Assembly: GCA_963719085.1 (NCBI GenBank)
Contig: CAVRAL010000004.1
Coordinates: forward strand, 1,056,001-1,120,000
Direction of reading: 5' to 3'
Length of the DNA stretch: 64,000 nt
Origin: a candidate division FCPU426 bacterium
GTDB taxonomy: Bacteria > Oederibacteriota > Muellerivitia > Muellerivitales > Muellerivitaceae
The position numbers and the translations under genes were made by a program. Under the pieces are notes generated by a model. That model was not told the DNA's origin. It saw nothing but the letters and a program-made list of their open reading frames with translations, and searched no databases. The stretch's first letter is position 1. Every line of letters starts with the position of its first letter. Positions 1 through 64,000 of the stretch are shown piece after piece.

Positions 1-804
1 CTGGCGCTTCTAACGACGCTGGCCTGTTTTTATTTGGCCAGTTCGGGTCCCCTGGAATCATCCCTGATGGTTTTCACGCTTTTGGGCGCCACCGCGGTGG
101 CGGCCGGGAGCGCCTCCTTGAACCAATGGTTGGAAGTGGAACAAGACTCGAAGATGAATCGCACCCGGCACCGGCCTTTGCCCGCGGGACGCATGGGTGC
201 CTGGCAGGCGCTGGTGTTAGGCCTGTCGCTTTCGGCGCTGGGGGAAGGGTTTTTGTTTTGGCGGGTCAATGATTTGACCGGCTATTTAGGCCTGGCCGCC
301 CTGATCAGTTACGTGGCGGTCTACACGCCGTTAAAAAAAATAACTTCCCTCAGCACGCTGGTGGGGGCCGTGCCGGGGGCGCTGCCGCCTCTCATGGGGT
401 GGACCGCGGTTCGGGGCACGATTGGCGTGGAAGGTTGGGCGCTTTTCGCGGTTTTATTCCTTTGGCAGATGCCCCACTTTTTGGCCATCGGTTGGATTTA
501 CCGGGACGATTACGAAAAGGCCGGCTTTCCCATGCTGCCGGTTTTGGACCGGGAAGGACAAGCCACGGGGTGGATGGCCGTTATTTACAGCGCCGCGCTT
601 CTTCCGGTTTCCCTTTTGCCCGCCCTTTTTCATTTATCGGGATTGGTTTATTTTTGGACCGCGCTTGGGTTGAGTTTGGTTTTGATCGGCGCTAGTTTAA
701 ATCTGGCTTTGCGAAAAAGCCTGAAGTCCGCCCGGTGGCTTTTCTTGACTTCTTTGGTTTATCTAACGGTTTTGTTTATCGTCATGGTGGCGGATCGAAC
801 TTAA
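1..804 (+). CDS. ctaB: Heme o synthase (protoheme IX farnesyltransferase), 5'-truncated by the window edge
   Basis: Frame is open from base 1. UbiA-family motifs: NQWLEVEQDSKMNRTRHRPLPAG, YTPLKK, GAVPGALPPLMGW, WQMPHF, DYEKAGFPMLP. Confidence 0.95.
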   Translation: MALLTTLACFYLASSGPLESSLMVFTLLGATAVAAGSASLNQWLEVEQDSKMNRTRHRPLPAGRMGAWQALVLGLSLSALGEGFLFWRVNDLTGYLGLAALISYVAVYTPLKKITSLSTLVGAVPGALPPLMGWTAVRGTIGVEGWALFAVLFLWQMPHFLAIGWIYRDDYEKAGFPMLPVLDREGQATGWMAVIYSAALLPVSLLPALFHLSGLVYFWTALGLSLVLIGASLNLALRKSLKSARWLFLTSLVYLTVLFIVMVADRT

Positions 805-824
805 TCCATTTGGAAAGCGGGACA

Positions 825-1760
825 ATGCCGGCATTGCTGGAGGTCAACAACCTAAGCTACCAATACGGTGAACGCCGGGCGTTGGACGGGCTTTCTTTCG
901 CCGTGGAGCGGGGCGAAATATTTGGGTTTCTCGGCCCCAATGGCGGCGGAAAAACCACCACCTTCAAAATTCTTTCCACCCTTTTTTCGACCCAGCCCGG
1001 CCAGGTTAAAATTTTCGGTTTGGATTTGGCCCAAGACCGGCTCAAGATCCGGGAAAAAATGGGCGTGGTGTTCCAACTGCCGGCGCTGGACAAAAAGCTC
1101 AGCGTGCGGGAGAACCTTTGGCACCAAGGCCATCTTTACGGACTCTTCGGGCGCGAGTTGTCTTCCCGAATGGACCGGGATTTAGAACGGGTGGGGCTTT
1201 TGAACCGCGCCAAGGACAAGGTGGGAACCTTATCGGGCGGGCTTCAGCGCCGGGTGGAGCTGGCCAAGGCGCTCTTGAACGACCCTGAACTTTTAGTTTT
1301 GGATGAACCCTCCACCGGGCTTGATCCTTCCGCCCGCCGGGAATTTTGGGGCCATTTGGAAGCCTTGCGAAAAGACCGGGGCATGACGGTTCTCATCACC
1401 ACCCATTTTCTGGAGGAAGCGGACCGCTGCGACCGATTGCTCATCCTCAATCAAGGCCAAAAAGTGGCCTTGGGATCGCCCGAGGGATTGAAAGCTGAGC
1501 TCGGCGGGGAAGTCTTGCGGATTAAAGCCAAGCATCCCGAAAGCCTGGTTCCTCAAATTGAGGCGAAATTGAAAAGATCGCTGACGGTCGTGGAGGGGCT
1601 TTTGTGCGTGGAAGCCAAGGACGCCCACCTTTTAGTGGCCCCTTTGATGGAAAGTTTTCCCGACGAGATTTTATCCCTCACCTTGGGGCTTCCCACCCTA
1701 GAGGATGTTTTCATTCACAATACGGGCCGGCGGTTTCAAACCCTGAAGGAGGACGCGTGA
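825..1760 (+). CDS. ABC transporter ATP-binding subunit (DrrA/NodI-like)
   Basis: Walker A GPNGGGKTT, signature LSGG, Walker B LLVLDEP, H-loop ITTH. ATG at 825 chosen to avoid overlap with ctaB. Confidence 0.93.
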   Translation: MPALLEVNNLSYQYGERRALDGLSFAVERGEIFGFLGPNGGGKTTTFKILSTLFSTQPGQVKIFGLDLAQDRLKIREKMGVVFQLPALDKKLSVRENLWHQGHLYGLFGRELSSRMDRDLERVGLLNRAKDKVGTLSGGLQRRVELAKALLNDPELLVLDEPSTGLDPSARREFWGHLEALRKDRGMTVLITTHFLEEADRCDRLLILNQGQKVALGSPEGLKAELGGEVLRIKAKHPESLVPQIEAKLKRSLTVVEGLLCVEAKDAHLLVAPLMESFPDEILSLTLGLPTLEDVFIHNTGRRFQTLKEDA

Positions 1761-2500
1761 ACTATTGGCTGGCCGTCTTCACCCTTTGGAACCGTGAATT
1801 GGTCCGTTTTTACCGCCAGCCCAGCCGGGTGGTGGGGGCTTTGGGAACCGCGCTCCTTTTTTGGGGCGTGCTGGGAACGGGCATCGGCGGCGGAACTTAC
1901 CGGGCCTATTTTTTTCCAGGCACGCTGGTCATGAGCATGCTTTTCACCTGTATTTTCTCAAACGCCTCGGTCATTGAGGACCGTCAAGCCGGATTTCTTC
2001 AATCGGTGTTAGTGGCCCCGGTTTCACGCGGGGCGTTGGTCATGGGAAAAATCCTGGGCGGCGCGACGCTTGCTTTTTTCCAAGGCTTCGTGCTTTTGGC
2101 TTTGGCGGGTACGGTGGGCGCGACTTTTGAGCCCGCGGCTTTTGGCGGGCTGTTACTCTCATTATTTCTCACGGCTTTCGTTTTGACGGGGATGGGCTTT
2201 TGGCTGGCCTGGACGGTAGAATCGTCCCAAGGCTTTCACACCTTGATGAACTTGATTCTTTTGCCCCTTTGGATGGCTTCGGGGGCGGTTTTCCCGGCGA
2301 CCCAATCGCCTTGGCTTCAAGCTTTCATGAAGATCAATCCACTGACTTACGGAGTCGCGGGCATCCGAAGGGGGCTGTTCCCCCACGCGGATTTATCCCT
2401 GGTGCCGGGTCTTTTTGTTTCTTGGACGGTTCTTTTCATCTTGGGGGCGGCGCTTTATGGTTTTTCGGCCTGGGCTGTGGAAAAAAGCAAAATCAGATAG
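1757..2500 (+). CDS. ABC-2 type permease
   Basis: About six TM segments; EDRQAGFLQSVLVAPVSR and NPLTY motifs. GTG start overlaps the upstream stop (GTGA) with GGAGG upstream. Confidence 0.9.
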   Translation: MNYWLAVFTLWNRELVRFYRQPSRVVGALGTALLFWGVLGTGIGGGTYRAYFFPGTLVMSMLFTCIFSNASVIEDRQAGFLQSVLVAPVSRGALVMGKILGGATLAFFQGFVLLALAGTVGATFEPAAFGGLLLSLFLTAFVLTGMGFWLAWTVESSQGFHTLMNLILLPLWMASGAVFPATQSPWLQAFMKINPLTYGVAGIRRGLFPHADLSLVPGLFVSWTVLFILGAALYGFSAWAVEKSKIR

Positions 2501-2513
2501 GTAAGGAACAAAC

Positions 2514-3128
2514 GTGAAGTCAAAGAACGCCTTAAGTTGGAAAGAGTGGATCGCCTTAAGCGTGGCCCTGGTGGCTTTGGCGGCGCTGGGCTTCAAGATC
2601 GCCTTTCTTTCCGCGAAGCCCCCAGTCGACACTCTGGGCAAGGCTCCGGCTTTTAAGTTTGAGGATCGAAGCGGAGCGATGGTTTCAAACTCCGATTTAA
2701 ACGGAAAATTTTGGGTGGCTGATTTTATTTTTACCCGGTGCGCGGGTTCCTGCCCGGTTTTAGGGGAGCAAATGAAACGCCTGCAAAAAGACTGGAAGGG
2801 AAGCCCCAAACTTGATTTGGTGACCTTTACGGTGGATCCGGATTATGACACCGCGGCGGTCTTAAAAGAATATGCCGCCGACTTAGGCGCCGATCCCAAA
2901 CAATGGTTTTTCCTGACCGGGGCCAAGAAGGACCTGCTTCAAACGGCCGAAGAGGGCTTTAAATTAACCGCCATTGAGAACCCCGGCGCCGAGCCGGGGG
3001 CCTTGTTTATCCACAGTACCAAATTGGTTTTGGTGGGGCCTGACGGCACCATCTTGGGTTATTACGACGGCACAGACAACACCGAGTTCCAGAAATTGCG
3101 GGACGAGCTTAAATCTTTATTGCGCTAG
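2514..3128 (+). CDS. SCO1/SenC copper chaperone
   Basis: N-terminal TM, FTRCAGSCP (CxxxC), TVDPDYDT, conserved His in IHSTKLVLV. Confidence 0.93.
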   Translation: MKSKNALSWKEWIALSVALVALAALGFKIAFLSAKPPVDTLGKAPAFKFEDRSGAMVSNSDLNGKFWVADFIFTRCAGSCPVLGEQMKRLQKDWKGSPKLDLVTFTVDPDYDTAAVLKEYAADLGADPKQWFFLTGAKKDLLQTAEEGFKLTAIENPGAEPGALFIHSTKLVLVGPDGTILGYYDGTDNTEFQKLRDELKSLLR

Positions 3129-3137
3129 GAGCTAAAA

Positions 3138-3563
3138 ATGGACTATTCGATTTTTCCGGTCATCAACGCCAGCCTCAACGGGTTGAGCGCGGTTTTTTTA
3201 CTCGCGGGTTTTTGGTTCATTAAGCATGGCCAAAAGAATTTCCACCGGCTTTGCATGGTGACGGCCTTCACCATTTCGGTCGTGTTTCTCGCTTGCTACC
3301 TGACCTATCACTTTCACGCCGGGGTGGTTCATTTTGGAGGCCAGGGCTGGGTGAAGTATGTTTATTTTTTCATCCTCACCACCCACACGATTTTGGCCGG
3401 CATTGTTCCCGTCTTGGCCATCATCACCCTGACCCGCGCGCTCAAGGGCCAGTTTGAAAAGCACAAGAAAATCGCCCGGTTCACCTACCCCATCTGGCTT
3501 TATGTTTCCGTGACCGGAGTGGTTGTTTATTGGATGTTGTTCCATCTGTATCCCCCAGCCTAA
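3138..3563 (+). CDS. DUF420 (CtaM-like) membrane protein, oxidase assembly
   Basis: NASLN, HRLCM, FLACYLTYH, H-K-K-I-A-R and WLYVSVTGVVVY motifs; lies in the cta context. Confidence 0.9.
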   Translation: MDYSIFPVINASLNGLSAVFLLAGFWFIKHGQKNFHRLCMVTAFTISVVFLACYLTYHFHAGVVHFGGQGWVKYVYFFILTTHTILAGIVPVLAIITLTRALKGQFEKHKKIARFTYPIWLYVSVTGVVVYWMLFHLYPPA

Positions 3564-3576
3564 GGCAGGAGTAAGC

Positions 3577-4011
3577 ATGGCCAATCAAAACGAAGACCAA
3601 ATAAACCAAATCGTCCAACAAGCCAAAACCGTGGCGGTTTACGGCATGCAGGATGAGGCGCACGGCGACCGGGCGGCTTTTTTGATTCCCCAAATGCTTC
3701 AGCATCGGGGGCTCAAGCTTTATCCGGTGAACCCAAAAATCCAATCGTCCTTGGGGGAAAAGTCGTTGGCGTCGCTCCAAGACCTGCCCGTGAAAGTGGA
3801 TATCCTGGATGTTTTCCGCCGCAGTGACGCCATCCCGGAATTGGCCGATGAAATTTTGGCGCTGCCCGTTGAAAAAAGACCCAAGGTGATTTGGCTGCAG
3901 ACGGGGATCAGCCATCCAGCGGCCGAGGCGAAATTGGCCCAGGCCGGTTTTCAAGTCGTCTCGGACGCTTGCTTAGGCGTCTGGGCCGCCCGGGTCCGGG
4001 AAAAGGCCTAG
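3577..4011 (+). CDS. CoA-binding protein (YccU-like)
   Basis: YPVNP, VDILDVFRRSD, IWLQTGI; RBS AGGAG upstream. Confidence 0.9.
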   Translation: MANQNEDQINQIVQQAKTVAVYGMQDEAHGDRAAFLIPQMLQHRGLKLYPVNPKIQSSLGEKSLASLQDLPVKVDILDVFRRSDAIPELADEILALPVEKRPKVIWLQTGISHPAAEAKLAQAGFQVVSDACLGVWAARVREKA

Positions 4012-4140
4012 CGGGTTTAAGGACGGCTTTTCCCTTATAACGACGGGAAATCTTTTGTCCCGGAGGTTATTGCCGACAATTTCCGCCCAAAAGGACTATG
4101 GTAGGGAGACCAAAAAACGTCGAAGGGAAGTACGGACTTA

Positions 4141-4413
4141 ATGAATATCACGACCAAGGATTTAGGGAAGATTGTGGATTTGTCGCTGAAGCCGGATTGG
4201 GGCCCGGGAATCATCACCGAGATAAGCCCCCGCTTCGCCTTCATTATTTTTCAAAAGGCCGAAGGCGTTCAGCCCAAACGCTATTCCTTGGTGGATAACC
4301 CCCTGACGCTGGCGACCCAGCAAGACGAGCCCGAATTGGTTAAAAGAGCCCGCCGAAAAAACCGTAAGATCAAAGTGAAAAAGGCCGTGACGCCGGCGCC
4401 CCCCGTTCTTTAA
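4141..4413 (+). CDS. Small hypothetical protein, DUF3553-like
   Basis: KPDWGPGII motif and a basic C-terminal tail. Confidence 0.55.
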   Translation: MNITTKDLGKIVDLSLKPDWGPGIITEISPRFAFIIFQKAEGVQPKRYSLVDNPLTLATQQDEPELVKRARRKNRKIKVKKAVTPAPPVL

Positions 4414-4447
4414 TTCATTCTTTCCCTCTTCTTTTAAGGCTTTTTTT

Positions 4448-4481
4448 AAACAGTTTTCCGGTATATCGGAAAACTGTTTTT
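4448..4481. terminator. 13-bp perfect inverted repeat; terminator or operator
   Basis: AAACAGTTTTCCG-gtatat-CGGAAAACTGTTT, lying between the DUF3553-like gene and the serpin. Confidence 0.55.
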
Positions 4482-4618
4482 GATGGCCCTCGGCCATCTT
4501 TTTAATACCAGTGGTAAAATAATGGCAATGGCTAATCAATAGCCGTTGGCGGTATCGAGGAAAATCATTAAACGCGTCTATATAAAATTGATTTGAGCTA
4601 TTTGAATGGAGTTTGATT

Positions 4619-5896
4619 ATGAAACAGATATTCCGGTTATGGTTTGTTTACGGGTTTTGCGTCCTTTTTATTTTTACTGGTTGTAATCGGCTGAATATCC
4701 CCTTGTCCACCTCGGGGGGGGCGCCGGCCGCGGCGTCCGTCGAAACACCCCCGCAAGCGGATAATTCGTTATCCGCCAATCTTTATAATTTTTACCAGTC
4801 CCAATCCGGAAATATATTGTTTTCGCCCTTTAGTATCATCACGGCTTTGGCCATGGTCCAGGAAGGCGCGGGCGGTCAAACGGCGTCCCAAATGCAAAGC
4901 GTCTTGAATCTCAGCCCCGATCCAACCGTTCGGCAACCGGCTTTTCAACAACTCATCAGTGAAATTAACGCGCCGGGCAAGCATTACACCCTGAGCACGG
5001 CCAATAACTTGTGGATCCAGCAGGGGTTTACGGTTCTTCCGGCTTACCTTAATACAGTGGAAACCGATTATTTCGCTGGGGTCACGAATTTGGATTTTAT
5101 CGGCAATCCAAGCGGGTCATTGCAAACCATTAACGGGGCTGTTTCGATTGGGACGGACGGCTTTATCCCCAATCTTTTATCGCCGACTAATATTAACCCA
5201 GGGATAAAGTTGATTTTGACGAACGCGATTTATTTTAAAGGGACCTGGGATACTCAATTTCCGGTGACCGCCACCAACTCCCAGAATTTCAACCTCACTT
5301 CAACCGCCTCCGAAACGGTGAGCATGATGCATGAAACCCTAACGGGCATTGTCGGTAATTTTAATGGGGCGGCCAGTGTGGTGGCCATCCCTTATCAAGA
5401 TAAAGAAGCGTCGATGTTTGTTTTTCTTCCGCCCCCCGGTGGAATGGCCGCTTTGGAAAGCCAAATGACAGGGACCAACATTAATGCCTTTTTGAATTCT
5501 TATGGAAAAAACGGGTCCGGGGCGCTGGTCGTTAATACGCCCATTATTTTATCTTTGCCCAAGTTCACTTTTTCAACCAGCTATAACTTGACCCAGACAC
5601 TGCAGCAAATGGGAATGACCTTGGCTTTCTCCACGGGCGCTGATTTTTCCGGGATTGACGGGAATAAGGATCTCTTTATTTCCTATGTGGTTCATAAAGC
5701 TTATGTGAGTGTGGATGAAACTGGCACGACGGCGGCGGGAGCGACCGGCGTTGGACTCCAAATTATGGCAATCGGCTTGTCCGTCCCTCCAGTTACTTTC
5801 ACCGTTGACCGGCCCTTTATTTTTATGATCGTCGAAAACACCACGAATACCGTCTTGTTCATGGGACGAGTGAACGATCCTTTGGCGGCCAACTGA
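4619..5896 (+). CDS. Serpin (serine protease inhibitor), predicted lipoprotein
   Basis: Lipobox IFTG-C; NILFSPFSI, NAIYFKGTW, LPKF, hinge ETGTTAAGAT, FTVDRPFIFMI, LFMGRVNDP. Confidence 0.96.
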   Translation: MKQIFRLWFVYGFCVLFIFTGCNRLNIPLSTSGGAPAAASVETPPQADNSLSANLYNFYQSQSGNILFSPFSIITALAMVQEGAGGQTASQMQSVLNLSPDPTVRQPAFQQLISEINAPGKHYTLSTANNLWIQQGFTVLPAYLNTVETDYFAGVTNLDFIGNPSGSLQTINGAVSIGTDGFIPNLLSPTNINPGIKLILTNAIYFKGTWDTQFPVTATNSQNFNLTSTASETVSMMHETLTGIVGNFNGAASVVAIPYQDKEASMFVFLPPPGGMAALESQMTGTNINAFLNSYGKNGSGALVVNTPIILSLPKFTFSTSYNLTQTLQQMGMTLAFSTGADFSGIDGNKDLFISYVVHKAYVSVDETGTTAAGATGVGLQIMAIGLSVPPVTFTVDRPFIFMIVENTTNTVLFMGRVNDPLAAN

Positions 5897-5920
5897 CTGA
5901 GTTTGTTGAGCGTTTAATGG

Positions 5921-5954
5921 AAGCCCGTTTCCTGGATAGGGAACGGGCTTTTTT
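5921..5954 (+). terminator. Rho-independent terminator
   Basis: AAGCCCGTTTCC-tggata-GGGAACGGGCTT followed by a T tract. Confidence 0.85.
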
Positions 5955-6038
5955 GTTGAGGATTTCGATTCACCTTGAAATCATCCCGGACTCCCCCTAC
6001 CGTAGGTTCGGCCGCCCGCATATCCCGCAAAGGTTTTC

Positions 6039-6794
6039 ATGAAAAAAACGCTTGGATCACTTCTTTTTTTCTTATTTCTAACCCCGGCATGGGTTGGAGC
6101 GGCTTCTTCTTGGCCCTCGCCGATCGGGTACGTCAGCGATTTCGCCAAAGTCATTCCCCAATATCAAATTCAGCAAATTGACAGCCTTTTGCAAGAATTG
6201 GAGCAAAAAACCGGGGCGCAGGTGGCGGTCGTTACGATCCCCTCCCTTAAAGGAACGGACATCGATTCCTCGGCGGTCGAACTTTTTAAGCAATGGGGAA
6301 TCGGCCAAAAGAAAAAAGATAATGGGGTGCTGTTTTTGGCCGCCATTGACGATCATAAGATCCGCATTGAGGTGGGTTATGGGTTGGAGCCGATCATTCC
6401 GGACGGCGAAGCCGGCAGTATCATCCGCCAATACATGGCGCCCCAATTTAAAGAAGGTGATTACGGAAGCGGTTTTCTGGTGGGGACCGTCGCCGTGGCT
6501 CAAATGATCGCCCAAGACGCGGGGGTGACTTTAACCGGTCAGGCCATGGACTTGCCCCTTTCCAGCGAGGACAGCCCCGCCGGTCGTTTTCCTTTCTGGG
6601 GATTCATCATGATCGTCCTCATGATTTGGGTGGCCATGTCCTTGGCCGGGCGGGGCCGCCGGGGCTACTGGGGCGGGGGTTATTGGGGGGGCGGCGGTTT
6701 TGGCGGCGGATGGAGCGGCGGCGGGGGTGGTGGGGGTTTTGGTGGGTTTAGCGGCGGCGGATCGGGCGGCGGCGGCGCCAGCGGCGGTTGGTAA
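6039..6794 (+). CDS. TPM domain (YgcG/TLP18.3 family) protein
   Basis: Signal peptide, WGIGQKKKDNGVL, RIEVGYGLE, one TM, Gly-rich tail ending GGGGASGGW. Confidence 0.93.
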   Translation: MKKTLGSLLFFLFLTPAWVGAASSWPSPIGYVSDFAKVIPQYQIQQIDSLLQELEQKTGAQVAVVTIPSLKGTDIDSSAVELFKQWGIGQKKKDNGVLFLAAIDDHKIRIEVGYGLEPIIPDGEAGSIIRQYMAPQFKEGDYGSGFLVGTVAVAQMIAQDAGVTLTGQAMDLPLSSEDSPAGRFPFWGFIMIVLMIWVAMSLAGRGRRGYWGGGYWGGGGFGGGWSGGGGGGGFGGFSGGGSGGGGASGGW

Positions 6795-6812
6795 TCTTGT
6801 CAGGAGAGTGGC

Positions 6813-7514
6813 ATGGCGAAATGGACGGCGGAACAATTCACAGATGAACTGAAGGGCCTCTTGGGGGAAAATCTCCTCAGCGCGGCGCTTTATGGTTCCC
6901 GAGCGGCGGGGGATCATCTGGAAGACTATTCGGATACCAACCTGATGGCCTTAGTAAAACAACTGGAAGTGCCGGAGCTTTTAAAAATTTCCAAAGCCGT
7001 GGCTGTGTGGTTGAAGCAAGGCAATCCGCCGCCCCTTCTATTGACCTCGGATCACTTGCGCAAATACGCGGAGGTTTTCCCGATCGAAATTTCCGACATC
7101 CAAGAAAACCATCGCGTGCTTTATGGCCAGGATCCTTTCGTTGGACTCGTCTTGACCCGGGGCGCGCTTAAACAAGAGCTGGAGCATGAACTGCAGGGGA
7201 AACTTCTCCAGCTAAAGACCCGTTTTATGCTGACCCAGGGCAAGGAAAAAGCTATTCGACGTTTGATGACGGAATCGCTTTCGAGTTTTCAGGTGCTTTT
7301 GAAAAACGCCCTTTGGCTTTACGGCGAAAAGCCTCCCGTTAAAAAAATGGAGGCGCTTCAAAAACTAGGCCAGCGGTTCGGTCTGAAAACGGCTGTTTTT
7401 CGGACGGTGGAGCTTTTGAAAAAAGGCGAAAAAATCCCGAATCTTCCCTTAGGACAAGTTTTCGAGGATTATCTAAAAAGCTTGGAAGATTTTACGGACA
7501 AGATCGTCGGCTGA
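6813..7514 (+). CDS. Nucleotidyltransferase-fold protein associated with LemA/TPM clusters
   Basis: LYGSRAAGD...SDTNL (Pol-beta GS/DxD-like, with the second Asp as Asn); FPIEISDI...VLYGQDP. Confidence 0.7.
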   Translation: MAKWTAEQFTDELKGLLGENLLSAALYGSRAAGDHLEDYSDTNLMALVKQLEVPELLKISKAVAVWLKQGNPPPLLLTSDHLRKYAEVFPIEISDIQENHRVLYGQDPFVGLVLTRGALKQELEHELQGKLLQLKTRFMLTQGKEKAIRRLMTESLSSFQVLLKNALWLYGEKPPVKKMEALQKLGQRFGLKTAVFRTVELLKKGEKIPNLPLGQVFEDYLKSLEDFTDKIVG

Positions 7515-7524
7515 GGAGAAACGA

Positions 7525-8079
7525 TTGTTGACGCGGAACGCGGGAAAAACGCTTTGCTTCTTTCTGATCGGGATGGGACTGGCGGGGGCCGCGGGCCCGG
7601 TTTGGGCCGGGACAGGGAAGAAAACCCTGTGTCTTATCTCTTCGTCCTTTGCCGACGGGGGAAAACTTCCCGCGAAATATACTTGTGACGGCGGCGGGAT
7701 CTCGCCGGAATTGCGCTGGAAAAACCTGCCGCGCAAAACAAAAAGCCTGGCCTTGATTGCGGAAGACCCGGACGCCGCTTACTCCACCTGGACCCACTGG
7801 GTGGTCTACAACATCCCCCCCAATGTGCTGGAATTTTTGGAGAATTTCCCCAAGGACCCCCAATTGCCCAACGGCATTACCCAGGGGATGAGCGATTTTA
7901 AGACCCTGGGCTACGGCGCCCCTTGTCCTCCGAACGGAAAGCACCGATATTTCTTCAGAATTTACGCGCTCAATAGCTTGTTAGCCTTACCCTCGGGCGC
8001 GACCGCGGAGCAGTTGAGGCAGGCGATGAGGGGTCATATCCTATCGACGGCGCAGATAATGGGAAAATACGGACAATAA
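7525..8079 (+). CDS. YbhB/YbcL (PEBP / Raf kinase inhibitor-like) exported protein
   Basis: Signal-like N-terminus; SPELRW, EDPDA, WTHWVVYNIP, GYGAPCPP, HRYFF. Confidence 0.92.
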   Translation: MLTRNAGKTLCFFLIGMGLAGAAGPVWAGTGKKTLCLISSSFADGGKLPAKYTCDGGGISPELRWKNLPRKTKSLALIAEDPDAAYSTWTHWVVYNIPPNVLEFLENFPKDPQLPNGITQGMSDFKTLGYGAPCPPNGKHRYFFRIYALNSLLALPSGATAEQLRQAMRGHILSTAQIMGKYGQ

Positions 8080-8094
8080 TTTTAAGGAGAAAAA

Positions 8095-8661
8095 ATGGGG
8101 AATCTGAAATGGGTTTTGGGTTTGGGCGGGTTTTTACTGGTGATTTTTCTTATCGGAATGAGTTCCTACAATTCGTTGGTTTCTTCCAATGAGGCCGTGG
8201 AGGCCCAATGGAGCCAGGTGGAAAATGTGATGCAACGCCGTTTCGATCTCATCCCCAACCTGGTGGCCACCGTCAAGGGATACGCCAAGCACGAGAAGGA
8301 AGTTTTAGAGGAAGTAACCCGCTTGCGCAGCCAATGGGGGGCGGCCCAGACCCGGGATGAAAAGGTGCAAACATCCGACCAACTGGAAGGAAGCCTCAGC
8401 CACTTGATGGTGGTTTTAGAAAATTATCCCGACCTCAAGGCCAACGAGGGATTTTTAAAGCTTCAGGATGAGTTGGCGGGAACGGAAAACCGCGTCGCCG
8501 TGGAGCGGCAGCGCTACAATGAGGTTCTACAGGACTATAACGTGAGGACCCGAAGCTTTCCTTCGAATATTATGGCTTCCCTTTTTGGGTTCCAGCGCAA
8601 AGACGCTTATTTCAAGGCGGTCAGCGGAGCCGATCAGGCGCCCAAGGTCGACTTTAACTGA
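8095..8661 (+). CDS. lemA: LemA family protein
   Basis: QRRFDLIPNLVATVKGYAKHE, ENYPDLKAN, LQDELAGTENRVAVERQRYN. Confidence 0.96.
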   Translation: MGNLKWVLGLGGFLLVIFLIGMSSYNSLVSSNEAVEAQWSQVENVMQRRFDLIPNLVATVKGYAKHEKEVLEEVTRLRSQWGAAQTRDEKVQTSDQLEGSLSHLMVVLENYPDLKANEGFLKLQDELAGTENRVAVERQRYNEVLQDYNVRTRSFPSNIMASLFGFQRKDAYFKAVSGADQAPKVDFN

Positions 8662-8869
8662 TTTTTTTTGAGGGACGGCGCCGGCGCTTTTTCTTTTGGG
8701 AAGAGGCGGCTGTCTTAGGGGGAGCGGGTTCGGGCGCCGGCGGGGCCGCGGGATGCAGGGCGTTTTGAAATTCCCGCACTAGGTTGCCCAGCGTTCGGGC
8801 AATGACCGGGACCTTTTCAGGGCCAAAGATCAGAAGCACCGCCGCGCCGATAAATAAGATTTTCTCCAA
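8654..8869 (-). CDS. TatA/TatB-family twin-arginine translocase subunit
   Basis: Short TM, then FGPEKVP hinge and an amphipathic helix (IARTLGNLVREFQNAL); GGAGG upstream of the TTG start. Confidence 0.7.
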   Translation of the reverse strand: MEKILFIGAAVLLIFGPEKVPVIARTLGNLVREFQNALHPAAPPAPEPAPPKTAASSQKKKRRRRPSKKIS

Positions 8870-8947
8870 GGCTTTTCCTCCGGTGGACGCGCCCCTGTTA
8901 TAAGATGTTCCGAGGCCGAAATCAAATCATTCCAGGTGAGGCGCGTC

Positions 8948-9586
8948 ATGGGTCCGGGCGGCTGGGTTTTATTGGGGCTGATGGGCGGCGTCTTTATTTA
9001 CGGGCTCCTCGCGGCAACGCCTTTCGGCTCAAAGCTTAAAAACCAGAAGGCGGCCTCCGGTCCCCCCGCTCCCTTGGTGTTGGAACCCGCCGCCGCTGAA
9101 AGGGTCGAGTCCCTCACCCAGCCTTGGCAAAAAGAACTAGCCGCCCAATTGATTCAAGAGGGTTTTGAGTTGTTAGGCGACTTCGCCTACGCCTCCACGG
9201 AATTTTTTTGGGCCAAAACTTTTTTGTCCCCGGATAAAAACGCGGCCTTACTTCTGGTTAATTGGAAAGAAGGCGGCAAGTACGGCGCGCCCATCACCAC
9301 CAACGTTGAAATTTATTCCCTGGGGGAAAAAGAGGGCCGGGAAGATTTTATCGTGACCGCTTGCGCCCAGGACGGCGCCGCCCGGCTTTTGACCGGCGCC
9401 AACCGCCCCCGGCCCGAGCAAATGTCCCTTCATTTGAAGCTGGTCTTTAACGCGGTGGCGGTGCGGCCGCTCATGGCCGAGCACCAAGCCCGTTTGGAAG
9501 CCTGGCAAAGGGAAGGGACGCGGATCCAGGCCCTTCAAGCCTCTTCGGCCTTGAGGGGCCTGGCCAAGATTTTTTCAGGAGCGTAA
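8948..9586 (+). CDS. Hypothetical membrane-anchored protein
   Basis: Long ORF with an N-terminal hydrophobic segment; no recognised motif; start uncertain (8936 or 8948). Confidence 0.6.
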   Translation: MGPGGWVLLGLMGGVFIYGLLAATPFGSKLKNQKAASGPPAPLVLEPAAAERVESLTQPWQKELAAQLIQEGFELLGDFAYASTEFFWAKTFLSPDKNAALLLVNWKEGGKYGAPITTNVEIYSLGEKEGREDFIVTACAQDGAARLLTGANRPRPEQMSLHLKLVFNAVAVRPLMAEHQARLEAWQREGTRIQALQASSALRGLAKIFSGA

Positions 9587-9587
9587 C

Positions 9588-9995
9588 TTACTTGAGGCCG
9601 ATCGCTTTTTTCCAAGCCTCGGTGGGTTCTAAAAGCCTGCGGGTTTGAAGGTCGAAAAGCCCCACCACGAAAACAGCTTCCGCCGCGATGGTCCCGTCTT
9701 CCTTCAACATTTTTTGGGCGCAATGGCCGATTTTTCCCCGGTAGTCCGTCATTTCGGTGGTGATCCTTATTTTTTCCCGCAAGGTGAGTTCTTTTTTAAA
9801 TTTGACCGTGCATTCCAAAACGACCGGGCCCTGTTTGGTTTGTTGGATAAACCGCAGGTCATAGCCGTTTTGGGTGATCCATTCCCAGCGGGCCTCCTCG
9901 AACAAAACCATATAAGCCGCGTTGTTGACGTGGTTGAAACTATCCAGATGGGATTCCCGAATCAGGACGTTATAAACAGAGGAGGAAGCGGACAT
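9588..9995 (-). CDS. Acyl-CoA thioesterase (4HBT/YbgC hotdog fold)
   Basis: HLDSFNHVNNAAYMVLFEEARW. Confidence 0.92.
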   Translation of the reverse strand: MSASSSVYNVLIRESHLDSFNHVNNAAYMVLFEEARWEWITQNGYDLRFIQQTKQGPVVLECTVKFKKELTLREKIRITTEMTDYRGKIGHCAQKMLKEDGTIAAEAVFVVGLFDLQTRRLLEPTEAWKKAIGLK

Positions 9996-10038
9996 GAAAA
10001 ATCCTTTTTAAAAGAGGAATAACCTCGAATTTTCAAAT

Positions 10039-10197
10039 GAGAGTACAAGCTTGAACTAAGCCCGGAGCTCTTTACCTAAACAAGATTAGATGCCTGGACA
10101 AATGCCCAAGCTTTCGTGACTTTAACAGAGAGTCGAAACTTGGACAAATGCCCAAGCTTTCATAACTTTAACAGAGAGTAGAAGCTTGGACAAATGT
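10039..10197. repeat. 46-bp-period tandem repeat with a palindromic core
   Basis: TGGACAAATG recurs at 10095, 10141 and 10187. Core (A)AGCTTGGACA-AA-TGCCCAAGCTT is a near-palindrome. A degenerate copy lies around 10039-10070. Confidence 0.85.
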
Positions 10198-10220
10198 CAG
10201 TCAAGGCCCATTCAAAGGAA

Positions 10221-10248
10221 TTGAACCCGATGCCGGGGGTGGTATACT
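10221..10248 (+). promoter_or_regulatory. Sigma70-type promoter of dinB, likely leaderless
   Basis: TTGAAC-16 nt-TATACT with an extended TG; the ATG starts 6 nt after the -10 and no SD is visible. Confidence 0.6.
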
Positions 10249-10253
10249 GGTGT

Positions 10254-11510
10254 ATGCCTTCCAATCGAGTCATCGCCCATATCGATATGAATTCCTTTTT
10301 CGTCTCCTGCGAGAGGCTGGTGGACCCGGCTTTGAACTCAAAGCCGGTTATCGTAGGAGGGCGCAGGGGAGAGCGGGGCGTGGTGGCGTCCGCGTCTTAT
10401 GAGGCGCGCAAGTTCGGGGTGAAGTCGGGCATGCCGATCGTGACCGCGGAAAAACTTTGCCCGAACGCGGTCTTCGTTCCCGGGCACCACAAGCTTTACT
10501 CCAAATATTCCCGGAAAGTTTACGTGCTTTTGAGGAAGCTGGCGCCCGTGGTGGAATACGCGTCCATCGACGAGTATTACCTCGACTTCACCGGCTGCGA
10601 AGCCCTTTACGGCAAAGACCTTTGGGCCTTGGCCCGAAAGGTGCGGGACGCGGTTTTGGGGCGAACCCGGCTTTCTTGCACGGTGGCGATGGCGTCGAAT
10701 AAGTACGTGGCCAAGATCGCGGGTAAGACCGTGAAGCCGGATCTTTCTAAACCTCTCGGGGAGAATACCGGCGTCATTGTGGTGCGGTTGGGTGAGGAGC
10801 AAAATTTCTTGTCGGCGCTCTCCATTCAGCGCCTTCACGGAGCGGGAGAAAAAACCCAGCCCCGGCTGATGGAGATGCGGATAAGGACCATCGGCGATAT
10901 CCTGCCGATCCCGCTGGCGAAACTTCAAAAGTCCTTCGGGCCGTCGGCGGGGCAATGGCTTCATGACGCGGCCCGGGGCTTGGACGACTCGCCGGTGTCC
11001 GCTTTTCACCAGTCCAAAAGTGTGGGACACGAAACCACTTTCGCGGTTGATACGGACGATTCGACGCTGCTCAAGCAAACCCTGGCTTGGCTTTCCGAAA
11101 AAAGTTGTTACCGCCTCAGGATGCTTAAAAAAAAGGCCCGCACGGTCACCCTGAAGCTGCGGTATGACGATTTTCAAACCCTCACGCGCGCCCGAACCAT
11201 TAAAGAAACCCAGGATGACGCGGCGGTCATGGAAACCGCTTGGTCGCTTTTCGAGGAAGCCCATGTGCGCCGCCGCAAGATCCGGCTGCTCGGGGTTTCC
11301 CTCTCCAAATTCGAGGCGGGCGAGGAGGCCCAGTGGCTGTTCCCCGAGATGAGCTCCAAGAAAAAAGAAGCCCTTTACCAAAGCGTGGACGCCATCAAGC
11401 GTAAATATGGGTTTCACAAATTGGAAAAAGCCGCGTCCCTGGATTTGAGGCCCCCCCGAGAGCGCCGCGCGGGAGGTCCTTCGGTTTTCCAAAAGCCTAA
11501 AACCCGTTGA
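10254..11510 (+). CDS. dinB: DNA polymerase IV (Y family)
   Basis: HIDMNSFFVSCE, RGVVASASYEARKFGVKSGMP, SIDEYYLD, KSVGHETTF, IRLLGV. Confidence 0.96.
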   Translation: MPSNRVIAHIDMNSFFVSCERLVDPALNSKPVIVGGRRGERGVVASASYEARKFGVKSGMPIVTAEKLCPNAVFVPGHHKLYSKYSRKVYVLLRKLAPVVEYASIDEYYLDFTGCEALYGKDLWALARKVRDAVLGRTRLSCTVAMASNKYVAKIAGKTVKPDLSKPLGENTGVIVVRLGEEQNFLSALSIQRLHGAGEKTQPRLMEMRIRTIGDILPIPLAKLQKSFGPSAGQWLHDAARGLDDSPVSAFHQSKSVGHETTFAVDTDDSTLLKQTLAWLSEKSCYRLRMLKKKARTVTLKLRYDDFQTLTRARTIKETQDDAAVMETAWSLFEEAHVRRRKIRLLGVSLSKFEAGEEAQWLFPEMSSKKKEALYQSVDAIKRKYGFHKLEKAASLDLRPPRERRAGGPSVFQKPKTR

Positions 11511-11579
11511 ATTCGTTTTTGCCCGCCCGCCGCTTGGGATACCATAGGAGCGTGAGAAACCGCCAAGGAGAAGCGCCCG

Positions 11580-12215
11580 ATGGCTTCAACGGCTAAACCG
11601 AATCCGCCCGCACTAGTGCCGCCCCTGTCCCGGTTTCTGCTTTGGCAGATCGTCGGGTTGGTGGGCTTTTTACATATTCTTTATTACGCCCCGGCCGGTG
11701 ATCCCACGCCGTTGGTGTTTCTTTGCAATGCCGTTGTTTTTTTGGCCGTCTATCCCGTCCTTTATTTTTACCACCGGTTTTCGATCCCCGCGTTTTTAAA
11801 GATTCTCATCTCGCCCCTTCAGGCGGGACTGCAGGTTTTTTTACTGATCACGACTTATATTTGGGTGACTTACGTCCTTTACGCCTCGCATTTCACCTTG
11901 GATCACGTGGCGGTTTGGGAAGTGTTCGCCACTTATTATCCGGTCCTTTTTGTTTTGTTCGCGGTGGATTATATTTTCTTTTTTCAGCATCTTTTCGGGG
12001 TCAGCGGCCATGAGCATAATTTTTGGTCCTCGGCGGGGATCCTGTCGGACGCGGTAAGCGGCGTGGTTTTGGGCTACGGCTTGGGCCGGACCCTGGATAC
12101 CAAGTGGGGAATTTTTTTCGGATCGGATCCGGTCCGGGTGGTGTTTTGGATGATGTTCATTTTGGTGGGTGTGGCGGCGGTGGTCTGGTTCAACGCCAAA
12201 ACGCGGAAAGGCTGA
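11580..12215 (+). CDS. Hypothetical polytopic membrane protein
   Basis: About six hydrophobic segments; AGGAG RBS; paralog of the next gene. Confidence 0.75.
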   Translation: MASTAKPNPPALVPPLSRFLLWQIVGLVGFLHILYYAPAGDPTPLVFLCNAVVFLAVYPVLYFYHRFSIPAFLKILISPLQAGLQVFLLITTYIWVTYVLYASHFTLDHVAVWEVFATYYPVLFVLFAVDYIFFFQHLFGVSGHEHNFWSSAGILSDAVSGVVLGYGLGRTLDTKWGIFFGSDPVRVVFWMMFILVGVAAVVWFNAKTRKG

Positions 12216-12218
12216 ACC

Positions 12219-12842
12219 TTGGCGGACGATTCGCAAAAAACCTCGAAGAAAAAAACAAAAGAATCCCGATCCCCTTGGCGTTTGCTTTTTTGGGAAGGCT
12301 TGGCCCTGTTGGGGTTCTATTGGCTTTCCCGGCACCCCGTGCCGATTGATTTTAAAACGGTTCCTTTCCGGGACAACGCCTTGTTTTTTCTTATCGCGTA
12401 CCCGCTTTTGTTTATTTATCGCTGGATGGGCGTGGACGGATTTTTAGGGGTGTTACTGGGGCCCGTGGCTTGGGTTCTCAGTTGGGTTTTGGGTGTTTCA
12501 ATTTATCTTTGGACCGAGTACGGGTTTTTATTGGCCCATTTGCCCTACGCCGGGATTTTAAAGGTTCACTGGATCGGAATGGGCCTTCTTTTTATCCCGC
12601 TTTACCTGTTGTTCTTCCGCAACTTTATGGGGATCAGCCGGATTTATTACACCATGGAAGAGTGCCTGGCTTTATGCCTTTGGGTCGCCTTGGGCGGCGG
12701 CGGGGGATTTTTATTGGGTAAATTTTTAGACGATCATCTTCAGCAGACGGCCTTCATCCAAAATTACCGGTTTATCCTTTGGCTGCTCTTGATTTGGTTG
12801 GGCATGGTTTTAGCGCTGCTCGTTGCGCGTAAAAAGAAGTGA
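12219..12842 (+). CDS. Hypothetical polytopic membrane protein, paralog of the previous gene
   Basis: About six TM segments; aligned motifs shared with 11580-12215. Confidence 0.75.
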   Translation: MADDSQKTSKKKTKESRSPWRLLFWEGLALLGFYWLSRHPVPIDFKTVPFRDNALFFLIAYPLLFIYRWMGVDGFLGVLLGPVAWVLSWVLGVSIYLWTEYGFLLAHLPYAGILKVHWIGMGLLFIPLYLLFFRNFMGISRIYYTMEECLALCLWVALGGGGGFLLGKFLDDHLQQTAFIQNYRFILWLLLIWLGMVLALLVARKKK

Positions 12843-12848
12843 GGAACC

Positions 12849-13322
12849 GTGGCTAATTTATTTCCCGGACGCTATACGGCCCAAATGGAAGGGTCCTTCG
12901 TGCTTTTTATCATCGGCATGAGGATCAATTATTTTTGGAGGATCCATCAATGGCTTCCAGTGGCGATGGCCATGCCGCCCCTGGTGAAGGCTTTGGAAAA
13001 AGACCCCGCCAAGGGTTATTTACACGGCGAGTTTTTTAGGTATAAGCGGGGAGCGGCCTGGGTTCAATACTGGAAGTCTTTCGAGGACTTGGAGCGCTTT
13101 GCCCGGTCGCCCGAGGAACCCCATCTGGCGGCCTGGCAAATGTTCAACCGAAAGGTCAGCGTGAATGGCTCGGTCGGGATATGGCACGAGACGTACCGGG
13201 TTGAGTCGGGACAATCCGAATCGATTTACAACAATATGCCGGTATTCGGCTTGGCGAAGGCCGGCCGCCATGTCCCCGCCGACGCGGCCTATGAGACGGC
13301 CCGGCGCCGGTCGGGCCGATAA
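12849..13322 (+). CDS. DUF4188 family protein (dimeric alpha-beta barrel, monooxygenase-like)
   Basis: FVLFIIGMRIN, VQYWKSFEDLERFAR, HLAAW, VGIWHETY, ESIYNNMP.FGL. Confidence 0.85.
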   Translation: MANLFPGRYTAQMEGSFVLFIIGMRINYFWRIHQWLPVAMAMPPLVKALEKDPAKGYLHGEFFRYKRGAAWVQYWKSFEDLERFARSPEEPHLAAWQMFNRKVSVNGSVGIWHETYRVESGQSESIYNNMPVFGLAKAGRHVPADAAYETARRRSGR

Positions 13323-13378
13323 GCTGATTTCGCCATTGAGCCATCCAGGCCGTTGAAAATACCGCGCGAGGAACTCCT

Positions 13379-15136
13379 TTGACCTTCATCAGTTTTCGAA
13401 CCAAGTTCACGATCCTCACGGTTCTTTTATCCACGATCGCCACGGGTTTTTTGGGGGGCTATTTGGTTTGGAAGTCCTATGGGTCCCTGCGGCTTCAAGC
13501 CCAAGAAGCCGAGTTGGCCCTGGCCAAGAGCATGGCGTGGCAGGTCAATCACGGGTTATCCCGGGCTTTTCAAGCGGTGGAGGCGCTTTCGAGAAAACCT
13601 GAAATGTCGGGGACGCAGCGACTGGCCATGATCTCGGAGTTGAACCTGGTGACCAATGACACGGAACTTTTGGACGGGCTGGTCCTCTATGACCTGAAGG
13701 GCCGTCCCATCGCTCGAAGCATTTTGAGCTTAAGTGAGAAAGATTTTCCGCCCGATTCTTTTATCCGCGAGAACGTGGCGCGCGCCGGCGAATTGAAGGG
13801 ATCGGTTTTGGTCAGGGTCTATCAGACGTCTTCCCATAATTGGGGTGTTGGGATCAGCGCGCCGATTTGGGATGGAAGGCGGTTAAAAGGAATATTGGTG
13901 GGGTTGCTTTACCTGCCCAACCACACCATCGGCGATTTAAAGACGGCTCAAATCGGAAAAAGCGGCTATGTTTATTTGATGGACGACCAGTCCGAACCCC
14001 TGGTCCAGCCTGATGAAACCACGCTGGCGGAAGCGCCGTTGCCCAATCCGGCGGTCCTGGCCCTGCGCCCGCTGAAGGAAGGTGTGGCGCAATTTCGGGA
14101 CGCTAATGGCGAGGAAATTTTGGCGGCCTACGCCGCGGTCCCTTCCGCCAACTGGGGGGTGGTGGTCCGGGAGTCGGCGGATGAATGCTACGCGCCGGCG
14201 GACCACATGCTGAAGTTCATGACTTGTTTTCTGGGGCTTTCATTGTTATTCACGCTGATTGTAGCCTTGGCGATTTCAAAGCGAATGGTGGAGCCCTTAT
14301 TGCGGTTGACCCAAAGGGTGCAAGCTTACAAGACCGATTCCCCGCCTAACCGCTTTTCGGACGCCCACGAGCCCCAGGATGAGATCGGGATTTTAAACCA
14401 GGCGCTCGGCAGTATGGCCCGCCGCATCCAGATCGACGCCCAGGCCCGGGAAAAGGCGCTCCTGAGGGCATTGCAATTTGAGCGAAAACTTTCCGAATCC
14501 GAGCGCTTGGCCGCCATCGGCCAATTGGCGGCGGGATTGGCCCATGAGCTCAATAATCCCCTGACCGTGATCTTGGGATCGGCCCAATTGGCCCGGGAAT
14601 CCAAAGGAAAGGTTTTGCGGCAATGGATCGATACTATTCTCAACGAATCGGAAAGATGCCAAAGGCTTGTCCGGGATTTGTTGGATTTCGCCCGGCCGAG
14701 GAAGCTTCGTTTCCGTAAAACGGATTTAACCCTTTTGGCCCGGCAAACCTGGGAACAGTTGAGCATGGGGTCTTTGACCCATTTAAAGCTTGAAATGCGT
14801 GAAGCCAGGTTCACGGCCCGCGTGGATCCGGATCGGTTTAAACAAGTCTTGATTAACATCTTCTCAAACGCCCGGGAGGCCATGTCGTCCGGGATGGTCG
14901 AAGTGGTTTTTCAACGAAGGGGGCGCACAGTGCTGATGTCGGTCCGGGACCAAGGGGAGGGGTTTCAGCCAAAAAACCCTGAGGTTTTATTTCGGCCCTT
15001 TTTTACCACCAAATCCTCGGGGACCGGATTAGGGCTGGCCATAGCCCGGGCGATCATGCAATCCCATGGCGGCCGAATCTGGGCCGCGCGAAATAAGCCC
15101 CGGGGATCGGTGTTTCATTTGCAATGGAAGGGTTAA
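13379..15136 (+). CDS. Sensor histidine kinase (TM-Cache-TM-HAMP-HisKA-HATPase)
   Basis: Two TM helices around a Cache-like region (IGKSGYVYLMD); AHELNNPL, N box, DQGEG, PFFTTK, GTGLGL. Confidence 0.95.
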   Translation: MTFISFRTKFTILTVLLSTIATGFLGGYLVWKSYGSLRLQAQEAELALAKSMAWQVNHGLSRAFQAVEALSRKPEMSGTQRLAMISELNLVTNDTELLDGLVLYDLKGRPIARSILSLSEKDFPPDSFIRENVARAGELKGSVLVRVYQTSSHNWGVGISAPIWDGRRLKGILVGLLYLPNHTIGDLKTAQIGKSGYVYLMDDQSEPLVQPDETTLAEAPLPNPAVLALRPLKEGVAQFRDANGEEILAAYAAVPSANWGVVVRESADECYAPADHMLKFMTCFLGLSLLFTLIVALAISKRMVEPLLRLTQRVQAYKTDSPPNRFSDAHEPQDEIGILNQALGSMARRIQIDAQAREKALLRALQFERKLSESERLAAIGQLAAGLAHELNNPLTVILGSAQLARESKGKVLRQWIDTILNESERCQRLVRDLLDFARPRKLRFRKTDLTLLARQTWEQLSMGSLTHLKLEMREARFTARVDPDRFKQVLINIFSNAREAMSSGMVEVVFQRRGRTVLMSVRDQGEGFQPKNPEVLFRPFFTTKSSGTGLGLAIARAIMQSHGGRIWAARNKPRGSVFHLQWKG

Positions 15137-15175
15137 AGGCGCCGAAAGATTTTCACAAGCAAGGAGCCGAATCAT

Positions 15176-16549
15176 ATGCCTGAAAAAGAAAAAATCCTCG
15201 TGGTGGATGACGAGCCGGGAGTCCGCCAACTTTTGAAGGCTCTATTGGAACAAAAGGGCTACCGGGCCACTTGTTTGGAACGGGCGGAAGACGCCGTGGA
15301 GATATTGGGCCGGGAGCGTTTTTCCCTCATTCTGACCGATCTTCGGCTGCCGGGAATGAAGGGCGAGGAATTGGTCGCCTGGATGAAACGGCAAAGGATT
15401 CGCACCCCCGTCATCGTGATTTCGGCCTTCGGGGATCAGTCGAAAATCGTCGAGGTCATCAGACGCGGGGCCGATGATTATTTGTCCAAGCCTTTTAAGC
15501 CCGAGGATTTGGAAATCGTGATCCTGAAGTCATTGGCCAAAAACCGGCTAGTGGCGGAAAATGAAAAGCTCCGAAAAGAGATTTCCGGGGGAGCCTTGGG
15601 CGGTATGGTGGGGCGTTCCCGGCCCATGGAAAATGTTTTTCAAATTTTGCGCAAGCTGGCCGCCAGTTCCTATACGGTTTTGATCACCGGGGAGTCGGGG
15701 GTGGGGAAGGAATTGGCCGCCCGGGCGATTCACGAACTTTCACCCCGGGCCCAGGGCCCCTTTGTGCAAATCAACGCGGGTAGTCTTCCGGTTTCCTTAT
15801 TCGAGGCCGAGCTTTTCGGCGTTTTGAAAGGGGCCTATACGGACGCCGTCCAAAGCCGGGACGGCCTTTTTCAGGCCGCCCATGGCGGAACCCTTTTTTT
15901 GGATGAGGTCGCTGAGATCCCCATGGAAGTCCAAGCCAAGCTTCTGCGGGTTTTGGAATCAGGCGAGGTCAAGGTTTTAGGCGAGAGTCGATCCAAAAAA
16001 GTGGATGTCCGCGTGGTGGCGGCGACGAATCGGGATCTAAACGCCATGGTGGAAGCCGGGCAATTTCGTAAGGATTTATTTTATCGTCTATCGGTTTTGC
16101 CTATTTCGATCCCGCCCTTGCGGGAAAGACGGGAAGACATCCCGCTTTTAGTGGATTGTTTTTTAAGGCGGCAGGAAAGTTTGGGGAATGAGCAAAAGCA
16201 TCTGTCGGTGGAAGGGATCAAGGCCCTGGTTTCTCATTCTTGGCCGGGGAACGTGCGGGAGCTGAAAAACACGTTGGAACGGGCCATTCTTCTGGCGGAC
16301 GGCAGTGAAATTGACGCGGAGGATTTGTTTTTACCCCTGCGCGCGGATGGACTGGCCTACGGCGGGAAGTTCCGGGAGGCCAAGCGGGAGCATTTGCAAG
16401 CTTTTGAAAAGAACTATTTAAGCCAGCTTTTGCGCCAGAGCGCCGGGAATGTTTCAAAGGCCGCGTTGGAGGCGGGGTTGGCCCGCCGGAATTTTCAAAA
16501 TTTGCTTAAAAAACATCACTTAAAACCCTCTGCTTTTAAAAAAGGCTGA
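15176..16549 (+). CDS. Sigma54-dependent response regulator (NtrC/PilR family)
   Basis: REC domain (VVDDE, TDLRLP), GESGVGKE, GAYTDA (GAFTGA-like), LFLDEV, WPGNVREL, C-terminal Fis-type HTH. Confidence 0.96.
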   Translation: MPEKEKILVVDDEPGVRQLLKALLEQKGYRATCLERAEDAVEILGRERFSLILTDLRLPGMKGEELVAWMKRQRIRTPVIVISAFGDQSKIVEVIRRGADDYLSKPFKPEDLEIVILKSLAKNRLVAENEKLRKEISGGALGGMVGRSRPMENVFQILRKLAASSYTVLITGESGVGKELAARAIHELSPRAQGPFVQINAGSLPVSLFEAELFGVLKGAYTDAVQSRDGLFQAAHGGTLFLDEVAEIPMEVQAKLLRVLESGEVKVLGESRSKKVDVRVVAATNRDLNAMVEAGQFRKDLFYRLSVLPISIPPLRERREDIPLLVDCFLRRQESLGNEQKHLSVEGIKALVSHSWPGNVRELKNTLERAILLADGSEIDAEDLFLPLRADGLAYGGKFREAKREHLQAFEKNYLSQLLRQSAGNVSKAALEAGLARRNFQNLLKKHHLKPSAFKKG

Positions 16550-16592
16550 TCTTTCCAAATCTCCCCAATCGAATGGAATGGCTCCCGGAAGA

Positions 16593-16629
16593 TGCATTAA
16601 AAAAAACGCATTTTGTATTTTTGAATGCA
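16593..16629. promoter_or_regulatory. Candidate upstream activator sites for the sigma54 activator
   Basis: TGCATT-N6-AACGCA and TGTATT-N4-AATGCA imperfect palindromes about 80-110 bp upstream of the predicted start site. Confidence 0.45.
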
Positions 16630-16678
16630 CCTTAATCTCCTGGGTTTATCGAATAACTGCAAAAAAACAACATTTCCA

Positions 16679-16694
16679 TGGCACGGTTCCTGCT
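16679..16694 (+). promoter_or_regulatory. Sigma54 -24/-12 promoter
   Basis: TGGCACGGTTCCTGCT: GG(16680-81)-N10-GC(16692-93), close to the TGGCACG-N4-TTGCW consensus. Confidence 0.85.
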
Positions 16695-16730
16695 TTAAGG
16701 GATGGGAATGTCGTTCAGGTTGGGGGGAGT

Positions 16731-16922
16731 ATGAGGCGTTTTTTAGAAATATTGTTTCTTTTATCGATCGTCTTGATGAGTTTTGGGGTTACGAAAGTCA
16801 AACGAGGAGTCTTATTCTTCGGATGGCATCCGGTGCGGATGACGGTTCCCGCGCCCCCCATGACGGCGGTGAATGAAAAACCCTCCCAAAAGATCGCCAT
16901 TAAAGATTTAAAAAGTTATTAA
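16731..16922 (+). CDS. Small (63 aa) hypothetical protein with an N-terminal hydrophobic helix
   Basis: ATG preceded by GGGGGGAG, just downstream of the sigma54 promoter; MRRFLEILFLLSIVLMSFG. Confidence 0.5.
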   Translation: MRRFLEILFLLSIVLMSFGVTKVKRGVLFFGWHPVRMTVPAPPMTAVNEKPSQKIAIKDLKSY

Positions 16923-16999
16923 AGGTTTTCGGCCGCGGATTCTTTTGGGTCAAAAAGGGATCCAGGTTAAGTCCATTCAAAGGTTTTGGAGGAAGAAAA

Positions 17000-17458
17000 A
17001 TGGTTCGTCAAAAAGCTAAAAAAGGGTTTACGCTCATTGAGTTGATGATCGTGGTCGCGATCATCGGTATTTTGGCCGCTATCGCTATCCCGCGTTTCGC
17101 CCAGATGCTTGAGAAGTCGCGCGAGGGCGCTACCAAGGGAAACTTGGGCAGCTTCAAGTCGGCGGCTTCGATTTATTATGGGGACGTGCAAGGCGTGTGG
17201 CCGACGACGCTTAATTCCCAGTCCGTTTACTCCTTCAGCAAGTACCTGGATAATATCTATCCGGTGAAAGTCACGGGAGCTTTTGTGGCCGGTTCGAAGA
17301 GCCCGGCGGGGAATAAAGTCGTGGTGGTCTCGCAATCGGTGGCTCCCACGGTCGGAAGCAGCGGTTGGATGTACGACAGCACGGGCGGAACCGTTTATGT
17401 CAACAGCACGGTTCAAGATTCCAAACAGATCCCCTATTCGTACTATGGGTTCGAATAG
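17000..17458 (+). CDS. Type IV pilin / pseudopilin (class III signal peptide)
   Basis: KKG|FTLIELMIVVAIIGILAAIAIP with E5; GGAGG RBS; has its own terminator. Confidence 0.95.
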   Translation: MVRQKAKKGFTLIELMIVVAIIGILAAIAIPRFAQMLEKSREGATKGNLGSFKSAASIYYGDVQGVWPTTLNSQSVYSFSKYLDNIYPVKVTGAFVAGSKSPAGNKVVVVSQSVAPTVGSSGWMYDSTGGTVYVNSTVQDSKQIPYSYYGFE

Positions 17459-17484
17459 AATTTTATCCTTAAGTGAATGACGCG

Positions 17485-17513
17485 AAAAGGGCGGCCTTCG
17501 GGCCGCCCTTTTT
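17485..17513 (+). terminator. Rho-independent terminator (bidirectional-type)
   Basis: AAAAGGGCGGCC-TTCG-GGCCGCCCTTTTT. Confidence 0.93.
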
Positions 17514-17800
17514 GGTTTAAGCGCGTAAGACGGCGGTTCAACATTCTCAAGTTCATTGCCGGCAACGCCCCGACAGAGCCTTAAATAAATCAATGAAACC
17601 CCAGCTTATCGATGCCTTTAAAAATCCTTTCGAATTCCAGCCCTCCCCCCAAACCGCCGGATCATTGTCTCGAGGCTCCCGGGGCCGCCGATGGCTAAAG
17701 CTGGGACGGGTTCACTTGTCTTGCGCGGATTATTTTTGTGCTAAGATGACGTCCTTATAGGGTTTGAGAAGCGCGCCGGATTTTCGGCAAAGGGGATTTC

Positions 17801-20065
17801 ATGCTGAATCCTGAACAAATCCAACTTGCCTCCACCGCCGTGCGGGAATTGCGCGTCGCCCTCTCCAATTTTTTCCTTTATTCCGAAGAAAACGCCATGG
17901 TTCAGCAGTCACTCGACCGGTTTCTGGCCAATCTCAACAAGTTATTCGCGACCATGCCATCCATTTCTTTGGGGGAGTCGGAAGGCCGCTTGGTGGTGGA
18001 AGGCGCGCCCCTGGACGAGCGCTCCACGGGATCCCTGAATATGATCAAAGACCTGTTTCTGGTCCAAAAAATACAGAGCTTGGCTTTTTTAAAAGGGATC
18101 CAGGCCTCCGAGCTTAAAACTTTTTTTGGTCTTTTGAGGCCCAAAACCCTTTCCGCGGGGCAATCCTTGGCGCGGGCTTTGGAGGGAAAAAAATTACCCC
18201 ATCTGAAACTGAATGAGAAGGTCTTTGTGGCCATCAAGGACGGGGAGAAGGTGGTTTCGGGAGCGTCCGCCGCGGCGGAATCCAGCGCCTTGGGTGGCGA
18301 GGAAAATCTGCAGGAAGCCCTAGAGGCGCTTCAATATTTCCTTCAAATTTTCGCCCGGGTCAGGCCCGAGACCAGTAAAAAGGAAGTGGGTCAAAAGCTG
18401 ATGGAGCATTTGGGGGATTGGTTGAAATCGGAGGATCTTTTGAGCCTCCCGGCCACTTCGGGGGCGAGGGCGGTTTCCGGCGCTTCTTCCGCCCACGCCG
18501 TTTCAAACTGGCAAAATATGCTGGAAGGATTCCTCAAACTCAAGAAGACCCTGGCGGGGGTCAAAGAACCCCAGCAAGTTAAAACCGCCCAATTGAGCCT
18601 GGATGATCTTTTGAAAAAGCTTGTCTTTTTGGGGGAGGGCCAGGGATTGGGGGCCGGCGAGGCCGGGGCTTCCATCGCTTCCGGGGCCTCGGAACAGCAG
18701 CCGGTTCTTTTTGAAATGGATCCCGTCTTTGAAAAGCTCCAGTCCGGGCAGTTGGAAGTTTTATCCGACCCTTCCTTGGAAGGGCCTGTGGGGGACGCCT
18801 TGCTCCGCCTGCAGTCTTTACCCCAAGGGGAGGCCTTTCACGCGGTTTGGGACGGGCTTTGGAAAAATATTTTTTCCGGGGATGAAAAAATCCAAAGCCA
18901 AGGGTTGCGGCATTTGAACCGGCTGCAATGGGATCGGATGCCCCGGCCGCTTCAACTGGCGGGATTTCAGAACTTGAGGCACTTTCTCTCCGGCGAACCC
19001 TCCGCTTCCGGCTATTTCGTCGCCTTGTCCCTGGTTCAAAACTGGCTTCCACTGGAACTGAACAAGCCTTCCTGGGAAGAAGTCGCCGCGATGACCCAAG
19101 CCTTGGGCGTCTTGGCTAAACGCAATCCGCCCCTTTTCGAGCGCCAGGATGAGGCGGCTCGGGCGACTCTCTCGTCGATTTTTTATCCTCCGGCGCTGGA
19201 AAGCCTTTATGGGGCTGAAACTTCGGGGGAATCGGAAAAAGGATTGAAGACCCGGCTATTTTCGACCCTCGCCTCGCTTACGGCGCCCTTTCTCATGGAC
19301 AAGGTCCAGCGTCAATCGCCGGATTCGGATGACTGGAAGAAAGCGGTGGACCTTTTAAATCAAATCGAGACGGCGGGAATTCCGGTCTATGAGCGATGGA
19401 TCAGCCGCCATGAAAGCCCGGAAGAATGGGCCGCCTTTTTGGGGATGTTCGAGCGGGTCAATTTCAGTCCGGCTTTAGCCGACTATCTGGAAAAAAATTG
19501 GAACGCCCTGGCGATGGAAAACAGATTAAGCGTAATCACTTTGGTCGGGCGCTGGAAAAGGACGGACTTCCATCCCTTGGTCCTGGAATTGCTGCACGGC
19601 ATCTCGCCCGAACTGGCTTTGGCCGCTTTAAAAATCCTGCCCCGGATCGCGATGGAGGGTGATTCCCGAAGGGTCATCTTGGAGCTTAAAAACTACGCCA
19701 TGGATTCGCCGGCCCGGGAGCCTTTTTGGCTGGAAACCTGCAAAGCGCTGGGCGGCCTGGCCGAACCCTACGCCCTTTCGGATTTAATGGAATGGGCGGG
19801 GAAATATAAATTTTTGGAAAACAAAAAAGAGCGCAGCGCGGCCGTTCGGCTGGCGGCTTTAGAAGCTTTAGGCCAGTTCAAATCCGAGCGGGTCGCCGTC
19901 TTTTTAACCAAGCTTCAGGAAGACGAGCGCGAAATGCGCCCCGCGATTCAAGGGGTTCTGGAAAAGGTCCGGAAAAGAATCCAGGAAGGCGGCGGAACGA
20001 TTGAATCAAACGAATCTTCCGCGAACGCCGCCGTTGAAAACACGGGCCAGGATTTCATCGAATGA
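17801..20065 (+). CDS. Large helical protein with C-terminal HEAT-like repeats
   Basis: Repeats such as ALAALKILPRI, ETCKALGGL, VRLAALEALGQF; no signal peptide. Confidence 0.7.
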   Translation: MLNPEQIQLASTAVRELRVALSNFFLYSEENAMVQQSLDRFLANLNKLFATMPSISLGESEGRLVVEGAPLDERSTGSLNMIKDLFLVQKIQSLAFLKGIQASELKTFFGLLRPKTLSAGQSLARALEGKKLPHLKLNEKVFVAIKDGEKVVSGASAAAESSALGGEENLQEALEALQYFLQIFARVRPETSKKEVGQKLMEHLGDWLKSEDLLSLPATSGARAVSGASSAHAVSNWQNMLEGFLKLKKTLAGVKEPQQVKTAQLSLDDLLKKLVFLGEGQGLGAGEAGASIASGASEQQPVLFEMDPVFEKLQSGQLEVLSDPSLEGPVGDALLRLQSLPQGEAFHAVWDGLWKNIFSGDEKIQSQGLRHLNRLQWDRMPRPLQLAGFQNLRHFLSGEPSASGYFVALSLVQNWLPLELNKPSWEEVAAMTQALGVLAKRNPPLFERQDEAARATLSSIFYPPALESLYGAETSGESEKGLKTRLFSTLASLTAPFLMDKVQRQSPDSDDWKKAVDLLNQIETAGIPVYERWISRHESPEEWAAFLGMFERVNFSPALADYLEKNWNALAMENRLSVITLVGRWKRTDFHPLVLELLHGISPELALAALKILPRIAMEGDSRRVILELKNYAMDSPAREPFWLETCKALGGLAEPYALSDLMEWAGKYKFLENKKERSAAVRLAALEALGQFKSERVAVFLTKLQEDEREMRPAIQGVLEKVRKRIQEGGGTIESNESSANAAVENTGQDFIE

Positions 20066-22350
20066 AAAAAGGCCGATCCCGTCCAGTGGCGGCCGATGTG
20101 TCAATGGGCCGCTCCACTCGGTTTGACCGGCCTTCCCTCGTTTTTTATTTTATCCTCGTCTTGGGCGCCTTGGGCCCGGGATTATTTTTTGAAAAAGCTT
20201 ATTTTGAAGGCGATCTGATTGGTTATTTTATTCCGGTTTGGGATTTCATCCGGCATTCTCTGGCCGGGGGCCACTGGCCTTTATGGTGTCCCTACCTTCT
20301 CGGAGGACAGCCCTTCGCGGCGGATCCCAACTGCATGGTTTTTTATCCTCCGGCCTATCTTTATTTGATTCCCTCGCGGGCGTTAGGGTCGGGGTTTTAT
20401 TATGGATTGCACCTTTTTTTAGCTTTTTTAGGGGCGCATCTTTGGCTCCGCGCCGCGGGGTTTTCGACAAACGTCTGCCGGGTGGGGGCCGTCCTCTACG
20501 GACTATCCGGTTTTTTTTGGTGGGAACTTATTCATCCCCCGGTTTTAACCGGATACGCTTGGCTGCCCTGGTGGGGATTCGCGTTGGAAGAGGTGGCGAG
20601 GACCTCAAAAAGACGTTGGGCTTTCGCCGGCGGAGTCTTCTTGGCGCTTCTGTTTTTATCGGGCCATTTTCAAGTGTTTTTGGGGGCGGTTTACGGCGGG
20701 GCGGTTTATTTTTTATTCAGGGTCCTCGCGCTTTCCCGAGGCCGTTGGCAAAGCGCGGTGGATTGGAAAAAGGTCTTTTTACTGTCGGCGGTTTTGGCCT
20801 GGGGCGCCCTTCCTTTGCTGGTTTTGGCCGTGCCCTTTTTGGAGTTCTCGAACCATTCGGGCCGGGTCCATCAAACTTTCGATTATCTTAACTTCAACGC
20901 GGATCTATCGGACAATCCCCGGATGCTTTTTAAGTTTTTTTTCCCCAGCCCGGCTTTTGGTCAAGCTTTTCAGCCGGATGTTCTTCCCGCGGATATCCTG
21001 GAAAACGCGGGTTACTTGGGCATCTGGTTTCCTTTTTTGTTTTTCTTGGCCTTTCGGAACACCGCTCGGCGTCTCTGGTTTTGGTTTTGGTCCGGATGCG
21101 GAGTTTTAGCTTTATTAATGGCTTTAGGCAAATACACCCCCTTGCACCGGTTCGTTTGTGAAAGGTTATTGGGTTTTGAGTTCGTGCGGGCGCCTTACCG
21201 CTTTGTGTATCTTTATGTTGTCGCGGGCGTCTTTTTGGCGGCCTTGGGTTTGGAATTTTTAGAAACACGCAAACCCCAAGAGCTGAAAAAACTGGGATGG
21301 GGCGTTTTCTTTTACGCGGGGGTCTTGTCCGGAGCGGCGTTTTTCAGATTCCCCCAACAGGCGCCGGCGTTAGTGGGCCTTGGATTGGGGGGAGCAGGTT
21401 TGTGGATCTGGTTTCGAGGCCGCTCTTTGTCGCGCGCGGGCCGGTGGCTATTTGCGGCGGGATTGGCGCTTTCCATGATCCTCGGCGGATGGCGGACTTG
21501 TCCCTCGCGGCTTGGCCCGGAGTCGAACTTTGATTTCGCCAAAAACCGGCCGGAGCTATTGGAACTTAGACAAAGGACCGGGCTGGGCCGTACTTTCATC
21601 GACGGGGACATCGATTATCCCCTGGAGACAGGCGGAAAAATTTTAATTGGAAAACTTCCGCCGGATGCGGCCCTCTCTCTTGGGATTCGGGATGTTCAAG
21701 GTTACAACCCCCTTTCGCTTTGGAAGACTTCCCAGTTGTTTTGGCTGCCGTTTGAAAGCACCGTCCGTCTATTAGCGGTTCAGTCGATCATCAAGGGGAC
21801 CGGAGATTCTTTCACTCGAGCCGGGTTTAAGCAGGCAAAATTAGGATCGGTTTATTTTTGTTTCGCTCCAAAGCCTTATCCCTATGTGTACGCGCCCGAG
21901 CGGTTTGAGGTCGTCCCGTCGGACGAGCGGCGGCTTACCTTGATGGGTCAAAAAGATTTTAATCCCTATCTCTTGAGCTATTTATCGGATGCTCCACCGG
22001 CGGAAGCGCCGGCTGCCGATTTGCCCAAACCGGATGAGTTAACCTATCAGTTGATCCGGGATGACCCGGATGAGCAGGTGTTCCAAGTTCAAAGGAAGCA
22101 AAGCGGTTGGACGGTTTTCAGTGAGGTGGTTTATCCGGGATGGAAGGTTTGGGTGGACGGGAAGCGGACGGCGCTGTTGACGGCCAACCATGTTTTTCGA
22201 ACGGTGTATGTGCCGGCGGGGGAGCATGAAGTAAGGTTCAGTTATGAGCCGGTTTGGTGGACGCCGATCCGCGCGGGGCTTTGTCTTTGGCTTTTGTCGG
22301 TGCTGGCTCTCGTTTGGCGCCCCTGGCGCCAATGGGCTTGGGGAAATTGA
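20062..22350 (+). CDS. YfhO-like GT-C fold membrane glycosyltransferase, copy 1
   Basis: GD motif in the first loop, GHWPLWCPYLLGGQPF, RAPYRF, C-terminal FSEVVYPGWKVWVDGK...VYVPAGEHEVRFSYEP; many TM segments. Confidence 0.85.
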   Translation: MKKGRSRPVAADVSMGRSTRFDRPSLVFYFILVLGALGPGLFFEKAYFEGDLIGYFIPVWDFIRHSLAGGHWPLWCPYLLGGQPFAADPNCMVFYPPAYLYLIPSRALGSGFYYGLHLFLAFLGAHLWLRAAGFSTNVCRVGAVLYGLSGFFWWELIHPPVLTGYAWLPWWGFALEEVARTSKRRWAFAGGVFLALLFLSGHFQVFLGAVYGGAVYFLFRVLALSRGRWQSAVDWKKVFLLSAVLAWGALPLLVLAVPFLEFSNHSGRVHQTFDYLNFNADLSDNPRMLFKFFFPSPAFGQAFQPDVLPADILENAGYLGIWFPFLFFLAFRNTARRLWFWFWSGCGVLALLMALGKYTPLHRFVCERLLGFEFVRAPYRFVYLYVVAGVFLAALGLEFLETRKPQELKKLGWGVFFYAGVLSGAAFFRFPQQAPALVGLGLGGAGLWIWFRGRSLSRAGRWLFAAGLALSMILGGWRTCPSRLGPESNFDFAKNRPELLELRQRTGLGRTFIDGDIDYPLETGGKILIGKLPPDAALSLGIRDVQGYNPLSLWKTSQLFWLPFESTVRLLAVQSIIKGTGDSFTRAGFKQAKLGSVYFCFAPKPYPYVYAPERFEVVPSDERRLTLMGQKDFNPYLLSYLSDAPPAEAPAADLPKPDELTYQLIRDDPDEQVFQVQRKQSGWTVFSEVVYPGWKVWVDGKRTALLTANHVFRTVYVPAGEHEVRFSYEPVWWTPIRAGLCLWLLSVLALVWRPWRQWAWGN

Positions 22351-22365
22351 AAGGGATGAAAACAA
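21879..22365 (+). repeat. Near-identical ~480-bp direct repeat (3' end of the YfhO-like gene), copy 1
   Basis: Starts TCCCTATGTGTACGCGCCCGAG; recurs at +2273 and +4552. Confidence 0.97.
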
Positions 22366-24623
22366 AAGTGACGCCTAAAAAATCCTCATCCTTGCCTTTG
22401 GCGTGGGTCGAAAAGGGCTCTTTGTTTTTTTATTTGGCCATTGTTTTAGGGGCCTTCGCGCCTTGTCTTTTCCGAGGCGAGGCTTATTTTGGCGACGATT
22501 TGCTGTCCACCTTCGGACCTTTACGGGCTTTCTTTAAAAACGCTTTGGAACAAGGGCATTGGCCCCTTTGGTCCCCGACTCTTTTTGGGGGCCAGCCCTT
22601 TTGGGCGCATCCGGACGTCATGGGCTTATATCCTTTCTCGCTTTTTTTGCTTTTTCTGCCGGCGGGTTTGGGCGCGGGAATTTTTTACGCGCTCCATCTT
22701 TTCGCCGCGTTGACAGGCATGCACCTATGGATTAAAAGCCTGGGTCTTTCGGAAAAGGCCGGCCGTGTTGGGGCGTTGATATTCGGCCTTTCGGGTTTTT
22801 TTTGGTGGGAAATTATTCATCCGCCTATTTTAGCGGCTTTCGCGTGGCTGCCGTGGTGGGGTTGGGGTTTGGAATGTTTGGCCCGAACCCTTAAACGGAG
22901 ATGGGCCTTCACTGCCGGGTTATTTTTTTGTCTTATCTTTATCAGCGGAAGTTTTCAAGTGACTTTGGGCGCGCTTTACGCCGGCGGGTTTTATTTTTTA
23001 ATCAGGTTTATGAAGGGGCCCTTAGCCGGCGGGCGGGTGGACTGGAAAAAGATCACGGGCTTGGTCTTGACCCTTCTCTGGGGGTCGTCGCCTTTATGGG
23101 CCCTCTGGATTCCGGCTTCGGAATTTTTAGCGCGCTCCACCCGCGTCGCCCAATCGGTTGATTTTGAGAACTTTAACGCGGATCTTTCCTTGGCGCCGCA
23201 GGGCGTGGTTCAATTTCTTTTCCCAACAGCAGCCTTTAACTCAACCGGAGCGCCGCTTCCTTATCAAGCTCTTCTTGGAAACGCGGGCTTTTTGGGGCTA
23301 TGGGCATTTTTTATGATTGGGTTCGCTTTTCAGGGAAAAGGGAAAGTGGCGGCGAGGTGGGCGGCGGGAGCGGCGGGGATAAGCTTATTGATCGCCTTGG
23401 GTAAAAACTTTCCGCTTTTTCGACTGCTTTGTGAATTCGTGGCCGGTTTTGGCTTTACCCGGGCGCCTTTTCGTTTTTTGTTTCTTTTTGTGGCGGCAGG
23501 CTCGATTTTGGCGGCCTTGGGTTGGTCCCGTTTGGAGGCGCTATCCGGAAAGGATCGAAAAAAATACCGATTTTGGCTTCTGGGCTATGGGCTTCTTTTG
23601 TCCGGGGCGGGATTCGGATTTTTCTCAAGCGAAGCGGGGATGCTTTTGGGTTTTTGGGGGGGCGGGGCCGGTTTGATGTTGTGGTTGTGGGACTCCCGGT
23701 TTTCAAAAAATGGAAGTTGGATTTTCCTGGGAAGTTTCGCCCTTTCCATGATCCTGAGCGGATGGCATACAACCCTCTCCCTGCGGGGGCCAAATTCCAA
23801 TTTTGATTTCCCCAAAAACCGGCCGGAACTATTGGAACTCAAGCAAAAGACCGGATTGGGGCGAGCGTTTATTGGCGATGGCATCCCTTACCCGGTTGAG
23901 TCCCAGGAAAGGGTTTTTAATGTTGCGCTTCCCACGAATGTGGCCTATGCCATCGGGTTGCGTCATGTAAAGGGTTATACCCCGCTGTCCCTCTGGAAAA
24001 CGTCCCAAGTTTTTGAAATGCCCATCCTTACCTTGAGCCGGCTCATGGCCGTCCAATCGATCGCCACGGGAACGAAAAAAGCCTTTTCGCCGCCGGGGTT
24101 CGCCGAGGAACAAGCGGGGCCGGTTTATTTTTATTACGCCCAAAAGCCCTTTCCCTATGTGTACGCGCCCGAGCGGTTTGAGGTCGTCCCGTCGGGCGAG
24201 CGGCGGCTTACCTTGATGGGTCAAAAAGATTTTAATCCCTATCTCTTGAGCTATTTATCGGACGCTCCACCGACGGAAGCGCCGGCTGCCGATTTGCCCA
24301 AACCGGATGAGTTAACCTATCAGTTGACCCGGGATGACCCGGATGAGCAGGTGTTCCAAGTTCAAAGGAAGCAAAGCGGTTGGACGGTTTTCAGTGAGGT
24401 GGTTTATCCGGGATGGAAGGTTTGGGTGGACGGGAAGCGGACGGCGCTGTTGACGGCCAACCATGTTTTTCGAACGGTGTATGTGCCGGCGGGGGAGCAT
24501 GAAGTAAGGTTCAGTTATGAGCCGGTTTGGTGGACGCCGATCCGCGCGGGGCTTTGTCTTTGGCTTTTGTCGGTGCTGGCTCTCGTTTGGCGCCCCTGGC
24601 GCCAATGGGCTTGGGGAAATTGA
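22356..24623 (+). CDS. YfhO-like GT-C fold membrane glycosyltransferase, copy 2
   Basis: Same architecture (GDD, GHWPLWSPTLFGGQPF, RAPFRF, YPGWKVWVDG). Confidence 0.85.
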   Translation: MKTKVTPKKSSSLPLAWVEKGSLFFYLAIVLGAFAPCLFRGEAYFGDDLLSTFGPLRAFFKNALEQGHWPLWSPTLFGGQPFWAHPDVMGLYPFSLFLLFLPAGLGAGIFYALHLFAALTGMHLWIKSLGLSEKAGRVGALIFGLSGFFWWEIIHPPILAAFAWLPWWGWGLECLARTLKRRWAFTAGLFFCLIFISGSFQVTLGALYAGGFYFLIRFMKGPLAGGRVDWKKITGLVLTLLWGSSPLWALWIPASEFLARSTRVAQSVDFENFNADLSLAPQGVVQFLFPTAAFNSTGAPLPYQALLGNAGFLGLWAFFMIGFAFQGKGKVAARWAAGAAGISLLIALGKNFPLFRLLCEFVAGFGFTRAPFRFLFLFVAAGSILAALGWSRLEALSGKDRKKYRFWLLGYGLLLSGAGFGFFSSEAGMLLGFWGGGAGLMLWLWDSRFSKNGSWIFLGSFALSMILSGWHTTLSLRGPNSNFDFPKNRPELLELKQKTGLGRAFIGDGIPYPVESQERVFNVALPTNVAYAIGLRHVKGYTPLSLWKTSQVFEMPILTLSRLMAVQSIATGTKKAFSPPGFAEEQAGPVYFYYAQKPFPYVYAPERFEVVPSGERRLTLMGQKDFNPYLLSYLSDAPPTEAPAADLPKPDELTYQLTRDDPDEQVFQVQRKQSGWTVFSEVVYPGWKVWVDGKRTALLTANHVFRTVYVPAGEHEVRFSYEPVWWTPIRAGLCLWLLSVLALVWRPWRQWAWGN

Positions 24624-24638
24624 AAGGGATGAAAACAA
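24152..24638 (+). repeat. Near-identical direct repeat, copy 2
   Basis: About four substitutions versus copy 1 seen by eye; includes the intergenic AAGGG and the next gene's ATGAAAACAA. Confidence 0.97.
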
Positions 24639-26902
24639 GGATTCAATCCCGTGTATTAGAAGCTCCGTCCTTTTGGAGAATTGACCGAGCGTCCCTGGTT
24701 TTTTATGGGGTTCTAGTGGTGACCGCCTTTTACCCCGGCTTATTTTTGCGCCAAGCTTACTTTGAGGGCGACCTCATCGCCCAATATATCCCCAGTTGGG
24801 ATTTTCTCAAAAACTGCGTTTTTCAGGGCCATTGGCCCTTATGGTGCCCGATGCTTTTCGGCGGACAGCCCTTCGCGGCGGATCCCAACTGCATGGTCTT
24901 TTATCCCCCGGCTTATCTTTATTGGATCCCCCCACGGGCTTTAGGCGCGGGACTTTATGACGGGATGCACCTTCTGCTCGCGTTTCTGGGCGCGCATCTC
25001 TGGGTTCAAAGCGCCGGTTATTCAAACAAAGCCTGCCGATTGGGAGCCGTTCTTTACGGTCTCGCGGGGTTCTTTTGGTGGGAAATGATCCATCCGCCCA
25101 TTTTGACCGAGTACGCGTGGCTTCCTTGGGAAGGATTCTGTTTGGATCGGTTTTCGCGAACCTGGGAGAAGCGCTGGGCTTTCGTGGCGGGATTTTCATT
25201 GGCGCTTCTTTTTTTGTCCGGCAATTTTCAGATTTTTTTGGGGGCCGTCTATGGGGGGGCGGTTTATTTTTTTTTCCGGGTCTGGGAAGAGTCCCGCGGG
25301 CCTCAGATCGAGATCGGCTGGAAAAATTTTTTTTCATTCGGGATGCTGGGGGTTTGGGGGGCGGCGCCTTTACTCGTTTTGGCGGTGCCTTTTTTTGAGC
25401 TCTCAGGTTATTCGGGACGAGTCCACCAAGTTTTCGACTATGTCCATTTCAACGCGGATCTATCGGACAATCCAAGAATGCTTTTTAAATTCCTGTTTCC
25501 TTCCCAGGCTTGGGGGCCGGGCCAGTATTCGTTTTCCTATCTCAGCCTATTGGAAGACGCCGGATATTTAGGTATTTGGTTTCCTTTTTTATTTTTTTTC
25601 GCCTATCAAAATATTCGGCGATCCGCTTGGTTTTGGTCCGTTTTCGGGGCTTCGGGACTTTTACTGGCGATGGGCCAATATACGCCCTTCCATCGTTGGC
25701 TTTGCGAGAGTGGACTTGGTTTTGCGTTCGTGCGGGCGCCTTACCGGTTTGTGCATCTTTATATTGTGGCCGGTGTTTTTTTGGCGGTTTCAGGCTGGGA
25801 ATTTTTGGAAACGCGAAGACCGAAAGAATTGAAATCTATCGGAATCGGAATGCTTTTTTACGCGGCGTTGATGTCGGCGCTGGGGACTCTCTTTTTCCAA
25901 GGAGGCCCTGCCTGCGCGGCGGGCCTTTTGCTGGGAGTGCTGGGGTTTTGGATTTGGTTTCAAGCGGCCTCCCCTCGGCAGTCGGGTTTTGGCCAATGGA
26001 TTTTTGTCGTAGGCCTGGCCCTTTCCATGATCCTCAGCGGATGGCGGACTTGTCCTTCGCGGCTTGGCCCGGAGTCGAATTTTGATTTCGCCAAAAACCG
26101 GCCGGAGCTATTGGAGCTTAAACAAAGGACCGGGTTGGGCCGCACTTTTATTGACGGGGATATTGACTATCCCCTGGAGACAGGCGGAAAAATTTTAATT
26201 GGAAAACTTCCGCCGGACGCGGCTGACTCGCTGGGAATCCGTGACGCGCAAGGGTACAACCCGATCGAGCTTTGGAAGACCGCCCAGGTTTTTGGGCTTC
26301 CATTTCAGAATGTGGCGCGGTTATGGGCGCTCCAATCGATCGCCACGGGAACGAAAAAAGCCTTTTCGCCGCCGGGGTTTGCCGAGGAACAGGCGGGGCC
26401 GGTTTATTTTTATTACGCCCAAAAGCCCTTTCCCTATGTGTACGCGCCCGAGCGGTTTGAGGTCGTCCCGTCGGACGAGCGGCGGCTTACCTTGATGGGT
26501 CAAAAAGATTTTAATCCCTATCTCTTGAGCTATTTATCGGATGCTCCACCGACGGAAGCGCCGGCTGCCGATTTGCCCAAACCGGATGAGTTAACCTATC
26601 AGTTGACCCGGGATGACCCGGATGAGCAGGTGTTCCAAGTTCAAAGGAAGCAAAGCGGTTGGACGGTTTTCAGTGAGGTGGTTTATCCGGGATGGAAGGT
26701 TTGGGTGGACGGGAAGCGGACGGCGCTGTTGACGGCCAACCATGTTTTTCGAACGGTGTATGTGCCGGCGGGGGAGCATGAAGTAAGGTTCAGTTATGAG
26801 CCGGTTTGGTGGACGCCGATCCGCGCGGGGCTTTGTCTTTGGCTTTTGTCGGTGCTGGCCCTCGTTTGGCGGCCCTGGCGCCAATGGGCTTGGGAAAGCT
26901 GA
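24629..26902 (+). CDS. YfhO-like GT-C fold membrane glycosyltransferase, copy 3
   Basis: Same architecture; mosaic of copy-1-like and copy-2-like blocks. Confidence 0.85.
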   Translation: MKTRIQSRVLEAPSFWRIDRASLVFYGVLVVTAFYPGLFLRQAYFEGDLIAQYIPSWDFLKNCVFQGHWPLWCPMLFGGQPFAADPNCMVFYPPAYLYWIPPRALGAGLYDGMHLLLAFLGAHLWVQSAGYSNKACRLGAVLYGLAGFFWWEMIHPPILTEYAWLPWEGFCLDRFSRTWEKRWAFVAGFSLALLFLSGNFQIFLGAVYGGAVYFFFRVWEESRGPQIEIGWKNFFSFGMLGVWGAAPLLVLAVPFFELSGYSGRVHQVFDYVHFNADLSDNPRMLFKFLFPSQAWGPGQYSFSYLSLLEDAGYLGIWFPFLFFFAYQNIRRSAWFWSVFGASGLLLAMGQYTPFHRWLCESGLGFAFVRAPYRFVHLYIVAGVFLAVSGWEFLETRRPKELKSIGIGMLFYAALMSALGTLFFQGGPACAAGLLLGVLGFWIWFQAASPRQSGFGQWIFVVGLALSMILSGWRTCPSRLGPESNFDFAKNRPELLELKQRTGLGRTFIDGDIDYPLETGGKILIGKLPPDAADSLGIRDAQGYNPIELWKTAQVFGLPFQNVARLWALQSIATGTKKAFSPPGFAEEQAGPVYFYYAQKPFPYVYAPERFEVVPSDERRLTLMGQKDFNPYLLSYLSDAPPTEAPAADLPKPDELTYQLTRDDPDEQVFQVQRKQSGWTVFSEVVYPGWKVWVDGKRTALLTANHVFRTVYVPAGEHEVRFSYEPVWWTPIRAGLCLWLLSVLALVWRPWRQWAWES
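26431..26902 (+). repeat. Near-identical direct repeat, copy 3
   Basis: Matches copies 1 and 2 except for a few substitutions, mostly in the last ~45 nt. Confidence 0.97.
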
Positions 26903-27623
26903 GATCGAGCGGGACGGCTTTTTCCAGCCAAGCGCCCTTTAAATCGACCCGGGCACGGTAAGCCCGGACGGTGACTTTGGTTTTCACGATATCCCGTAAA
27001 GTTTTTCCAAAAAGAGGATCGGTATCATCCTTGGGTCCCACGGCTTTTCCATAAGCGTTTTGAAGAATGAAAAAAACAAAACTTTTGGTGTGGGGTCTTC
27101 GGCTTAAAGATTTTAATTCCCTCAAATGTTTGGAGGCGCGCTCGGAAGGCGCGTCCGGAAAACGTCCCACGCCTTTGGAGTCCACCAGCGTCACGCATTT
27201 CACCTCGATCCAGGCTTTGGCATTCGAACCAGGATTTGAGGCTTGGAAGTCAAAACGGGTATGGGCGCTCAAGGGGACTTCGGCTTTTAAAAACCGGTAA
27301 TCCGTCAACTCAGGGATTTTTTTGAGCTTCCAAGCTTCGGCCAAGAGTTTGGGCGCCAGATTGGCCTCGATGCAGACCCACTTTTCTCGGTAAAAAGCCA
27401 AGCGGATGGAATAGCGGGTTTTGCGCGGCGCGCCGGACTTGAGCGGATCACCCCGATGATCCACCAACGCGACCTTCGCGCCCGGGGCCAGCAGCTCCTT
27501 CAGCCTGCCGGAATTGGTGACGTGGCAATATTCCAGCCGGCCGCCGACCCTCACCGTGGCTCCAAAACGATGGAGTCTTTCCCGAAAAATCCCTAAAACC
27601 AATCCGCCTTCAGGCCAATTCAA
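26790..27623 (-). CDS. sfsA: Sugar fermentation stimulation protein A (PD-(D/E)XK nuclease family)
   Basis: CHVTNSGRLKELL, EVPL...RFDF, WIEVKCVTL, FPDAPSERASKHLREL. The C-terminal tail overlaps the convergent YfhO-like gene. Confidence 0.92.
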   Translation of the reverse strand: MNWPEGGLVLGIFRERLHRFGATVRVGGRLEYCHVTNSGRLKELLAPGAKVALVDHRGDPLKSGAPRKTRYSIRLAFYREKWVCIEANLAPKLLAEAWKLKKIPELTDYRFLKAEVPLSAHTRFDFQASNPGSNAKAWIEVKCVTLVDSKGVGRFPDAPSERASKHLRELKSLSRRPHTKSFVFFILQNAYGKAVGPKDDTDPLFGKTLRDIVKTKVTVRAYRARVDLKGAWLEKAVPLDLSFPKPIGARAAKRGPAPTKAKDKAPRGSASTKPAHN

Positions 27624-28447
27624 TCCCGTTTCATCGCTTCCAGCGCGGCGATCCGATCCTCGATCGGGGGATGGGTCATAAAAAGCGAGGATAGATTCCG
27701 CCCGGTGAAGGGACTCTCAATAAAGAGATGGGCCGAGGATTCGGAAACTTGGGTGGGATTCGCCTCAATCCCGCGGTGGATGCCTTTCAAGGCGGAGATC
27801 ATCTGGTCGGGCGTGGTGAGCTGGGCCCCGCCCTGGTCGGCGCCGAATTCCCGGGACCGGGAAATGGCCAGTTGGATGAGGCTGGCCGCCAAAGGCGCGA
27901 TCAACATCACGGCCAACATCGCGAGGGGGTTGCCTTCCCGGTCGTCCCGTCGGCCCCCGAAAAAGTAAAATAAATTGCAAAGCATCATGACGGCCCCGGC
28001 GAAGGTGGCCGCTACGCTCATGGTGAGGATGTCGCGGTTTTTGACATGGGTAAGCTCATGGCCCAAGACGGCTTTCAACTGATTTCGGTTGAGGGTTTGG
28101 AGTATCCCGGAAGTCACGCAAACGGCGGCATGCCCGGGATCGCGCCCGGTGGCGAAGGCGTTGGGGGAGTCATCTTCCATAATGTAAAGCTTGGGCATGG
28201 GCAGGCCCGCCTTTTGGGTCAATTCTTCCACCACGCCGTAAAGCTCGGGCGATTCCTGAGGGCTCACCGCCCGGGCCCGGTTGCCCGCCAAGACCATCGA
28301 GTCGGAAAAGAAGTACATAAAGAAGTTGCTGAGCGCGGCGATCATAAAGGCGACCACCATGCCCGATTGGCCCCCGACGAAGTAGCCCACCAGAAGCGCG
28401 AAAGTCATGAGCAGCATCATTAAAAGGAAGGTCTTAAAGTAATTCAT
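27620..28447 (-). CDS. htpX: Membrane zinc metalloprotease HtpX (M48)
   Basis: PNAFATGRDP, HELTH, ISRSREFGAD, LFMTHPP.EDRI. Confidence 0.96.
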   Translation of the reverse strand: MNYFKTFLLMMLLMTFALLVGYFVGGQSGMVVAFMIAALSNFFMYFFSDSMVLAGNRARAVSPQESPELYGVVEELTQKAGLPMPKLYIMEDDSPNAFATGRDPGHAAVCVTSGILQTLNRNQLKAVLGHELTHVKNRDILTMSVAATFAGAVMMLCNLFYFFGGRRDDREGNPLAMLAVMLIAPLAASLIQLAISRSREFGADQGGAQLTTPDQMISALKGIHRGIEANPTQVSESSAHLFIESPFTGRNLSSLFMTHPPIEDRIAALEAMKRD

Positions 28448-28645
28448 CAAAAAATCCCCCGGAAAAAGAGTTGGAACAACACCGCTAAACTTAGTCATCC
28501 GGGGGGGCCAAATCAAGCCGGGAATGAGGGCAAAAACGGGAAAAACCCTAAGAAAAGTGTTTTTGAGTGGTCACGGGAAAGCGGGCCTTTATGGTATGAT
28601 CACAGGCACTTGAAGCCGTCTTATCCCTTACTTTCGAGGTCTTCC

Positions 28646-29695
28646 ATGTTTGAACGTAAAAGTCTTCTGTTATGGATGTTGTTATTGGTTTTCGGCGTGA
28701 CGCCCAAAATTTCCTGGGGCCAGGTTCCAAACCCCGGACAAGCGGCCGCCGACTTCGCGGCACAGGCCCAAACGGACTTCCAAAATGTGTCGACTTTTAT
28801 CAACAACCAGTTCGCCCCAAACCTGGGTTTTTTTTCCACCTTGGGATGGAACACGCCGCCGACGGTTTTTAATTGGACCAGCGTGTCGGGTCCCCATATT
28901 GAGGTGGGCGCCGGTGTGGGCGCTGATTTTTTCAAAATTTCCAGCGCGCCCTTGACCCTCAACGTTTTGACGAACAGCTCCGAAAGCAATCCGGGCCAAG
29001 AACTTAATAACGCGATCCAGGGTGTGGGACTCCCGGGCCTTCCGGTCCCTTATCCTTTCGCCACCATCCGGCTCGGCCTTTTCGAGGGATTGGATATCGG
29101 CTTTCGCTATACCGAAATTCCAAGTGTGGCCGTCAACACCTCCACCTATAACGTGACGGCCCATTACACCGGTTATGGGTTTGATTTAAGGTACAAGCTG
29201 ATCCAAGGGCATGACCTGCCCAACTTGACGATGGGGGTTCATTGGAACACGCTCAACGGCAACATCTCTTTGGGGGCTTCCGCCAACCAAACTTCCACCT
29301 ATACGGATTCGGGATCGACTTACGACGTAAATGTCGCCGGGAACGCCATTTACGATGAATCTTGGAAGATCAACGACTTTGGGCCTGAATTGACGATGGG
29401 TTATAACTTGCTCGGTATTCTTTATCCTTACGCCGGAATTGGATTTGAGCGTTATTCCGGAAGTGTCTCGGCGAACCTTCAGGGAAGCGTGACGGTTACG
29501 GCCTCCACCCGGCCGCCAGATCCACCTGGATCGAGCCAAGCCAATGTCCCGATGAATTACGTCAACACGCAAGCGCCGGCTACCACGGAAGTTCATTATC
29601 TCGTCGGGGTGGATATCCTGTCCTTCTGGAGCGTGGTGGGCGAGGCCAATGGTCCGGCGGAGTCGCTGAATACCAGTTTCCGGATGCAGTTTTAA
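28646..29695 (+). CDS. Exported protein, probable outer-membrane beta-barrel (DUF6588-like)
   Basis: Signal peptide, alternating amphipathic strands (GLDIGFRY, GYGFDLRYKL, YPYAGIGFE), C-terminal Phe (SFRMQF). Confidence 0.6.
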   Translation: MFERKSLLLWMLLLVFGVTPKISWGQVPNPGQAAADFAAQAQTDFQNVSTFINNQFAPNLGFFSTLGWNTPPTVFNWTSVSGPHIEVGAGVGADFFKISSAPLTLNVLTNSSESNPGQELNNAIQGVGLPGLPVPYPFATIRLGLFEGLDIGFRYTEIPSVAVNTSTYNVTAHYTGYGFDLRYKLIQGHDLPNLTMGVHWNTLNGNISLGASANQTSTYTDSGSTYDVNVAGNAIYDESWKINDFGPELTMGYNLLGILYPYAGIGFERYSGSVSANLQGSVTVTASTRPPDPPGSSQANVPMNYVNTQAPATTEVHYLVGVDILSFWSVVGEANGPAESLNTSFRMQF

Positions 29696-29731
29696 CCGTT
29701 TCGGGCCTCGGGGTCAAAAAAGTGAGCGCCG

Positions 29732-29944
29732 ATGGGAACGACTAAGAAAATCAACCGTATCTCTTATGTCGATCAAAATGAGTGCACGGGATGCGAAGCC
29801 TGCGTGATTACCGCGCCGAAAGTTTTTCGCATGACGCCGACCGGACTTTCGGAAGTTTATGACCCCCAAGGCGATCGGGAGGACCTTATCCAGGAAGCCA
29901 TGGAAGGGTGTCCCGTTAACTGCATCCACTGGAAAAAACCATGA
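29732..29944 (+). CDS. Monocluster [4Fe-4S] ferredoxin
   Basis: CTGCEAC...APKVF...CPVNCIHW. Confidence 0.92.
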   Translation: MGTTKKINRISYVDQNECTGCEACVITAPKVFRMTPTGLSEVYDPQGDREDLIQEAMEGCPVNCIHWKKP

Positions 29945-30411
29945 CCGAATCCCAACAACCCATGCGCACCGGGTGGATGGAAAAAAGGCAGCAAGAACGC
30001 ATTGACGCCAGCATCAAGGTGTCTTACCACTGGGTGCCTAAGGACGATTTGCTGGAGGTCATGAACCAGCCCGCTTACCGGGAATCCACCGCCGACCATT
30101 TGCCGGAACTTTCCAAAAAATCCAGCGTCATCCACGCCGTCACCCAGGACATCTCGGTGGGGGGGTTAAGTTTGGTGGGCCAGGAAGCTTTTCCGCTCAA
30201 CTCGGCTTTGGAAGTGCACCTTTATTTACCGGCTTATCCCAGCCCGGTCACGCTTTTGGCCGAGGTCATGCGTTCCAGCGTTTTGGCGGCCGGCGTGAAT
30301 GGGCAATCCCACCGGGCGGGCCTCAAGATTTTGGCCATCAACCGCAAGGACGTCATCCGCATCGAGAAGTTTTTACTGGAACAAAAACTTCGTCAGAAGC
30401 ATGGCCGCTAA
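29941..30411 (+). CDS. PilZ domain protein (c-di-GMP receptor)
   Basis: RQQER (RxxxR) and DISVGG (D/NxSxxG). Confidence 0.88.
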   Translation: MTESQQPMRTGWMEKRQQERIDASIKVSYHWVPKDDLLEVMNQPAYRESTADHLPELSKKSSVIHAVTQDISVGGLSLVGQEAFPLNSALEVHLYLPAYPSPVTLLAEVMRSSVLAAGVNGQSHRAGLKILAINRKDVIRIEKFLLEQKLRQKHGR

Positions 30412-31285
30412 CCCGCCTTCCTCATTTAAGATCATTTCCACTGAAAAAGCCGCCGGCTATAAGATCGCGGGCCATCCCGAGCATCCCATGCGGGTGCTCA
30501 AAACACTCGAACATTTAAAAAAGCGGCTTCCCGCCTCAAGCTTTGAGGAGCCGCTTGCCGCGTCCTTGGAATCGGTTCAAAGGGTCCATGGGCCTGATTT
30601 AATCGCGGCGGTCTCCCGGGAAGCTTTTTTGGATCCGGACACTCCGGGAGCGCCCGGAATCTTCGCTTGCAGCCTGCTCGCGGCGGGGGCGGCCGCGCAG
30701 GCGGCCCGGGAAAGCCTGAACGGCGCGCCTGTTTTTTCCTTGATGCGCCCGCCGGGCCACCACGCCGCGCCCGGCCAAGGCATGGGTTTTTGCTATTTCA
30801 ACTCGATGGCCATCGCCATTCAAGACTTGGTTCATTCGGGGATGGCGCGCAAAATCGCCGTATTGGATCTGGATTGCCACCACGGCAACGGGACCGAGGC
30901 TTTTTGTTCGGGGAAAAACGAGTTTCTTTATGTATCCTTGCACCAGTTTCCGGCTTATCCGGGAACGGGATTAAAATCCTCGGGCAATTGCCTCAATTAT
31001 CCCTTGCCGCCGGGAACCCGCGCGGTGGATTATTTTGGCGTCTTGGAAAAGGCCATGGCGAAGATCCGCGATTTTAAACCGGACCTGATCGGCCTTTCCA
31101 TGGGGTTCGACACTTACGAGAAAGACCCCCTGACCCAATTCGGCTTAAAAAAAGACGATTATGAAAGCTTGGGACAAAAGATGAGGGAATTCCGCCTTCC
31201 CCAATTCGCCTTGTTGGAGGGCGGTTATCACAGCGACCTGCCTGAGTTGGTGGAATCTTTTCTGACCGGATGGGAGAGGGTATGA
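30401..31285 (+). CDS. Histone deacetylase family (Zn-dependent amidohydrolase)
   Basis: HPE.P.R, RPPGHHA, GFCYFN, DLDCHHGNGT, SLHQ.P.YPGTG, GFD, LEGGY. Confidence 0.95.
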   Translation: MAANPPSSFKIISTEKAAGYKIAGHPEHPMRVLKTLEHLKKRLPASSFEEPLAASLESVQRVHGPDLIAAVSREAFLDPDTPGAPGIFACSLLAAGAAAQAARESLNGAPVFSLMRPPGHHAAPGQGMGFCYFNSMAIAIQDLVHSGMARKIAVLDLDCHHGNGTEAFCSGKNEFLYVSLHQFPAYPGTGLKSSGNCLNYPLPPGTRAVDYFGVLEKAMAKIRDFKPDLIGLSMGFDTYEKDPLTQFGLKKDDYESLGQKMREFRLPQFALLEGGYHSDLPELVESFLTGWERV

Positions 31286-32346
31286 GCGCGAAATGGACGA
31301 CGGATCAGGTCAATTACTTGAATATCGCCTTGATGGTTTTGGCCGCGGGGTTGGCTTTTCGGTTTCCTTTCGAACTGTTCCTGTTTTCCTACACGGTGTT
31401 GGGGCCCCTGCATTACTTGAGCGAAATTTCATGGCTGAAGGACCGCAATTATTACACCCAGGGAAAATACGATTACTTAGTTCTGGTTCTGGCGGGGGCC
31501 TTGGTGACGATATTAACCTTTCATTTTTTCGGCCCCTCACCCAAGCGATTGGCGGAGTTCGTGACCTGCGCGGTTTTTTTGGCGGCTTTTAGCTTCGCTT
31601 TTTTCAAGAAGCCTTTCACCCGCTTGGGCGCCTTGTTCCCGGTTTTGGGCCTGTCCGCGCTTTTGTCCCTGGGTTCTTTTTTTGTCCCGCTGTTCGGCGT
31701 TTTTTTACCCACCCTGATCCATGTCTTTATCTTTACGGGATTATTTTTACTGGCGGGCGCTTTGAGGGGGAAAAGCTTTTCGGGTTTTTTGTCCCTGGGT
31801 GTTTTTTTGAGTTTGGCCGCGGTTCTTCTTTTTTTCCATACCGGGGTGGGCCATTCCCCAGTTAGCGCCTATGCCCGGGATAATTATGGCACTTTTAACC
31901 CCGATGGCACGCCGACCAACCCCTTTATCGGGCTTAATTTCGTCACCCTTGAAGCCCTGGGGTTCCATCAGTTCGGAAGCCCCTCGGGGTCTCTGAGTGA
32001 CTTTATTGATTCCATTAACGCTTATCTTTACCACGACCCGGTGGCCTTGGCGCTCATGGCCTTTATCGCTTACGCCTATACCTACCACTATCTCAACTGG
32101 TTTTCCAAAACCTCCATCATCCGGTGGCATGAGGTGTCCCGCGCCCGGCTCGGATGGATTTTGGGGATTTGGGCCGCGTCTTTGGCGCTTTCGGCGTGGA
32201 ATTATCAAACGGGATTTCGCTGGCTCTTTTTCCTGAGTTTCACCCACGTGCTTTTGGAATTTCCCTTGAATCATTTGACTTGGGTGGGGATCGGAAAGCA
32301 AATTCGAAACGGCGTTTCGCCCGAGGCGGGGTCCGAAGCCGGATAA
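31282..32346 (+). CDS. Hypothetical polytopic membrane protein with His-containing motifs
   Basis: Multiple TM segments; GPLHYLSEISWL, PTLIHVF, YTYHYLNWF, HVLLEFPLNH. Confidence 0.75.
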   Translation: MSAKWTTDQVNYLNIALMVLAAGLAFRFPFELFLFSYTVLGPLHYLSEISWLKDRNYYTQGKYDYLVLVLAGALVTILTFHFFGPSPKRLAEFVTCAVFLAAFSFAFFKKPFTRLGALFPVLGLSALLSLGSFFVPLFGVFLPTLIHVFIFTGLFLLAGALRGKSFSGFLSLGVFLSLAAVLLFFHTGVGHSPVSAYARDNYGTFNPDGTPTNPFIGLNFVTLEALGFHQFGSPSGSLSDFIDSINAYLYHDPVALALMAFIAYAYTYHYLNWFSKTSIIRWHEVSRARLGWILGIWAASLALSAWNYQTGFRWLFFLSFTHVLLEFPLNHLTWVGIGKQIRNGVSPEAGSEAG

Positions 32347-32352
32347 CCCGCT

Positions 32353-33168
32353 TTATCGTTTCGCGTTAGCCGTCACCCAGCGCTTTTCGTCTTTTCCCGC
32401 CCATAAGGTTTTGAAAATTTGCGAATGCACCAAGCCGTTGCTGGCCAAGGCGTTTTGAGCCAAAAGATCGAAGGGTTTTCCCGAGATGTCGGTGACCTTT
32501 CCCCCGGCTTCCAACACCAGCAAAACCCCGGCCGCCATGTCCCAGGCCTGGATGCCTCTTTCCCAAAAACCCTCGAAGCGCCCGGCCGCCACATAGGCCA
32601 GGTTCATGGCCGCGGAGCCGTCCCGGCGGACGCCCTGAGATTTCAACACGAAATTTTGGAAATTCTCGAAGTTATAAAGCGTCTTTAAAACCCCATAGGC
32701 GAAGCCGGTACACAGCAGGCTTTTTTGCAAGGTCCCGACTTTGGAAACCCGAAGCCGGCGCCCGTTTAAAAAGGCGCCCTTGTTTTTTTCGGCGGTAAAG
32801 CACTCATCCCGCAGGGAATCGTAAATGACCCCGGCCAGCAATTGTCCGTCCTTGACGAGGGCGATGGAAACGCAAAAAAAAGGATAGGCGTGGGCGTAAT
32901 TGGTGGTGCCGTCCAAGGGGTCCACGATCCAGGTGTAATTGGCGTCGTCCAGCTGTCCCCCGGTTTCCTCACCCCAAAAGGTGTGGGTGGGGAAGTTCTT
33001 TTTTAAAAGGTCGAAGATGATTTTTTCACATCGGCCGTCCACTTCGGTGACCAGGTTCAATTGATTGCCCGACTTGAACCGGATGTCCCGGACCTTGCCG
33101 TAATAGCGTTTGTGGATTTTTCCGGCGGCCTTGGCGGCCTTGACGGCGGCGGTTAAAAAAGCGCTCAT
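32353..33168 (-). CDS. suhB: Inositol monophosphatase family (SuhB)
   Basis: LVTEVD, GEE, WIVDPLDGTTNY, RRDGSAA, WDMAAG. Confidence 0.94.
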   Translation of the reverse strand: MSAFLTAAVKAAKAAGKIHKRYYGKVRDIRFKSGNQLNLVTEVDGRCEKIIFDLLKKNFPTHTFWGEETGGQLDDANYTWIVDPLDGTTNYAHAYPFFCVSIALVKDGQLLAGVIYDSLRDECFTAEKNKGAFLNGRRLRVSKVGTLQKSLLCTGFAYGVLKTLYNFENFQNFVLKSQGVRRDGSAAMNLAYVAAGRFEGFWERGIQAWDMAAGVLLVLEAGGKVTDISGKPFDLLAQNALASNGLVHSQIFKTLWAGKDEKRWVTANAKR

Positions 33169-33313
33169 GATTTCCCCTTGAAAAGAAGTTCGGGGATTCT
33201 AGCAGAAGAAAGGCCCGGCTGGGGGGGCCTTGACCGCGCTTGGAGCTCTTCTTACTAGTGATCCCAAGACAAGGGCGGAAAATTCCGTCCGGAAACAACG
33301 ATGGAGGAAAAAA

Positions 33314-33730
33314 ATGACATTTGGAAAATTGGTAAGTGGGCGTTTGGCGAACGATCTTTTAAACGAACGTAATTTTTGGGATTGGGCCGAGGGACGCACG
33401 CAGCTATTGCCGGCTGTCGATGTGGAGGAATCGGAGAACGACTATGTTTTTAGGGCCGAAATTCCGGGCCTGAAGAAGGAAGACGTCAAGATATCACTGG
33501 TGGACAACGTGCTGACGCTCGCGGGCGAGAAAAAAGCCGAGGAACGCCGGCAAGATAGGACCTATCACCGAGTGGAAAGGACTTCGGGTTCCTTCCGCAG
33601 GACCTATTCGATTTCCAAGCCTATCCAGGCCGATAAGATTTCGGCCCAATATAAGGACGGGGTTTTGGAAATCACGGTGCCCAAGGCCGAGGAAGCTAAG
33701 CCGCGGGAAATCGAGATCAAGGTTCAATAA
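33314..33730 (+). CDS. Hsp20 / alpha-crystallin small heat-shock protein
   Basis: PAVDVEE, AEIPGL, ERTSGSFRR, AQYKDGVLEITVPK; GGAGG RBS. Confidence 0.96.
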   Translation: MTFGKLVSGRLANDLLNERNFWDWAEGRTQLLPAVDVEESENDYVFRAEIPGLKKEDVKISLVDNVLTLAGEKKAEERRQDRTYHRVERTSGSFRRTYSISKPIQADKISAQYKDGVLEITVPKAEEAKPREIEIKVQ

Positions 33731-33741
33731 AAGCCCTTTTG

Positions 33742-33776
33742 AAAAGCCCCCCGGCGAAGCGCCGGGGGGCTTTTTT
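33742..33776 (+). terminator. Rho-independent terminator
   Basis: AAAAGCCCCCCGGCG-aag-CGCCGGGGGGCTTTTTT. Confidence 0.93.
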
Positions 33777-33945
33777 GTTTCGGACGGCCTTCAGTCACCC
33801 CACAATGGGCCGCGCCGGTGTTTATTTTAAGAAAAACTCTTTGCGGCTTTCCTGGAAAGCGATAGGCTGGGCCCAGTCCCGGTAGGTGCGTGGGATGGAT
33901 CCCGGGACGGTCTGTCCGGGAAATAATTTTAAAAGGGAAAGCGCG

Positions 33946-34671
33946 ATGAGTTTATTGGTTCTATACAGCCTGCTGGTGGTCTTGACGGCTTGGGGCGGGG
34001 CGAGCGTGCCTTTCTTTTTTCACCGGAAGTCCAAAAACCATCCCTTTCTTCGGTTCTTTATCAGCTTCGGCGCCGGCATCATGCTGGGCGCGGCCTTTTT
34101 GCATCTTTTGCCCGACGCCTTTCAGCTGGCGGGCGCTTCGACCGGTTTTTGGGTTTTGGGCGGGTTTTTATTATTGTTTTTTTTAGAGTCCTTCAGTTTT
34201 TCCCACCCCTGCGAGGACGACGAGCACGATTATCATTCCCTGGGCTGGGTCGCCATGCTGGGTTTAAGCCTTCATAATTTGGTGAACGGCGTGGCTTTGG
34301 GATCGGGTTCCCGGATCGCGGCGGTGGGTTGGGTGGTTTTCATCGCCACCGTGGCCCACAAAGCGCCTGAGTTTTTCTCGCTCTCCAGCATTCTGTTGGC
34401 GGGCAAAAGATCCGCTCGAAGGGTCATTCCCATGGTGCTTTTTGTCTCGCTCATGATCCCCACGGGGGCGCTTCTTTCCGGATTTTTACTTTCCCAGAGC
34501 AGTCAATATGTTTTGGGCTGCGCTTTAGGATTCTCGTCCGGAACCTTTATCCATTTGGCGGTGGTGGATCTGGCCCCCGAAATGCGCCGTCAAGAACAAG
34601 GACGCCTTTACCATTTCGCCGCGTTTCTTTTCGGCGTGGCATTGATGGCGCTGGCGACCCGCTGGGAATGA
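33946..34671 (+). CDS. ZIP family divalent metal transporter
   Basis: FGAGIMLGAAFLHLLPDA, His-rich loop, HNLVNG, HKAPE, GTFIH...DLAPE. Confidence 0.93.
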   Translation: MSLLVLYSLLVVLTAWGGASVPFFFHRKSKNHPFLRFFISFGAGIMLGAAFLHLLPDAFQLAGASTGFWVLGGFLLLFFLESFSFSHPCEDDEHDYHSLGWVAMLGLSLHNLVNGVALGSGSRIAAVGWVVFIATVAHKAPEFFSLSSILLAGKRSARRVIPMVLFVSLMIPTGALLSGFLLSQSSQYVLGCALGFSSGTFIHLAVVDLAPEMRRQEQGRLYHFAAFLFGVALMALATRWE

Positions 34672-34805
34672 TATTCCATGGCTTCATCGTTAAATAGCTT
34701 TGATTTCAGGGCTCAAAACGTTTCCAAGTTGCAGGAGCCTAGGGCGGCTGATACAATGCCGGGGCTCTGCGTTAAATAGAAAATTTCAATCATCGGGACT
34801 TGGAA

Positions 34806-35564
34806 ATGCGTGTTTTTTTATGGATTTTAGGCATTCTTGCGGCCTTGGCCCTGATCTACGTTCTGTTTGTTGGATTGGGATTAAGCCATATTTTTAAATC
34901 CCATAAACAACTCAAAAAAATCCAAGTTTTGAATGATTTTGAATATCCGGACACCGATTTGGATTGGACCACGGGCGGTTATGTGACCTTGGAAAGTTCC
35001 ACCGAGAACCAAACCCACGGAAAACGGTCCCTGGAAGCCACCTACTTACTCCCGTCGGAATTCATGACAATGCCGACCCCGATGCCCACGGCCGTGCCGC
35101 CTCCAGTGGCCGCTTCGAATCCCAGCGGCAAAACCAAAAAGAAAGCCCTGTCCGCGCCGACACCCACACCTGAGGAGGACTTGGAACCCACCGCCACACC
35201 CGTGAATTGGCTGCCCACGATTACCTTAAGCACGGATTCAGTGACCAAAATCCCGCTTTATGATTGGACTGGATTTACCACCCTAAATATTGACGCTTTC
35301 AATCCCCAGGATAAGCCGGTGACCTATCATTTGGCCGTGGCCGATGGCAGGTCCTTTCAATACGAGACTTCCGGTGAGTTGACCCCGAAGAAAGTCACCA
35401 ATGTGTCGGTGAACTTGAGTGATCTGCTTCAAGCCCGGTTGGACTTGTCCGCGATTAGGTCCTTGAGCTTGGCGGTGGATACCCAAGGCAACAGCCTGCC
35501 GGTTCAAGTTTATTGGGATTACCTGCGCCTGGAAGAAGTGCTTCAGCCCCCCGCCAAGAAATAA
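34806..35564 (+). CDS. Membrane-anchored protein with a galactose-binding/CBM-like domain split by a Pro/Thr-rich insert
   Basis: N-terminal TM; LNDFE...THGKRSL; DWTGFTTLNIDAFNP; LDLSAIRSL; VYWDYLRLE. Confidence 0.6.
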   Translation: MRVFLWILGILAALALIYVLFVGLGLSHIFKSHKQLKKIQVLNDFEYPDTDLDWTTGGYVTLESSTENQTHGKRSLEATYLLPSEFMTMPTPMPTAVPPPVAASNPSGKTKKKALSAPTPTPEEDLEPTATPVNWLPTITLSTDSVTKIPLYDWTGFTTLNIDAFNPQDKPVTYHLAVADGRSFQYETSGELTPKKVTNVSVNLSDLLQARLDLSAIRSLSLAVDTQGNSLPVQVYWDYLRLEEVLQPPAKK

Positions 35565-35730
35565 TTTTTTGACACTATGTCTTTCACAAAGCGGCCAAGA
35601 GCCCTCTTTATGAAACAATGATAAATGCCGATGAAGACTGATGTTGGAAACACGAAAATCGGAATTTATCAGCCTCGATCAATGTTTCAATAGGTCTTAT
35701 TTTTCGAAGTGAATCATTCGGTTATTTGTT

Positions 35731-37215
35731 TTAGAGAAAAAAAGTTCCCGAAAGCTCAAACCCGTTTTGGCTGGTGTCCGGGCTGGAAGCGTCGTTTAAA
35801 GGGAATACCTCGCCCAAAAGAAGTTTGGCGTCTAATAAAAGATTGTCTTCCCTTAAGCCCACTCCGCCGACTACGCTGGACGTCAGTGTTTGAAGGCGGG
35901 CGCCAAAACGTTCCTCGTCAATCTCGTTTAATATCCCGATGCGGATCGCCCACTCGGGGGCGATCCATTTTTCCCCGCCAAGGGCGATTTGGTAGCTGTC
36001 CAAATTTGGATCCGCTTGGCCGTCGGCGCCGGAATCCTGCGGATTGAAAGACCCGCCCAAATTATTTTGGGACCGAAACTGCAGGCCCACCAGGTAGTCT
36101 TCGGGCGCTTCTAAGCCAACTCCAACGGCGGTTTGAATCTGTTGATATTGGTCCGTTTCTAAAGGGGCCCCGCCGGGTTGAAATAATTTTTCGGTTAAAA
36201 ACCCGCAGGTCGCGGCCGCGCCTATTTTTAAATCCACGTCGCTTAAATGAATCCTTATTTTCGCCGCTCCCGTGAAGGTCGCGCCTTCGTCGTTCGATAA
36301 AAGATAATCCGGCTGGGTCTGGAAATCCGGGGACGAGGAAGGGACGGTTTGCGCGAAGCGAGTTTGCAGGCCGCTGGAGGAGGCGCTGAAACGAAGTTGA
36401 AGCGATTGGGGAATTTCGTAATAAACCTCGGCGGTTCCACTCGCTTGGCTGAGATGGTAAAGCCGTTGAAGCGGAAAAGGGCTTTGGCTGGGATAAAAAA
36501 CCGAAAGCGTTTGGGTTTGAGTATCGGGAGCCAGGTCCGTCTCAAAAAAACCGCCTAACTGCCAATGGGGGGAGAGCGGGGAATCGCCTTCAACCCCATG
36601 CGCCACGATCCCGGTTTTGAGCGTCCATTGGTTTTCGTTTGTGGTGCCGGATAAAACATTCACATCATTGTTAAAAGCCCCGGGCGCGAAAGTTTGATCG
36701 ATTTGCTGATCGCTGGTTTCAACTCCGAAGGCCAAGGCTCCCCAGTTCACCGCGGTTCGAAAAAGGCCAAAAGCGTCCGCCTGGTTGTATTGGTCGAGCT
36801 GCGAAAAAGCGGGTTGGTCGCGGGGATTGTCCAGGCCGCCCGTCGCTTGAACCGCCCATTGGGGGCTTAAAAAACCAAGCCAGCCTTGGTAACCGATATC
36901 CTTATTTTTCGTCCGGGGAAAGGTGCTCAGGATTTGTTCTTGACGGCCGCCATTCAAGGCGGGCGGCGGAAAAGGCGAATCAGCCCACTGGCCCGAAAGG
37001 TCCAGGCGGTTTTGGGGGGGTAAAAGGACCAAAGCGGCGGGGTTTCCATCCAAAAACAGGTTTAAATCGGCGGTTTCATCCGTGACGATAGTGGTCAAGC
37101 CCCCCATGGCGTCCACCCGGGTTTCGGAAGCGCCGCCGCGGGAGGGCGCGGCGAAGCCACAGGCCATCGAGAGGAAGACACTGATAACCCATAGGACCGC
37201 GCGGGGGTGTTTCAT
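35731..37215 (-). CDS. Probable outer-membrane beta-barrel protein (FadL/PorV-like N-terminal motif)
   Basis: Signal peptide; RVDAMGG...NPAAL plug-like motif; amphipathic strands; ends FELSGTFFL. Confidence 0.6.
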   Translation of the reverse strand: MKHPRAVLWVISVFLSMACGFAAPSRGGASETRVDAMGGLTTIVTDETADLNLFLDGNPAALVLLPPQNRLDLSGQWADSPFPPPALNGGRQEQILSTFPRTKNKDIGYQGWLGFLSPQWAVQATGGLDNPRDQPAFSQLDQYNQADAFGLFRTAVNWGALAFGVETSDQQIDQTFAPGAFNNDVNVLSGTTNENQWTLKTGIVAHGVEGDSPLSPHWQLGGFFETDLAPDTQTQTLSVFYPSQSPFPLQRLYHLSQASGTAEVYYEIPQSLQLRFSASSSGLQTRFAQTVPSSSPDFQTQPDYLLSNDEGATFTGAAKIRIHLSDVDLKIGAAATCGFLTEKLFQPGGAPLETDQYQQIQTAVGVGLEAPEDYLVGLQFRSQNNLGGSFNPQDSGADGQADPNLDSYQIALGGEKWIAPEWAIRIGILNEIDEERFGARLQTLTSSVVGGVGLREDNLLLDAKLLLGEVFPLNDASSPDTSQNGFELSGTFFL

Positions 37216-37468
37216 GGCAGGCTCCCAAAAATCCGGATGTCGGGCGGAAGTATAGCAGACCGGATGCTGGTTGCTCCCGCCCAAAAATCGGTTAAAATAT
37301 TTGAAAAGGCCTTAAGCGGTTGAACCCCGGATGATGGGGCCTTAATTCCAGTCGCGATTATTTTGGACTGCCTCCCAAAATCCGCGTGTATCAATATTGA
37401 GAATCCAAAGCCGATAACCCAGAACCCGTCCCCGGCGGGTTTTCTGTTGAGCGCATTTGAAGGAACCC

Positions 37469-40400
37469 ATGAAGACCAACACGCTGAAGCCCGTTCAAAC
37501 CGGGGACATCATTGAAGTGGAAATCCAATCGCTCGCCTTCGGCGGGGATTCGGTGAGCCGTTATGAAGGCTTCGCTCTTTTCGTGCGCGGCGGTTTGCCC
37601 GGCGAGCGGGTGAAGATCAAAATCACCCAGGTGAAGGACCATTACGCCACGGGTGAGATCGTGGAGATCCAGCGTTTTTCCCCCGACCGCGTGGCCCCGC
37701 CTTGTCCCATTTTCGAGGAGTGCGGCGGCTGTCAGTGGCAGCACCTTAATTATCCCAAACAGCTCCAGACCAAGCGCCAATTCGTGGTCGACGCTTTACA
37801 GCGCATCGCCAAGATGGACTCCGTCTTGGTCCAACCCTGCCTGCCTTCGGAATCTTCCTACGCCTACCGAAACAAGGCCATGCCGGTTTTATCCATGCGG
37901 GACGGCCATTTCATCTCGGGCATTTACGAACCCCGCTCCCACAAACTGGTGCCTTACCAGAATTGCCCCATCCAAGGCGACGCGATCAATGACCTCATCC
38001 AAAAGGCGCTCAAAAAAATAGACCTGGCGGGTTTAACGCCTTACCAGGAAAAAAAGCATTATGGGTTTTTGAGGCATTTGGCCGTGCGCCAGGGCGTGGG
38101 GACGGGCGAGCTTTTGCTGGCCTTCGTGACCCGCACCCAAATGCCGGAAGAGCGCCTGCATAAAACGACTTTGCTTCCGGAACCCTTGGCTGAAATTTTG
38201 CCCCGGGTAGCCAAAGAGCTGATGGAGGAGATCCCGGGTTTGGTGGGGGTTTTGCAAAACATCAATCCTTCCCGCACCAACATTGTTTTTGGATCCTCGA
38301 CGGAAGTTTTGGCGGGCCGGGATTATTACTTTGAGAAATTCGACGGGCTGACCCTGAAGGTTTCCCTGAAATCCTTCCTGCAGGTCAACACGCCGCAGGC
38401 TCAGGTGCTGCATACCATCGTGCGGGAGGCGCTCGGGGAGCCCGAGGGCCGTAAAAAATGGGGAACGGTTCTTGATCTTTATTCCGGCATCGGCACCCTG
38501 GCCATGGCCGTGGCGGATCGGGCCGATTATGTGGTCGGAGCCGAGGAAGTCGCCCCGGCGGTCGAGGACGCCCGTCAAAACGCCGAATTGAACCGCAAAA
38601 CAAACATCGATTATCTGGAAGGGGATGTGGCGGACCTTCTTTTGAAATTGAAGGCCCAAGGTCTCTCGCAAATTGACGCGGCCATCATGGACCCCCCGCG
38701 AAAAGGGGTTTTGCCTGAAGTGTTATCCCGCTTGACGGCGTTGAAGCCTGAACGCCTGGTTTATGTTTCCTGCGACCCCACGACTTTGGCCCGGGACTTG
38801 GCGCTTTTAATGAAGCACGGCTACAGTGTGGATTGGGCCCAGCCCCTGGATATGTTTCCCCAAACCTATCACGTGGAAACCGTCGTCCGGCTGACCCGGG
38901 AAAAACCTTTGTCGCCCGAGGAAGCCGCGCCGGCCAAACCGGAGCTGGAGCCTTTCCGCCTTCCCAAGATGGCCCGGGTCAGCTTGAACATATCGGCTTT
39001 GGGTCAAAAGATTCAGTTTGGGGTCGCCGCGGCGCAAACCGCCCTTTCGGGCCTGTTCCAAAAGAAGGATTCCATTCACTGGCCTTTAGCGGATCCGGCG
39101 AAGCTTGTGGTTGAAAAAGAGGCGCTTGAGACGGTTTCGGTGGAAGCGGCGAACGAAGAGCTGACGTTGGAATCCAGCCTGGAAGTTTCCGAGAAAGACG
39201 CCTTGGCCGAGCCGCTGCCCTCCCAGGCGCGGCCGGAGCGCCAGTTCCCGAATCAATGGATCGCCCTGCTTCGGCAAGGGACCCGGAATTTCCCCTGGAG
39301 TCCCCGGACGATCGGCATCGCTTTGCTTCTTTTATTCATCCTCGCCGGAGGCAGCTACTTCGCGGTGGCGGATTTGGCGCCCCTAATCGCCCGGTCCCCC
39401 TTCCAAGTGGCGACTACGCCGCAATTTATCCCCGATACCATCGCCATCATGCCCACGCGGAATTTTTTGAGGTATGAAATGGTGCCTTTTGAGGTGCGCA
39501 TCCATCCGGAGGACATGCCGCATTTTTCGGCCATGCACGCCGTGGTGGAGGTTTTTCATGACGGACAACCCGTGGCTATGGTGGATGGAAAAACGAAACT
39601 GTACCTAAAAAAAGACCCGGCGAACGCCCGTTTCATCGGCAATTGGCCCATTCCTTATAATCCCGAACCCGGCACCTACACCGCCCAAATCGCCTTGACC
39701 GGACCCCAGTGGCCCGACCCCAAAGGTTTCGAGTCCGCCTTTACCATTTCGCCTTTGAAGCCCTCGGGACTTTATCCGGGATACTCCGCGCTCACGATGG
39801 AAGGCGGCAAGCATCTATTCAACGGGGTGGTTCCGCCCGTGGATGGAAAGGGCCCGGATAGCCTGGCCAACGCGATGGGGTGGGTTAAATTCATGGGCGC
39901 TAACACCTATTGTTTTCTCGCCGGGCAGACCTCGGTTTGGGATAAGTTGAACCTGAAAGATTTTCCCTTTAACCGCGGAGACGTGGAGCTGGCCCATCGT
40001 TACGGCGCGGCGGCCCATGACGCGGGATTGAAGTTCGCGGCTTACATGACCACCTTCCGGGTGGTGGGCGATGGATGGCAGCAGGCCCAAGGCCATTATC
40101 AGTTCACCATGGGCTATGACGCGGATTCGGACCAAGTAGTCCCCACCGATTTTATTTCGCTTGAGGATCCCAACCGGCGGCAGGACATCGTGGGCTTATT
40201 GAAGGAGCTGGATAAAGACCCGAACATCGACATGATTGGCCTGGATTATGTCCGCACCGGAACGGGCGGCTATGAAATGGTCGATGAGTTCGTGCGCGAT
40301 TTGAACGTGCCGGGCCCGGCGGATTATTGGTCCATGTCCAAGGATGAGCGCATCCATTGGCTGGCCCGAACGGTGGCGCTCAAAGAAAACAAGGATGTGG

Positions 40401-41302
40401 TGGCGCTTTTTGAGTGGTGGCGCGCGCACAAGGTGGCGATGACCTTGAAGGCGCTGCTCGATCAAGCCAAGCTCAGCAAACCCGTTTTCACTTTCACCTT
40501 GGGCTGGGACATGGGACATGAGCATGGGCAAGATCCGGCCATGTTTGAGGACGCCGGAGTTAATTTTAACCACATCATGCTTTATCAAAGCGACCGAAAA
40601 ACGATTGAGCAAATGAACCTGCAATGGCCGGCTTATATTTCCCGCAGCAACGGCATGTACGCGCTGGGCGAGATGGTGGATGAGAATTGGGTTCAGGACT
40701 CCATCAACCCTCCGGGCCCGGAAGAGCTTTATAACCGGGAAGCGGAAACCTTCCAGAGCTGGCAGCCCGTCAACGCCGGGATCGGCATGTTTTGGCACGA
40801 CCTCTACCGTTTGATTTACGGCCAGAAGGGTCCCTATAGCGCCATGGAATGGGCGGTGGCCGGCGGCAAGGCGTTCTCCTTATTACAGCGAACCGAAGGC
40901 GTTTTGCCTTTGGAAATAGAGCTGACGATCCCGAAAGAAGCCCCGGCGGGGGTTCCGATTCCCATCAGCGTGATGATTCACAACTCATCCATTAACCCGA
41001 TGACCGGCATCGTGCTGCACCAGGTGGATACCTCCAAAGAATATTTCACCGACTTGGCCACCGTGGGCCCCTTTGACATTCCGGCGGGGGACATGGTCCG
41101 GGTCAAGGACCTTTATGTAACCCTTCCCAAAGAACCCCACCCGGAAAGGGACGACCGTTACATGGCGGCGGTGCTCGCGGAAAAACCCGGACAATCCTTA
41201 AGGGCCTTTGATTTCGCCTATGTGAAGGCTTTGCCGCCGGGGACGGCGATCAAGGCTACTGACATGCCAAAACCCGACGATGTCAAATCGGCGAACGAAT
41301 AA
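37469..41302 (+). CDS. rlmD: 23S rRNA m5U methyltransferase RlmD fused to a TM helix and a glycoside-hydrolase-like ectodomain
   Basis: TRAM domain, CPIFEECGGCQWQH Fe-S motif, SFLQVN, LDLYSGIG, DPPRKG, YVSCDP, DMFPQTYHVE. Then a TM at ~39308-39370 and IDMIGLDYVR in the C-terminal part. Confidence 0.88.
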   Translation: MKTNTLKPVQTGDIIEVEIQSLAFGGDSVSRYEGFALFVRGGLPGERVKIKITQVKDHYATGEIVEIQRFSPDRVAPPCPIFEECGGCQWQHLNYPKQLQTKRQFVVDALQRIAKMDSVLVQPCLPSESSYAYRNKAMPVLSMRDGHFISGIYEPRSHKLVPYQNCPIQGDAINDLIQKALKKIDLAGLTPYQEKKHYGFLRHLAVRQGVGTGELLLAFVTRTQMPEERLHKTTLLPEPLAEILPRVAKELMEEIPGLVGVLQNINPSRTNIVFGSSTEVLAGRDYYFEKFDGLTLKVSLKSFLQVNTPQAQVLHTIVREALGEPEGRKKWGTVLDLYSGIGTLAMAVADRADYVVGAEEVAPAVEDARQNAELNRKTNIDYLEGDVADLLLKLKAQGLSQIDAAIMDPPRKGVLPEVLSRLTALKPERLVYVSCDPTTLARDLALLMKHGYSVDWAQPLDMFPQTYHVETVVRLTREKPLSPEEAAPAKPELEPFRLPKMARVSLNISALGQKIQFGVAAAQTALSGLFQKKDSIHWPLADPAKLVVEKEALETVSVEAANEELTLESSLEVSEKDALAEPLPSQARPERQFPNQWIALLRQGTRNFPWSPRTIGIALLLLFILAGGSYFAVADLAPLIARSPFQVATTPQFIPDTIAIMPTRNFLRYEMVPFEVRIHPEDMPHFSAMHAVVEVFHDGQPVAMVDGKTKLYLKKDPANARFIGNWPIPYNPEPGTYTAQIALTGPQWPDPKGFESAFTISPLKPSGLYPGYSALTMEGGKHLFNGVVPPVDGKGPDSLANAMGWVKFMGANTYCFLAGQTSVWDKLNLKDFPFNRGDVELAHRYGAAAHDAGLKFAAYMTTFRVVGDGWQQAQGHYQFTMGYDADSDQVVPTDFISLEDPNRRQDIVGLLKELDKDPNIDMIGLDYVRTGTGGYEMVDEFVRDLNVPGPADYWSMSKDERIHWLARTVALKENKDVVALFEWWRAHKVAMTLKALLDQAKLSKPVFTFTLGWDMGHEHGQDPAMFEDAGVNFNHIMLYQSDRKTIEQMNLQWPAYISRSNGMYALGEMVDENWVQDSINPPGPEELYNREAETFQSWQPVNAGIGMFWHDLYRLIYGQKGPYSAMEWAVAGGKAFSLLQRTEGVLPLEIELTIPKEAPAGVPIPISVMIHNSSINPMTGIVLHQVDTSKEYFTDLATVGPFDIPAGDMVRVKDLYVTLPKEPHPERDDRYMAAVLAEKPGQSLRAFDFAYVKALPPGTAIKATDMPKPDDVKSANE

Positions 41303-41465
41303 AACCATTCCTTTAGTTTATTGTGAAAATAAAAAGAGAAGGCCGTTTCGGACGCTTTTGACCGCCCGGCAGAGGCCCTTAAAACTGTTTTTTTAGCACC
41401 CCGGCAACCGTTTTTAGTACAATGACCGGCGCTTTGTCTCATGAATTCCTCATTGAGGGGTGGGT

Positions 41466-42233
41466 ATGGCCTCGTCCAAGTGGTTCTTGATCCTCGTGGG
41501 GACCCTGGGGATTTCTTTTTTAACCGGTTGCGGGGCGATTTTCATCAACGAAGGTTCCAAAGAATATTCCCGAACCGATAACCTTCAAAACCCCGACGAG
41601 AACAAACCCAAGGTCGTTGTGCCGGCCGAGCAGTGCCGGATCAGCGATTTCCAAGATTCCAGCACCGATGTTAACTCCAAGCTTTTTGGCGCCAGCGGCG
41701 GCACTTGGATCGCTTTTTCTTTCGGCGGCAACACGGTGAACAGCCCCTTTTTGGTGCCGGGCGGGGCGAATGGCGACAAGATGGCGGCGCATATCTATGG
41801 AACCTTAACGGACAAGGGAGACGCCTCTTATCCCTCTTTCACGCTTTCGTGCCAATTCACCCAAAGCGGTTTATATGACGCGTCCAACTTTACCGGGATC
41901 AAGTTCTACTATAAATGCCCGTCGAAGGACCAATCGTTGAAACGCCGGTTGGCCTTGGGGACGTCCCCCACCTTGCCGGCCTCCGCGGGCGGCAATTGCG
42001 CGGCGAATTGTTTTGACCATTTTGGAACCACGCTTCATTCTTCCGAGGATTGGGCGGTTTACAACTTGAAGTTCACCGATTTGACCCGGGAAGGCTGGGG
42101 CGCGCCGGTCACGCCGCCGGATTTGATTGATCATTTGAAAGAATTCATCAATTTATCATGGAACAACAGCGCCAATAACACGGCGGGAAGTTATCCGATT
42201 GACTTCTGGGTGGATGACGTCGAGTTTTTCTAA
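41466..42233 (+). CDS. Lipoprotein with a CIA30/CBM11-like domain (paralog 1)
   Basis: Lipobox FLTG-C; YDASNFTGIKFY, GGNCAANCFDHFG, C-terminal DFWVDDVEFF. Confidence 0.75.
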   Translation: MASSKWFLILVGTLGISFLTGCGAIFINEGSKEYSRTDNLQNPDENKPKVVVPAEQCRISDFQDSSTDVNSKLFGASGGTWIAFSFGGNTVNSPFLVPGGANGDKMAAHIYGTLTDKGDASYPSFTLSCQFTQSGLYDASNFTGIKFYYKCPSKDQSLKRRLALGTSPTLPASAGGNCAANCFDHFGTTLHSSEDWAVYNLKFTDLTREGWGAPVTPPDLIDHLKEFINLSWNNSANNTAGSYPIDFWVDDVEFF

Positions 42234-42285
42234 AAAGTTTCGAACCGTTTAAACGACGGGACTAATTGTCAAACGAGAGGTTTTT

Positions 42286-44826
42286 TTGACTTTTCGCTTT
42301 CAAAACCTATTGACGGCCTTTTTCGTCCTTGTTTTTGGGGGGGCGATCGTTTCCGGGGCCTTCGCCGATCCTTTCGCCGATGTCACGGCGGATCAAAGTC
42401 TTTACCAACGGGTAAAAAAGTTGGGGGACGATGGTTTGCTGGATGCTCAAGACCGGGCGGTGTTGGATCAAGGCAAGGTCGTGAGCCGGCTGGAACTGGC
42501 TTTCTATACGGAAAAGGCCAAGGCCCGCATTGAAGCGCCTGAGCTGGCCCAGCCGGCGATCGCCACACCCACGCCGCAAGCCTTGCCGTCTCCCGTGATT
42601 TTGGCGCCCACGGCCGTGCCGACCGCCGCTCCGCCTTCCATTTATCCGTCGGCGGACAAGCAAGAAATTGAGGAACTGCTGAAAGAATTCCGCACCGAAT
42701 CCGTGCTTCTCAAGAGCCGTTTGAGCCTGGATGACACGCGCATCAAGGAACAAGAGGATGAATTGGACAAGCTCAAGACGGTCCAAGACGAAGTGGACGA
42801 GATTTGGAAGAAAGCCAATAAGTCCTCGGGAATCCCCAACCTTTACACCAACATCAATATGCGGGTGGAAAATATCAGCCTGTCGGGCCCGCTGACCCAG
42901 GAAAACGCCACCCGAATCCTTCAAGAAATTTACGTCGGAACCTACTCCGACCTGGGGGGCAAGGGCACCCTTTCGGCCGGCTTGGGAGCGCTGATTCCGG
43001 TGGATGGCGCCAACGCCTCTTACCAGCTTTTGGGCGTGGGAACGCAGCCGGTCTCGCTTTATATCGGGAATCCCAGCGTCACTTTCTTTAACTACGGGGA
43101 CCTGGGCCGGTGGGACACCACCTTCGCCGTGGAAACCTACCAGCCCGACACCAGCTTCGGGGCTTTCAGCCGCGGCTACGCCAATTACGCCATCAAGCGG
43201 TTTGAGGATCCTTTCGACATTAAAAATTTCAATGACGATAAAGACGCCAAAAACTGGGACGATTACATGAATCAGGTCAGCTATATCCCGGCCTATTCCA
43301 TGTCCGCGGGGAACGTGCAATCGGCGAACGACCGCGTGTTTGACGGCATGTACCTGGCGGGGAAGCAGGTTCCGTGGCTGGGTCCGGACGGGCGCATGTG
43401 GGTATTGGTGGGCCGCATGGGGACCAGCCCTTCCCAAACCCAACGCTGGGAAGAGGGCGCCAAAATCATGGAGCCTTGGGCGAATAATTTAGTCACGACC
43501 TCCATTTCCACCGAATGGGTGAACGATAACTTCGGCGTGAACCAAGCGCCCCAGCTGGATATGAAGGATTACGAGTTGGAGTTGAAACTCAACACGCCCG
43601 TGGCCGTTGATGTGGACGCCGGATTCTCCCATTTTTCCACTGGAGTGGACATCCTCAACCCGGCGGTCACGGCCGCCAATCCGGAAGCTTTGGAAGCCGG
43701 CGCGGGGCAGGCTTCGGTGGCTTATTATCCCTTCACGCTTTACGGCTTCGCGATCAGCGATGAATACGCCGACTTCCAAAGTAAGGTCACCATGAGCGGC
43801 CTTAACTTCGCCCGCTACGGCCTTTATTTCAGCCCCTCGGACTACAACGACGCCTATGGTTCCATCGGGGAGGTGGACAATCTTCAAAGCGACCGTTACG
43901 GCTGGCGCCTCAATGTGGGATGGGACGGCCGCAAACAGGATTGGATGAAGGAATGGCCCTCCTTTTTGGATACTTTCGTCGTCAATTTCGACGTGTCGCA
44001 GAAGACCGAATTCACCTCCGAGGTCAACAACGAAGGCGTGACCTCGGGTTACAACGAGATCGAGCCGACCCAAATGTTGAGCTTTTATTATCCCGACGAC
44101 GAAGGGCTTTGGGGCTTGAACCTCTGGGGCAATTATTCCCCCAACGTGAATCCGGTCCGTCAGGACTACATCAATAATATCGAGGACATCCGAAACGACG
44201 GGGACGTGTTGAATGATGATGTGCGCTATCAGTTCCGGATGACCAATGAGAGACTGCCTCTCATCATCCCGATTTATTCAGGCCCCGGAACCATCTTGAC
44301 CGACGGCAATGGCCATAATGTTTACTACAACATCACCAATATCAAAACCTACAACTACATCACCTTGACGACCAAACTGAAGTTCGACAAATGGTTCAAC
44401 CTGCCTCGGCCCCTGGATGGTTCTTTTTACATGACCGACAACGTGGTTTCGGGTTTGGCGTCCCAGGCCAATAACGCGCCGCTTCCTGCCGGCGCGGACC
44501 CCGCCTCGAATACCGAACTTCCCATGTCGGGCGCGATCCCGAACTTGTTTGAGCAGCGGGTCTTCAGCGGCGCCTTGATGGTCAGCCTAATGGACGACGT
44601 GGACTTGATGGCCGATATGGGATTGGAAACCTGGCGCAGCGCCTATACCTACCCCCAGGTGGACTACCAAACCCATGAGTACGGGCTGGGTGTCGCTTAT
44701 GACATCCCTTGGTGCGGGGGGAAAATGGAATTGCGTTATAAGCATATCGATTTCAATGATAAGTACGTCCCGGATAATGATTATTCGGGTGATCAGTTCT
44801 TTACCAAAATTAAGTTCATGTTTTGA
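42286..44826 (+). CDS. SLH-like + coiled-coil + beta-barrel outer-membrane protein (OmpM/SomA-like), paralog A
   Basis: Signal peptide; PFADV...LYQRVKKL..DG...SRLELA; Pro-rich linker; EELLKEFRTE coil; C-terminal beta-signal FTKIKFMF. Confidence 0.72.
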   Translation: MTFRFQNLLTAFFVLVFGGAIVSGAFADPFADVTADQSLYQRVKKLGDDGLLDAQDRAVLDQGKVVSRLELAFYTEKAKARIEAPELAQPAIATPTPQALPSPVILAPTAVPTAAPPSIYPSADKQEIEELLKEFRTESVLLKSRLSLDDTRIKEQEDELDKLKTVQDEVDEIWKKANKSSGIPNLYTNINMRVENISLSGPLTQENATRILQEIYVGTYSDLGGKGTLSAGLGALIPVDGANASYQLLGVGTQPVSLYIGNPSVTFFNYGDLGRWDTTFAVETYQPDTSFGAFSRGYANYAIKRFEDPFDIKNFNDDKDAKNWDDYMNQVSYIPAYSMSAGNVQSANDRVFDGMYLAGKQVPWLGPDGRMWVLVGRMGTSPSQTQRWEEGAKIMEPWANNLVTTSISTEWVNDNFGVNQAPQLDMKDYELELKLNTPVAVDVDAGFSHFSTGVDILNPAVTAANPEALEAGAGQASVAYYPFTLYGFAISDEYADFQSKVTMSGLNFARYGLYFSPSDYNDAYGSIGEVDNLQSDRYGWRLNVGWDGRKQDWMKEWPSFLDTFVVNFDVSQKTEFTSEVNNEGVTSGYNEIEPTQMLSFYYPDDEGLWGLNLWGNYSPNVNPVRQDYINNIEDIRNDGDVLNDDVRYQFRMTNERLPLIIPIYSGPGTILTDGNGHNVYYNITNIKTYNYITLTTKLKFDKWFNLPRPLDGSFYMTDNVVSGLASQANNAPLPAGADPASNTELPMSGAIPNLFEQRVFSGALMVSLMDDVDLMADMGLETWRSAYTYPQVDYQTHEYGLGVAYDIPWCGGKMELRYKHIDFNDKYVPDNDYSGDQFFTKIKFMF

Positions 44827-44834
44827 GGATTGGG

Positions 44835-47138
44835 ATGAAATTAACGGCTTCTCAAAATTTTAAAGGCTTTGGAACGGTTCTAAGCTTCGCGCTGGGCGTC
44901 CTCAGCTTCGTCCTCGGCTGCGCCTCGCCGGCGTGGGCGGACCATGGCAAGCTCGCGTCCGCGGACCGGGACGCTTGGATCAATTGGGATGTTTCCGAAC
45001 TGGTCGCGGCGGGCCTCGTTCCCGCCCCGGAAAAACCCGTGGAGCAAATGACGAATTTAGAAGTGGCGGAGCTCACCGCCAGCGCCTCCCGGCTTTATAT
45101 GGCCCAGGCGGACGTGAATATGCTTCCCCCGCCGCTTCCGACGGATTCCCCCGCCGCTTCCGACGGTCCGGGCCTTCCCGGAGCGTTGTCGGCCGAAGGG
45201 CCGGGGGACGCCAATAAAAGCTTGGGTGACTTGGTGCAGGAGTTCCGAGGGGAACTGAGCGCCATGGGCCTGGAAGTCGACCAACTGGAAGACCGGATCA
45301 CGGATGAAAAAACCCGCAATGAGGTATTCGCCACCCTCCAAGAGGATTATTTAAAAAGAACCGGCACCGAGGTCGGAGGGTCTTCCCGCGGCTACATGTA
45401 TAACTACCGGGGGTTCGGGGCCAACAGCCTTTATGGGCCCATGGGCTATAACGCCGCCATGTATTTGGAAGTGGATTTGAAAAGCGTGCCCATTCCCTCC
45501 ATCTTGTTCGACGCGCGCTTAAGGCTTTGGCGTTCCATTGGGATGTATTACCAGGATCCCGTCCAACCGCCTTACCAACTGCGCTGGATTTCTTTGACCA
45601 GTTACAACGACTTCGGTAATTTCACCGCGGGTGATTTTTTTAAGAGCTACACGCCCTTAACCCTTTGGAGCTATGACGTGCCGCTTTATACCATGATCGA
45701 GCCGACCTCTTTCCACCGCGACCGGGTGGACACCGAGGAGTTGGTTTATATGGATCAGAGTCCCGATTGGCATTTCCGGGGTTTTGAGGCGGAGACGGGC
45801 AAGGAATGGCCGAAAGATCCCGTGTTGAGTGGATTTAAATATCAGGTCATGTCGGGTCTCATGCAGGAACCCGGATCAACCAGCGGCGGATCGGTTTTTG
45901 GAAGCTATTACCTGGGCAGCCAAGGGTCACTGGGTCTTTTCAACCACATCCTCGATTTTACCAGCACGGGGTTGGTTTTATTTAATGATCCCGAAAGCGC
46001 CAATGTGCCTTATCAGCCCAATCAACCCTCCACTTTTCCCAAGCAATACGTGATCGGCAGCGTGACCTCCAAGACCACGATTCCTTTGGGGGACAAGGCG
46101 GACTTGAGCGCTTCCATGGAAAACGCCTTCAGCCAATATGACGATGACTTGAACAATCCCCAGCGGGTGTTCAAGGACTGGGCTTTATTGGCCAATGGTT
46201 CGCTCGATGTAGAGGGCGTCCATTTTACGGCGAAGTATATGAACAACGGCCCTTATTTTTATTCGCCCGGCGCCCAGACGAACAAATACACGCCCGCCTC
46301 GGGCTCGCCGGGATATTTAAGCTCCAATTTGGGAAGCGAATTCAGCGGTTTGGACAGCGGCCTTCCGGGTTACTTGAACCAGTTCGTCTTCCAGAACGTG
46401 AACCGGCCCTTCTTCGCGCCTTACGACCGTTTATCCGAAAACTTTTTGCCCTATGGCGATGCCTCCCCGAACCGGGAAGGCCTGGTGCTGGGTTTCTCGG
46501 CTGAGATCGGGGAGAAGGGCTGGCTCAAGCCCCAAGCTTCCTATGTGGTGACCGGGCAAGAAATTCAACCCAACCTGGTTTTGAACGGGGCGGGGACCGC
46601 GGCCATCCCGGTGGACAGCCAAACCAACACCACCACGCCCCGGGTTTTCGGGGGATACGAAGGCGCCCTATCGATGGATCTGGCCAAGGCTTTTGATCTG
46701 AACAATCAAACTTACGATGTCCAAGTGGACTATAAACACCAAACCGATGACTTGGGGCTTGGCGGGGTCAGTCCCTTTACCGTGAACACGCTTATTTTGG
46801 CGGGCGACTTTAATATTCCGGTCCACTTCCTGTCGACGGTGGTTTGGTCGCTGGCCTTTGAGCGCGCCCAAGCCAGCGGCAGTGAGTACGTTTTCGGGGG
46901 GAATCCCGAGACCTGGGCGAGTTATTCGTTCTATTTAGATGATTCGGAGCTCGGCCAGTATATTTATGAGCCCCTGAATCTGACCCGTCAAACCCTGGCT
47001 TTTGGCGCGATGCTGCCCCTGGGGGACAAGATCGATTTCAGGGCGGACCTATTTTTAACCCGTTACAACTGGGCGGATATCCCGACCTATGACCGGCAGG
47101 ATCAAATTTGGAGATTCACTTATGAAGCGCATTTCTAA
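44835..47138 (+). CDS. SLH-like + coiled-coil + beta-barrel outer-membrane protein, paralog B
   Basis: W..VSELVAAGLV...MTNLEVA; LVQEFRGELSAMGLEVDQLEDRI; ends WRFTYEAHF. Confidence 0.72.
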   Translation: MKLTASQNFKGFGTVLSFALGVLSFVLGCASPAWADHGKLASADRDAWINWDVSELVAAGLVPAPEKPVEQMTNLEVAELTASASRLYMAQADVNMLPPPLPTDSPAASDGPGLPGALSAEGPGDANKSLGDLVQEFRGELSAMGLEVDQLEDRITDEKTRNEVFATLQEDYLKRTGTEVGGSSRGYMYNYRGFGANSLYGPMGYNAAMYLEVDLKSVPIPSILFDARLRLWRSIGMYYQDPVQPPYQLRWISLTSYNDFGNFTAGDFFKSYTPLTLWSYDVPLYTMIEPTSFHRDRVDTEELVYMDQSPDWHFRGFEAETGKEWPKDPVLSGFKYQVMSGLMQEPGSTSGGSVFGSYYLGSQGSLGLFNHILDFTSTGLVLFNDPESANVPYQPNQPSTFPKQYVIGSVTSKTTIPLGDKADLSASMENAFSQYDDDLNNPQRVFKDWALLANGSLDVEGVHFTAKYMNNGPYFYSPGAQTNKYTPASGSPGYLSSNLGSEFSGLDSGLPGYLNQFVFQNVNRPFFAPYDRLSENFLPYGDASPNREGLVLGFSAEIGEKGWLKPQASYVVTGQEIQPNLVLNGAGTAAIPVDSQTNTTTPRVFGGYEGALSMDLAKAFDLNNQTYDVQVDYKHQTDDLGLGGVSPFTVNTLILAGDFNIPVHFLSTVVWSLAFERAQASGSEYVFGGNPETWASYSFYLDDSELGQYIYEPLNLTRQTLAFGAMLPLGDKIDFRADLFLTRYNWADIPTYDRQDQIWRFTYEAHF

Positions 47139-49515
47139 AAATTTATCGCTGCCCCTAACCGCCGCGGCCCTGACCTTAGGTCTGAGTCCGGCCCTTTTTG
47201 CCTCCACGGACCCGGTCCCCCAACAGAACTCGGCTGTCTTGTTCTCGACCGTTCCACTGGGCGATTCGACCTATGGGCGCTTGAGCCAGTTAGAGAAGGC
47301 CGGTCTTTTGCCCGCGGGCGCCGCCCAGCCGCCCCTGACCCGTTATGAAGTGGCCCAAGATATTTTGACGGCTCAAAACCGCTACCACCAAATCGTGGTG
47401 GCCGACGCCGATACGGACATGCTGCCTTCGGTGGAAGATTTAGGAAACGCGGGTGTGACCGCGGCTCCCGGGTCGGACACGGCCCTAACCGCTTCGGTTA
47501 CCGCCCCGGCCGCGCCTTCGGAACCGGTGACGGAGTCCGACGCGGATCTGGCCAAGGCCGCTCAAACCTTAACCAGCCTGCAAGACGCCTATCAATATGA
47601 ATTAAAAGCCGTTCAGGGCCAAAAAGACGCCACTTTGAAATCCTCCTCGGATGTGGAAGCCGGACAATACGATTTGTGGAAAAGATTGAAGGGGATTTCC
47701 GAATATCCCACCGTGGCCTGGCATGGGTTGGGAAGGGCGTTCCAAATTGCCCAGCAATATTACGGCGATACGGGCGCCATCGGGTTGAGCCACAACTCCA
47801 CCCAAACCGAATTGGGTTATATCGATTTTGAGCCTGAAGGCGTGGTCGATAAAGAAATCCGCTGGGATATGATCTTGCGTTATAAAACGCTGATGGAGTC
47901 GAACCAATCCGCTTCCATCGATACGCTCACCGTCCGCCGGGTCACCATGGATTATAACGCGCCTTGGGTTTCGGTCACCTTGGGTGATTTCGACGAGGCT
48001 TACACGCCTTTAACCCTTTGGAACCGGGATAATTTAGACCTGCGCTATAAACCCGAAATGATCGCCCGGGAAGACGATACTTTGAAATACGAAAGCTTTT
48101 TAAATAACGAGCCCAATTGGCCTTTCCGCGGCGCCCGGGCCAGCACGGAACTTTTGTGGCCCAACTCGGATCTGCTGGACCGCTTTAAAATTTCAGTGAT
48201 GGCCGACATGATCGCCAACGGTTTCAACGACACCACGGGACAGGCTTTTTATTACGGACCGGATAATTTCACCGACTTTATTTTCGGCGCCGACAGCGAG
48301 CTCAAGTCCAAGCGCTGGTATTTGGGCGGGAACGCCTCGATCCAATTGGCGATGGACGCCTACGCGGTTGTTTTGGCCGAGCCTTTGGGCACCAACCAAC
48401 CCAATTCCATTTACGTTCAATTCAATCCCGATACTTGGGCCCATCATTATCAGATCATCAGCTTGAAGCCTTCAGTGGACTTCGGGCTGGGGGATGACGC
48501 GTCCTTTGGGGGCGTTTGGGAAGGCGCTTCAGCGGTTTATCAGGACGATGAGCGGGACAATAATAAAATTGTCAGCGATTACGCCATCCTGGCGGGACCT
48601 TACTTACGGTTGGGCCATTCCAAGCTGACCTTCAACTATCTTTATGTGGGACCCTATTACTATTCGCCCCTGGCCCAGACCCGGCAGGATGATCTGGTCC
48701 CGGGTTCCAACGCGCAAGGCGCCGCCACCCCCGAGCTTTTCGACGCTCCCCTGCGCAGCCAGTTTTTCCTGAACGGCATCCCCCGCGCCGGCGGAATCTT
48801 CGGTTATTACGACCGCACCCAGGACAATACCTTCCCCTATGGGTTGGCGACTCCCAACCGGCAGGGCGCCGGGCTTGATTTGGACGTGAAAACACTTGAT
48901 AAAGACGCCCTGCAAATCTTGGGGTCGATCTACTTTGTTCAGGAAATCAGTGATAACCTTGTGGAAGAGAGCCAGGGCGGGGTTTATGTTCCGGTTCCGG
49001 TGGACGGGACCGCGTCGGCCCCGACCCCCCAGCGCAGTTTCACTTACGTGAATGTGGGACCCTCGTTGAACCTGGGGCCCGCTTTGGGCTTGGACCAGGA
49101 TTTAGTCGTGGGAACCAACGCCCGGTTCGAGCAGACCAACAGCTCGGTCGGCACGCTGACCAGCGCCTGGCTTTTAGGCGGAGTGCAGGTGGGGTTGTTC
49201 CCTTGGTGGGAAATGGCGGCTTCCTATAGCGACCAGGAAATAAAGGGCCATGACACCGGCATTGGGAACACCACTTTGGCGAGGTATTCGTATATTTTTG
49301 ATAATTCGGATTTTGGTTCTTACAACGTTTTTACGATCGACGGCAGCAACCAAAGTTTCCGCTTGTCGAGCGTGTTCAAGATCAACCGCAACTCGAGCCT
49401 TTATCTGGATTACGACCTGACCGGCGGGGACGCGGTCCCCTACGTGGGGTCCACGGCGCCGGGAACGAAGCTGAACAACCAGTACCTGGAGATGACTTAT
49501 GAAATCCAATTCTAA
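47122..49515 (+). CDS. SLH-like + coiled-coil + beta-barrel outer-membrane protein, paralog C
   Basis: FSTVP...YGRLSQLEKAGLL...LTRYEVA; LQDAYQYELKAV; ends LEMTYEIQF. Confidence 0.72.
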   Translation: MKRISKNLSLPLTAAALTLGLSPALFASTDPVPQQNSAVLFSTVPLGDSTYGRLSQLEKAGLLPAGAAQPPLTRYEVAQDILTAQNRYHQIVVADADTDMLPSVEDLGNAGVTAAPGSDTALTASVTAPAAPSEPVTESDADLAKAAQTLTSLQDAYQYELKAVQGQKDATLKSSSDVEAGQYDLWKRLKGISEYPTVAWHGLGRAFQIAQQYYGDTGAIGLSHNSTQTELGYIDFEPEGVVDKEIRWDMILRYKTLMESNQSASIDTLTVRRVTMDYNAPWVSVTLGDFDEAYTPLTLWNRDNLDLRYKPEMIAREDDTLKYESFLNNEPNWPFRGARASTELLWPNSDLLDRFKISVMADMIANGFNDTTGQAFYYGPDNFTDFIFGADSELKSKRWYLGGNASIQLAMDAYAVVLAEPLGTNQPNSIYVQFNPDTWAHHYQIISLKPSVDFGLGDDASFGGVWEGASAVYQDDERDNNKIVSDYAILAGPYLRLGHSKLTFNYLYVGPYYYSPLAQTRQDDLVPGSNAQGAATPELFDAPLRSQFFLNGIPRAGGIFGYYDRTQDNTFPYGLATPNRQGAGLDLDVKTLDKDALQILGSIYFVQEISDNLVEESQGGVYVPVPVDGTASAPTPQRSFTYVNVGPSLNLGPALGLDQDLVVGTNARFEQTNSSVGTLTSAWLLGGVQVGLFPWWEMAASYSDQEIKGHDTGIGNTTLARYSYIFDNSDFGSYNVFTIDGSNQSFRLSSVFKINRNSSLYLDYDLTGGDAVPYVGSTAPGTKLNNQYLEMTYEIQF

Positions 49516-50320
49516 ACAACGGTGGTTCGGCCGCGTGAGCGGCGTCGCGGGCTGCGTCGCGCTCTTGGGCGGGTTGGTTCTTCTGTTGAATTCGGGCTGT
49601 CAATCCAGCGTCCCGGGTTTCGGGAATTATGCCGCCCCCAACTCGGTGCCCAACAGCAACCGGGTGGACCAGTTCGCCACCGGAAGTATCGCCATTAATC
49701 CCAACCTTTTCGAGGACAACAACCCGCCCAGTTACGTCTTGAAAACGCCGGGTTCGGTGACCTTCGTGAATAATTTCCCGACTTACGGATCCGGCAGCGG
49801 CCAATTGGTGCCGGGCGCCGGCGCGGTCAGCCCCTACGCTTACCAAATGTCGGGCGCGGTGACGGATTTGCTCGACAACACTTTTCCGGCCTTGGATTTG
49901 GAAATTCCGATGGAAAATTACACTTATTACGACGCGAATCATTTTAGCGGCGTCAAGTTTTACCTGAAAGTGGCCGATGATGATACGGCGGCCCACCGGG
50001 TGTTCGCCATCCCCGTGGCGCAAACCGTTCCCACGGGAACCAACAACGGCACCTGCCCGGCGGGGCCCAAACGCTGCTACGATCATTTCGCGGCGGACTA
50101 CAGCGGCGGCACCGGGGGCCAATGGCTTCTTTCCAGCTACAATTTCAGCGATCTCCAACAGCTTCAATCCGGCTACGCGCCGGTGGTCCCCACCTTGACC
50201 GGGGATAACGGGGCCAACTTGAAACAGACGCTTTGGCTGCAATGGGAAGAAGGAAACAACAACAAAAAGCCGGGTCTTGCCACGATCGATGTTTATGTGG
50301 ACGATATCGAGTTTTTTTAA
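49499..50320 (+). CDS. Lipoprotein with a CIA30/CBM11-like domain (paralog 2)
   Basis: LNSG-C lipobox; YDANHFSGVKFY, GTCPAGPKRCYDHFA, DVYVDDIEFF. Confidence 0.75.
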   Translation: MKSNSKQRWFGRVSGVAGCVALLGGLVLLLNSGCQSSVPGFGNYAAPNSVPNSNRVDQFATGSIAINPNLFEDNNPPSYVLKTPGSVTFVNNFPTYGSGSGQLVPGAGAVSPYAYQMSGAVTDLLDNTFPALDLEIPMENYTYYDANHFSGVKFYLKVADDDTAAHRVFAIPVAQTVPTGTNNGTCPAGPKRCYDHFAADYSGGTGGQWLLSSYNFSDLQQLQSGYAPVVPTLTGDNGANLKQTLWLQWEEGNNNKKPGLATIDVYVDDIEFF

Positions 50321-50378
50321 AACAGTGGTAATTTTAAAGCAAGGTGGCTTGGGCAGAGCCCAAGCGGGGAAAGTGGCT

Positions 50379-51146
50379 ATGAACAACAAATCAGTTTTAA
50401 TTTTGGGCTTGGCGTTATTGGGCTTGCTCCAGGGATGTACGGAGAAGCTTCCCTTATCCAATCCGAATCTTATCTTGGCCCAGCCTTTGCCCGTCACGGT
50501 GGTCTCCGACTTTGGCAACGCCTCCTTGAAGACAAACCCCACGCTTTTTGACAGTGAAAAGGGTTTCTTTTTGGATGGATCCTACGCTTATAAAACGGAC
50601 AGCGGCTTGCAGCTGACGACGCCGCTTGTCAGCGCTTCCTTTCCCGATCCCAGCAACAGCCCCTACGCCTTGCATCTTTTCGGGACCTACATCGACTATG
50701 GCAACGGCGGTTATCCGGCCTTCGAACTGGAATGCTTTCCCCGCGCCGACAGCCAATTTTACGACCTCACCTCTTTCGCCGGCCTGACCGGCATTGAGTT
50801 CGACTGGTGCACCGGACCCACGGACAACTCAAATCAATACTTTTTTTGCCTGATCACCGCCCGCATCGCTCCCCAAAGCATCGGCGGGGATGGAACCTGC
50901 GGCACCCCCGGCGCCGTGCCTTGCTACGATTACCTCGGCAATTCGCTTTTTGGGACGGGCGGGAACTGGTTCCAGCTTCAGCTGCCTTTCAGCAATATGA
51001 ACACCCAATATTCTTCGGGCAGTCCGACCAACGTCACGGCCGCGGATATGACCCATGTTCTTCAATTAATGTGGACCAACCGGTCCAACAATGTTTCGGG
51101 CAATTACACCTGCGATATGTGGTTGGATGACATCCAGTTCTATTGA
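50379..51146 (+). CDS. Lipoprotein with a CIA30/CBM11-like domain (paralog 3)
   Basis: LLQG-C; YDLTSF..LTGIEF, GTCGTPGAVPCYDYLG, DMWLDDIQFY. Confidence 0.75.
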   Translation: MNNKSVLILGLALLGLLQGCTEKLPLSNPNLILAQPLPVTVVSDFGNASLKTNPTLFDSEKGFFLDGSYAYKTDSGLQLTTPLVSASFPDPSNSPYALHLFGTYIDYGNGGYPAFELECFPRADSQFYDLTSFAGLTGIEFDWCTGPTDNSNQYFFCLITARIAPQSIGGDGTCGTPGAVPCYDYLGNSLFGTGGNWFQLQLPFSNMNTQYSSGSPTNVTAADMTHVLQLMWTNRSNNVSGNYTCDMWLDDIQFY

Positions 51147-51169
51147 TCGCCGGTTGAACCCATTTTTTT

Positions 51170-51200
51170 AAAAGGCGCGGCTAAAAGCCGGGCCTTTTTT
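51170..51200 (+). terminator. Rho-independent terminator
   Basis: AAAAGGCGCGGCT-aaa-AGCCGGGCCTTTTTT. Confidence 0.8.
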
Positions 51201-51279
51201 ATTTAAACTTGGTTTTAACGGGGAACAAAACCGTATTTTTAGCCCCGGAGGTTGTGGAAGCCCAATTTTTGTCCCCGGG

Positions 51280-51288
51280 TGGTATAAT
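51280..51288 (+). promoter_or_regulatory. Extended -10 promoter element
   Basis: TGGTATAAT upstream of the gene at 51363 (RBS GAGGAGG). Confidence 0.55.
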
Positions 51289-51362
51289 TCAATAACGCCG
51301 ATCTAAATATAAAATATAAACAACCCAATGGCCGCCCCGCGTTTGAGTATGAGGAGGACCCT

Positions 51363-52148
51363 ATGAACAGCCGGACAAAATTGGTTTTATTATTCGCCGC
51401 GCTTTTCTGCCAAGGATGCCAAAACAATTCGCCCGCCGCGCAGTCGTTTTTGGCGCCCGCCCTTTCGAACAAAGTCGTGTCGAACTTTGGAGAGGCTTCG
51501 CTCAAGGTTAATCCAACCTTAACGGATTCGGCGGCGGGAACTTTTATCGATGGTAGTTATGGTTTCAGCGGCGATAGCGGCCTCGGGTTCGCCCCGCCCT
51601 TGGCCGATCCAAGCGGCAACCCTTACGCTTTGCATCTCTTCGGCGATTATATCGATTACGGCAACAACGGTTACCCGGCTTTTGAGATAGAGTGCCTGCC
51701 CCGGGCGAACGCTTCCTATCCCAACAACCTGTTTGATCTCGGGAGCCTCCAAGGTATCTCCTTCTGGTGGAACCGGGGGACGGATGACAACGCCAATCAG
51801 GTATTCTTTTGCCTGGTCACGGCGCGGATCGCCCCCCCCAGCATCGGGGGCGACTGCGGCGACCCCGGCAACCCCAGCACGGTGCCTTGTTATGACTACC
51901 TGGGGAATTCGCTTTTGGTATACCCCAGCGGCCAATGGTCTCATGTCACCCTTGATTTCGACGGTATGGGACTCCAGTATGGAGCGGGTGGTCCCGGCAC
52001 TGTCCAGACATACGATAGACAGCAGGTGCTTCAGTTCATGTGGACCAGCCGTTCGAATAATAATTCGAGCGCCAATAACCCGGCTGGGGGCCCGCCGGCC
52101 CAAAAATACACCGCTGACATCTGGCTCGACGACGTCGAATTATATTGA
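51363..52148 (+). CDS. Lipoprotein with a CIA30/CBM11-like domain (paralog 4, closest to paralog 3)
   Basis: FCQG-C; PYALHLFGDYIDYGNNGYPAFE, GDCGDPGNPSTVPCYDYLG, DIWLDDVELY. Confidence 0.75.
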   Translation: MNSRTKLVLLFAALFCQGCQNNSPAAQSFLAPALSNKVVSNFGEASLKVNPTLTDSAAGTFIDGSYGFSGDSGLGFAPPLADPSGNPYALHLFGDYIDYGNNGYPAFEIECLPRANASYPNNLFDLGSLQGISFWWNRGTDDNANQVFFCLVTARIAPPSIGGDCGDPGNPSTVPCYDYLGNSLLVYPSGQWSHVTLDFDGMGLQYGAGGPGTVQTYDRQQVLQFMWTSRSNNNSSANNPAGGPPAQKYTADIWLDDVELY

Positions 52149-52172
52149 TGGCGCGCGAAGACTCGATGGATC

Positions 52173-52199
52173 GGCGCGGTTAAAAACCGCGCCTTTTTT
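52173..52199 (+). terminator. Rho-independent terminator
   Basis: GGCGCGGTT-aaa-AACCGCGCC followed by TTTTTT. Confidence 0.88.
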
Positions 52200-52303
52200 A
52201 TTTCGCCCAATATTCCAAGGCTTTTCATTCCTTCTTTTTCCCCCGGGTCTGTCTTATACTAACCGCCTTTCAAACCCATCCTTTTTTCGGGAGTTCCAAG
52301 GCC

Positions 52304-54103
52304 TTGTCGCTCGACCATATCCGTAATTTTTGCATCATCGCCCATATCGACCACGGCAAAAGCACGCTGGCGGACCGCCTTTTGGAATTCACCGGCGCCA
52401 TTCCGCCCCGGGAAATGCGCGCCCAATTGATGGACCAAATGGATCTGGAACGGGAGCGGGGCATCACCATCAAGGCCAAGGCCGTGCGTTTTTTTTATAA
52501 GGCCAAAAACGGCAAGCGCTACGAGATGAACTTGATCGATACGCCAGGCCACGTGGATTTTAACTACGAGGTTTCCCGAAGCCTCAAGGCCTGCGAGGGG
52601 GCGCTTTTATTGATCGACGCCTCCCAAGGCGTGGAAGCCCAGACCCTGGCCAACGCCTTTTTGGCCATGGATCAGAAACTCACCATTATTCCCGTCATCA
52701 ATAAAATCGACCTGCCGGCCGCGGACGTGGAGCGCTGTAAAAAACAAATGGAAGAATCACTCGCCATCGAGGGCTCGGAAGCCATCTTGGCCTCGGCCAA
52801 GGATGGTTTGGGCATCGAGGATATTTTGGAGGCGATTGTGGAGCGGGTGCCGCCGCCCCAGGGCGAGGCCGCCGACCCGGTGAAGGGCCTTATTTTTGAT
52901 TCCATGTTCGACATTTACCGCGGCGTCATCATCTTCGTGCGGCTTTTGAACGGCACCATCCAAAAGGGAACCAAGATGAAGTTCATGGCCACCGATTTGG
53001 TTTTTGAGATCGAGGAAATCGGCGTCTTCAAACCCAAGATGGAAAAAGTCGAGAAGCTTTCCGCCGGGGAAGTGGGCTACATCTGCGCCAATATCAAGGA
53101 AGTGCGCGACGCCAAGGTGGGGGACACCATTACCGAAGCCAGCCGGCCCACCGCGGAGGCCCTGCCCGGGTTTAAGGATGTGTTGCCCATGGTTTTTTGC
53201 GGGCTCTTTCCCATCGACTCCGAGGACTACGACCACCTGAAGGAATCCCTGTCCAAGCTCAAACTGTCCGACGCGGCGCTTTCGTATGAGCCCGAGACTT
53301 CCGTCGCCTTGTCTTTCGGTTTTCGCTGCGGTTTTCTGGGCCTGCTCCATATGGAAATTGTGCAGGAACGTTTGGAGCGCGAATACAACCTCAACCTGAT
53401 CGCCACGGCGCCCAGCGTCATTTATCAGGTGGTCAAAACCAACCAGGAAGAAGTTTGGGTCGACAATCCGACCAAACTGCCCGAGATCACCTCGATCCAG
53501 GAAATCCGGGAGCCCATCATTGACGCGAAAATTATCGTGCCCGCCGATTATATCGGCGCGGTCATGACCCTGTGCCAGGAGCGCCGGGGAATTCACAAAA
53601 ACACCAGCTTCCTGGATCCCACCCGGGCCCAGATCGCCTATGAGCTTCCCCTGGCCGAAGTGGTCATGGATTTTTTCGACAAACTTAAAAGCTGCACCAA
53701 GGGCTACGCGTCGCTGGATTATGAGCCCATCGGCTACCGGGCGGGCCATATCGTGAAGGTCGACATCCTGCTGAACAACGAAGTGGTGGACGCGCTGTCC
53801 TTTATGGTGCATCGGGACAAGGCCGAGGCCCGGGGGCGGGGAATCGCCGAAAAGCTAAAGGAAATTATTCCCCAGCAGCTTTTCGAGGTGCCGATTCAAG
53901 CCGCCATCGGCGGAAAAATTATCGCCCGGGAGACGGTTCGGGCCCGCCGCAAGGACGTTTTGGCCAAATGTTACGGCGGGGATATCAGCCGCAAACGGAA
54001 ACTATTGGAGAAACAAAAAGAAGGTAAGAAGCGCATGAAGAACATCGGCAGCGTCGAAATACCTCAAGAAGCCTTTATGGCCGTCTTGCAGGTAGAGGAT
54101 TAA
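52304..54103 (+). CDS. lepA: Elongation factor 4
   Basis: [66 protein letters not shown]. Confidence 0.99.
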
Positions 54104-54121
54104 GTCGCGGCAATTTTCATT

Positions 54122-54186
54122 GATGAACGCAGATAAACGCCGATGAGGAATAAATCTAATCGAATTATCTGCGTTCATCTGCGTTC
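54122..54186. repeat. Inverted-repeat element built from 10-bp units (GAACGCAGAT)
   Basis: GATGAACGCAGATAA (54122-36) is the exact reverse complement of TTATCTGCGTTCATC (54165-79). Confidence 0.85.
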
Positions 54187-54306
54187 GCGCCGCTCCTCGA
54201 AGTAAAAGTTAGGGGAGGGCGGCATTGTCCCGGGAATCCTTAACGCCAATAGGGAGTCCCGGGACATCATTGTTAATCGCTGTAAATTTTTAAATCCGGA
54301 GAAGTC

Positions 54307-55119
54307 ATGGAAAACATCGATTTTACCCAGAATTTGAATTTGATTCTTTATTTCTTGGCGGCTCTGTTGACCTTGGTGGAGCTTTTCGTGAGGGTCGTTT
54401 GGCCCAAGCTCAAACCGTCCCCGGCACCCGCGCCCGGTCTTTTGGCCGCCAGCCGGCCTGGAAGTTGGATGGAAACCGTTGACTCCCTTTGGGTGGCCAT
54501 GGTGGTGGCCCTGACCTTGAAGGCCCTTCTGGTCCAGCCCTTTACCATTCCCTCGGGCTCAATGGAAGACACGCTCCAAATCGGCGATTATCTGCTGGTG
54601 AAAAAATATGAGTACGGCTATTCGCTTTTGAATAAGACCCCCCGGTTCCTGGAGTTCAACCATCCCAAGCGCGGGGATATTTTGGTTTTTGTTTATCCGG
54701 ATGACCATACGAAAGATTTCATCAAGCGCTGTATCGGTTTGCCCGGGGACGTGATTGAGCTTAAAAACGCCGAGCTTTACCTGAACGGCGTGAAGCAGGA
54801 TGAGCCTTATGTGAAACATCTTTTCACGCCGAGGGAAATCCTCCAAGAAGAAGGGCCGGACTCGCCCAAGGTCAATTTTGGACCCGTCACGGTGGCCCCG
54901 GGCCATTACTTTATGATGGGGGACAACCGGGACAACAGTTTGGATTCCCGATACTGGGGCCAGCTGGACGAGGAACTCGTCAAGGGCCAGGCCTGGCTCA
55001 TTTATTGGCATAGCGTGAATTTTCATCCGGACTTCAGCCGGATGTTCCATTTTATCGTGAACGCGCCTTCCACCGCGGCTCCGATGGCGCCTTCGGCGGC
55101 CGCGGCTAAGAAAAAATAG
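54307..55119 (+). CDS. lepB: Signal peptidase I
   Basis: IPSGSMEDTL.IGD, FIKRCIGLPGD, MGDNRDNSLDSRYWG. Confidence 0.97.
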   Translation: MENIDFTQNLNLILYFLAALLTLVELFVRVVWPKLKPSPAPAPGLLAASRPGSWMETVDSLWVAMVVALTLKALLVQPFTIPSGSMEDTLQIGDYLLVKKYEYGYSLLNKTPRFLEFNHPKRGDILVFVYPDDHTKDFIKRCIGLPGDVIELKNAELYLNGVKQDEPYVKHLFTPREILQEEGPDSPKVNFGPVTVAPGHYFMMGDNRDNSLDSRYWGQLDEELVKGQAWLIYWHSVNFHPDFSRMFHFIVNAPSTAAPMAPSAAAAKKK

Positions 55120-55133
55120 GAGACCGCGAGGCC

Positions 55134-56246
55134 GTGAACGCTTATTTGCATATTCCCTTTTGCGCTTCCATTTGCAGTTACTGTGATTTCACGTCCTTTG
55201 CCGGACAGGACTCCAAAGTCGAAACTTACACGAAGGCCCTGATCCGGGAAATTGAAGGGTCGACGCTGACCGGGCCCCTTCAAACCGTTTATTTTGGCGG
55301 CGGGACGCCGTCGGTGCTTTCAGCGCCCCAGCTTGAAAAAATCCTAAGCGCGCTTCGCGCGAAAGCGGGGTTCGACCCGCGGATTGAAATTTCGCTTGAG
55401 GCCAATCCGGAAACCGTGACCCTTGAAAAAATGACGGCTTATCGGCGCTTGGGCGTCAACCGGGTCAGTTTCGGGGCCCAAGCCTCGCAAGAAAAAATCC
55501 TAAAACGTTTGGGACGGGGCCATTCCTGGGACCAGGTGGAAAAGGCCTTCCGCGCCGCGCGGGAAGCGGGGTTCACGAACTTGAACCTGGACTTGATGTT
55601 TGGCTTGCCGGGCCAGAGCGCCGATGATTTTAACGAGTCCCTTCAAAAAGCCGCCGCGCTCAAACCCGACCATCTTTCGGTTTATGCCCTTCAAGTGGAA
55701 GAGGGGACTCCCCTGGAGAAACAAGTTCAAACCGGGCTCGCGCTTCCCACGGAAGACGAGGTGGCCGACGAATACGAGAAGGCGCAAAGCTTTTTAAAGG
55801 CCCAGGGTTTTGAGCAATACGAGGTTTCCAATTTCGCGGTTTCCGGTAAAACCTGCCGGCATAATTGGAATATCTGGCGGGGGCAGGATTATTGGGGTTT
55901 TGGACTTTCGGCGGTGGGAACCGTCCAAGGCGTCCGGCACACCCATGACGAGAACTTGACCGGTTACCTGGAGACGGCCGCGGGGCGCAAGTCCCCGGTT
56001 TTAAGCTTGGAATCCTTGTCCCCGGAAGTTTTGGAGTTTGAAAAAATCATGTTGGCCCTCAGAACGTCCGAAGGGGTCCGCCGGCAGGATCTGGATCACT
56101 ACGCCAAAAGCCAAGGACTGTCTTATCAAGAACGCTTTCGTCTTTTTGAGGGCCGGGGCTGGCTGAGGCTAAGCGGGGACCATTATCAGGTGACGTCCAG
56201 CGGGTTCTTTGTGTTAAACGGTCTCTTAGAGACCTTGGTCGCCTAA
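55134..56246 (+). CDS. hemW: Radical SAM heme chaperone HemW
   Basis: YLHIPFCASICSYCDF, YFGGGTPS, YEVSNF, HNWNIW (variant of HNxxYW); standard lepA-hemW-hrcA context. Confidence 0.9.
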   Translation: MNAYLHIPFCASICSYCDFTSFAGQDSKVETYTKALIREIEGSTLTGPLQTVYFGGGTPSVLSAPQLEKILSALRAKAGFDPRIEISLEANPETVTLEKMTAYRRLGVNRVSFGAQASQEKILKRLGRGHSWDQVEKAFRAAREAGFTNLNLDLMFGLPGQSADDFNESLQKAAALKPDHLSVYALQVEEGTPLEKQVQTGLALPTEDEVADEYEKAQSFLKAQGFEQYEVSNFAVSGKTCRHNWNIWRGQDYWGFGLSAVGTVQGVRHTHDENLTGYLETAAGRKSPVLSLESLSPEVLEFEKIMLALRTSEGVRRQDLDHYAKSQGLSYQERFRLFEGRGWLRLSGDHYQVTSSGFFVLNGLLETLVA

Positions 56247-56291
56247 ACCCGGCCCTCTCTTTTTGATAGAACGAATCCAATCCCCCGTAAG

Positions 56292-56426
56292 TTGACTTTC
56301 AAGTCCGGCCTCTTATTATGAGGATGATAAAGAGCCGGACTTGTCCGGGCTGGTTCTTGTGAAGAAGAAAAAACAGGGCTAAGTCCAGTATGATTTTCAT
56401 CATCAGGAGCCGGATTGATCCGGCCT
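56292..56426 (+). promoter_or_regulatory. hrcA operon promoter with two GAGCCGGA-N4-TCCGG palindromes (no CIRCE)
   Basis: TTGACT-16 nt-TATTAT; CCGGA-CTTG-TCCGG at 56335-48 and CCGGA-TTGA-TCCGG at 56410-23. Confidence 0.6.
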
Positions 56427-56455
56427 AAAGTTTAAGAAGAACGCTTAACTCAAAG

Positions 56456-57505
56456 GTGAACCAAGTGGCGATGGATTCCTCCAACCGATCGGAAGCCGTG
56501 CTGTCGACCGTGATCCACCAATATGTGGCCACGGCCAAGCCCGTCGCGTCGCTTTCCCTCTCCGGAAAAATTCAGGTCTCGCCCGCCACCATCCGCAGTG
56601 TTTTTATGCGCCTGGAAGACCAGGGTTACTTGAGCCACCCCCACACCTCCGCGGGCCGGGTGCCGACGGACCAAGGCTACCGTTTTTACGTGGAACGCCT
56701 GATGCGGGCCCGGGAACTAAGCCTGAAAGAAAGACATCGAATTGAAGGTGAGTATGAAAAGGCCAAGGACGAAGTCCAGGCCTTGATGCGGCATACGGCG
56801 AAAATTTTGTCCGCGATGACCCGTTTAGGCGGGCTGGCGGTTTACCATCTTCCGGATGAGGCCCAGCTTGATCATTTTAAGCTGGTCCCCATTGACGCGC
56901 GCAAGGTCATGGTCATCTTGGTTTTGGACAACGGCGTGGTGAAAGAGGAATTGGTCCGCTTGGAAGGCGTTTTGTCCCCGAAAGAATTGGCCAAGGTCAC
57001 CCAAGTCTTGAATTCCCGTTTTAAGGGTCTTTCGCTTTTCGAGATCCGCGCCGGCATGCTTTCGGACGCCCAAAAGCTTCGCGATCAAAAGCTGGATCTT
57101 CTCAAGGCGGCCCTGAAGACCATCGACAACGCGCTCGACCTGGAAGGCGACCAAATCCAGCTGGAGGGCTTTTCCCAATTGATGGAACAGCCCGAGTTTA
57201 AGACGATGGAGAACCTGGAGCGCATGATCCGCCTCGTCGAACAGCGCGGTCCCTTGAAGCCGATCTTGGAGAAGCAGAGATCGAATCCCGGTTTGGCGGT
57301 GGAAATCGGCGAAGCCTCCACACTGGGGCTTCAGGGCAAGAATTTTTCATTCATGCACCTGCCTTACCGTCTTCAGGGCAAGGTGGCGGGGGTTTTGGGG
57401 GTTTGGGGCCCCACCCGGATGGATTACGGCCGGGTCGCGGGACTGATGAGCCAAGTGGTCCGGTCCCTGGAAGAAGCTTTGAACAAACGAGGAGGATGGT
57501 CCTAA
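56456..57505 (+). CDS. hrcA: Heat-inducible transcription repressor HrcA
   Basis: SPATIR, PHTSAGRVPTDQGYRFYV, GPTRMDY; upstream of grpE-dnaK. Confidence 0.95.
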   Translation: MNQVAMDSSNRSEAVLSTVIHQYVATAKPVASLSLSGKIQVSPATIRSVFMRLEDQGYLSHPHTSAGRVPTDQGYRFYVERLMRARELSLKERHRIEGEYEKAKDEVQALMRHTAKILSAMTRLGGLAVYHLPDEAQLDHFKLVPIDARKVMVILVLDNGVVKEELVRLEGVLSPKELAKVTQVLNSRFKGLSLFEIRAGMLSDAQKLRDQKLDLLKAALKTIDNALDLEGDQIQLEGFSQLMEQPEFKTMENLERMIRLVEQRGPLKPILEKQRSNPGLAVEIGEASTLGLQGKNFSFMHLPYRLQGKVAGVLGVWGPTRMDYGRVAGLMSQVVRSLEEALNKRGGWS

Positions 57506-58095
57506 TGCCGGAAATGAATCAAAACAATAGGGGCGAGCCCGAAGTCGAGATTTTGAACAGCCATCCCACGTCTTACGATGACGCGGGTAACGCTTCCGAA
57601 CTGCCCACGGAAGAGCCTTTAAACCCCGCCGCCGCCGAGGCGGTGGACGAATGGAAGAAAAAGCACGATGAGGTGAAGGAGCAGCTGCTCTGGACGGCCG
57701 CCGAGTTCGATAATTACAAGAAGCGGGCCTTGAAGGAGAAGGAAGAGTTCCTTAAATTCGCTCAGGCGGGCTTGTTAAAAGAGTTTCTGGTGGTGGCGGA
57801 CAACCTGGAACGGGCCGTGGCTTCCGTCACGGGCGCCGACGGCACCATGGGAACCTTGAAACAAGGCGTGGAATTGACCCTGCGCCAGTTCCAAACCATT
57901 TTGGAAAAGCACGGCATCACCAAGATCAAGACCAAGGGGGAGAAGTTTGACCCCCGGGCCCATGAAGTCATGATGCAGGAAGAGACGGATCAATTCCCCG
58001 AGGAAACCGTCATTGAGGAGCTTCAAAGCGGATACAAGCTCCACGACCGTATTTTGCGTCCCGCGTTGGTGAAGATCGCCAAGAAAAAGGCGTGA
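57505..58095 (+). CDS. grpE: Nucleotide exchange factor GrpE
   Basis: AEFDNYKKR, DNLERA, FDPRAHE, GYKLHDRILRPALV. Confidence 0.97.
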   Translation: MPEMNQNNRGEPEVEILNSHPTSYDDAGNASELPTEEPLNPAAAEAVDEWKKKHDEVKEQLLWTAAEFDNYKKRALKEKEEFLKFAQAGLLKEFLVVADNLERAVASVTGADGTMGTLKQGVELTLRQFQTILEKHGITKIKTKGEKFDPRAHEVMMQEETDQFPEETVIEELQSGYKLHDRILRPALVKIAKKKA

Positions 58096-58162
58096 TTTCG
58101 TTCCCGGGCCGGAGGTTTTGGCCGCAGGGAGATAAAGTAATAATTTTTAAGGAGAAGTTGAA

Positions 58163-60109
58163 ATGGCAACGAACAAAGTTTTAGGAATCGATTTAGGAAC
58201 CACGAATTCCTGTATGGCCATCATGGAGGGCGGCGAGCCCAAGGTGATCGCCAACGCGGAAGGCGCCCGGACCACGCCGTCCGTGGTGGGTTTTTCCAAG
58301 ACCGGCGAAAGGTTGATCGGCCGGGTCGCCAAGAACCAATCCATCACCAACCCGACGAACACCGTTTTTTCCATCAAGCGCTTTATGGGCCGCAAACTGC
58401 ACGACCCGGAAGTGGAACTGGACAAAAAGCTGGTGCCTTATAACCTGAAGGAAGCTTCCAACGGGGACGTTCGGGTCAAGATTGACGACAAGGAATATTC
58501 CCCGCCTGAAGTCTCGGCCATGATTTTGCAAAAACTCAAGGCTGACGCGGAGGCCTACCTGGGCACCACCATCACCGAAGCCGTGATTACGGTTCCGGCT
58601 TATTTCAACGACGCCCAGCGTCAAGCCACCAAGGACGCCGGCAAAATCGCCGGGCTGGATGTTTTGCGTATCATCAACGAGCCTACCGCAGCGGCCCTGG
58701 CCTATGGTTTGGACAAGGACAAAAAGAACGAAAAGATCGCCGTGTATGACTTGGGCGGCGGAACCTTTGACGTGTCCATTTTGGAATTGGGCGACGGCGT
58801 GTTCGAGGTCAAGTCCACCAATGGGGACACCCATTTGGGCGGCGACGACTTTGACCAGCGCATCATTCAATGGCTGATCGATGAGTTCAAAAAAGATTCC
58901 GGTGTTGATTTGAAGAACGACAAGATGGCCCTGCAGCGCCTCAAGGAAGCGGCGGAAAAGGCCAAGATCGACTTGTCGACCACGGCGGAAACCGAATTGA
59001 ACCTGCCCTTCATCACGGCGGACGCTAGCGGGCCTAAGCACATGAACTTGAAACTGACCCGCTCCAAGCTGGAACAACTGGTCGGGGACTTGGTCGAGAA
59101 AAGCGTGGAGCCCTGCCGCAAGGCCCTGAAGGACGCCGGCTACACGGTGGACGATATTCAGGAAGTGGTCCTGGTGGGCGGAATGACCCGCATGCCTTTG
59201 GTCGTGAAGACCGTGAAGGACTTTTTCAAACGCGAACCTCACAAGGGCGTGAACCCGGATGAGGTGGTGGCCGTGGGCGCCGCCATCCAAGGCGGGGTTT
59301 TGAAGGGAGAAGTCAAGGATGTGCTTCTCTTGGACGTGACGCCTTTGTCCTTGGGCGTGGAGACCCTGGGAGGGGTCATGACCAAGGTCATCGAGCGCAA
59401 CACCACCATCCCGGCCAAGAAGAGCCAGACTTTCTCGACCGCCGCCGACAGCCAAAGCACGGTTTCGATCCACGTGCTCCAGGGCGAGAGAGAAATGGCG
59501 ACCGACAACCGCACGCTGGGCCGCTTTGACCTGGTGGGCATTCCGCCGGCGCCCCGGGGAACCCCGCAGATTGAGGTGACCTTTAACATCGACGCCAACG
59601 GTATTTTGCACGTGGCCGCGAAAGATTTGGGCACAGGCAAGGAACAAAGCATCCAGATCACGCCGTCTTCCGGATTGTCCGAGGACGAGATCAAAAAGAT
59701 GCAAAAGGACGCCGAGCTTCACGCCGAGGATGATAAAAAGAAAAAAGAGAAGATCGAGGCGAAGAACCAGGCCGACACCCTGGCCTATTCCACCGAAAAG
59801 GCCCTGAAAGATTACGGGGACAAGGTGGATGCCGACACCAAGAAGCAGATCGAGGAAAAGCTCGAGGCTTTGAAGAAGCTCATGGCGGGCGAGGACGCGG
59901 AGGCCATTAAAAAGGCCTCGGAAGAACTCAGCCAAGCCGCGATGAAACTGGGCGAGATCATGTATAAGGAAGCGGCGGAGAAGGCCGGCGCCGCCGGCGC
60001 GGCCGCGGGCGCGCCGGAAGGCCAAGGCGGCCACGCCCATCCGGATGAAAAGCCCAAGGACGGTCCGGTGGACGCGGAGTATGAGCCTTCGGATAGCGAA
60101 AAAAAGTAA
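58163..60109 (+). CDS. dnaK: Chaperone DnaK (Hsp70)
   Basis: [45 protein letters not shown]. Confidence 0.99.
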
Positions 60110-60137
60110 ATTTTAAGTTTTGAGATTTAGGTTGTGG

Positions 60138-60163
60138 AGGCGGCCTTTTAGGCCGCCTTTTTT
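60138..60163 (+). terminator. Rho-independent terminator after dnaK
   Basis: AGGCGGCCT-ttt-AGGCCGCCT followed by TTTTT. Confidence 0.9.
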
Positions 60164-60347
60164 ATTGGGCCAAGCCGCCTGGTTTTGCCAAAGGCCCAAA
60201 ATTCTTTCCGGATAAAAGCCAATAGAATTCGGACTAAATCCCGGCGGATTCCGCTGATTCCTGACTTCCCTTGATTGCGGCCCAAATAAGGCGCATGATG
60301 ATGTTCCTTTCGACTCCTCAAAGAGCCTGGAAGATGAGGAGGCCTCC

Positions 60348-60623
60348 ATGAAGCATGTTAAATATCCCGAAAGCATCGTTTGCGAAGATTGCCACAGTCC
60401 CGTCAAGATGGTGGATTGCCGGCTTTTGGACAAGGCGGTCAAGGGGAAGACCCATGTGGAATTCGACACGGTTTGCGTGGCTTGCGGGAAGCGCTTCTCG
60501 GTGAGCCGGGATTTGGAATATCTTCAGTACAGCGAACGCGAGTTTTGCATGGCCAAAAACCTGGTGGCGGTCGCTAAACCTTCCGGCAAACCGGCCCCGT
60601 CCAAGACCAAGATCAAGATTTAA
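60348..60623 (+). CDS. Small putative zinc-ribbon protein
   Basis: CEDC...CVAC pair; strong GAGGAGG RBS. Confidence 0.7.
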   Translation: MKHVKYPESIVCEDCHSPVKMVDCRLLDKAVKGKTHVEFDTVCVACGKRFSVSRDLEYLQYSEREFCMAKNLVAVAKPSGKPAPSKTKIKI

Positions 60624-60772
60624 GCTTTTTCCATGATTCCGCTCCGAAGGGTTTGCTGAGAATTGGTTTTTAAACCTTTTTGAAGGCCGTTCCTTGTTGA
60701 AATCCTCCCGTTCCCAAGCCTGAATTGTTGTAAAATTCCCCCCGGCTTTAACCCTGTTGAAAAAAGGCGTCC

Positions 60773-61927
60773 ATGCCCAAAAAAATCGCCATTCTCGGCT
60801 CGACCGGTTCCATCGGAAGGTCCACGCTTCAAGTGGTCGAGAAACTTTCGCCGGCTTTCCAAGTGGTGGGATTGACCGCCCACCAAAATTACCGGGAGCT
60901 GGCCCGGCAGATCAAACAGTTCCGGCCCAAAATGGCCGCGATCATGGATGAGAATTTTTTTGCCCCCCTGAAAAAACTGGTTCCGGGAAACGCCACCCGG
61001 CTTTTAGCCGGGTCCGAGGGTGTGGTGGCGGTCGCCGGGGAATCGGGCGCGCCCTTGGTTTTATCCGCCATCGTGGGGGCCGCGGGTCTCAAGCCGACCC
61101 TGACTGCCGTCCAAAAGGGAAAAGACATCGCCTTGGCCAACAAGGAAACCCTGGTGATGGCCGGGGAAGTGGTGGCGCGGGCGGCGAAAGAATCCGGATC
61201 CAAAATACTTCCGGTGGATAGCGAGCATTGCGCGGTATTCCAGTGCCTGGCGGCAGGCGGGGGCGATATCGGGGAAATCCATAAAATTCTTTTGACGGCG
61301 TCCGGCGGGCCTTTTCGAACGCTGGCGCGGAAGCGATTTCCCAAAATCACCTTGAAGCGGGCGCTGAACCACCCGACTTGGCGCATGGGGCCCAAGATCA
61401 CCATTGACTCCGCCACGCTGATGAACAAGGGGCTGGAAGTCATCGAGGCCCATTATCTTTTCGGCGCGCCTTATGAAAAGATCGACATCGTGATCCATCC
61501 GGAGTCCATCATCCACTCCATGGTGGAATATATTGACGGATCCGTATTGGCCCAATTGGGCACCACCGACATGCAGATTCCCATCCAGTACGCCTTGACC
61601 TATCCGGCGCGTGCGGAAGCGCCGGTGAAGCGGTTGGATTTGGCCGGTATCGGCCGGCTTCATTTTGAGGCGCCCGACCGCGAAAAATTTCCCTGCGTGG
61701 ACTTGGCATACGCCGCGGGAAAAAAGGGTGGTACGACTCCGGCGGTTTTAAACGCGGCCAATGAGGTGGCGGTGGCTTTATTTCTAAAAGGTAAAATTTC
61801 CTTTATTCAAATACCGAAAATCATCGCTAAAGTCCTCGGCAAACACCGCCCCCTGACAAACGCAAACCTGGATGGTATATTGGGCGCTGATCGTTGGGCC
61901 CGCGAAGAGGCCCTATCCCTAGTTTAG
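60773..61927 (+). CDS. dxr: 1-deoxy-D-xylulose 5-phosphate reductoisomerase
   Basis: ILGSTGSIG, LANKETLV, PVDSEH, TASGGPF, HPTWRMGPKITIDSATLMNKGLE. Confidence 0.98.
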   Translation: MPKKIAILGSTGSIGRSTLQVVEKLSPAFQVVGLTAHQNYRELARQIKQFRPKMAAIMDENFFAPLKKLVPGNATRLLAGSEGVVAVAGESGAPLVLSAIVGAAGLKPTLTAVQKGKDIALANKETLVMAGEVVARAAKESGSKILPVDSEHCAVFQCLAAGGGDIGEIHKILLTASGGPFRTLARKRFPKITLKRALNHPTWRMGPKITIDSATLMNKGLEVIEAHYLFGAPYEKIDIVIHPESIIHSMVEYIDGSVLAQLGTTDMQIPIQYALTYPARAEAPVKRLDLAGIGRLHFEAPDREKFPCVDLAYAAGKKGGTTPAVLNAANEVAVALFLKGKISFIQIPKIIAKVLGKHRPLTNANLDGILGADRWAREEALSLV

Positions 61928-61940
61928 TGAAGGAATTCAA

Positions 61941-63290
61941 ATGAATATTTGGCTCGTGCTGGAAGTCGTCCTGGCTTTTACCTTGATCATCGCCATCCAT
62001 GAATGGGGCCATTTCATCGCCTGCCGGATTTTCGGCGTCCGGGTGGAGCGTTTCGCCATCGGCATGGGCCCGGTTCTTTTGGCTAGAAAATGGGGGGACA
62101 CGGAGTACGCGATTTGCGCCTTCCCCATCGGCGGCTACTGTAAACCCGCGGGCGGCGATTTAAGCGTGGAAAGCGCCGATAAGATGTACGAGAAGCCTCC
62201 CGTCCCCGGCGAGTTCCTTTACGCCTCCTGGTGGAAAAGGGTCGTGATCTTCCTGGCGGGCCCCGGCATGAATTATGTTTTGGCCTTTTTCGTCATGTTT
62301 TTCATCCTGGTGGTGGGGGAACAGATCCCCGTGGAAAAGCCCCAATTGGGTTTCGTGCCGCCGGGCAGCCTGGCCGCCCAAGCGGGATTGAAGAAAAACG
62401 ACACGCTCTTGAAAATCAACGGGCAGGACGTGAAAAACCTGTTCACGGACGAGGACACGATTTATGAAGGCCTGACCAAGGACCCCAACCAGGGAGTCGC
62501 CTTGACGGTTCAGCGAAAAGCGAAAATCTTCAACGTGACCCTCAAGGGTGATTTGAAAAAAGACGGTGTGGATCTGGGGATCTATTCGATCGCCCCGGCC
62601 ATGGTGGGCTCGGTGCCTCCGTCCACGCCGGCCAGTTTGGCGGGTTTAAAAGCCGGGGACACGATCCTTTCAGTGAATGGAAAAACCGTCTCCGATTGGG
62701 CCGAGTTGGCTTATAGCATCCGAAGCTCCGTGTCGGACGAGATCGACCTTCAGGTCTCGCGCGACGGCAAAACCTATCCGGTTAAAATCAACCGGGTTTA
62801 TAACGGCATGAACAAGGCCATCGGCATCGCGGCCCCCGAGCCGACCGAGTTTGAGGTTAAAAAAATGGGCCCGGTCGAGGCTTTCTCGACGGCGGCGACG
62901 CGCACGGAAGAATTCACCACCCTTTACCTGGGGTCCCTGGGTAAATTGGTCACGGGCAAGTTTTCCCTCAAGGACAGCGTGGGCGGCCCGATCACGATTA
63001 TGCGGGTCATGTACCAGAAGGCGTCCCAAAACTGGATCGAGTTCTTAAGCACGGTGGCTTTTATTTCTTTGGTACTGGGCCTGATGAATCTTTTGCCCAT
63101 TCCGGTGGTGGATGGCGGCCAAATTGTTTTATGCGTGATCGAGGGCATCAAGCGCGGCCCGGTTTCATTGCGCTGGCAGAATCTTTTCCAGACCGTGGGG
63201 TTTGTTTTTATCGTGGCCGTGATGGTGCTGGTGGTTTCCAACGACGTTTGGCGGTTGTTCCTGGAAAAATTCCACAGCCAAATCCCGTAA
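61941..63290 (+). CDS. rseP: RIP metalloprotease RseP (M50, two PDZ domains)
   Basis: HEWGH, FAIGMGP, PIGGY, AGPGMN, NLLPIPVVDGG. Confidence 0.96.
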   Translation: MNIWLVLEVVLAFTLIIAIHEWGHFIACRIFGVRVERFAIGMGPVLLARKWGDTEYAICAFPIGGYCKPAGGDLSVESADKMYEKPPVPGEFLYASWWKRVVIFLAGPGMNYVLAFFVMFFILVVGEQIPVEKPQLGFVPPGSLAAQAGLKKNDTLLKINGQDVKNLFTDEDTIYEGLTKDPNQGVALTVQRKAKIFNVTLKGDLKKDGVDLGIYSIAPAMVGSVPPSTPASLAGLKAGDTILSVNGKTVSDWAELAYSIRSSVSDEIDLQVSRDGKTYPVKINRVYNGMNKAIGIAAPEPTEFEVKKMGPVEAFSTAATRTEEFTTLYLGSLGKLVTGKFSLKDSVGGPITIMRVMYQKASQNWIEFLSTVAFISLVLGLMNLLPIPVVDGGQIVLCVIEGIKRGPVSLRWQNLFQTVGFVFIVAVMVLVVSNDVWRLFLEKFHSQIP

Positions 63291-63305
63291 TAAAGAAAGC
63301 TTTTT

Positions 63306-63414
63306 ACCACGAAGTTCACTAAGTACACGAAGCGCGGCAAAACATTGGGCCGAAAGAAATTTCAAAGAGATTGGTTTAATTATTTAACTTCGTGAACTTT
63401 GTGTACTTCGTGGT
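63306..63414. repeat. Inverted-repeat element built from 9-bp units (CACGAAGTA)
   Basis: ACCACGAAGTTCACTAAGTACACGAAG (63306-32) pairs with CTTCGTGAACTTTGTGTACTTCGTGGT (63388-414); 27 bp with 3 mismatches. Confidence 0.88.
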
Positions 63415-63456
63415 GAAAAAAATTTTAGAGCCTAAAAATCCTTGTCGGAGGGCTTC

Positions 63457-64000
63457 TTGAAACTGCATGAATACCAAGCGAAAGAAATTTTCGCCAAGTA
63501 CGGTCTCCCGGTCCAGCCGGGACAATTGGTCAAGCATCTCTCCGAAATCGACGAGGCGCTTAGGCGCTTTCCCCAAGGGCCTTGGGTGGTGAAGGCCCAG
63601 ATCCACGCCGGAGGCCGCGGCAAGGCGGGCGGCGTCAAGCTGGCCAAGACCGAGGCGGACCTTCGCCAAAGGGCCAGCGACATTTTGGGCATGACGCTCA
63701 TTTCCCCCCAGACCGGCCCCCAAGGCAAAACGGTCAAAAAAATATTCATCACGCCGGCGCTGGATTACGTGAAGGAACTTTATATCAGCGTGGTGCTGGA
63801 CCGGGGAACCCGCTGTCCCGTGATCTTGGCCTCCGCCGAGGGCGGCACCGAGATCGAGGAATTAGCCGCCACCAAACCCGAAGCCATCCAAAAGACCTTG
63901 ATCAACCCCCTGCAAGGGTTGGAGCCTTATCAGGCCCGGGAACTTTATTTAAGTTTGGGACTGCCCAAAGAACGCATCAACGCGGGCGCCAAGCTTTTCC
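63457..64000 (+). CDS. sucC: Succinyl-CoA ligase beta subunit, 3'-truncated by the window edge
   Basis: Not in the ORF track. TTG start after GGAGG gives (M)KLHEYQAKEIFAKYG...VVKAQIHAGGRGKAGGVK...ELYISVVLDR...SAEGGTEIEE. Confidence 0.96.
   Translation, partial: MKLHEYQAKEIFAKYGLPVQPGQLVKHLSEIDEALRRFPQGPWVVKAQIHAGGRGKAGGVKLAKTEADLRQRASDILGMTLISPQTGPQGKTVKKIFITPALDYVKELYISVVLDRGTRCPVILASAEGGTEIEELAATKPEAIQKTLINPLQGLEPYQARELYLSLGLPKERINAGAKLF

Follow-up and report, generated by a model that had tools for sequence, protein, structure and literature searches.

The window analyzed here, a stretch of 64,000 nucleotides from a candidate division FCPU426 bacterium, contains three barrel genes (A, B, and C) accompanied by four lipoprotein genes (L1–L4), and sequence comparison indicates a distant relationship of the barrels to the cellulose-utilization barrels of Cytophaga hutchinsonii. 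We consider it likely that the locus encodes an oligosaccharide channel that is free of SusCD and accompanied by CBM-like lipoproteins, and that, in the version found here, the channel carries a wall-binding stalk and B and C stem from a duplication confined to the host order. Such an outer-membrane complex would capture oligosaccharides and import them with neither SusC nor SusD and with no plug-gated step driven by TonB, and would be of the same kind as that of the C. hutchinsonii chu_1276-chu_1280 cluster. The Cytophaga kinship of this conserved operon suggests a little-known sugar-import system common to several phyla.

All seven predicted ORFs were confirmed on the plus strand between positions 41466 and 52148. 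L1 (41466..42233, 255 aa) encodes a lipoprotein (Cys22) with a single CBM11/CIA30-like domain and a Cys pair. It is followed by A (42286..44826, 846 aa), a CHU_1276-type barrel with a signal peptide, and by the CHU_1277-type barrels B (44835..47138, 767 aa) and C (47122..49515, 797 aa), which have the same layout. L2 (49499..50320, 273 aa, Cys34) and L3 (50379..51146, 255 aa) are variable lipoprotein paralogs, and L4 (51363..52148, 261 aa) is a local duplicate of L3 (51% identity). The end of B overlaps the start of C by 17 nt, as does the end of C the start of L2. A terminator-like GC hairpin with a T run (51174..51200, plus strand), read from the sequence by eye, probably ends the L1-A-B-C-L2-L3 transcript, and L4, located past this hairpin, is probably a separate transcript; a second similar hairpin lies 3′ of L4 (~52173–52199). 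This copy of the cassette sits between an RlmD fusion and lepA, amid housekeeping genes. None of the seven proteins reaches a Pfam or NCBIfam cut-off, and single-sequence PDB searches with the window proteins gave no match. Among the 43 window ORFs scanned, neither a Pfam glycoside hydrolase nor a TonB-dependent receptor was found, the latter as originally stated. Elsewhere in the genome, a PF00593 search detected seven TonB-dependent receptors, none of which is A, B, or C.

The three exported proteins had been predicted to share one layout, which was supported by structure models of A and C and, for B, by full-length homology to C. In the model of A (pLDDT 80.6), an SLH-like domain (approximately aa 27–82) is followed by a Pro-rich linker, a coil (122–180), and a barrel (185–845); that of C (pLDDT 83.3) comprises an SLH-like domain (49–95), a linker, a coil (140–194), and a barrel (197–796). 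Both thus contain the proposed coil and large barrel. By our own count of DSSP elements, each barrel has approximately 22 strands; a plug domain is absent, and the coil passes straight into strand 1. B and C can be aligned from end to end (BLAST E 1e-39; profile match 100%) and form one clade with a support of 1.0. BLAST gave no match between A and B/C (E 0.05 or worse), and the match of the A profile to the B and C profiles is limited to the SLH-like domain and coil. The A barrel is tied to those of B and C only indirectly, by the equal strand number of the models and by a 98.2% match that connects the relatives of A in Bacteroidota with those of B/C. All sequence motifs quoted earlier are present, although the GDF...YTPLTLW block holds three variable residues and not two. 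Coil length is near-constant in each subunit (49 residues in 105/106 A, 40 in 38/38 B, and 39 in 100/103 C sequences), next to a linker of widely variable length. In addition, the coil-to-barrel span of A exceeds those of B and C by 9–10 residues, and each subunit retains its own SLH motif.

Comparison of the N-terminal regions with solved structures corroborated the SLH-like domain of the original prediction: A matched OmpM1 8BYS with a profile E of 1.6e-5 and C matched OmpM1 8BZ2 with a profile E of 1.3e-3, and the N-terminus of A was superposed on the SLH domain of 8BZ2 with a fold Z of 12.5 (rmsd 2.1, 82/83 residues). In the whole genome, no protein, A, B, and C included, reaches the Pfam SLH cut-off, a CsaB-type pyruvyltransferase was not found, and no Pal was detected above cut-off. 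When the OmpM1 SLH ligand residues W34, G58, TRYE, and Y36 were compared, the counterparts were TRLE and Tyr40 in A, TNLE and Trp48 in B, and TR[FY]E and Tyr51 in C; a loop equivalent to the G58 loop is not evident and looks degenerate. OmpM1 of Veillonella parvula (8BYS, 8BZ2; PMC10628300) and SlpA of Deinococcus radiodurans have the same order of signal peptide, one SLH motif, coil, and C-terminal barrel. However, the barrels studied here have approximately 22 strands, compared with 16 in OmpM1 and 30 in SlpA, and show no sequence match to OmpM1; three different subunits are encoded in a fixed operon, whereas OmpM1 is a homotrimer; and, unlike in OmpM1/SlpA, the SLH motifs are degenerate and subunit-specific and lipoprotein partners are present. 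OmpM, proposed as the closest comparison, is appropriate for the N-terminal 180 residues but not for the barrels, which group with the CHU_1276/CHU_1277 families.

Similarity to SusC/SusD utilisomes (BT1763-1762, 5T3R) includes barrel size, surface lipoproteins, and the glycan-locus setting. 5T3R was the top VIA row for the A and C models (Z 14.1 and 12.9), with other barrel families not far behind. However, A and C are only 6–7% identical to SusC and have no plug domain, and no SusD homolog is present at the locus; the fold match is explained by barrel size alone. Membership of A, B, and C in the SusC family was rejected because of the missing plug. No family was assigned from fold in the Foldseek and VIA comparisons, because many barrel families rank close together, and the absence of SlpA from the listed rows is uninformative either way.

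Analysis of related genomes revealed the A-B-C order in 38/40 related loci, in agreement with the predicted synteny. The cassette was found in all 30 genomes of the same family, the housekeeping copy accounts for 20/40 of the related loci, and a solitary A, B, or C was not observed in loci with intact flanks.

Profile comparisons linked these barrels to Bacteroidota. B and C each matched the CHU_1277-position family (hhalign 99.9%), and the B profile matched P0425, a protein named CHU_1277 family, with an E of 6e-22. A matched the CHU_1276-position family with 95.5% over 407 columns, and 99.8% was obtained on both sides via phylum orthologs. The A–CHU_1276 link needs such profile–profile or bridging comparisons, because no match to the CHU_1276-family protein was found pairwise or with the A profile (E 0.01–0.03). 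The B profile also identified an SLH-less group of approximately 570 aa at 77 loci. In a scan of these Bacteroidota-like loci with a 17-sequence subset of the group's alignment, the upstream gene was an A-type barrel in 60/60 and the downstream gene belonged to one lipoprotein-like cluster in 67/69 loci. One protein of these loci falls in the same 90% cluster as C. hutchinsonii CHU_1279, and locus L191 encodes proteins named CHU_1276 family and CHU_1277 family. The Bacteroidota relatives retain the barrel pair together with lipoproteins and lack the SLH-like domain and coil.

In C. hutchinsonii, chu_1276-chu_1280 has been described as an "atypical PUL," in which growth on cellulose depends on chu_1276 and chu_1279; a marked impact was also reported for the deletion of chu_1277 (PMC12016534). 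Because the barrels belong to the CHU_1276/CHU_1277 families, the system is a variant of this described type, and the idea that it is wholly undescribed could not be maintained. The two clusters share two anciently related barrel types, with the CHU_1276-like one first and the CHU_1277-like one second, CBM-like lipoproteins behind them, the lack of a SusC/SusD pair (Pfam and NCBIfam scans at the locus studied here), and glycoside hydrolases beside many copies, although the window's own copy has no adjacent hydrolase. On the other hand, each barrel here carries an SLH-like domain and coil absent from the Bacteroidota proteins, there are two copies of the CHU_1277-like gene (B and C), A has a conserved L1 in front of it, the lipoproteins have one domain each and no clear homology to CHU_1278/1279, and the host lineage is probably Goldbacteria/FCPU426 rather than Bacteroidota. 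In the papers accessible to our literature search, we found no description of the operon, of an OmpM heterotrimer, or of CHU_1276/1277 relatives beyond Cytophaga/Sporocytophaga.

The four lipoproteins are paralogous, as proposed, with mutual matches of E 1e-11 to 1e-75. The predicted Cys pair is present in all of them, but its spacing is not fixed (3, 6, 7, or 10 residues). L1 adjoins A directly upstream in 32/33 loci showing an upstream gene and is better conserved than L2 (mean column identity 51% vs. 28%). In 39/39 loci showing a downstream gene, the gene after C encodes an L-type or c0-cluster protein, and L4 was the best label in none of the 40 related loci. In the Atlas, the neighbors of L1 are CBM30, CBM11, CIA30, and SGBP-B clusters at 0.92–0.93. 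The window lipoproteins, with their conserved Cys pair, remain below every cut-off for CBM11 (PF03425; PDB 2LRO/1V0A), CIA30, and CBM30: the match to C. thermocellum CBM11 in PDB has an E of only 0.93, the L1 and L2 profiles matched no solved structure, and Pfam detected no CBM11 among 31 L1 orthologs. No SusD-type Pfam or NCBIfam match was found in L1–L4 or in the 31 orthologs. Lipoproteins occupy the position that CHU_1278/CHU_1279 have in the Cytophaga cluster, but hhalign against these two gave 60% or less. Relatives of the lipoprotein domain occur as fusions with GH8 enzymes, and same-position lipoproteins in other families match CBM11 or CIA30. Taken together, Atlas features, weak profile hits, and bridging relatives point to putative CBM11-like lipoproteins, and the Atlas features suggest the galactose-binding-like clan; L1 is a candidate core subunit or lid, and L2 a candidate surface glycan-binding protein.

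The proposed link to glycan use gained support from the genomic context. Glycoside hydrolases were found beside 12/18 non-housekeeping copies (10/18 at the control cut-off), compared with 1/19 control windows (preset, 10 kb each; region L128 and five ORFs <156 aa left out); the Fisher P-value of approximately 0.001 overstates the significance because the counted loci are kin. They were also present at 30/41 Bacteroidota-like loci of at least 9 kb, and the two-gene cassettes found in further families within the phylum likewise adjoin GH9, GH44, GH62, CBM9, and CBM11 genes. Many loci are flanked by sugar-binding proteins, SSF and MFS transporters, and sugar kinases. The window's genome has four GH5 matches over cut-off, and GH9 was not found in it. 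Some two-gene loci adjoin proteins with FlgD-like or T9SS-like tails.

A possible mechanism is that oligosaccharides from surface or secreted hydrolases would diffuse through barrel lumens narrowed by long loops, pulled along by hydrolysis and binding proteins in the periplasm. L1 would play a structural part in the complex, and glycan binding would come from the variable L2, L3, and L4. In this reading, the copy in the window is the vertically inherited housekeeping one, probably used for beta-glucan oligomers or glucose, and extra copies in relatives occupy substrate-specific loci. We lean slightly toward co-assembly of A, B, and C, simplest as a 1:1:1 trimer in which the coils and SLH motifs of all three subunits would combine into one periplasmic stalk, because of the conserved order (38/40), the 17-nt overlaps, the near-fixed coil lengths, and the subunit-specific SLH motifs. 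Two-gene lineages would accordingly form A-B-B, and the inferred cell-wall binding by the stalk implies that the complex may also tether the outer membrane.

The same function with another stoichiometry, such as A homotrimers with B+C (or A+B) as separate dimers or oligomers, is a variant rather than an alternative function, and we regard it as rather unlikely. A crude g–e coil-charge score over 34 paired loci (AAA 7.9, ABC 3.9, CCC 3.0, ACB 2.0, and BBB −3.1) did not single out the heterotrimer and ranked the A homotrimer best, which favors this variant, as do the longer coil-to-barrel span of A and the two barrel genes of most lineages, which would also fit a heterodimer. However, the BBB score is negative, solitary subunit genes are missing from loci with intact flanks, and SLH ligand grooves lie between three repeats (PMC10628300).

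Two other functions were considered. The complex could serve chiefly to tether the outer membrane in the manner of OmpM and to act as a general porin, with structural lipoproteins and the glycan context reflecting later recruitment of duplicates. The OmpM1-like SLH-coil arrangement, the presence in all 30 same-family genomes with half of the related loci being housekeeping copies, and the lack of a Pfam SLH protein or Pal above cut-off in the genome are consistent with this idea, but it is improbable: in the Bacteroidota relatives, the barrel pair and lipoproteins occur without SLH and coil, so that the conserved core consists of the barrels rather than the tether, and the two-gene cassettes elsewhere in the phylum adjoin the GH and CBM genes listed above. 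A display or export platform that puts lipoproteins and hydrolases on the surface, with sugar passage secondary, is quite improbable as well. CHU_1276 and CHU_1277 have been tied to cell-associated beta-glucosidase activity (PMC5553014), the presence of CHU_1279 counts for more than its binding (PMC12016534), tailed proteins lie beside some two-gene loci, and a 22-strand plug-less lumen is large. Against this stand the role of CHU_1276 in glucose uptake given in the title of Zhou 2016, a reported low-glucose growth defect (PMC12016534), and the sugar-binding, transporter, and kinase genes flanking many loci.

How cellulose breakdown products pass the outer membrane of Cytophaga-type bacteria without SusCD is an open question, and the Cytophaga cluster was known to the same study from three related species (PMC12016534). 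The host phylum is mostly uncultured and has been described as cellulose-degrading and as a sibling of Elusimicrobia (PMC7031533). The same barrel pair is now seen in this phylum besides Bacteroidota, a relative is present in Chitinivibrionales, and the stalk yields an architecture prediction, a trimer of unlike barrels. If the host phylum (Goldbacteria/FCPU426) belongs to the Gracilicutes, as we assume, the operon also bears on the reported outer-membrane tether split. OmpM has been reported to be "completely absent from the Gracilicutes" (bioRxiv 2021.05.31.446380).

We tentatively put forward a broader proposal, in which an obligate heterotrimer of three unlike plug-less 22-strand barrels with one three-chain SLH stalk, an L1 cap, and A-B-B ancestry would be a common TonB-independent import core in Goldbacteria/FCPU426, Bacteroidota, and Fibrobacterota. 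If so, the Cytophaga complex would consist of one CHU_1276 to two CHU_1277 subunits, and a lineage from the part of the tree for which OmpM was reported missing would make use of an OmpM-style tether.

All seven genes of the L1-A-B-C-L2-L3-L4 locus (plus strand, window 41466-52148), in which A, B and C encode proteins with an SLH-like domain, coil and barrel and L1-L4 encode lipoproteins, were found in the window sequence as originally predicted. The quoted motifs are also present, their exact spacings needing small corrections, and the four lipoproteins are indeed paralogs. B and C are paralogs over their full length, and the direct match of A to B/C is confined to the N-terminal 170 residues. 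The reading frames of B and C, and those of C and L2, overlap by 17 nt. L4 is a local duplicate (51% identical), and is parted from L3 by a hairpin that, read by eye, resembles a terminator. No second copy of the operon was found in the source genome (99% complete). We consider it quite probable that this operon represents a novel form of the Cytophaga atypical PUL (chu_1276-1280, a cellulose-utilisation cluster of C. hutchinsonii), distinguished by three barrels with SLH stalks and most likely encoding a TonB-independent oligosaccharide import complex.

AlphaFold2 models cover two of the three barrel proteins, A (112 sequences, pLDDT 80.6) and C (108 sequences, pLDDT 83.3). In both, 2-3 short helices are followed by a linker without order, then by a long helix and finally by the barrel. 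Counting from DSSP lists gives 22 long strands per barrel, and a long loop follows each of strands 5, 13 and 15. A plug is absent because the coil runs directly into strand 1. The SLH domain of OmpM1 (8BZ2) aligned with A residues 27-144 (Z 12.5, rmsd 2.1, 82/83 aligned, 29% identity), and OmpM1 was also matched at the sequence level by the A and C profiles. The proposed layout of SLH-like N-terminus, coil and barrel is borne out for A and C by models and profile matches, and for the N-terminus of A by the fold match as well. Fold matches of the barrels were many and nearly tied; SusC BT1763 headed both lists (Z 14.1, rmsd 5.2, 401 aligned, and Z 12.9, rmsd 4.4, 401 aligned), a match which, at 6-7% identity, reflects size and not family. 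The source genome has LolA and four OmpA-domain matches; it gave no Pfam SLH match, no CsaB-type gene and no Pal over the cut-off.

The B profile had 429 matches among 1.84 billion representatives (E <= 0.001). From the 150 matches listed, 58 proteins of ~570 aa were aligned, which lack SLH and coil and match C at 99.96% across 509 columns (this and the match percentages below are profile probabilities). A 17-sequence subset of them led to 212 metagenome relatives, the best 80 of which gave 77 loci; the upstream gene belongs to one barrel family in all 60 loci showing that gene, and in 67 of 69 the downstream gene comes from a single lipoprotein-like cluster. In one locus, L191, the second barrel is named as CHU_1277 family, and the cluster of the first contains a member named as CHU_1276 family. 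GH9 follows the barrels there, and CHU_1280 likewise follows the Cytophaga barrels, according to PMC6247017. At zero offset, a protein of locus L187 agreed with CHU_1279 at 9 of 10 published residue positions (at most 4 in the other 104 ORFs), and it falls into the same 90% cluster as C. hutchinsonii CHU_1279 (ABG58551.1). With these locus relatives standing in for C. hutchinsonii's own CHU_1276 and CHU_1277, B and C matched the CHU_1277-position family at 99.9% and A the CHU_1276-position family at 95.5% (407 columns), phylum orthologs bridging the latter two at 99.8% on both sides. The direct A profile did not find the named CHU_1276-family protein (E 0.03). Between the two Bacteroidota barrels the match is 98.2%, which argues that A, B and C are all ancient paralogs. 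One B/C relative comes from Chitinivibrionales. No account of the operon or its link to chu_1276-1280 was found in the literature searched, most of it outside subscription journals.

Of 99 genomes in the phylum, 60 have a match to the B profile, including 30/30 within the family; C and A are present in 24 of 24 same-family genomes, and the top Atlas cluster for C is mostly Goldiibacteriota, which suggests the Goldbacteria/FCPU426 group. Conserved synteny was confirmed: by script, A-B-C are consecutive in 37 of 40 fetched loci, to which L069 is added if its truncated A, removed by an overlap filter, is counted, and the remaining two lie on contigs that break off early. In 32 of 33 loci the gene before A is L1. 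Half of the loci (20/40) represent a copy between an RlmD fusion and genes which we take, from their sequences, to be lepA-lepB-hemW-hrcA-grpE. In other families of the phylum, A-like and B-like genes are adjacent in 14 of 16 loci (two stop at a contig edge), and no third barrel was seen in these 16. In a FastTree phylogeny (38 sequences, 504 columns; unrooted, deep nodes unsupported), B and C formed one clade with support 1.0, apart from the single B-like genes, which points to a B/C duplication specific to this order. A B-like barrel inside the phylum (L132:8727-10490) has a much shorter N-terminus, apparently lacking SLH and coil, which indicates that the stalk can be gained or lost inside the group. 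Some A orthologs (P0131, P0136) have TPR matches and a length greater by 90-100 residues. Barrel or adjoining genes are broken into at least two ORFs in L135, L148, L069 and L043, probably by frameshifts or assembly errors.

Whether A, B and C act together was judged from several features. Their order is fixed, reading frames overlap, coil length is near-constant while the adjoining linker varies freely, and each subunit has its own type of SLH motif, all of which argue for co-assembly. On the other hand, AAA came out on top in a crude charge score and the span of A is longer than those of B and C, which count against co-assembly or leave it open. On balance, we lean slightly towards the heterotrimer of the original prediction.

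None of L1-L4 reached a family cut-off. Their Atlas neighbours with a family all belong to a single clan (CBM30, CBM11, CIA30 and the SGBP-B xyloglucan-binding family), and a 54-sequence lipoprotein profile detected this domain in fusions with GH8 enzymes (E 1e-7; E 0.93 against C. thermocellum CBM11). A CBM-like fold is likely. L1 is conserved and constant in position whereas L2 and L3 are variable, suggesting a structural role for L1 and putative substrate binding for the other lipoproteins.

A flanking gene was visible for 18 of the 20 copies outside the housekeeping context. With one representative per cluster scanned, a glycoside hydrolase (GH31, 29, 42, 2, 5, 44 or 9) lay beside 12 of these 18, ten passing E 1e-8; at that cut-off only one of 19 control windows, set at round coordinates before inspection, contained one. 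The enrichment (Fisher p ~0.001) is overstated, as the loci represent about six related types. In many other-family loci CBM9, CBM11 or CIA30 proteins come next, and GH9, GH44, GH62 or GH5 genes are close to the locus. Upstream of many extra copies lie divergent genes (cluster c0; L041, L042, L043, L046, L048, L049, L059, L061), whose lipoprotein-like products have long Thr/Pro linkers, a DD[IV]-type end like that of L1-L4 and no Pfam match. Among Bacteroidota-like loci, barrel pairs adjoin GH18 and/or glucosamine-phosphate deaminase-like genes in L192, L202-L204, L206, L208, L209, L213-L215, L217 and L218, which suggests chitin use; others adjoin GH3, GH16 and SSF transporter genes.

Several further genes were observed. 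An RlmD-type RNA methyltransferase (window 37457-41302) is extended by ~800 residues that include a membrane segment but match nothing in Pfam; in 17 related loci it precedes the housekeeping copy. An exported 517-aa protein (window 35731-37284, minus strand) with a beta-signal-like C-terminus and no Pfam match is probably another outer-membrane barrel; L107 and L147 encode a similar N-terminus in the same place. Three tandem membrane proteins of ~760-790 aa (window 20062-26902) each match YfhO weakly, close to their C-terminal end. In genome G000 (C4:1028176-1038884, C4:42081-44123, C1:750636-752435, C1:779527-781884), there are secreted proteins whose common C-terminal tail resembles a T9SS sorting signal, together with OmpA-domain proteins whose N-termini we take to be PorV-like. 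Relatives match FlgD_ig and Por_Secre_tail, which suggests that the phylum has a T9SS-like export route.
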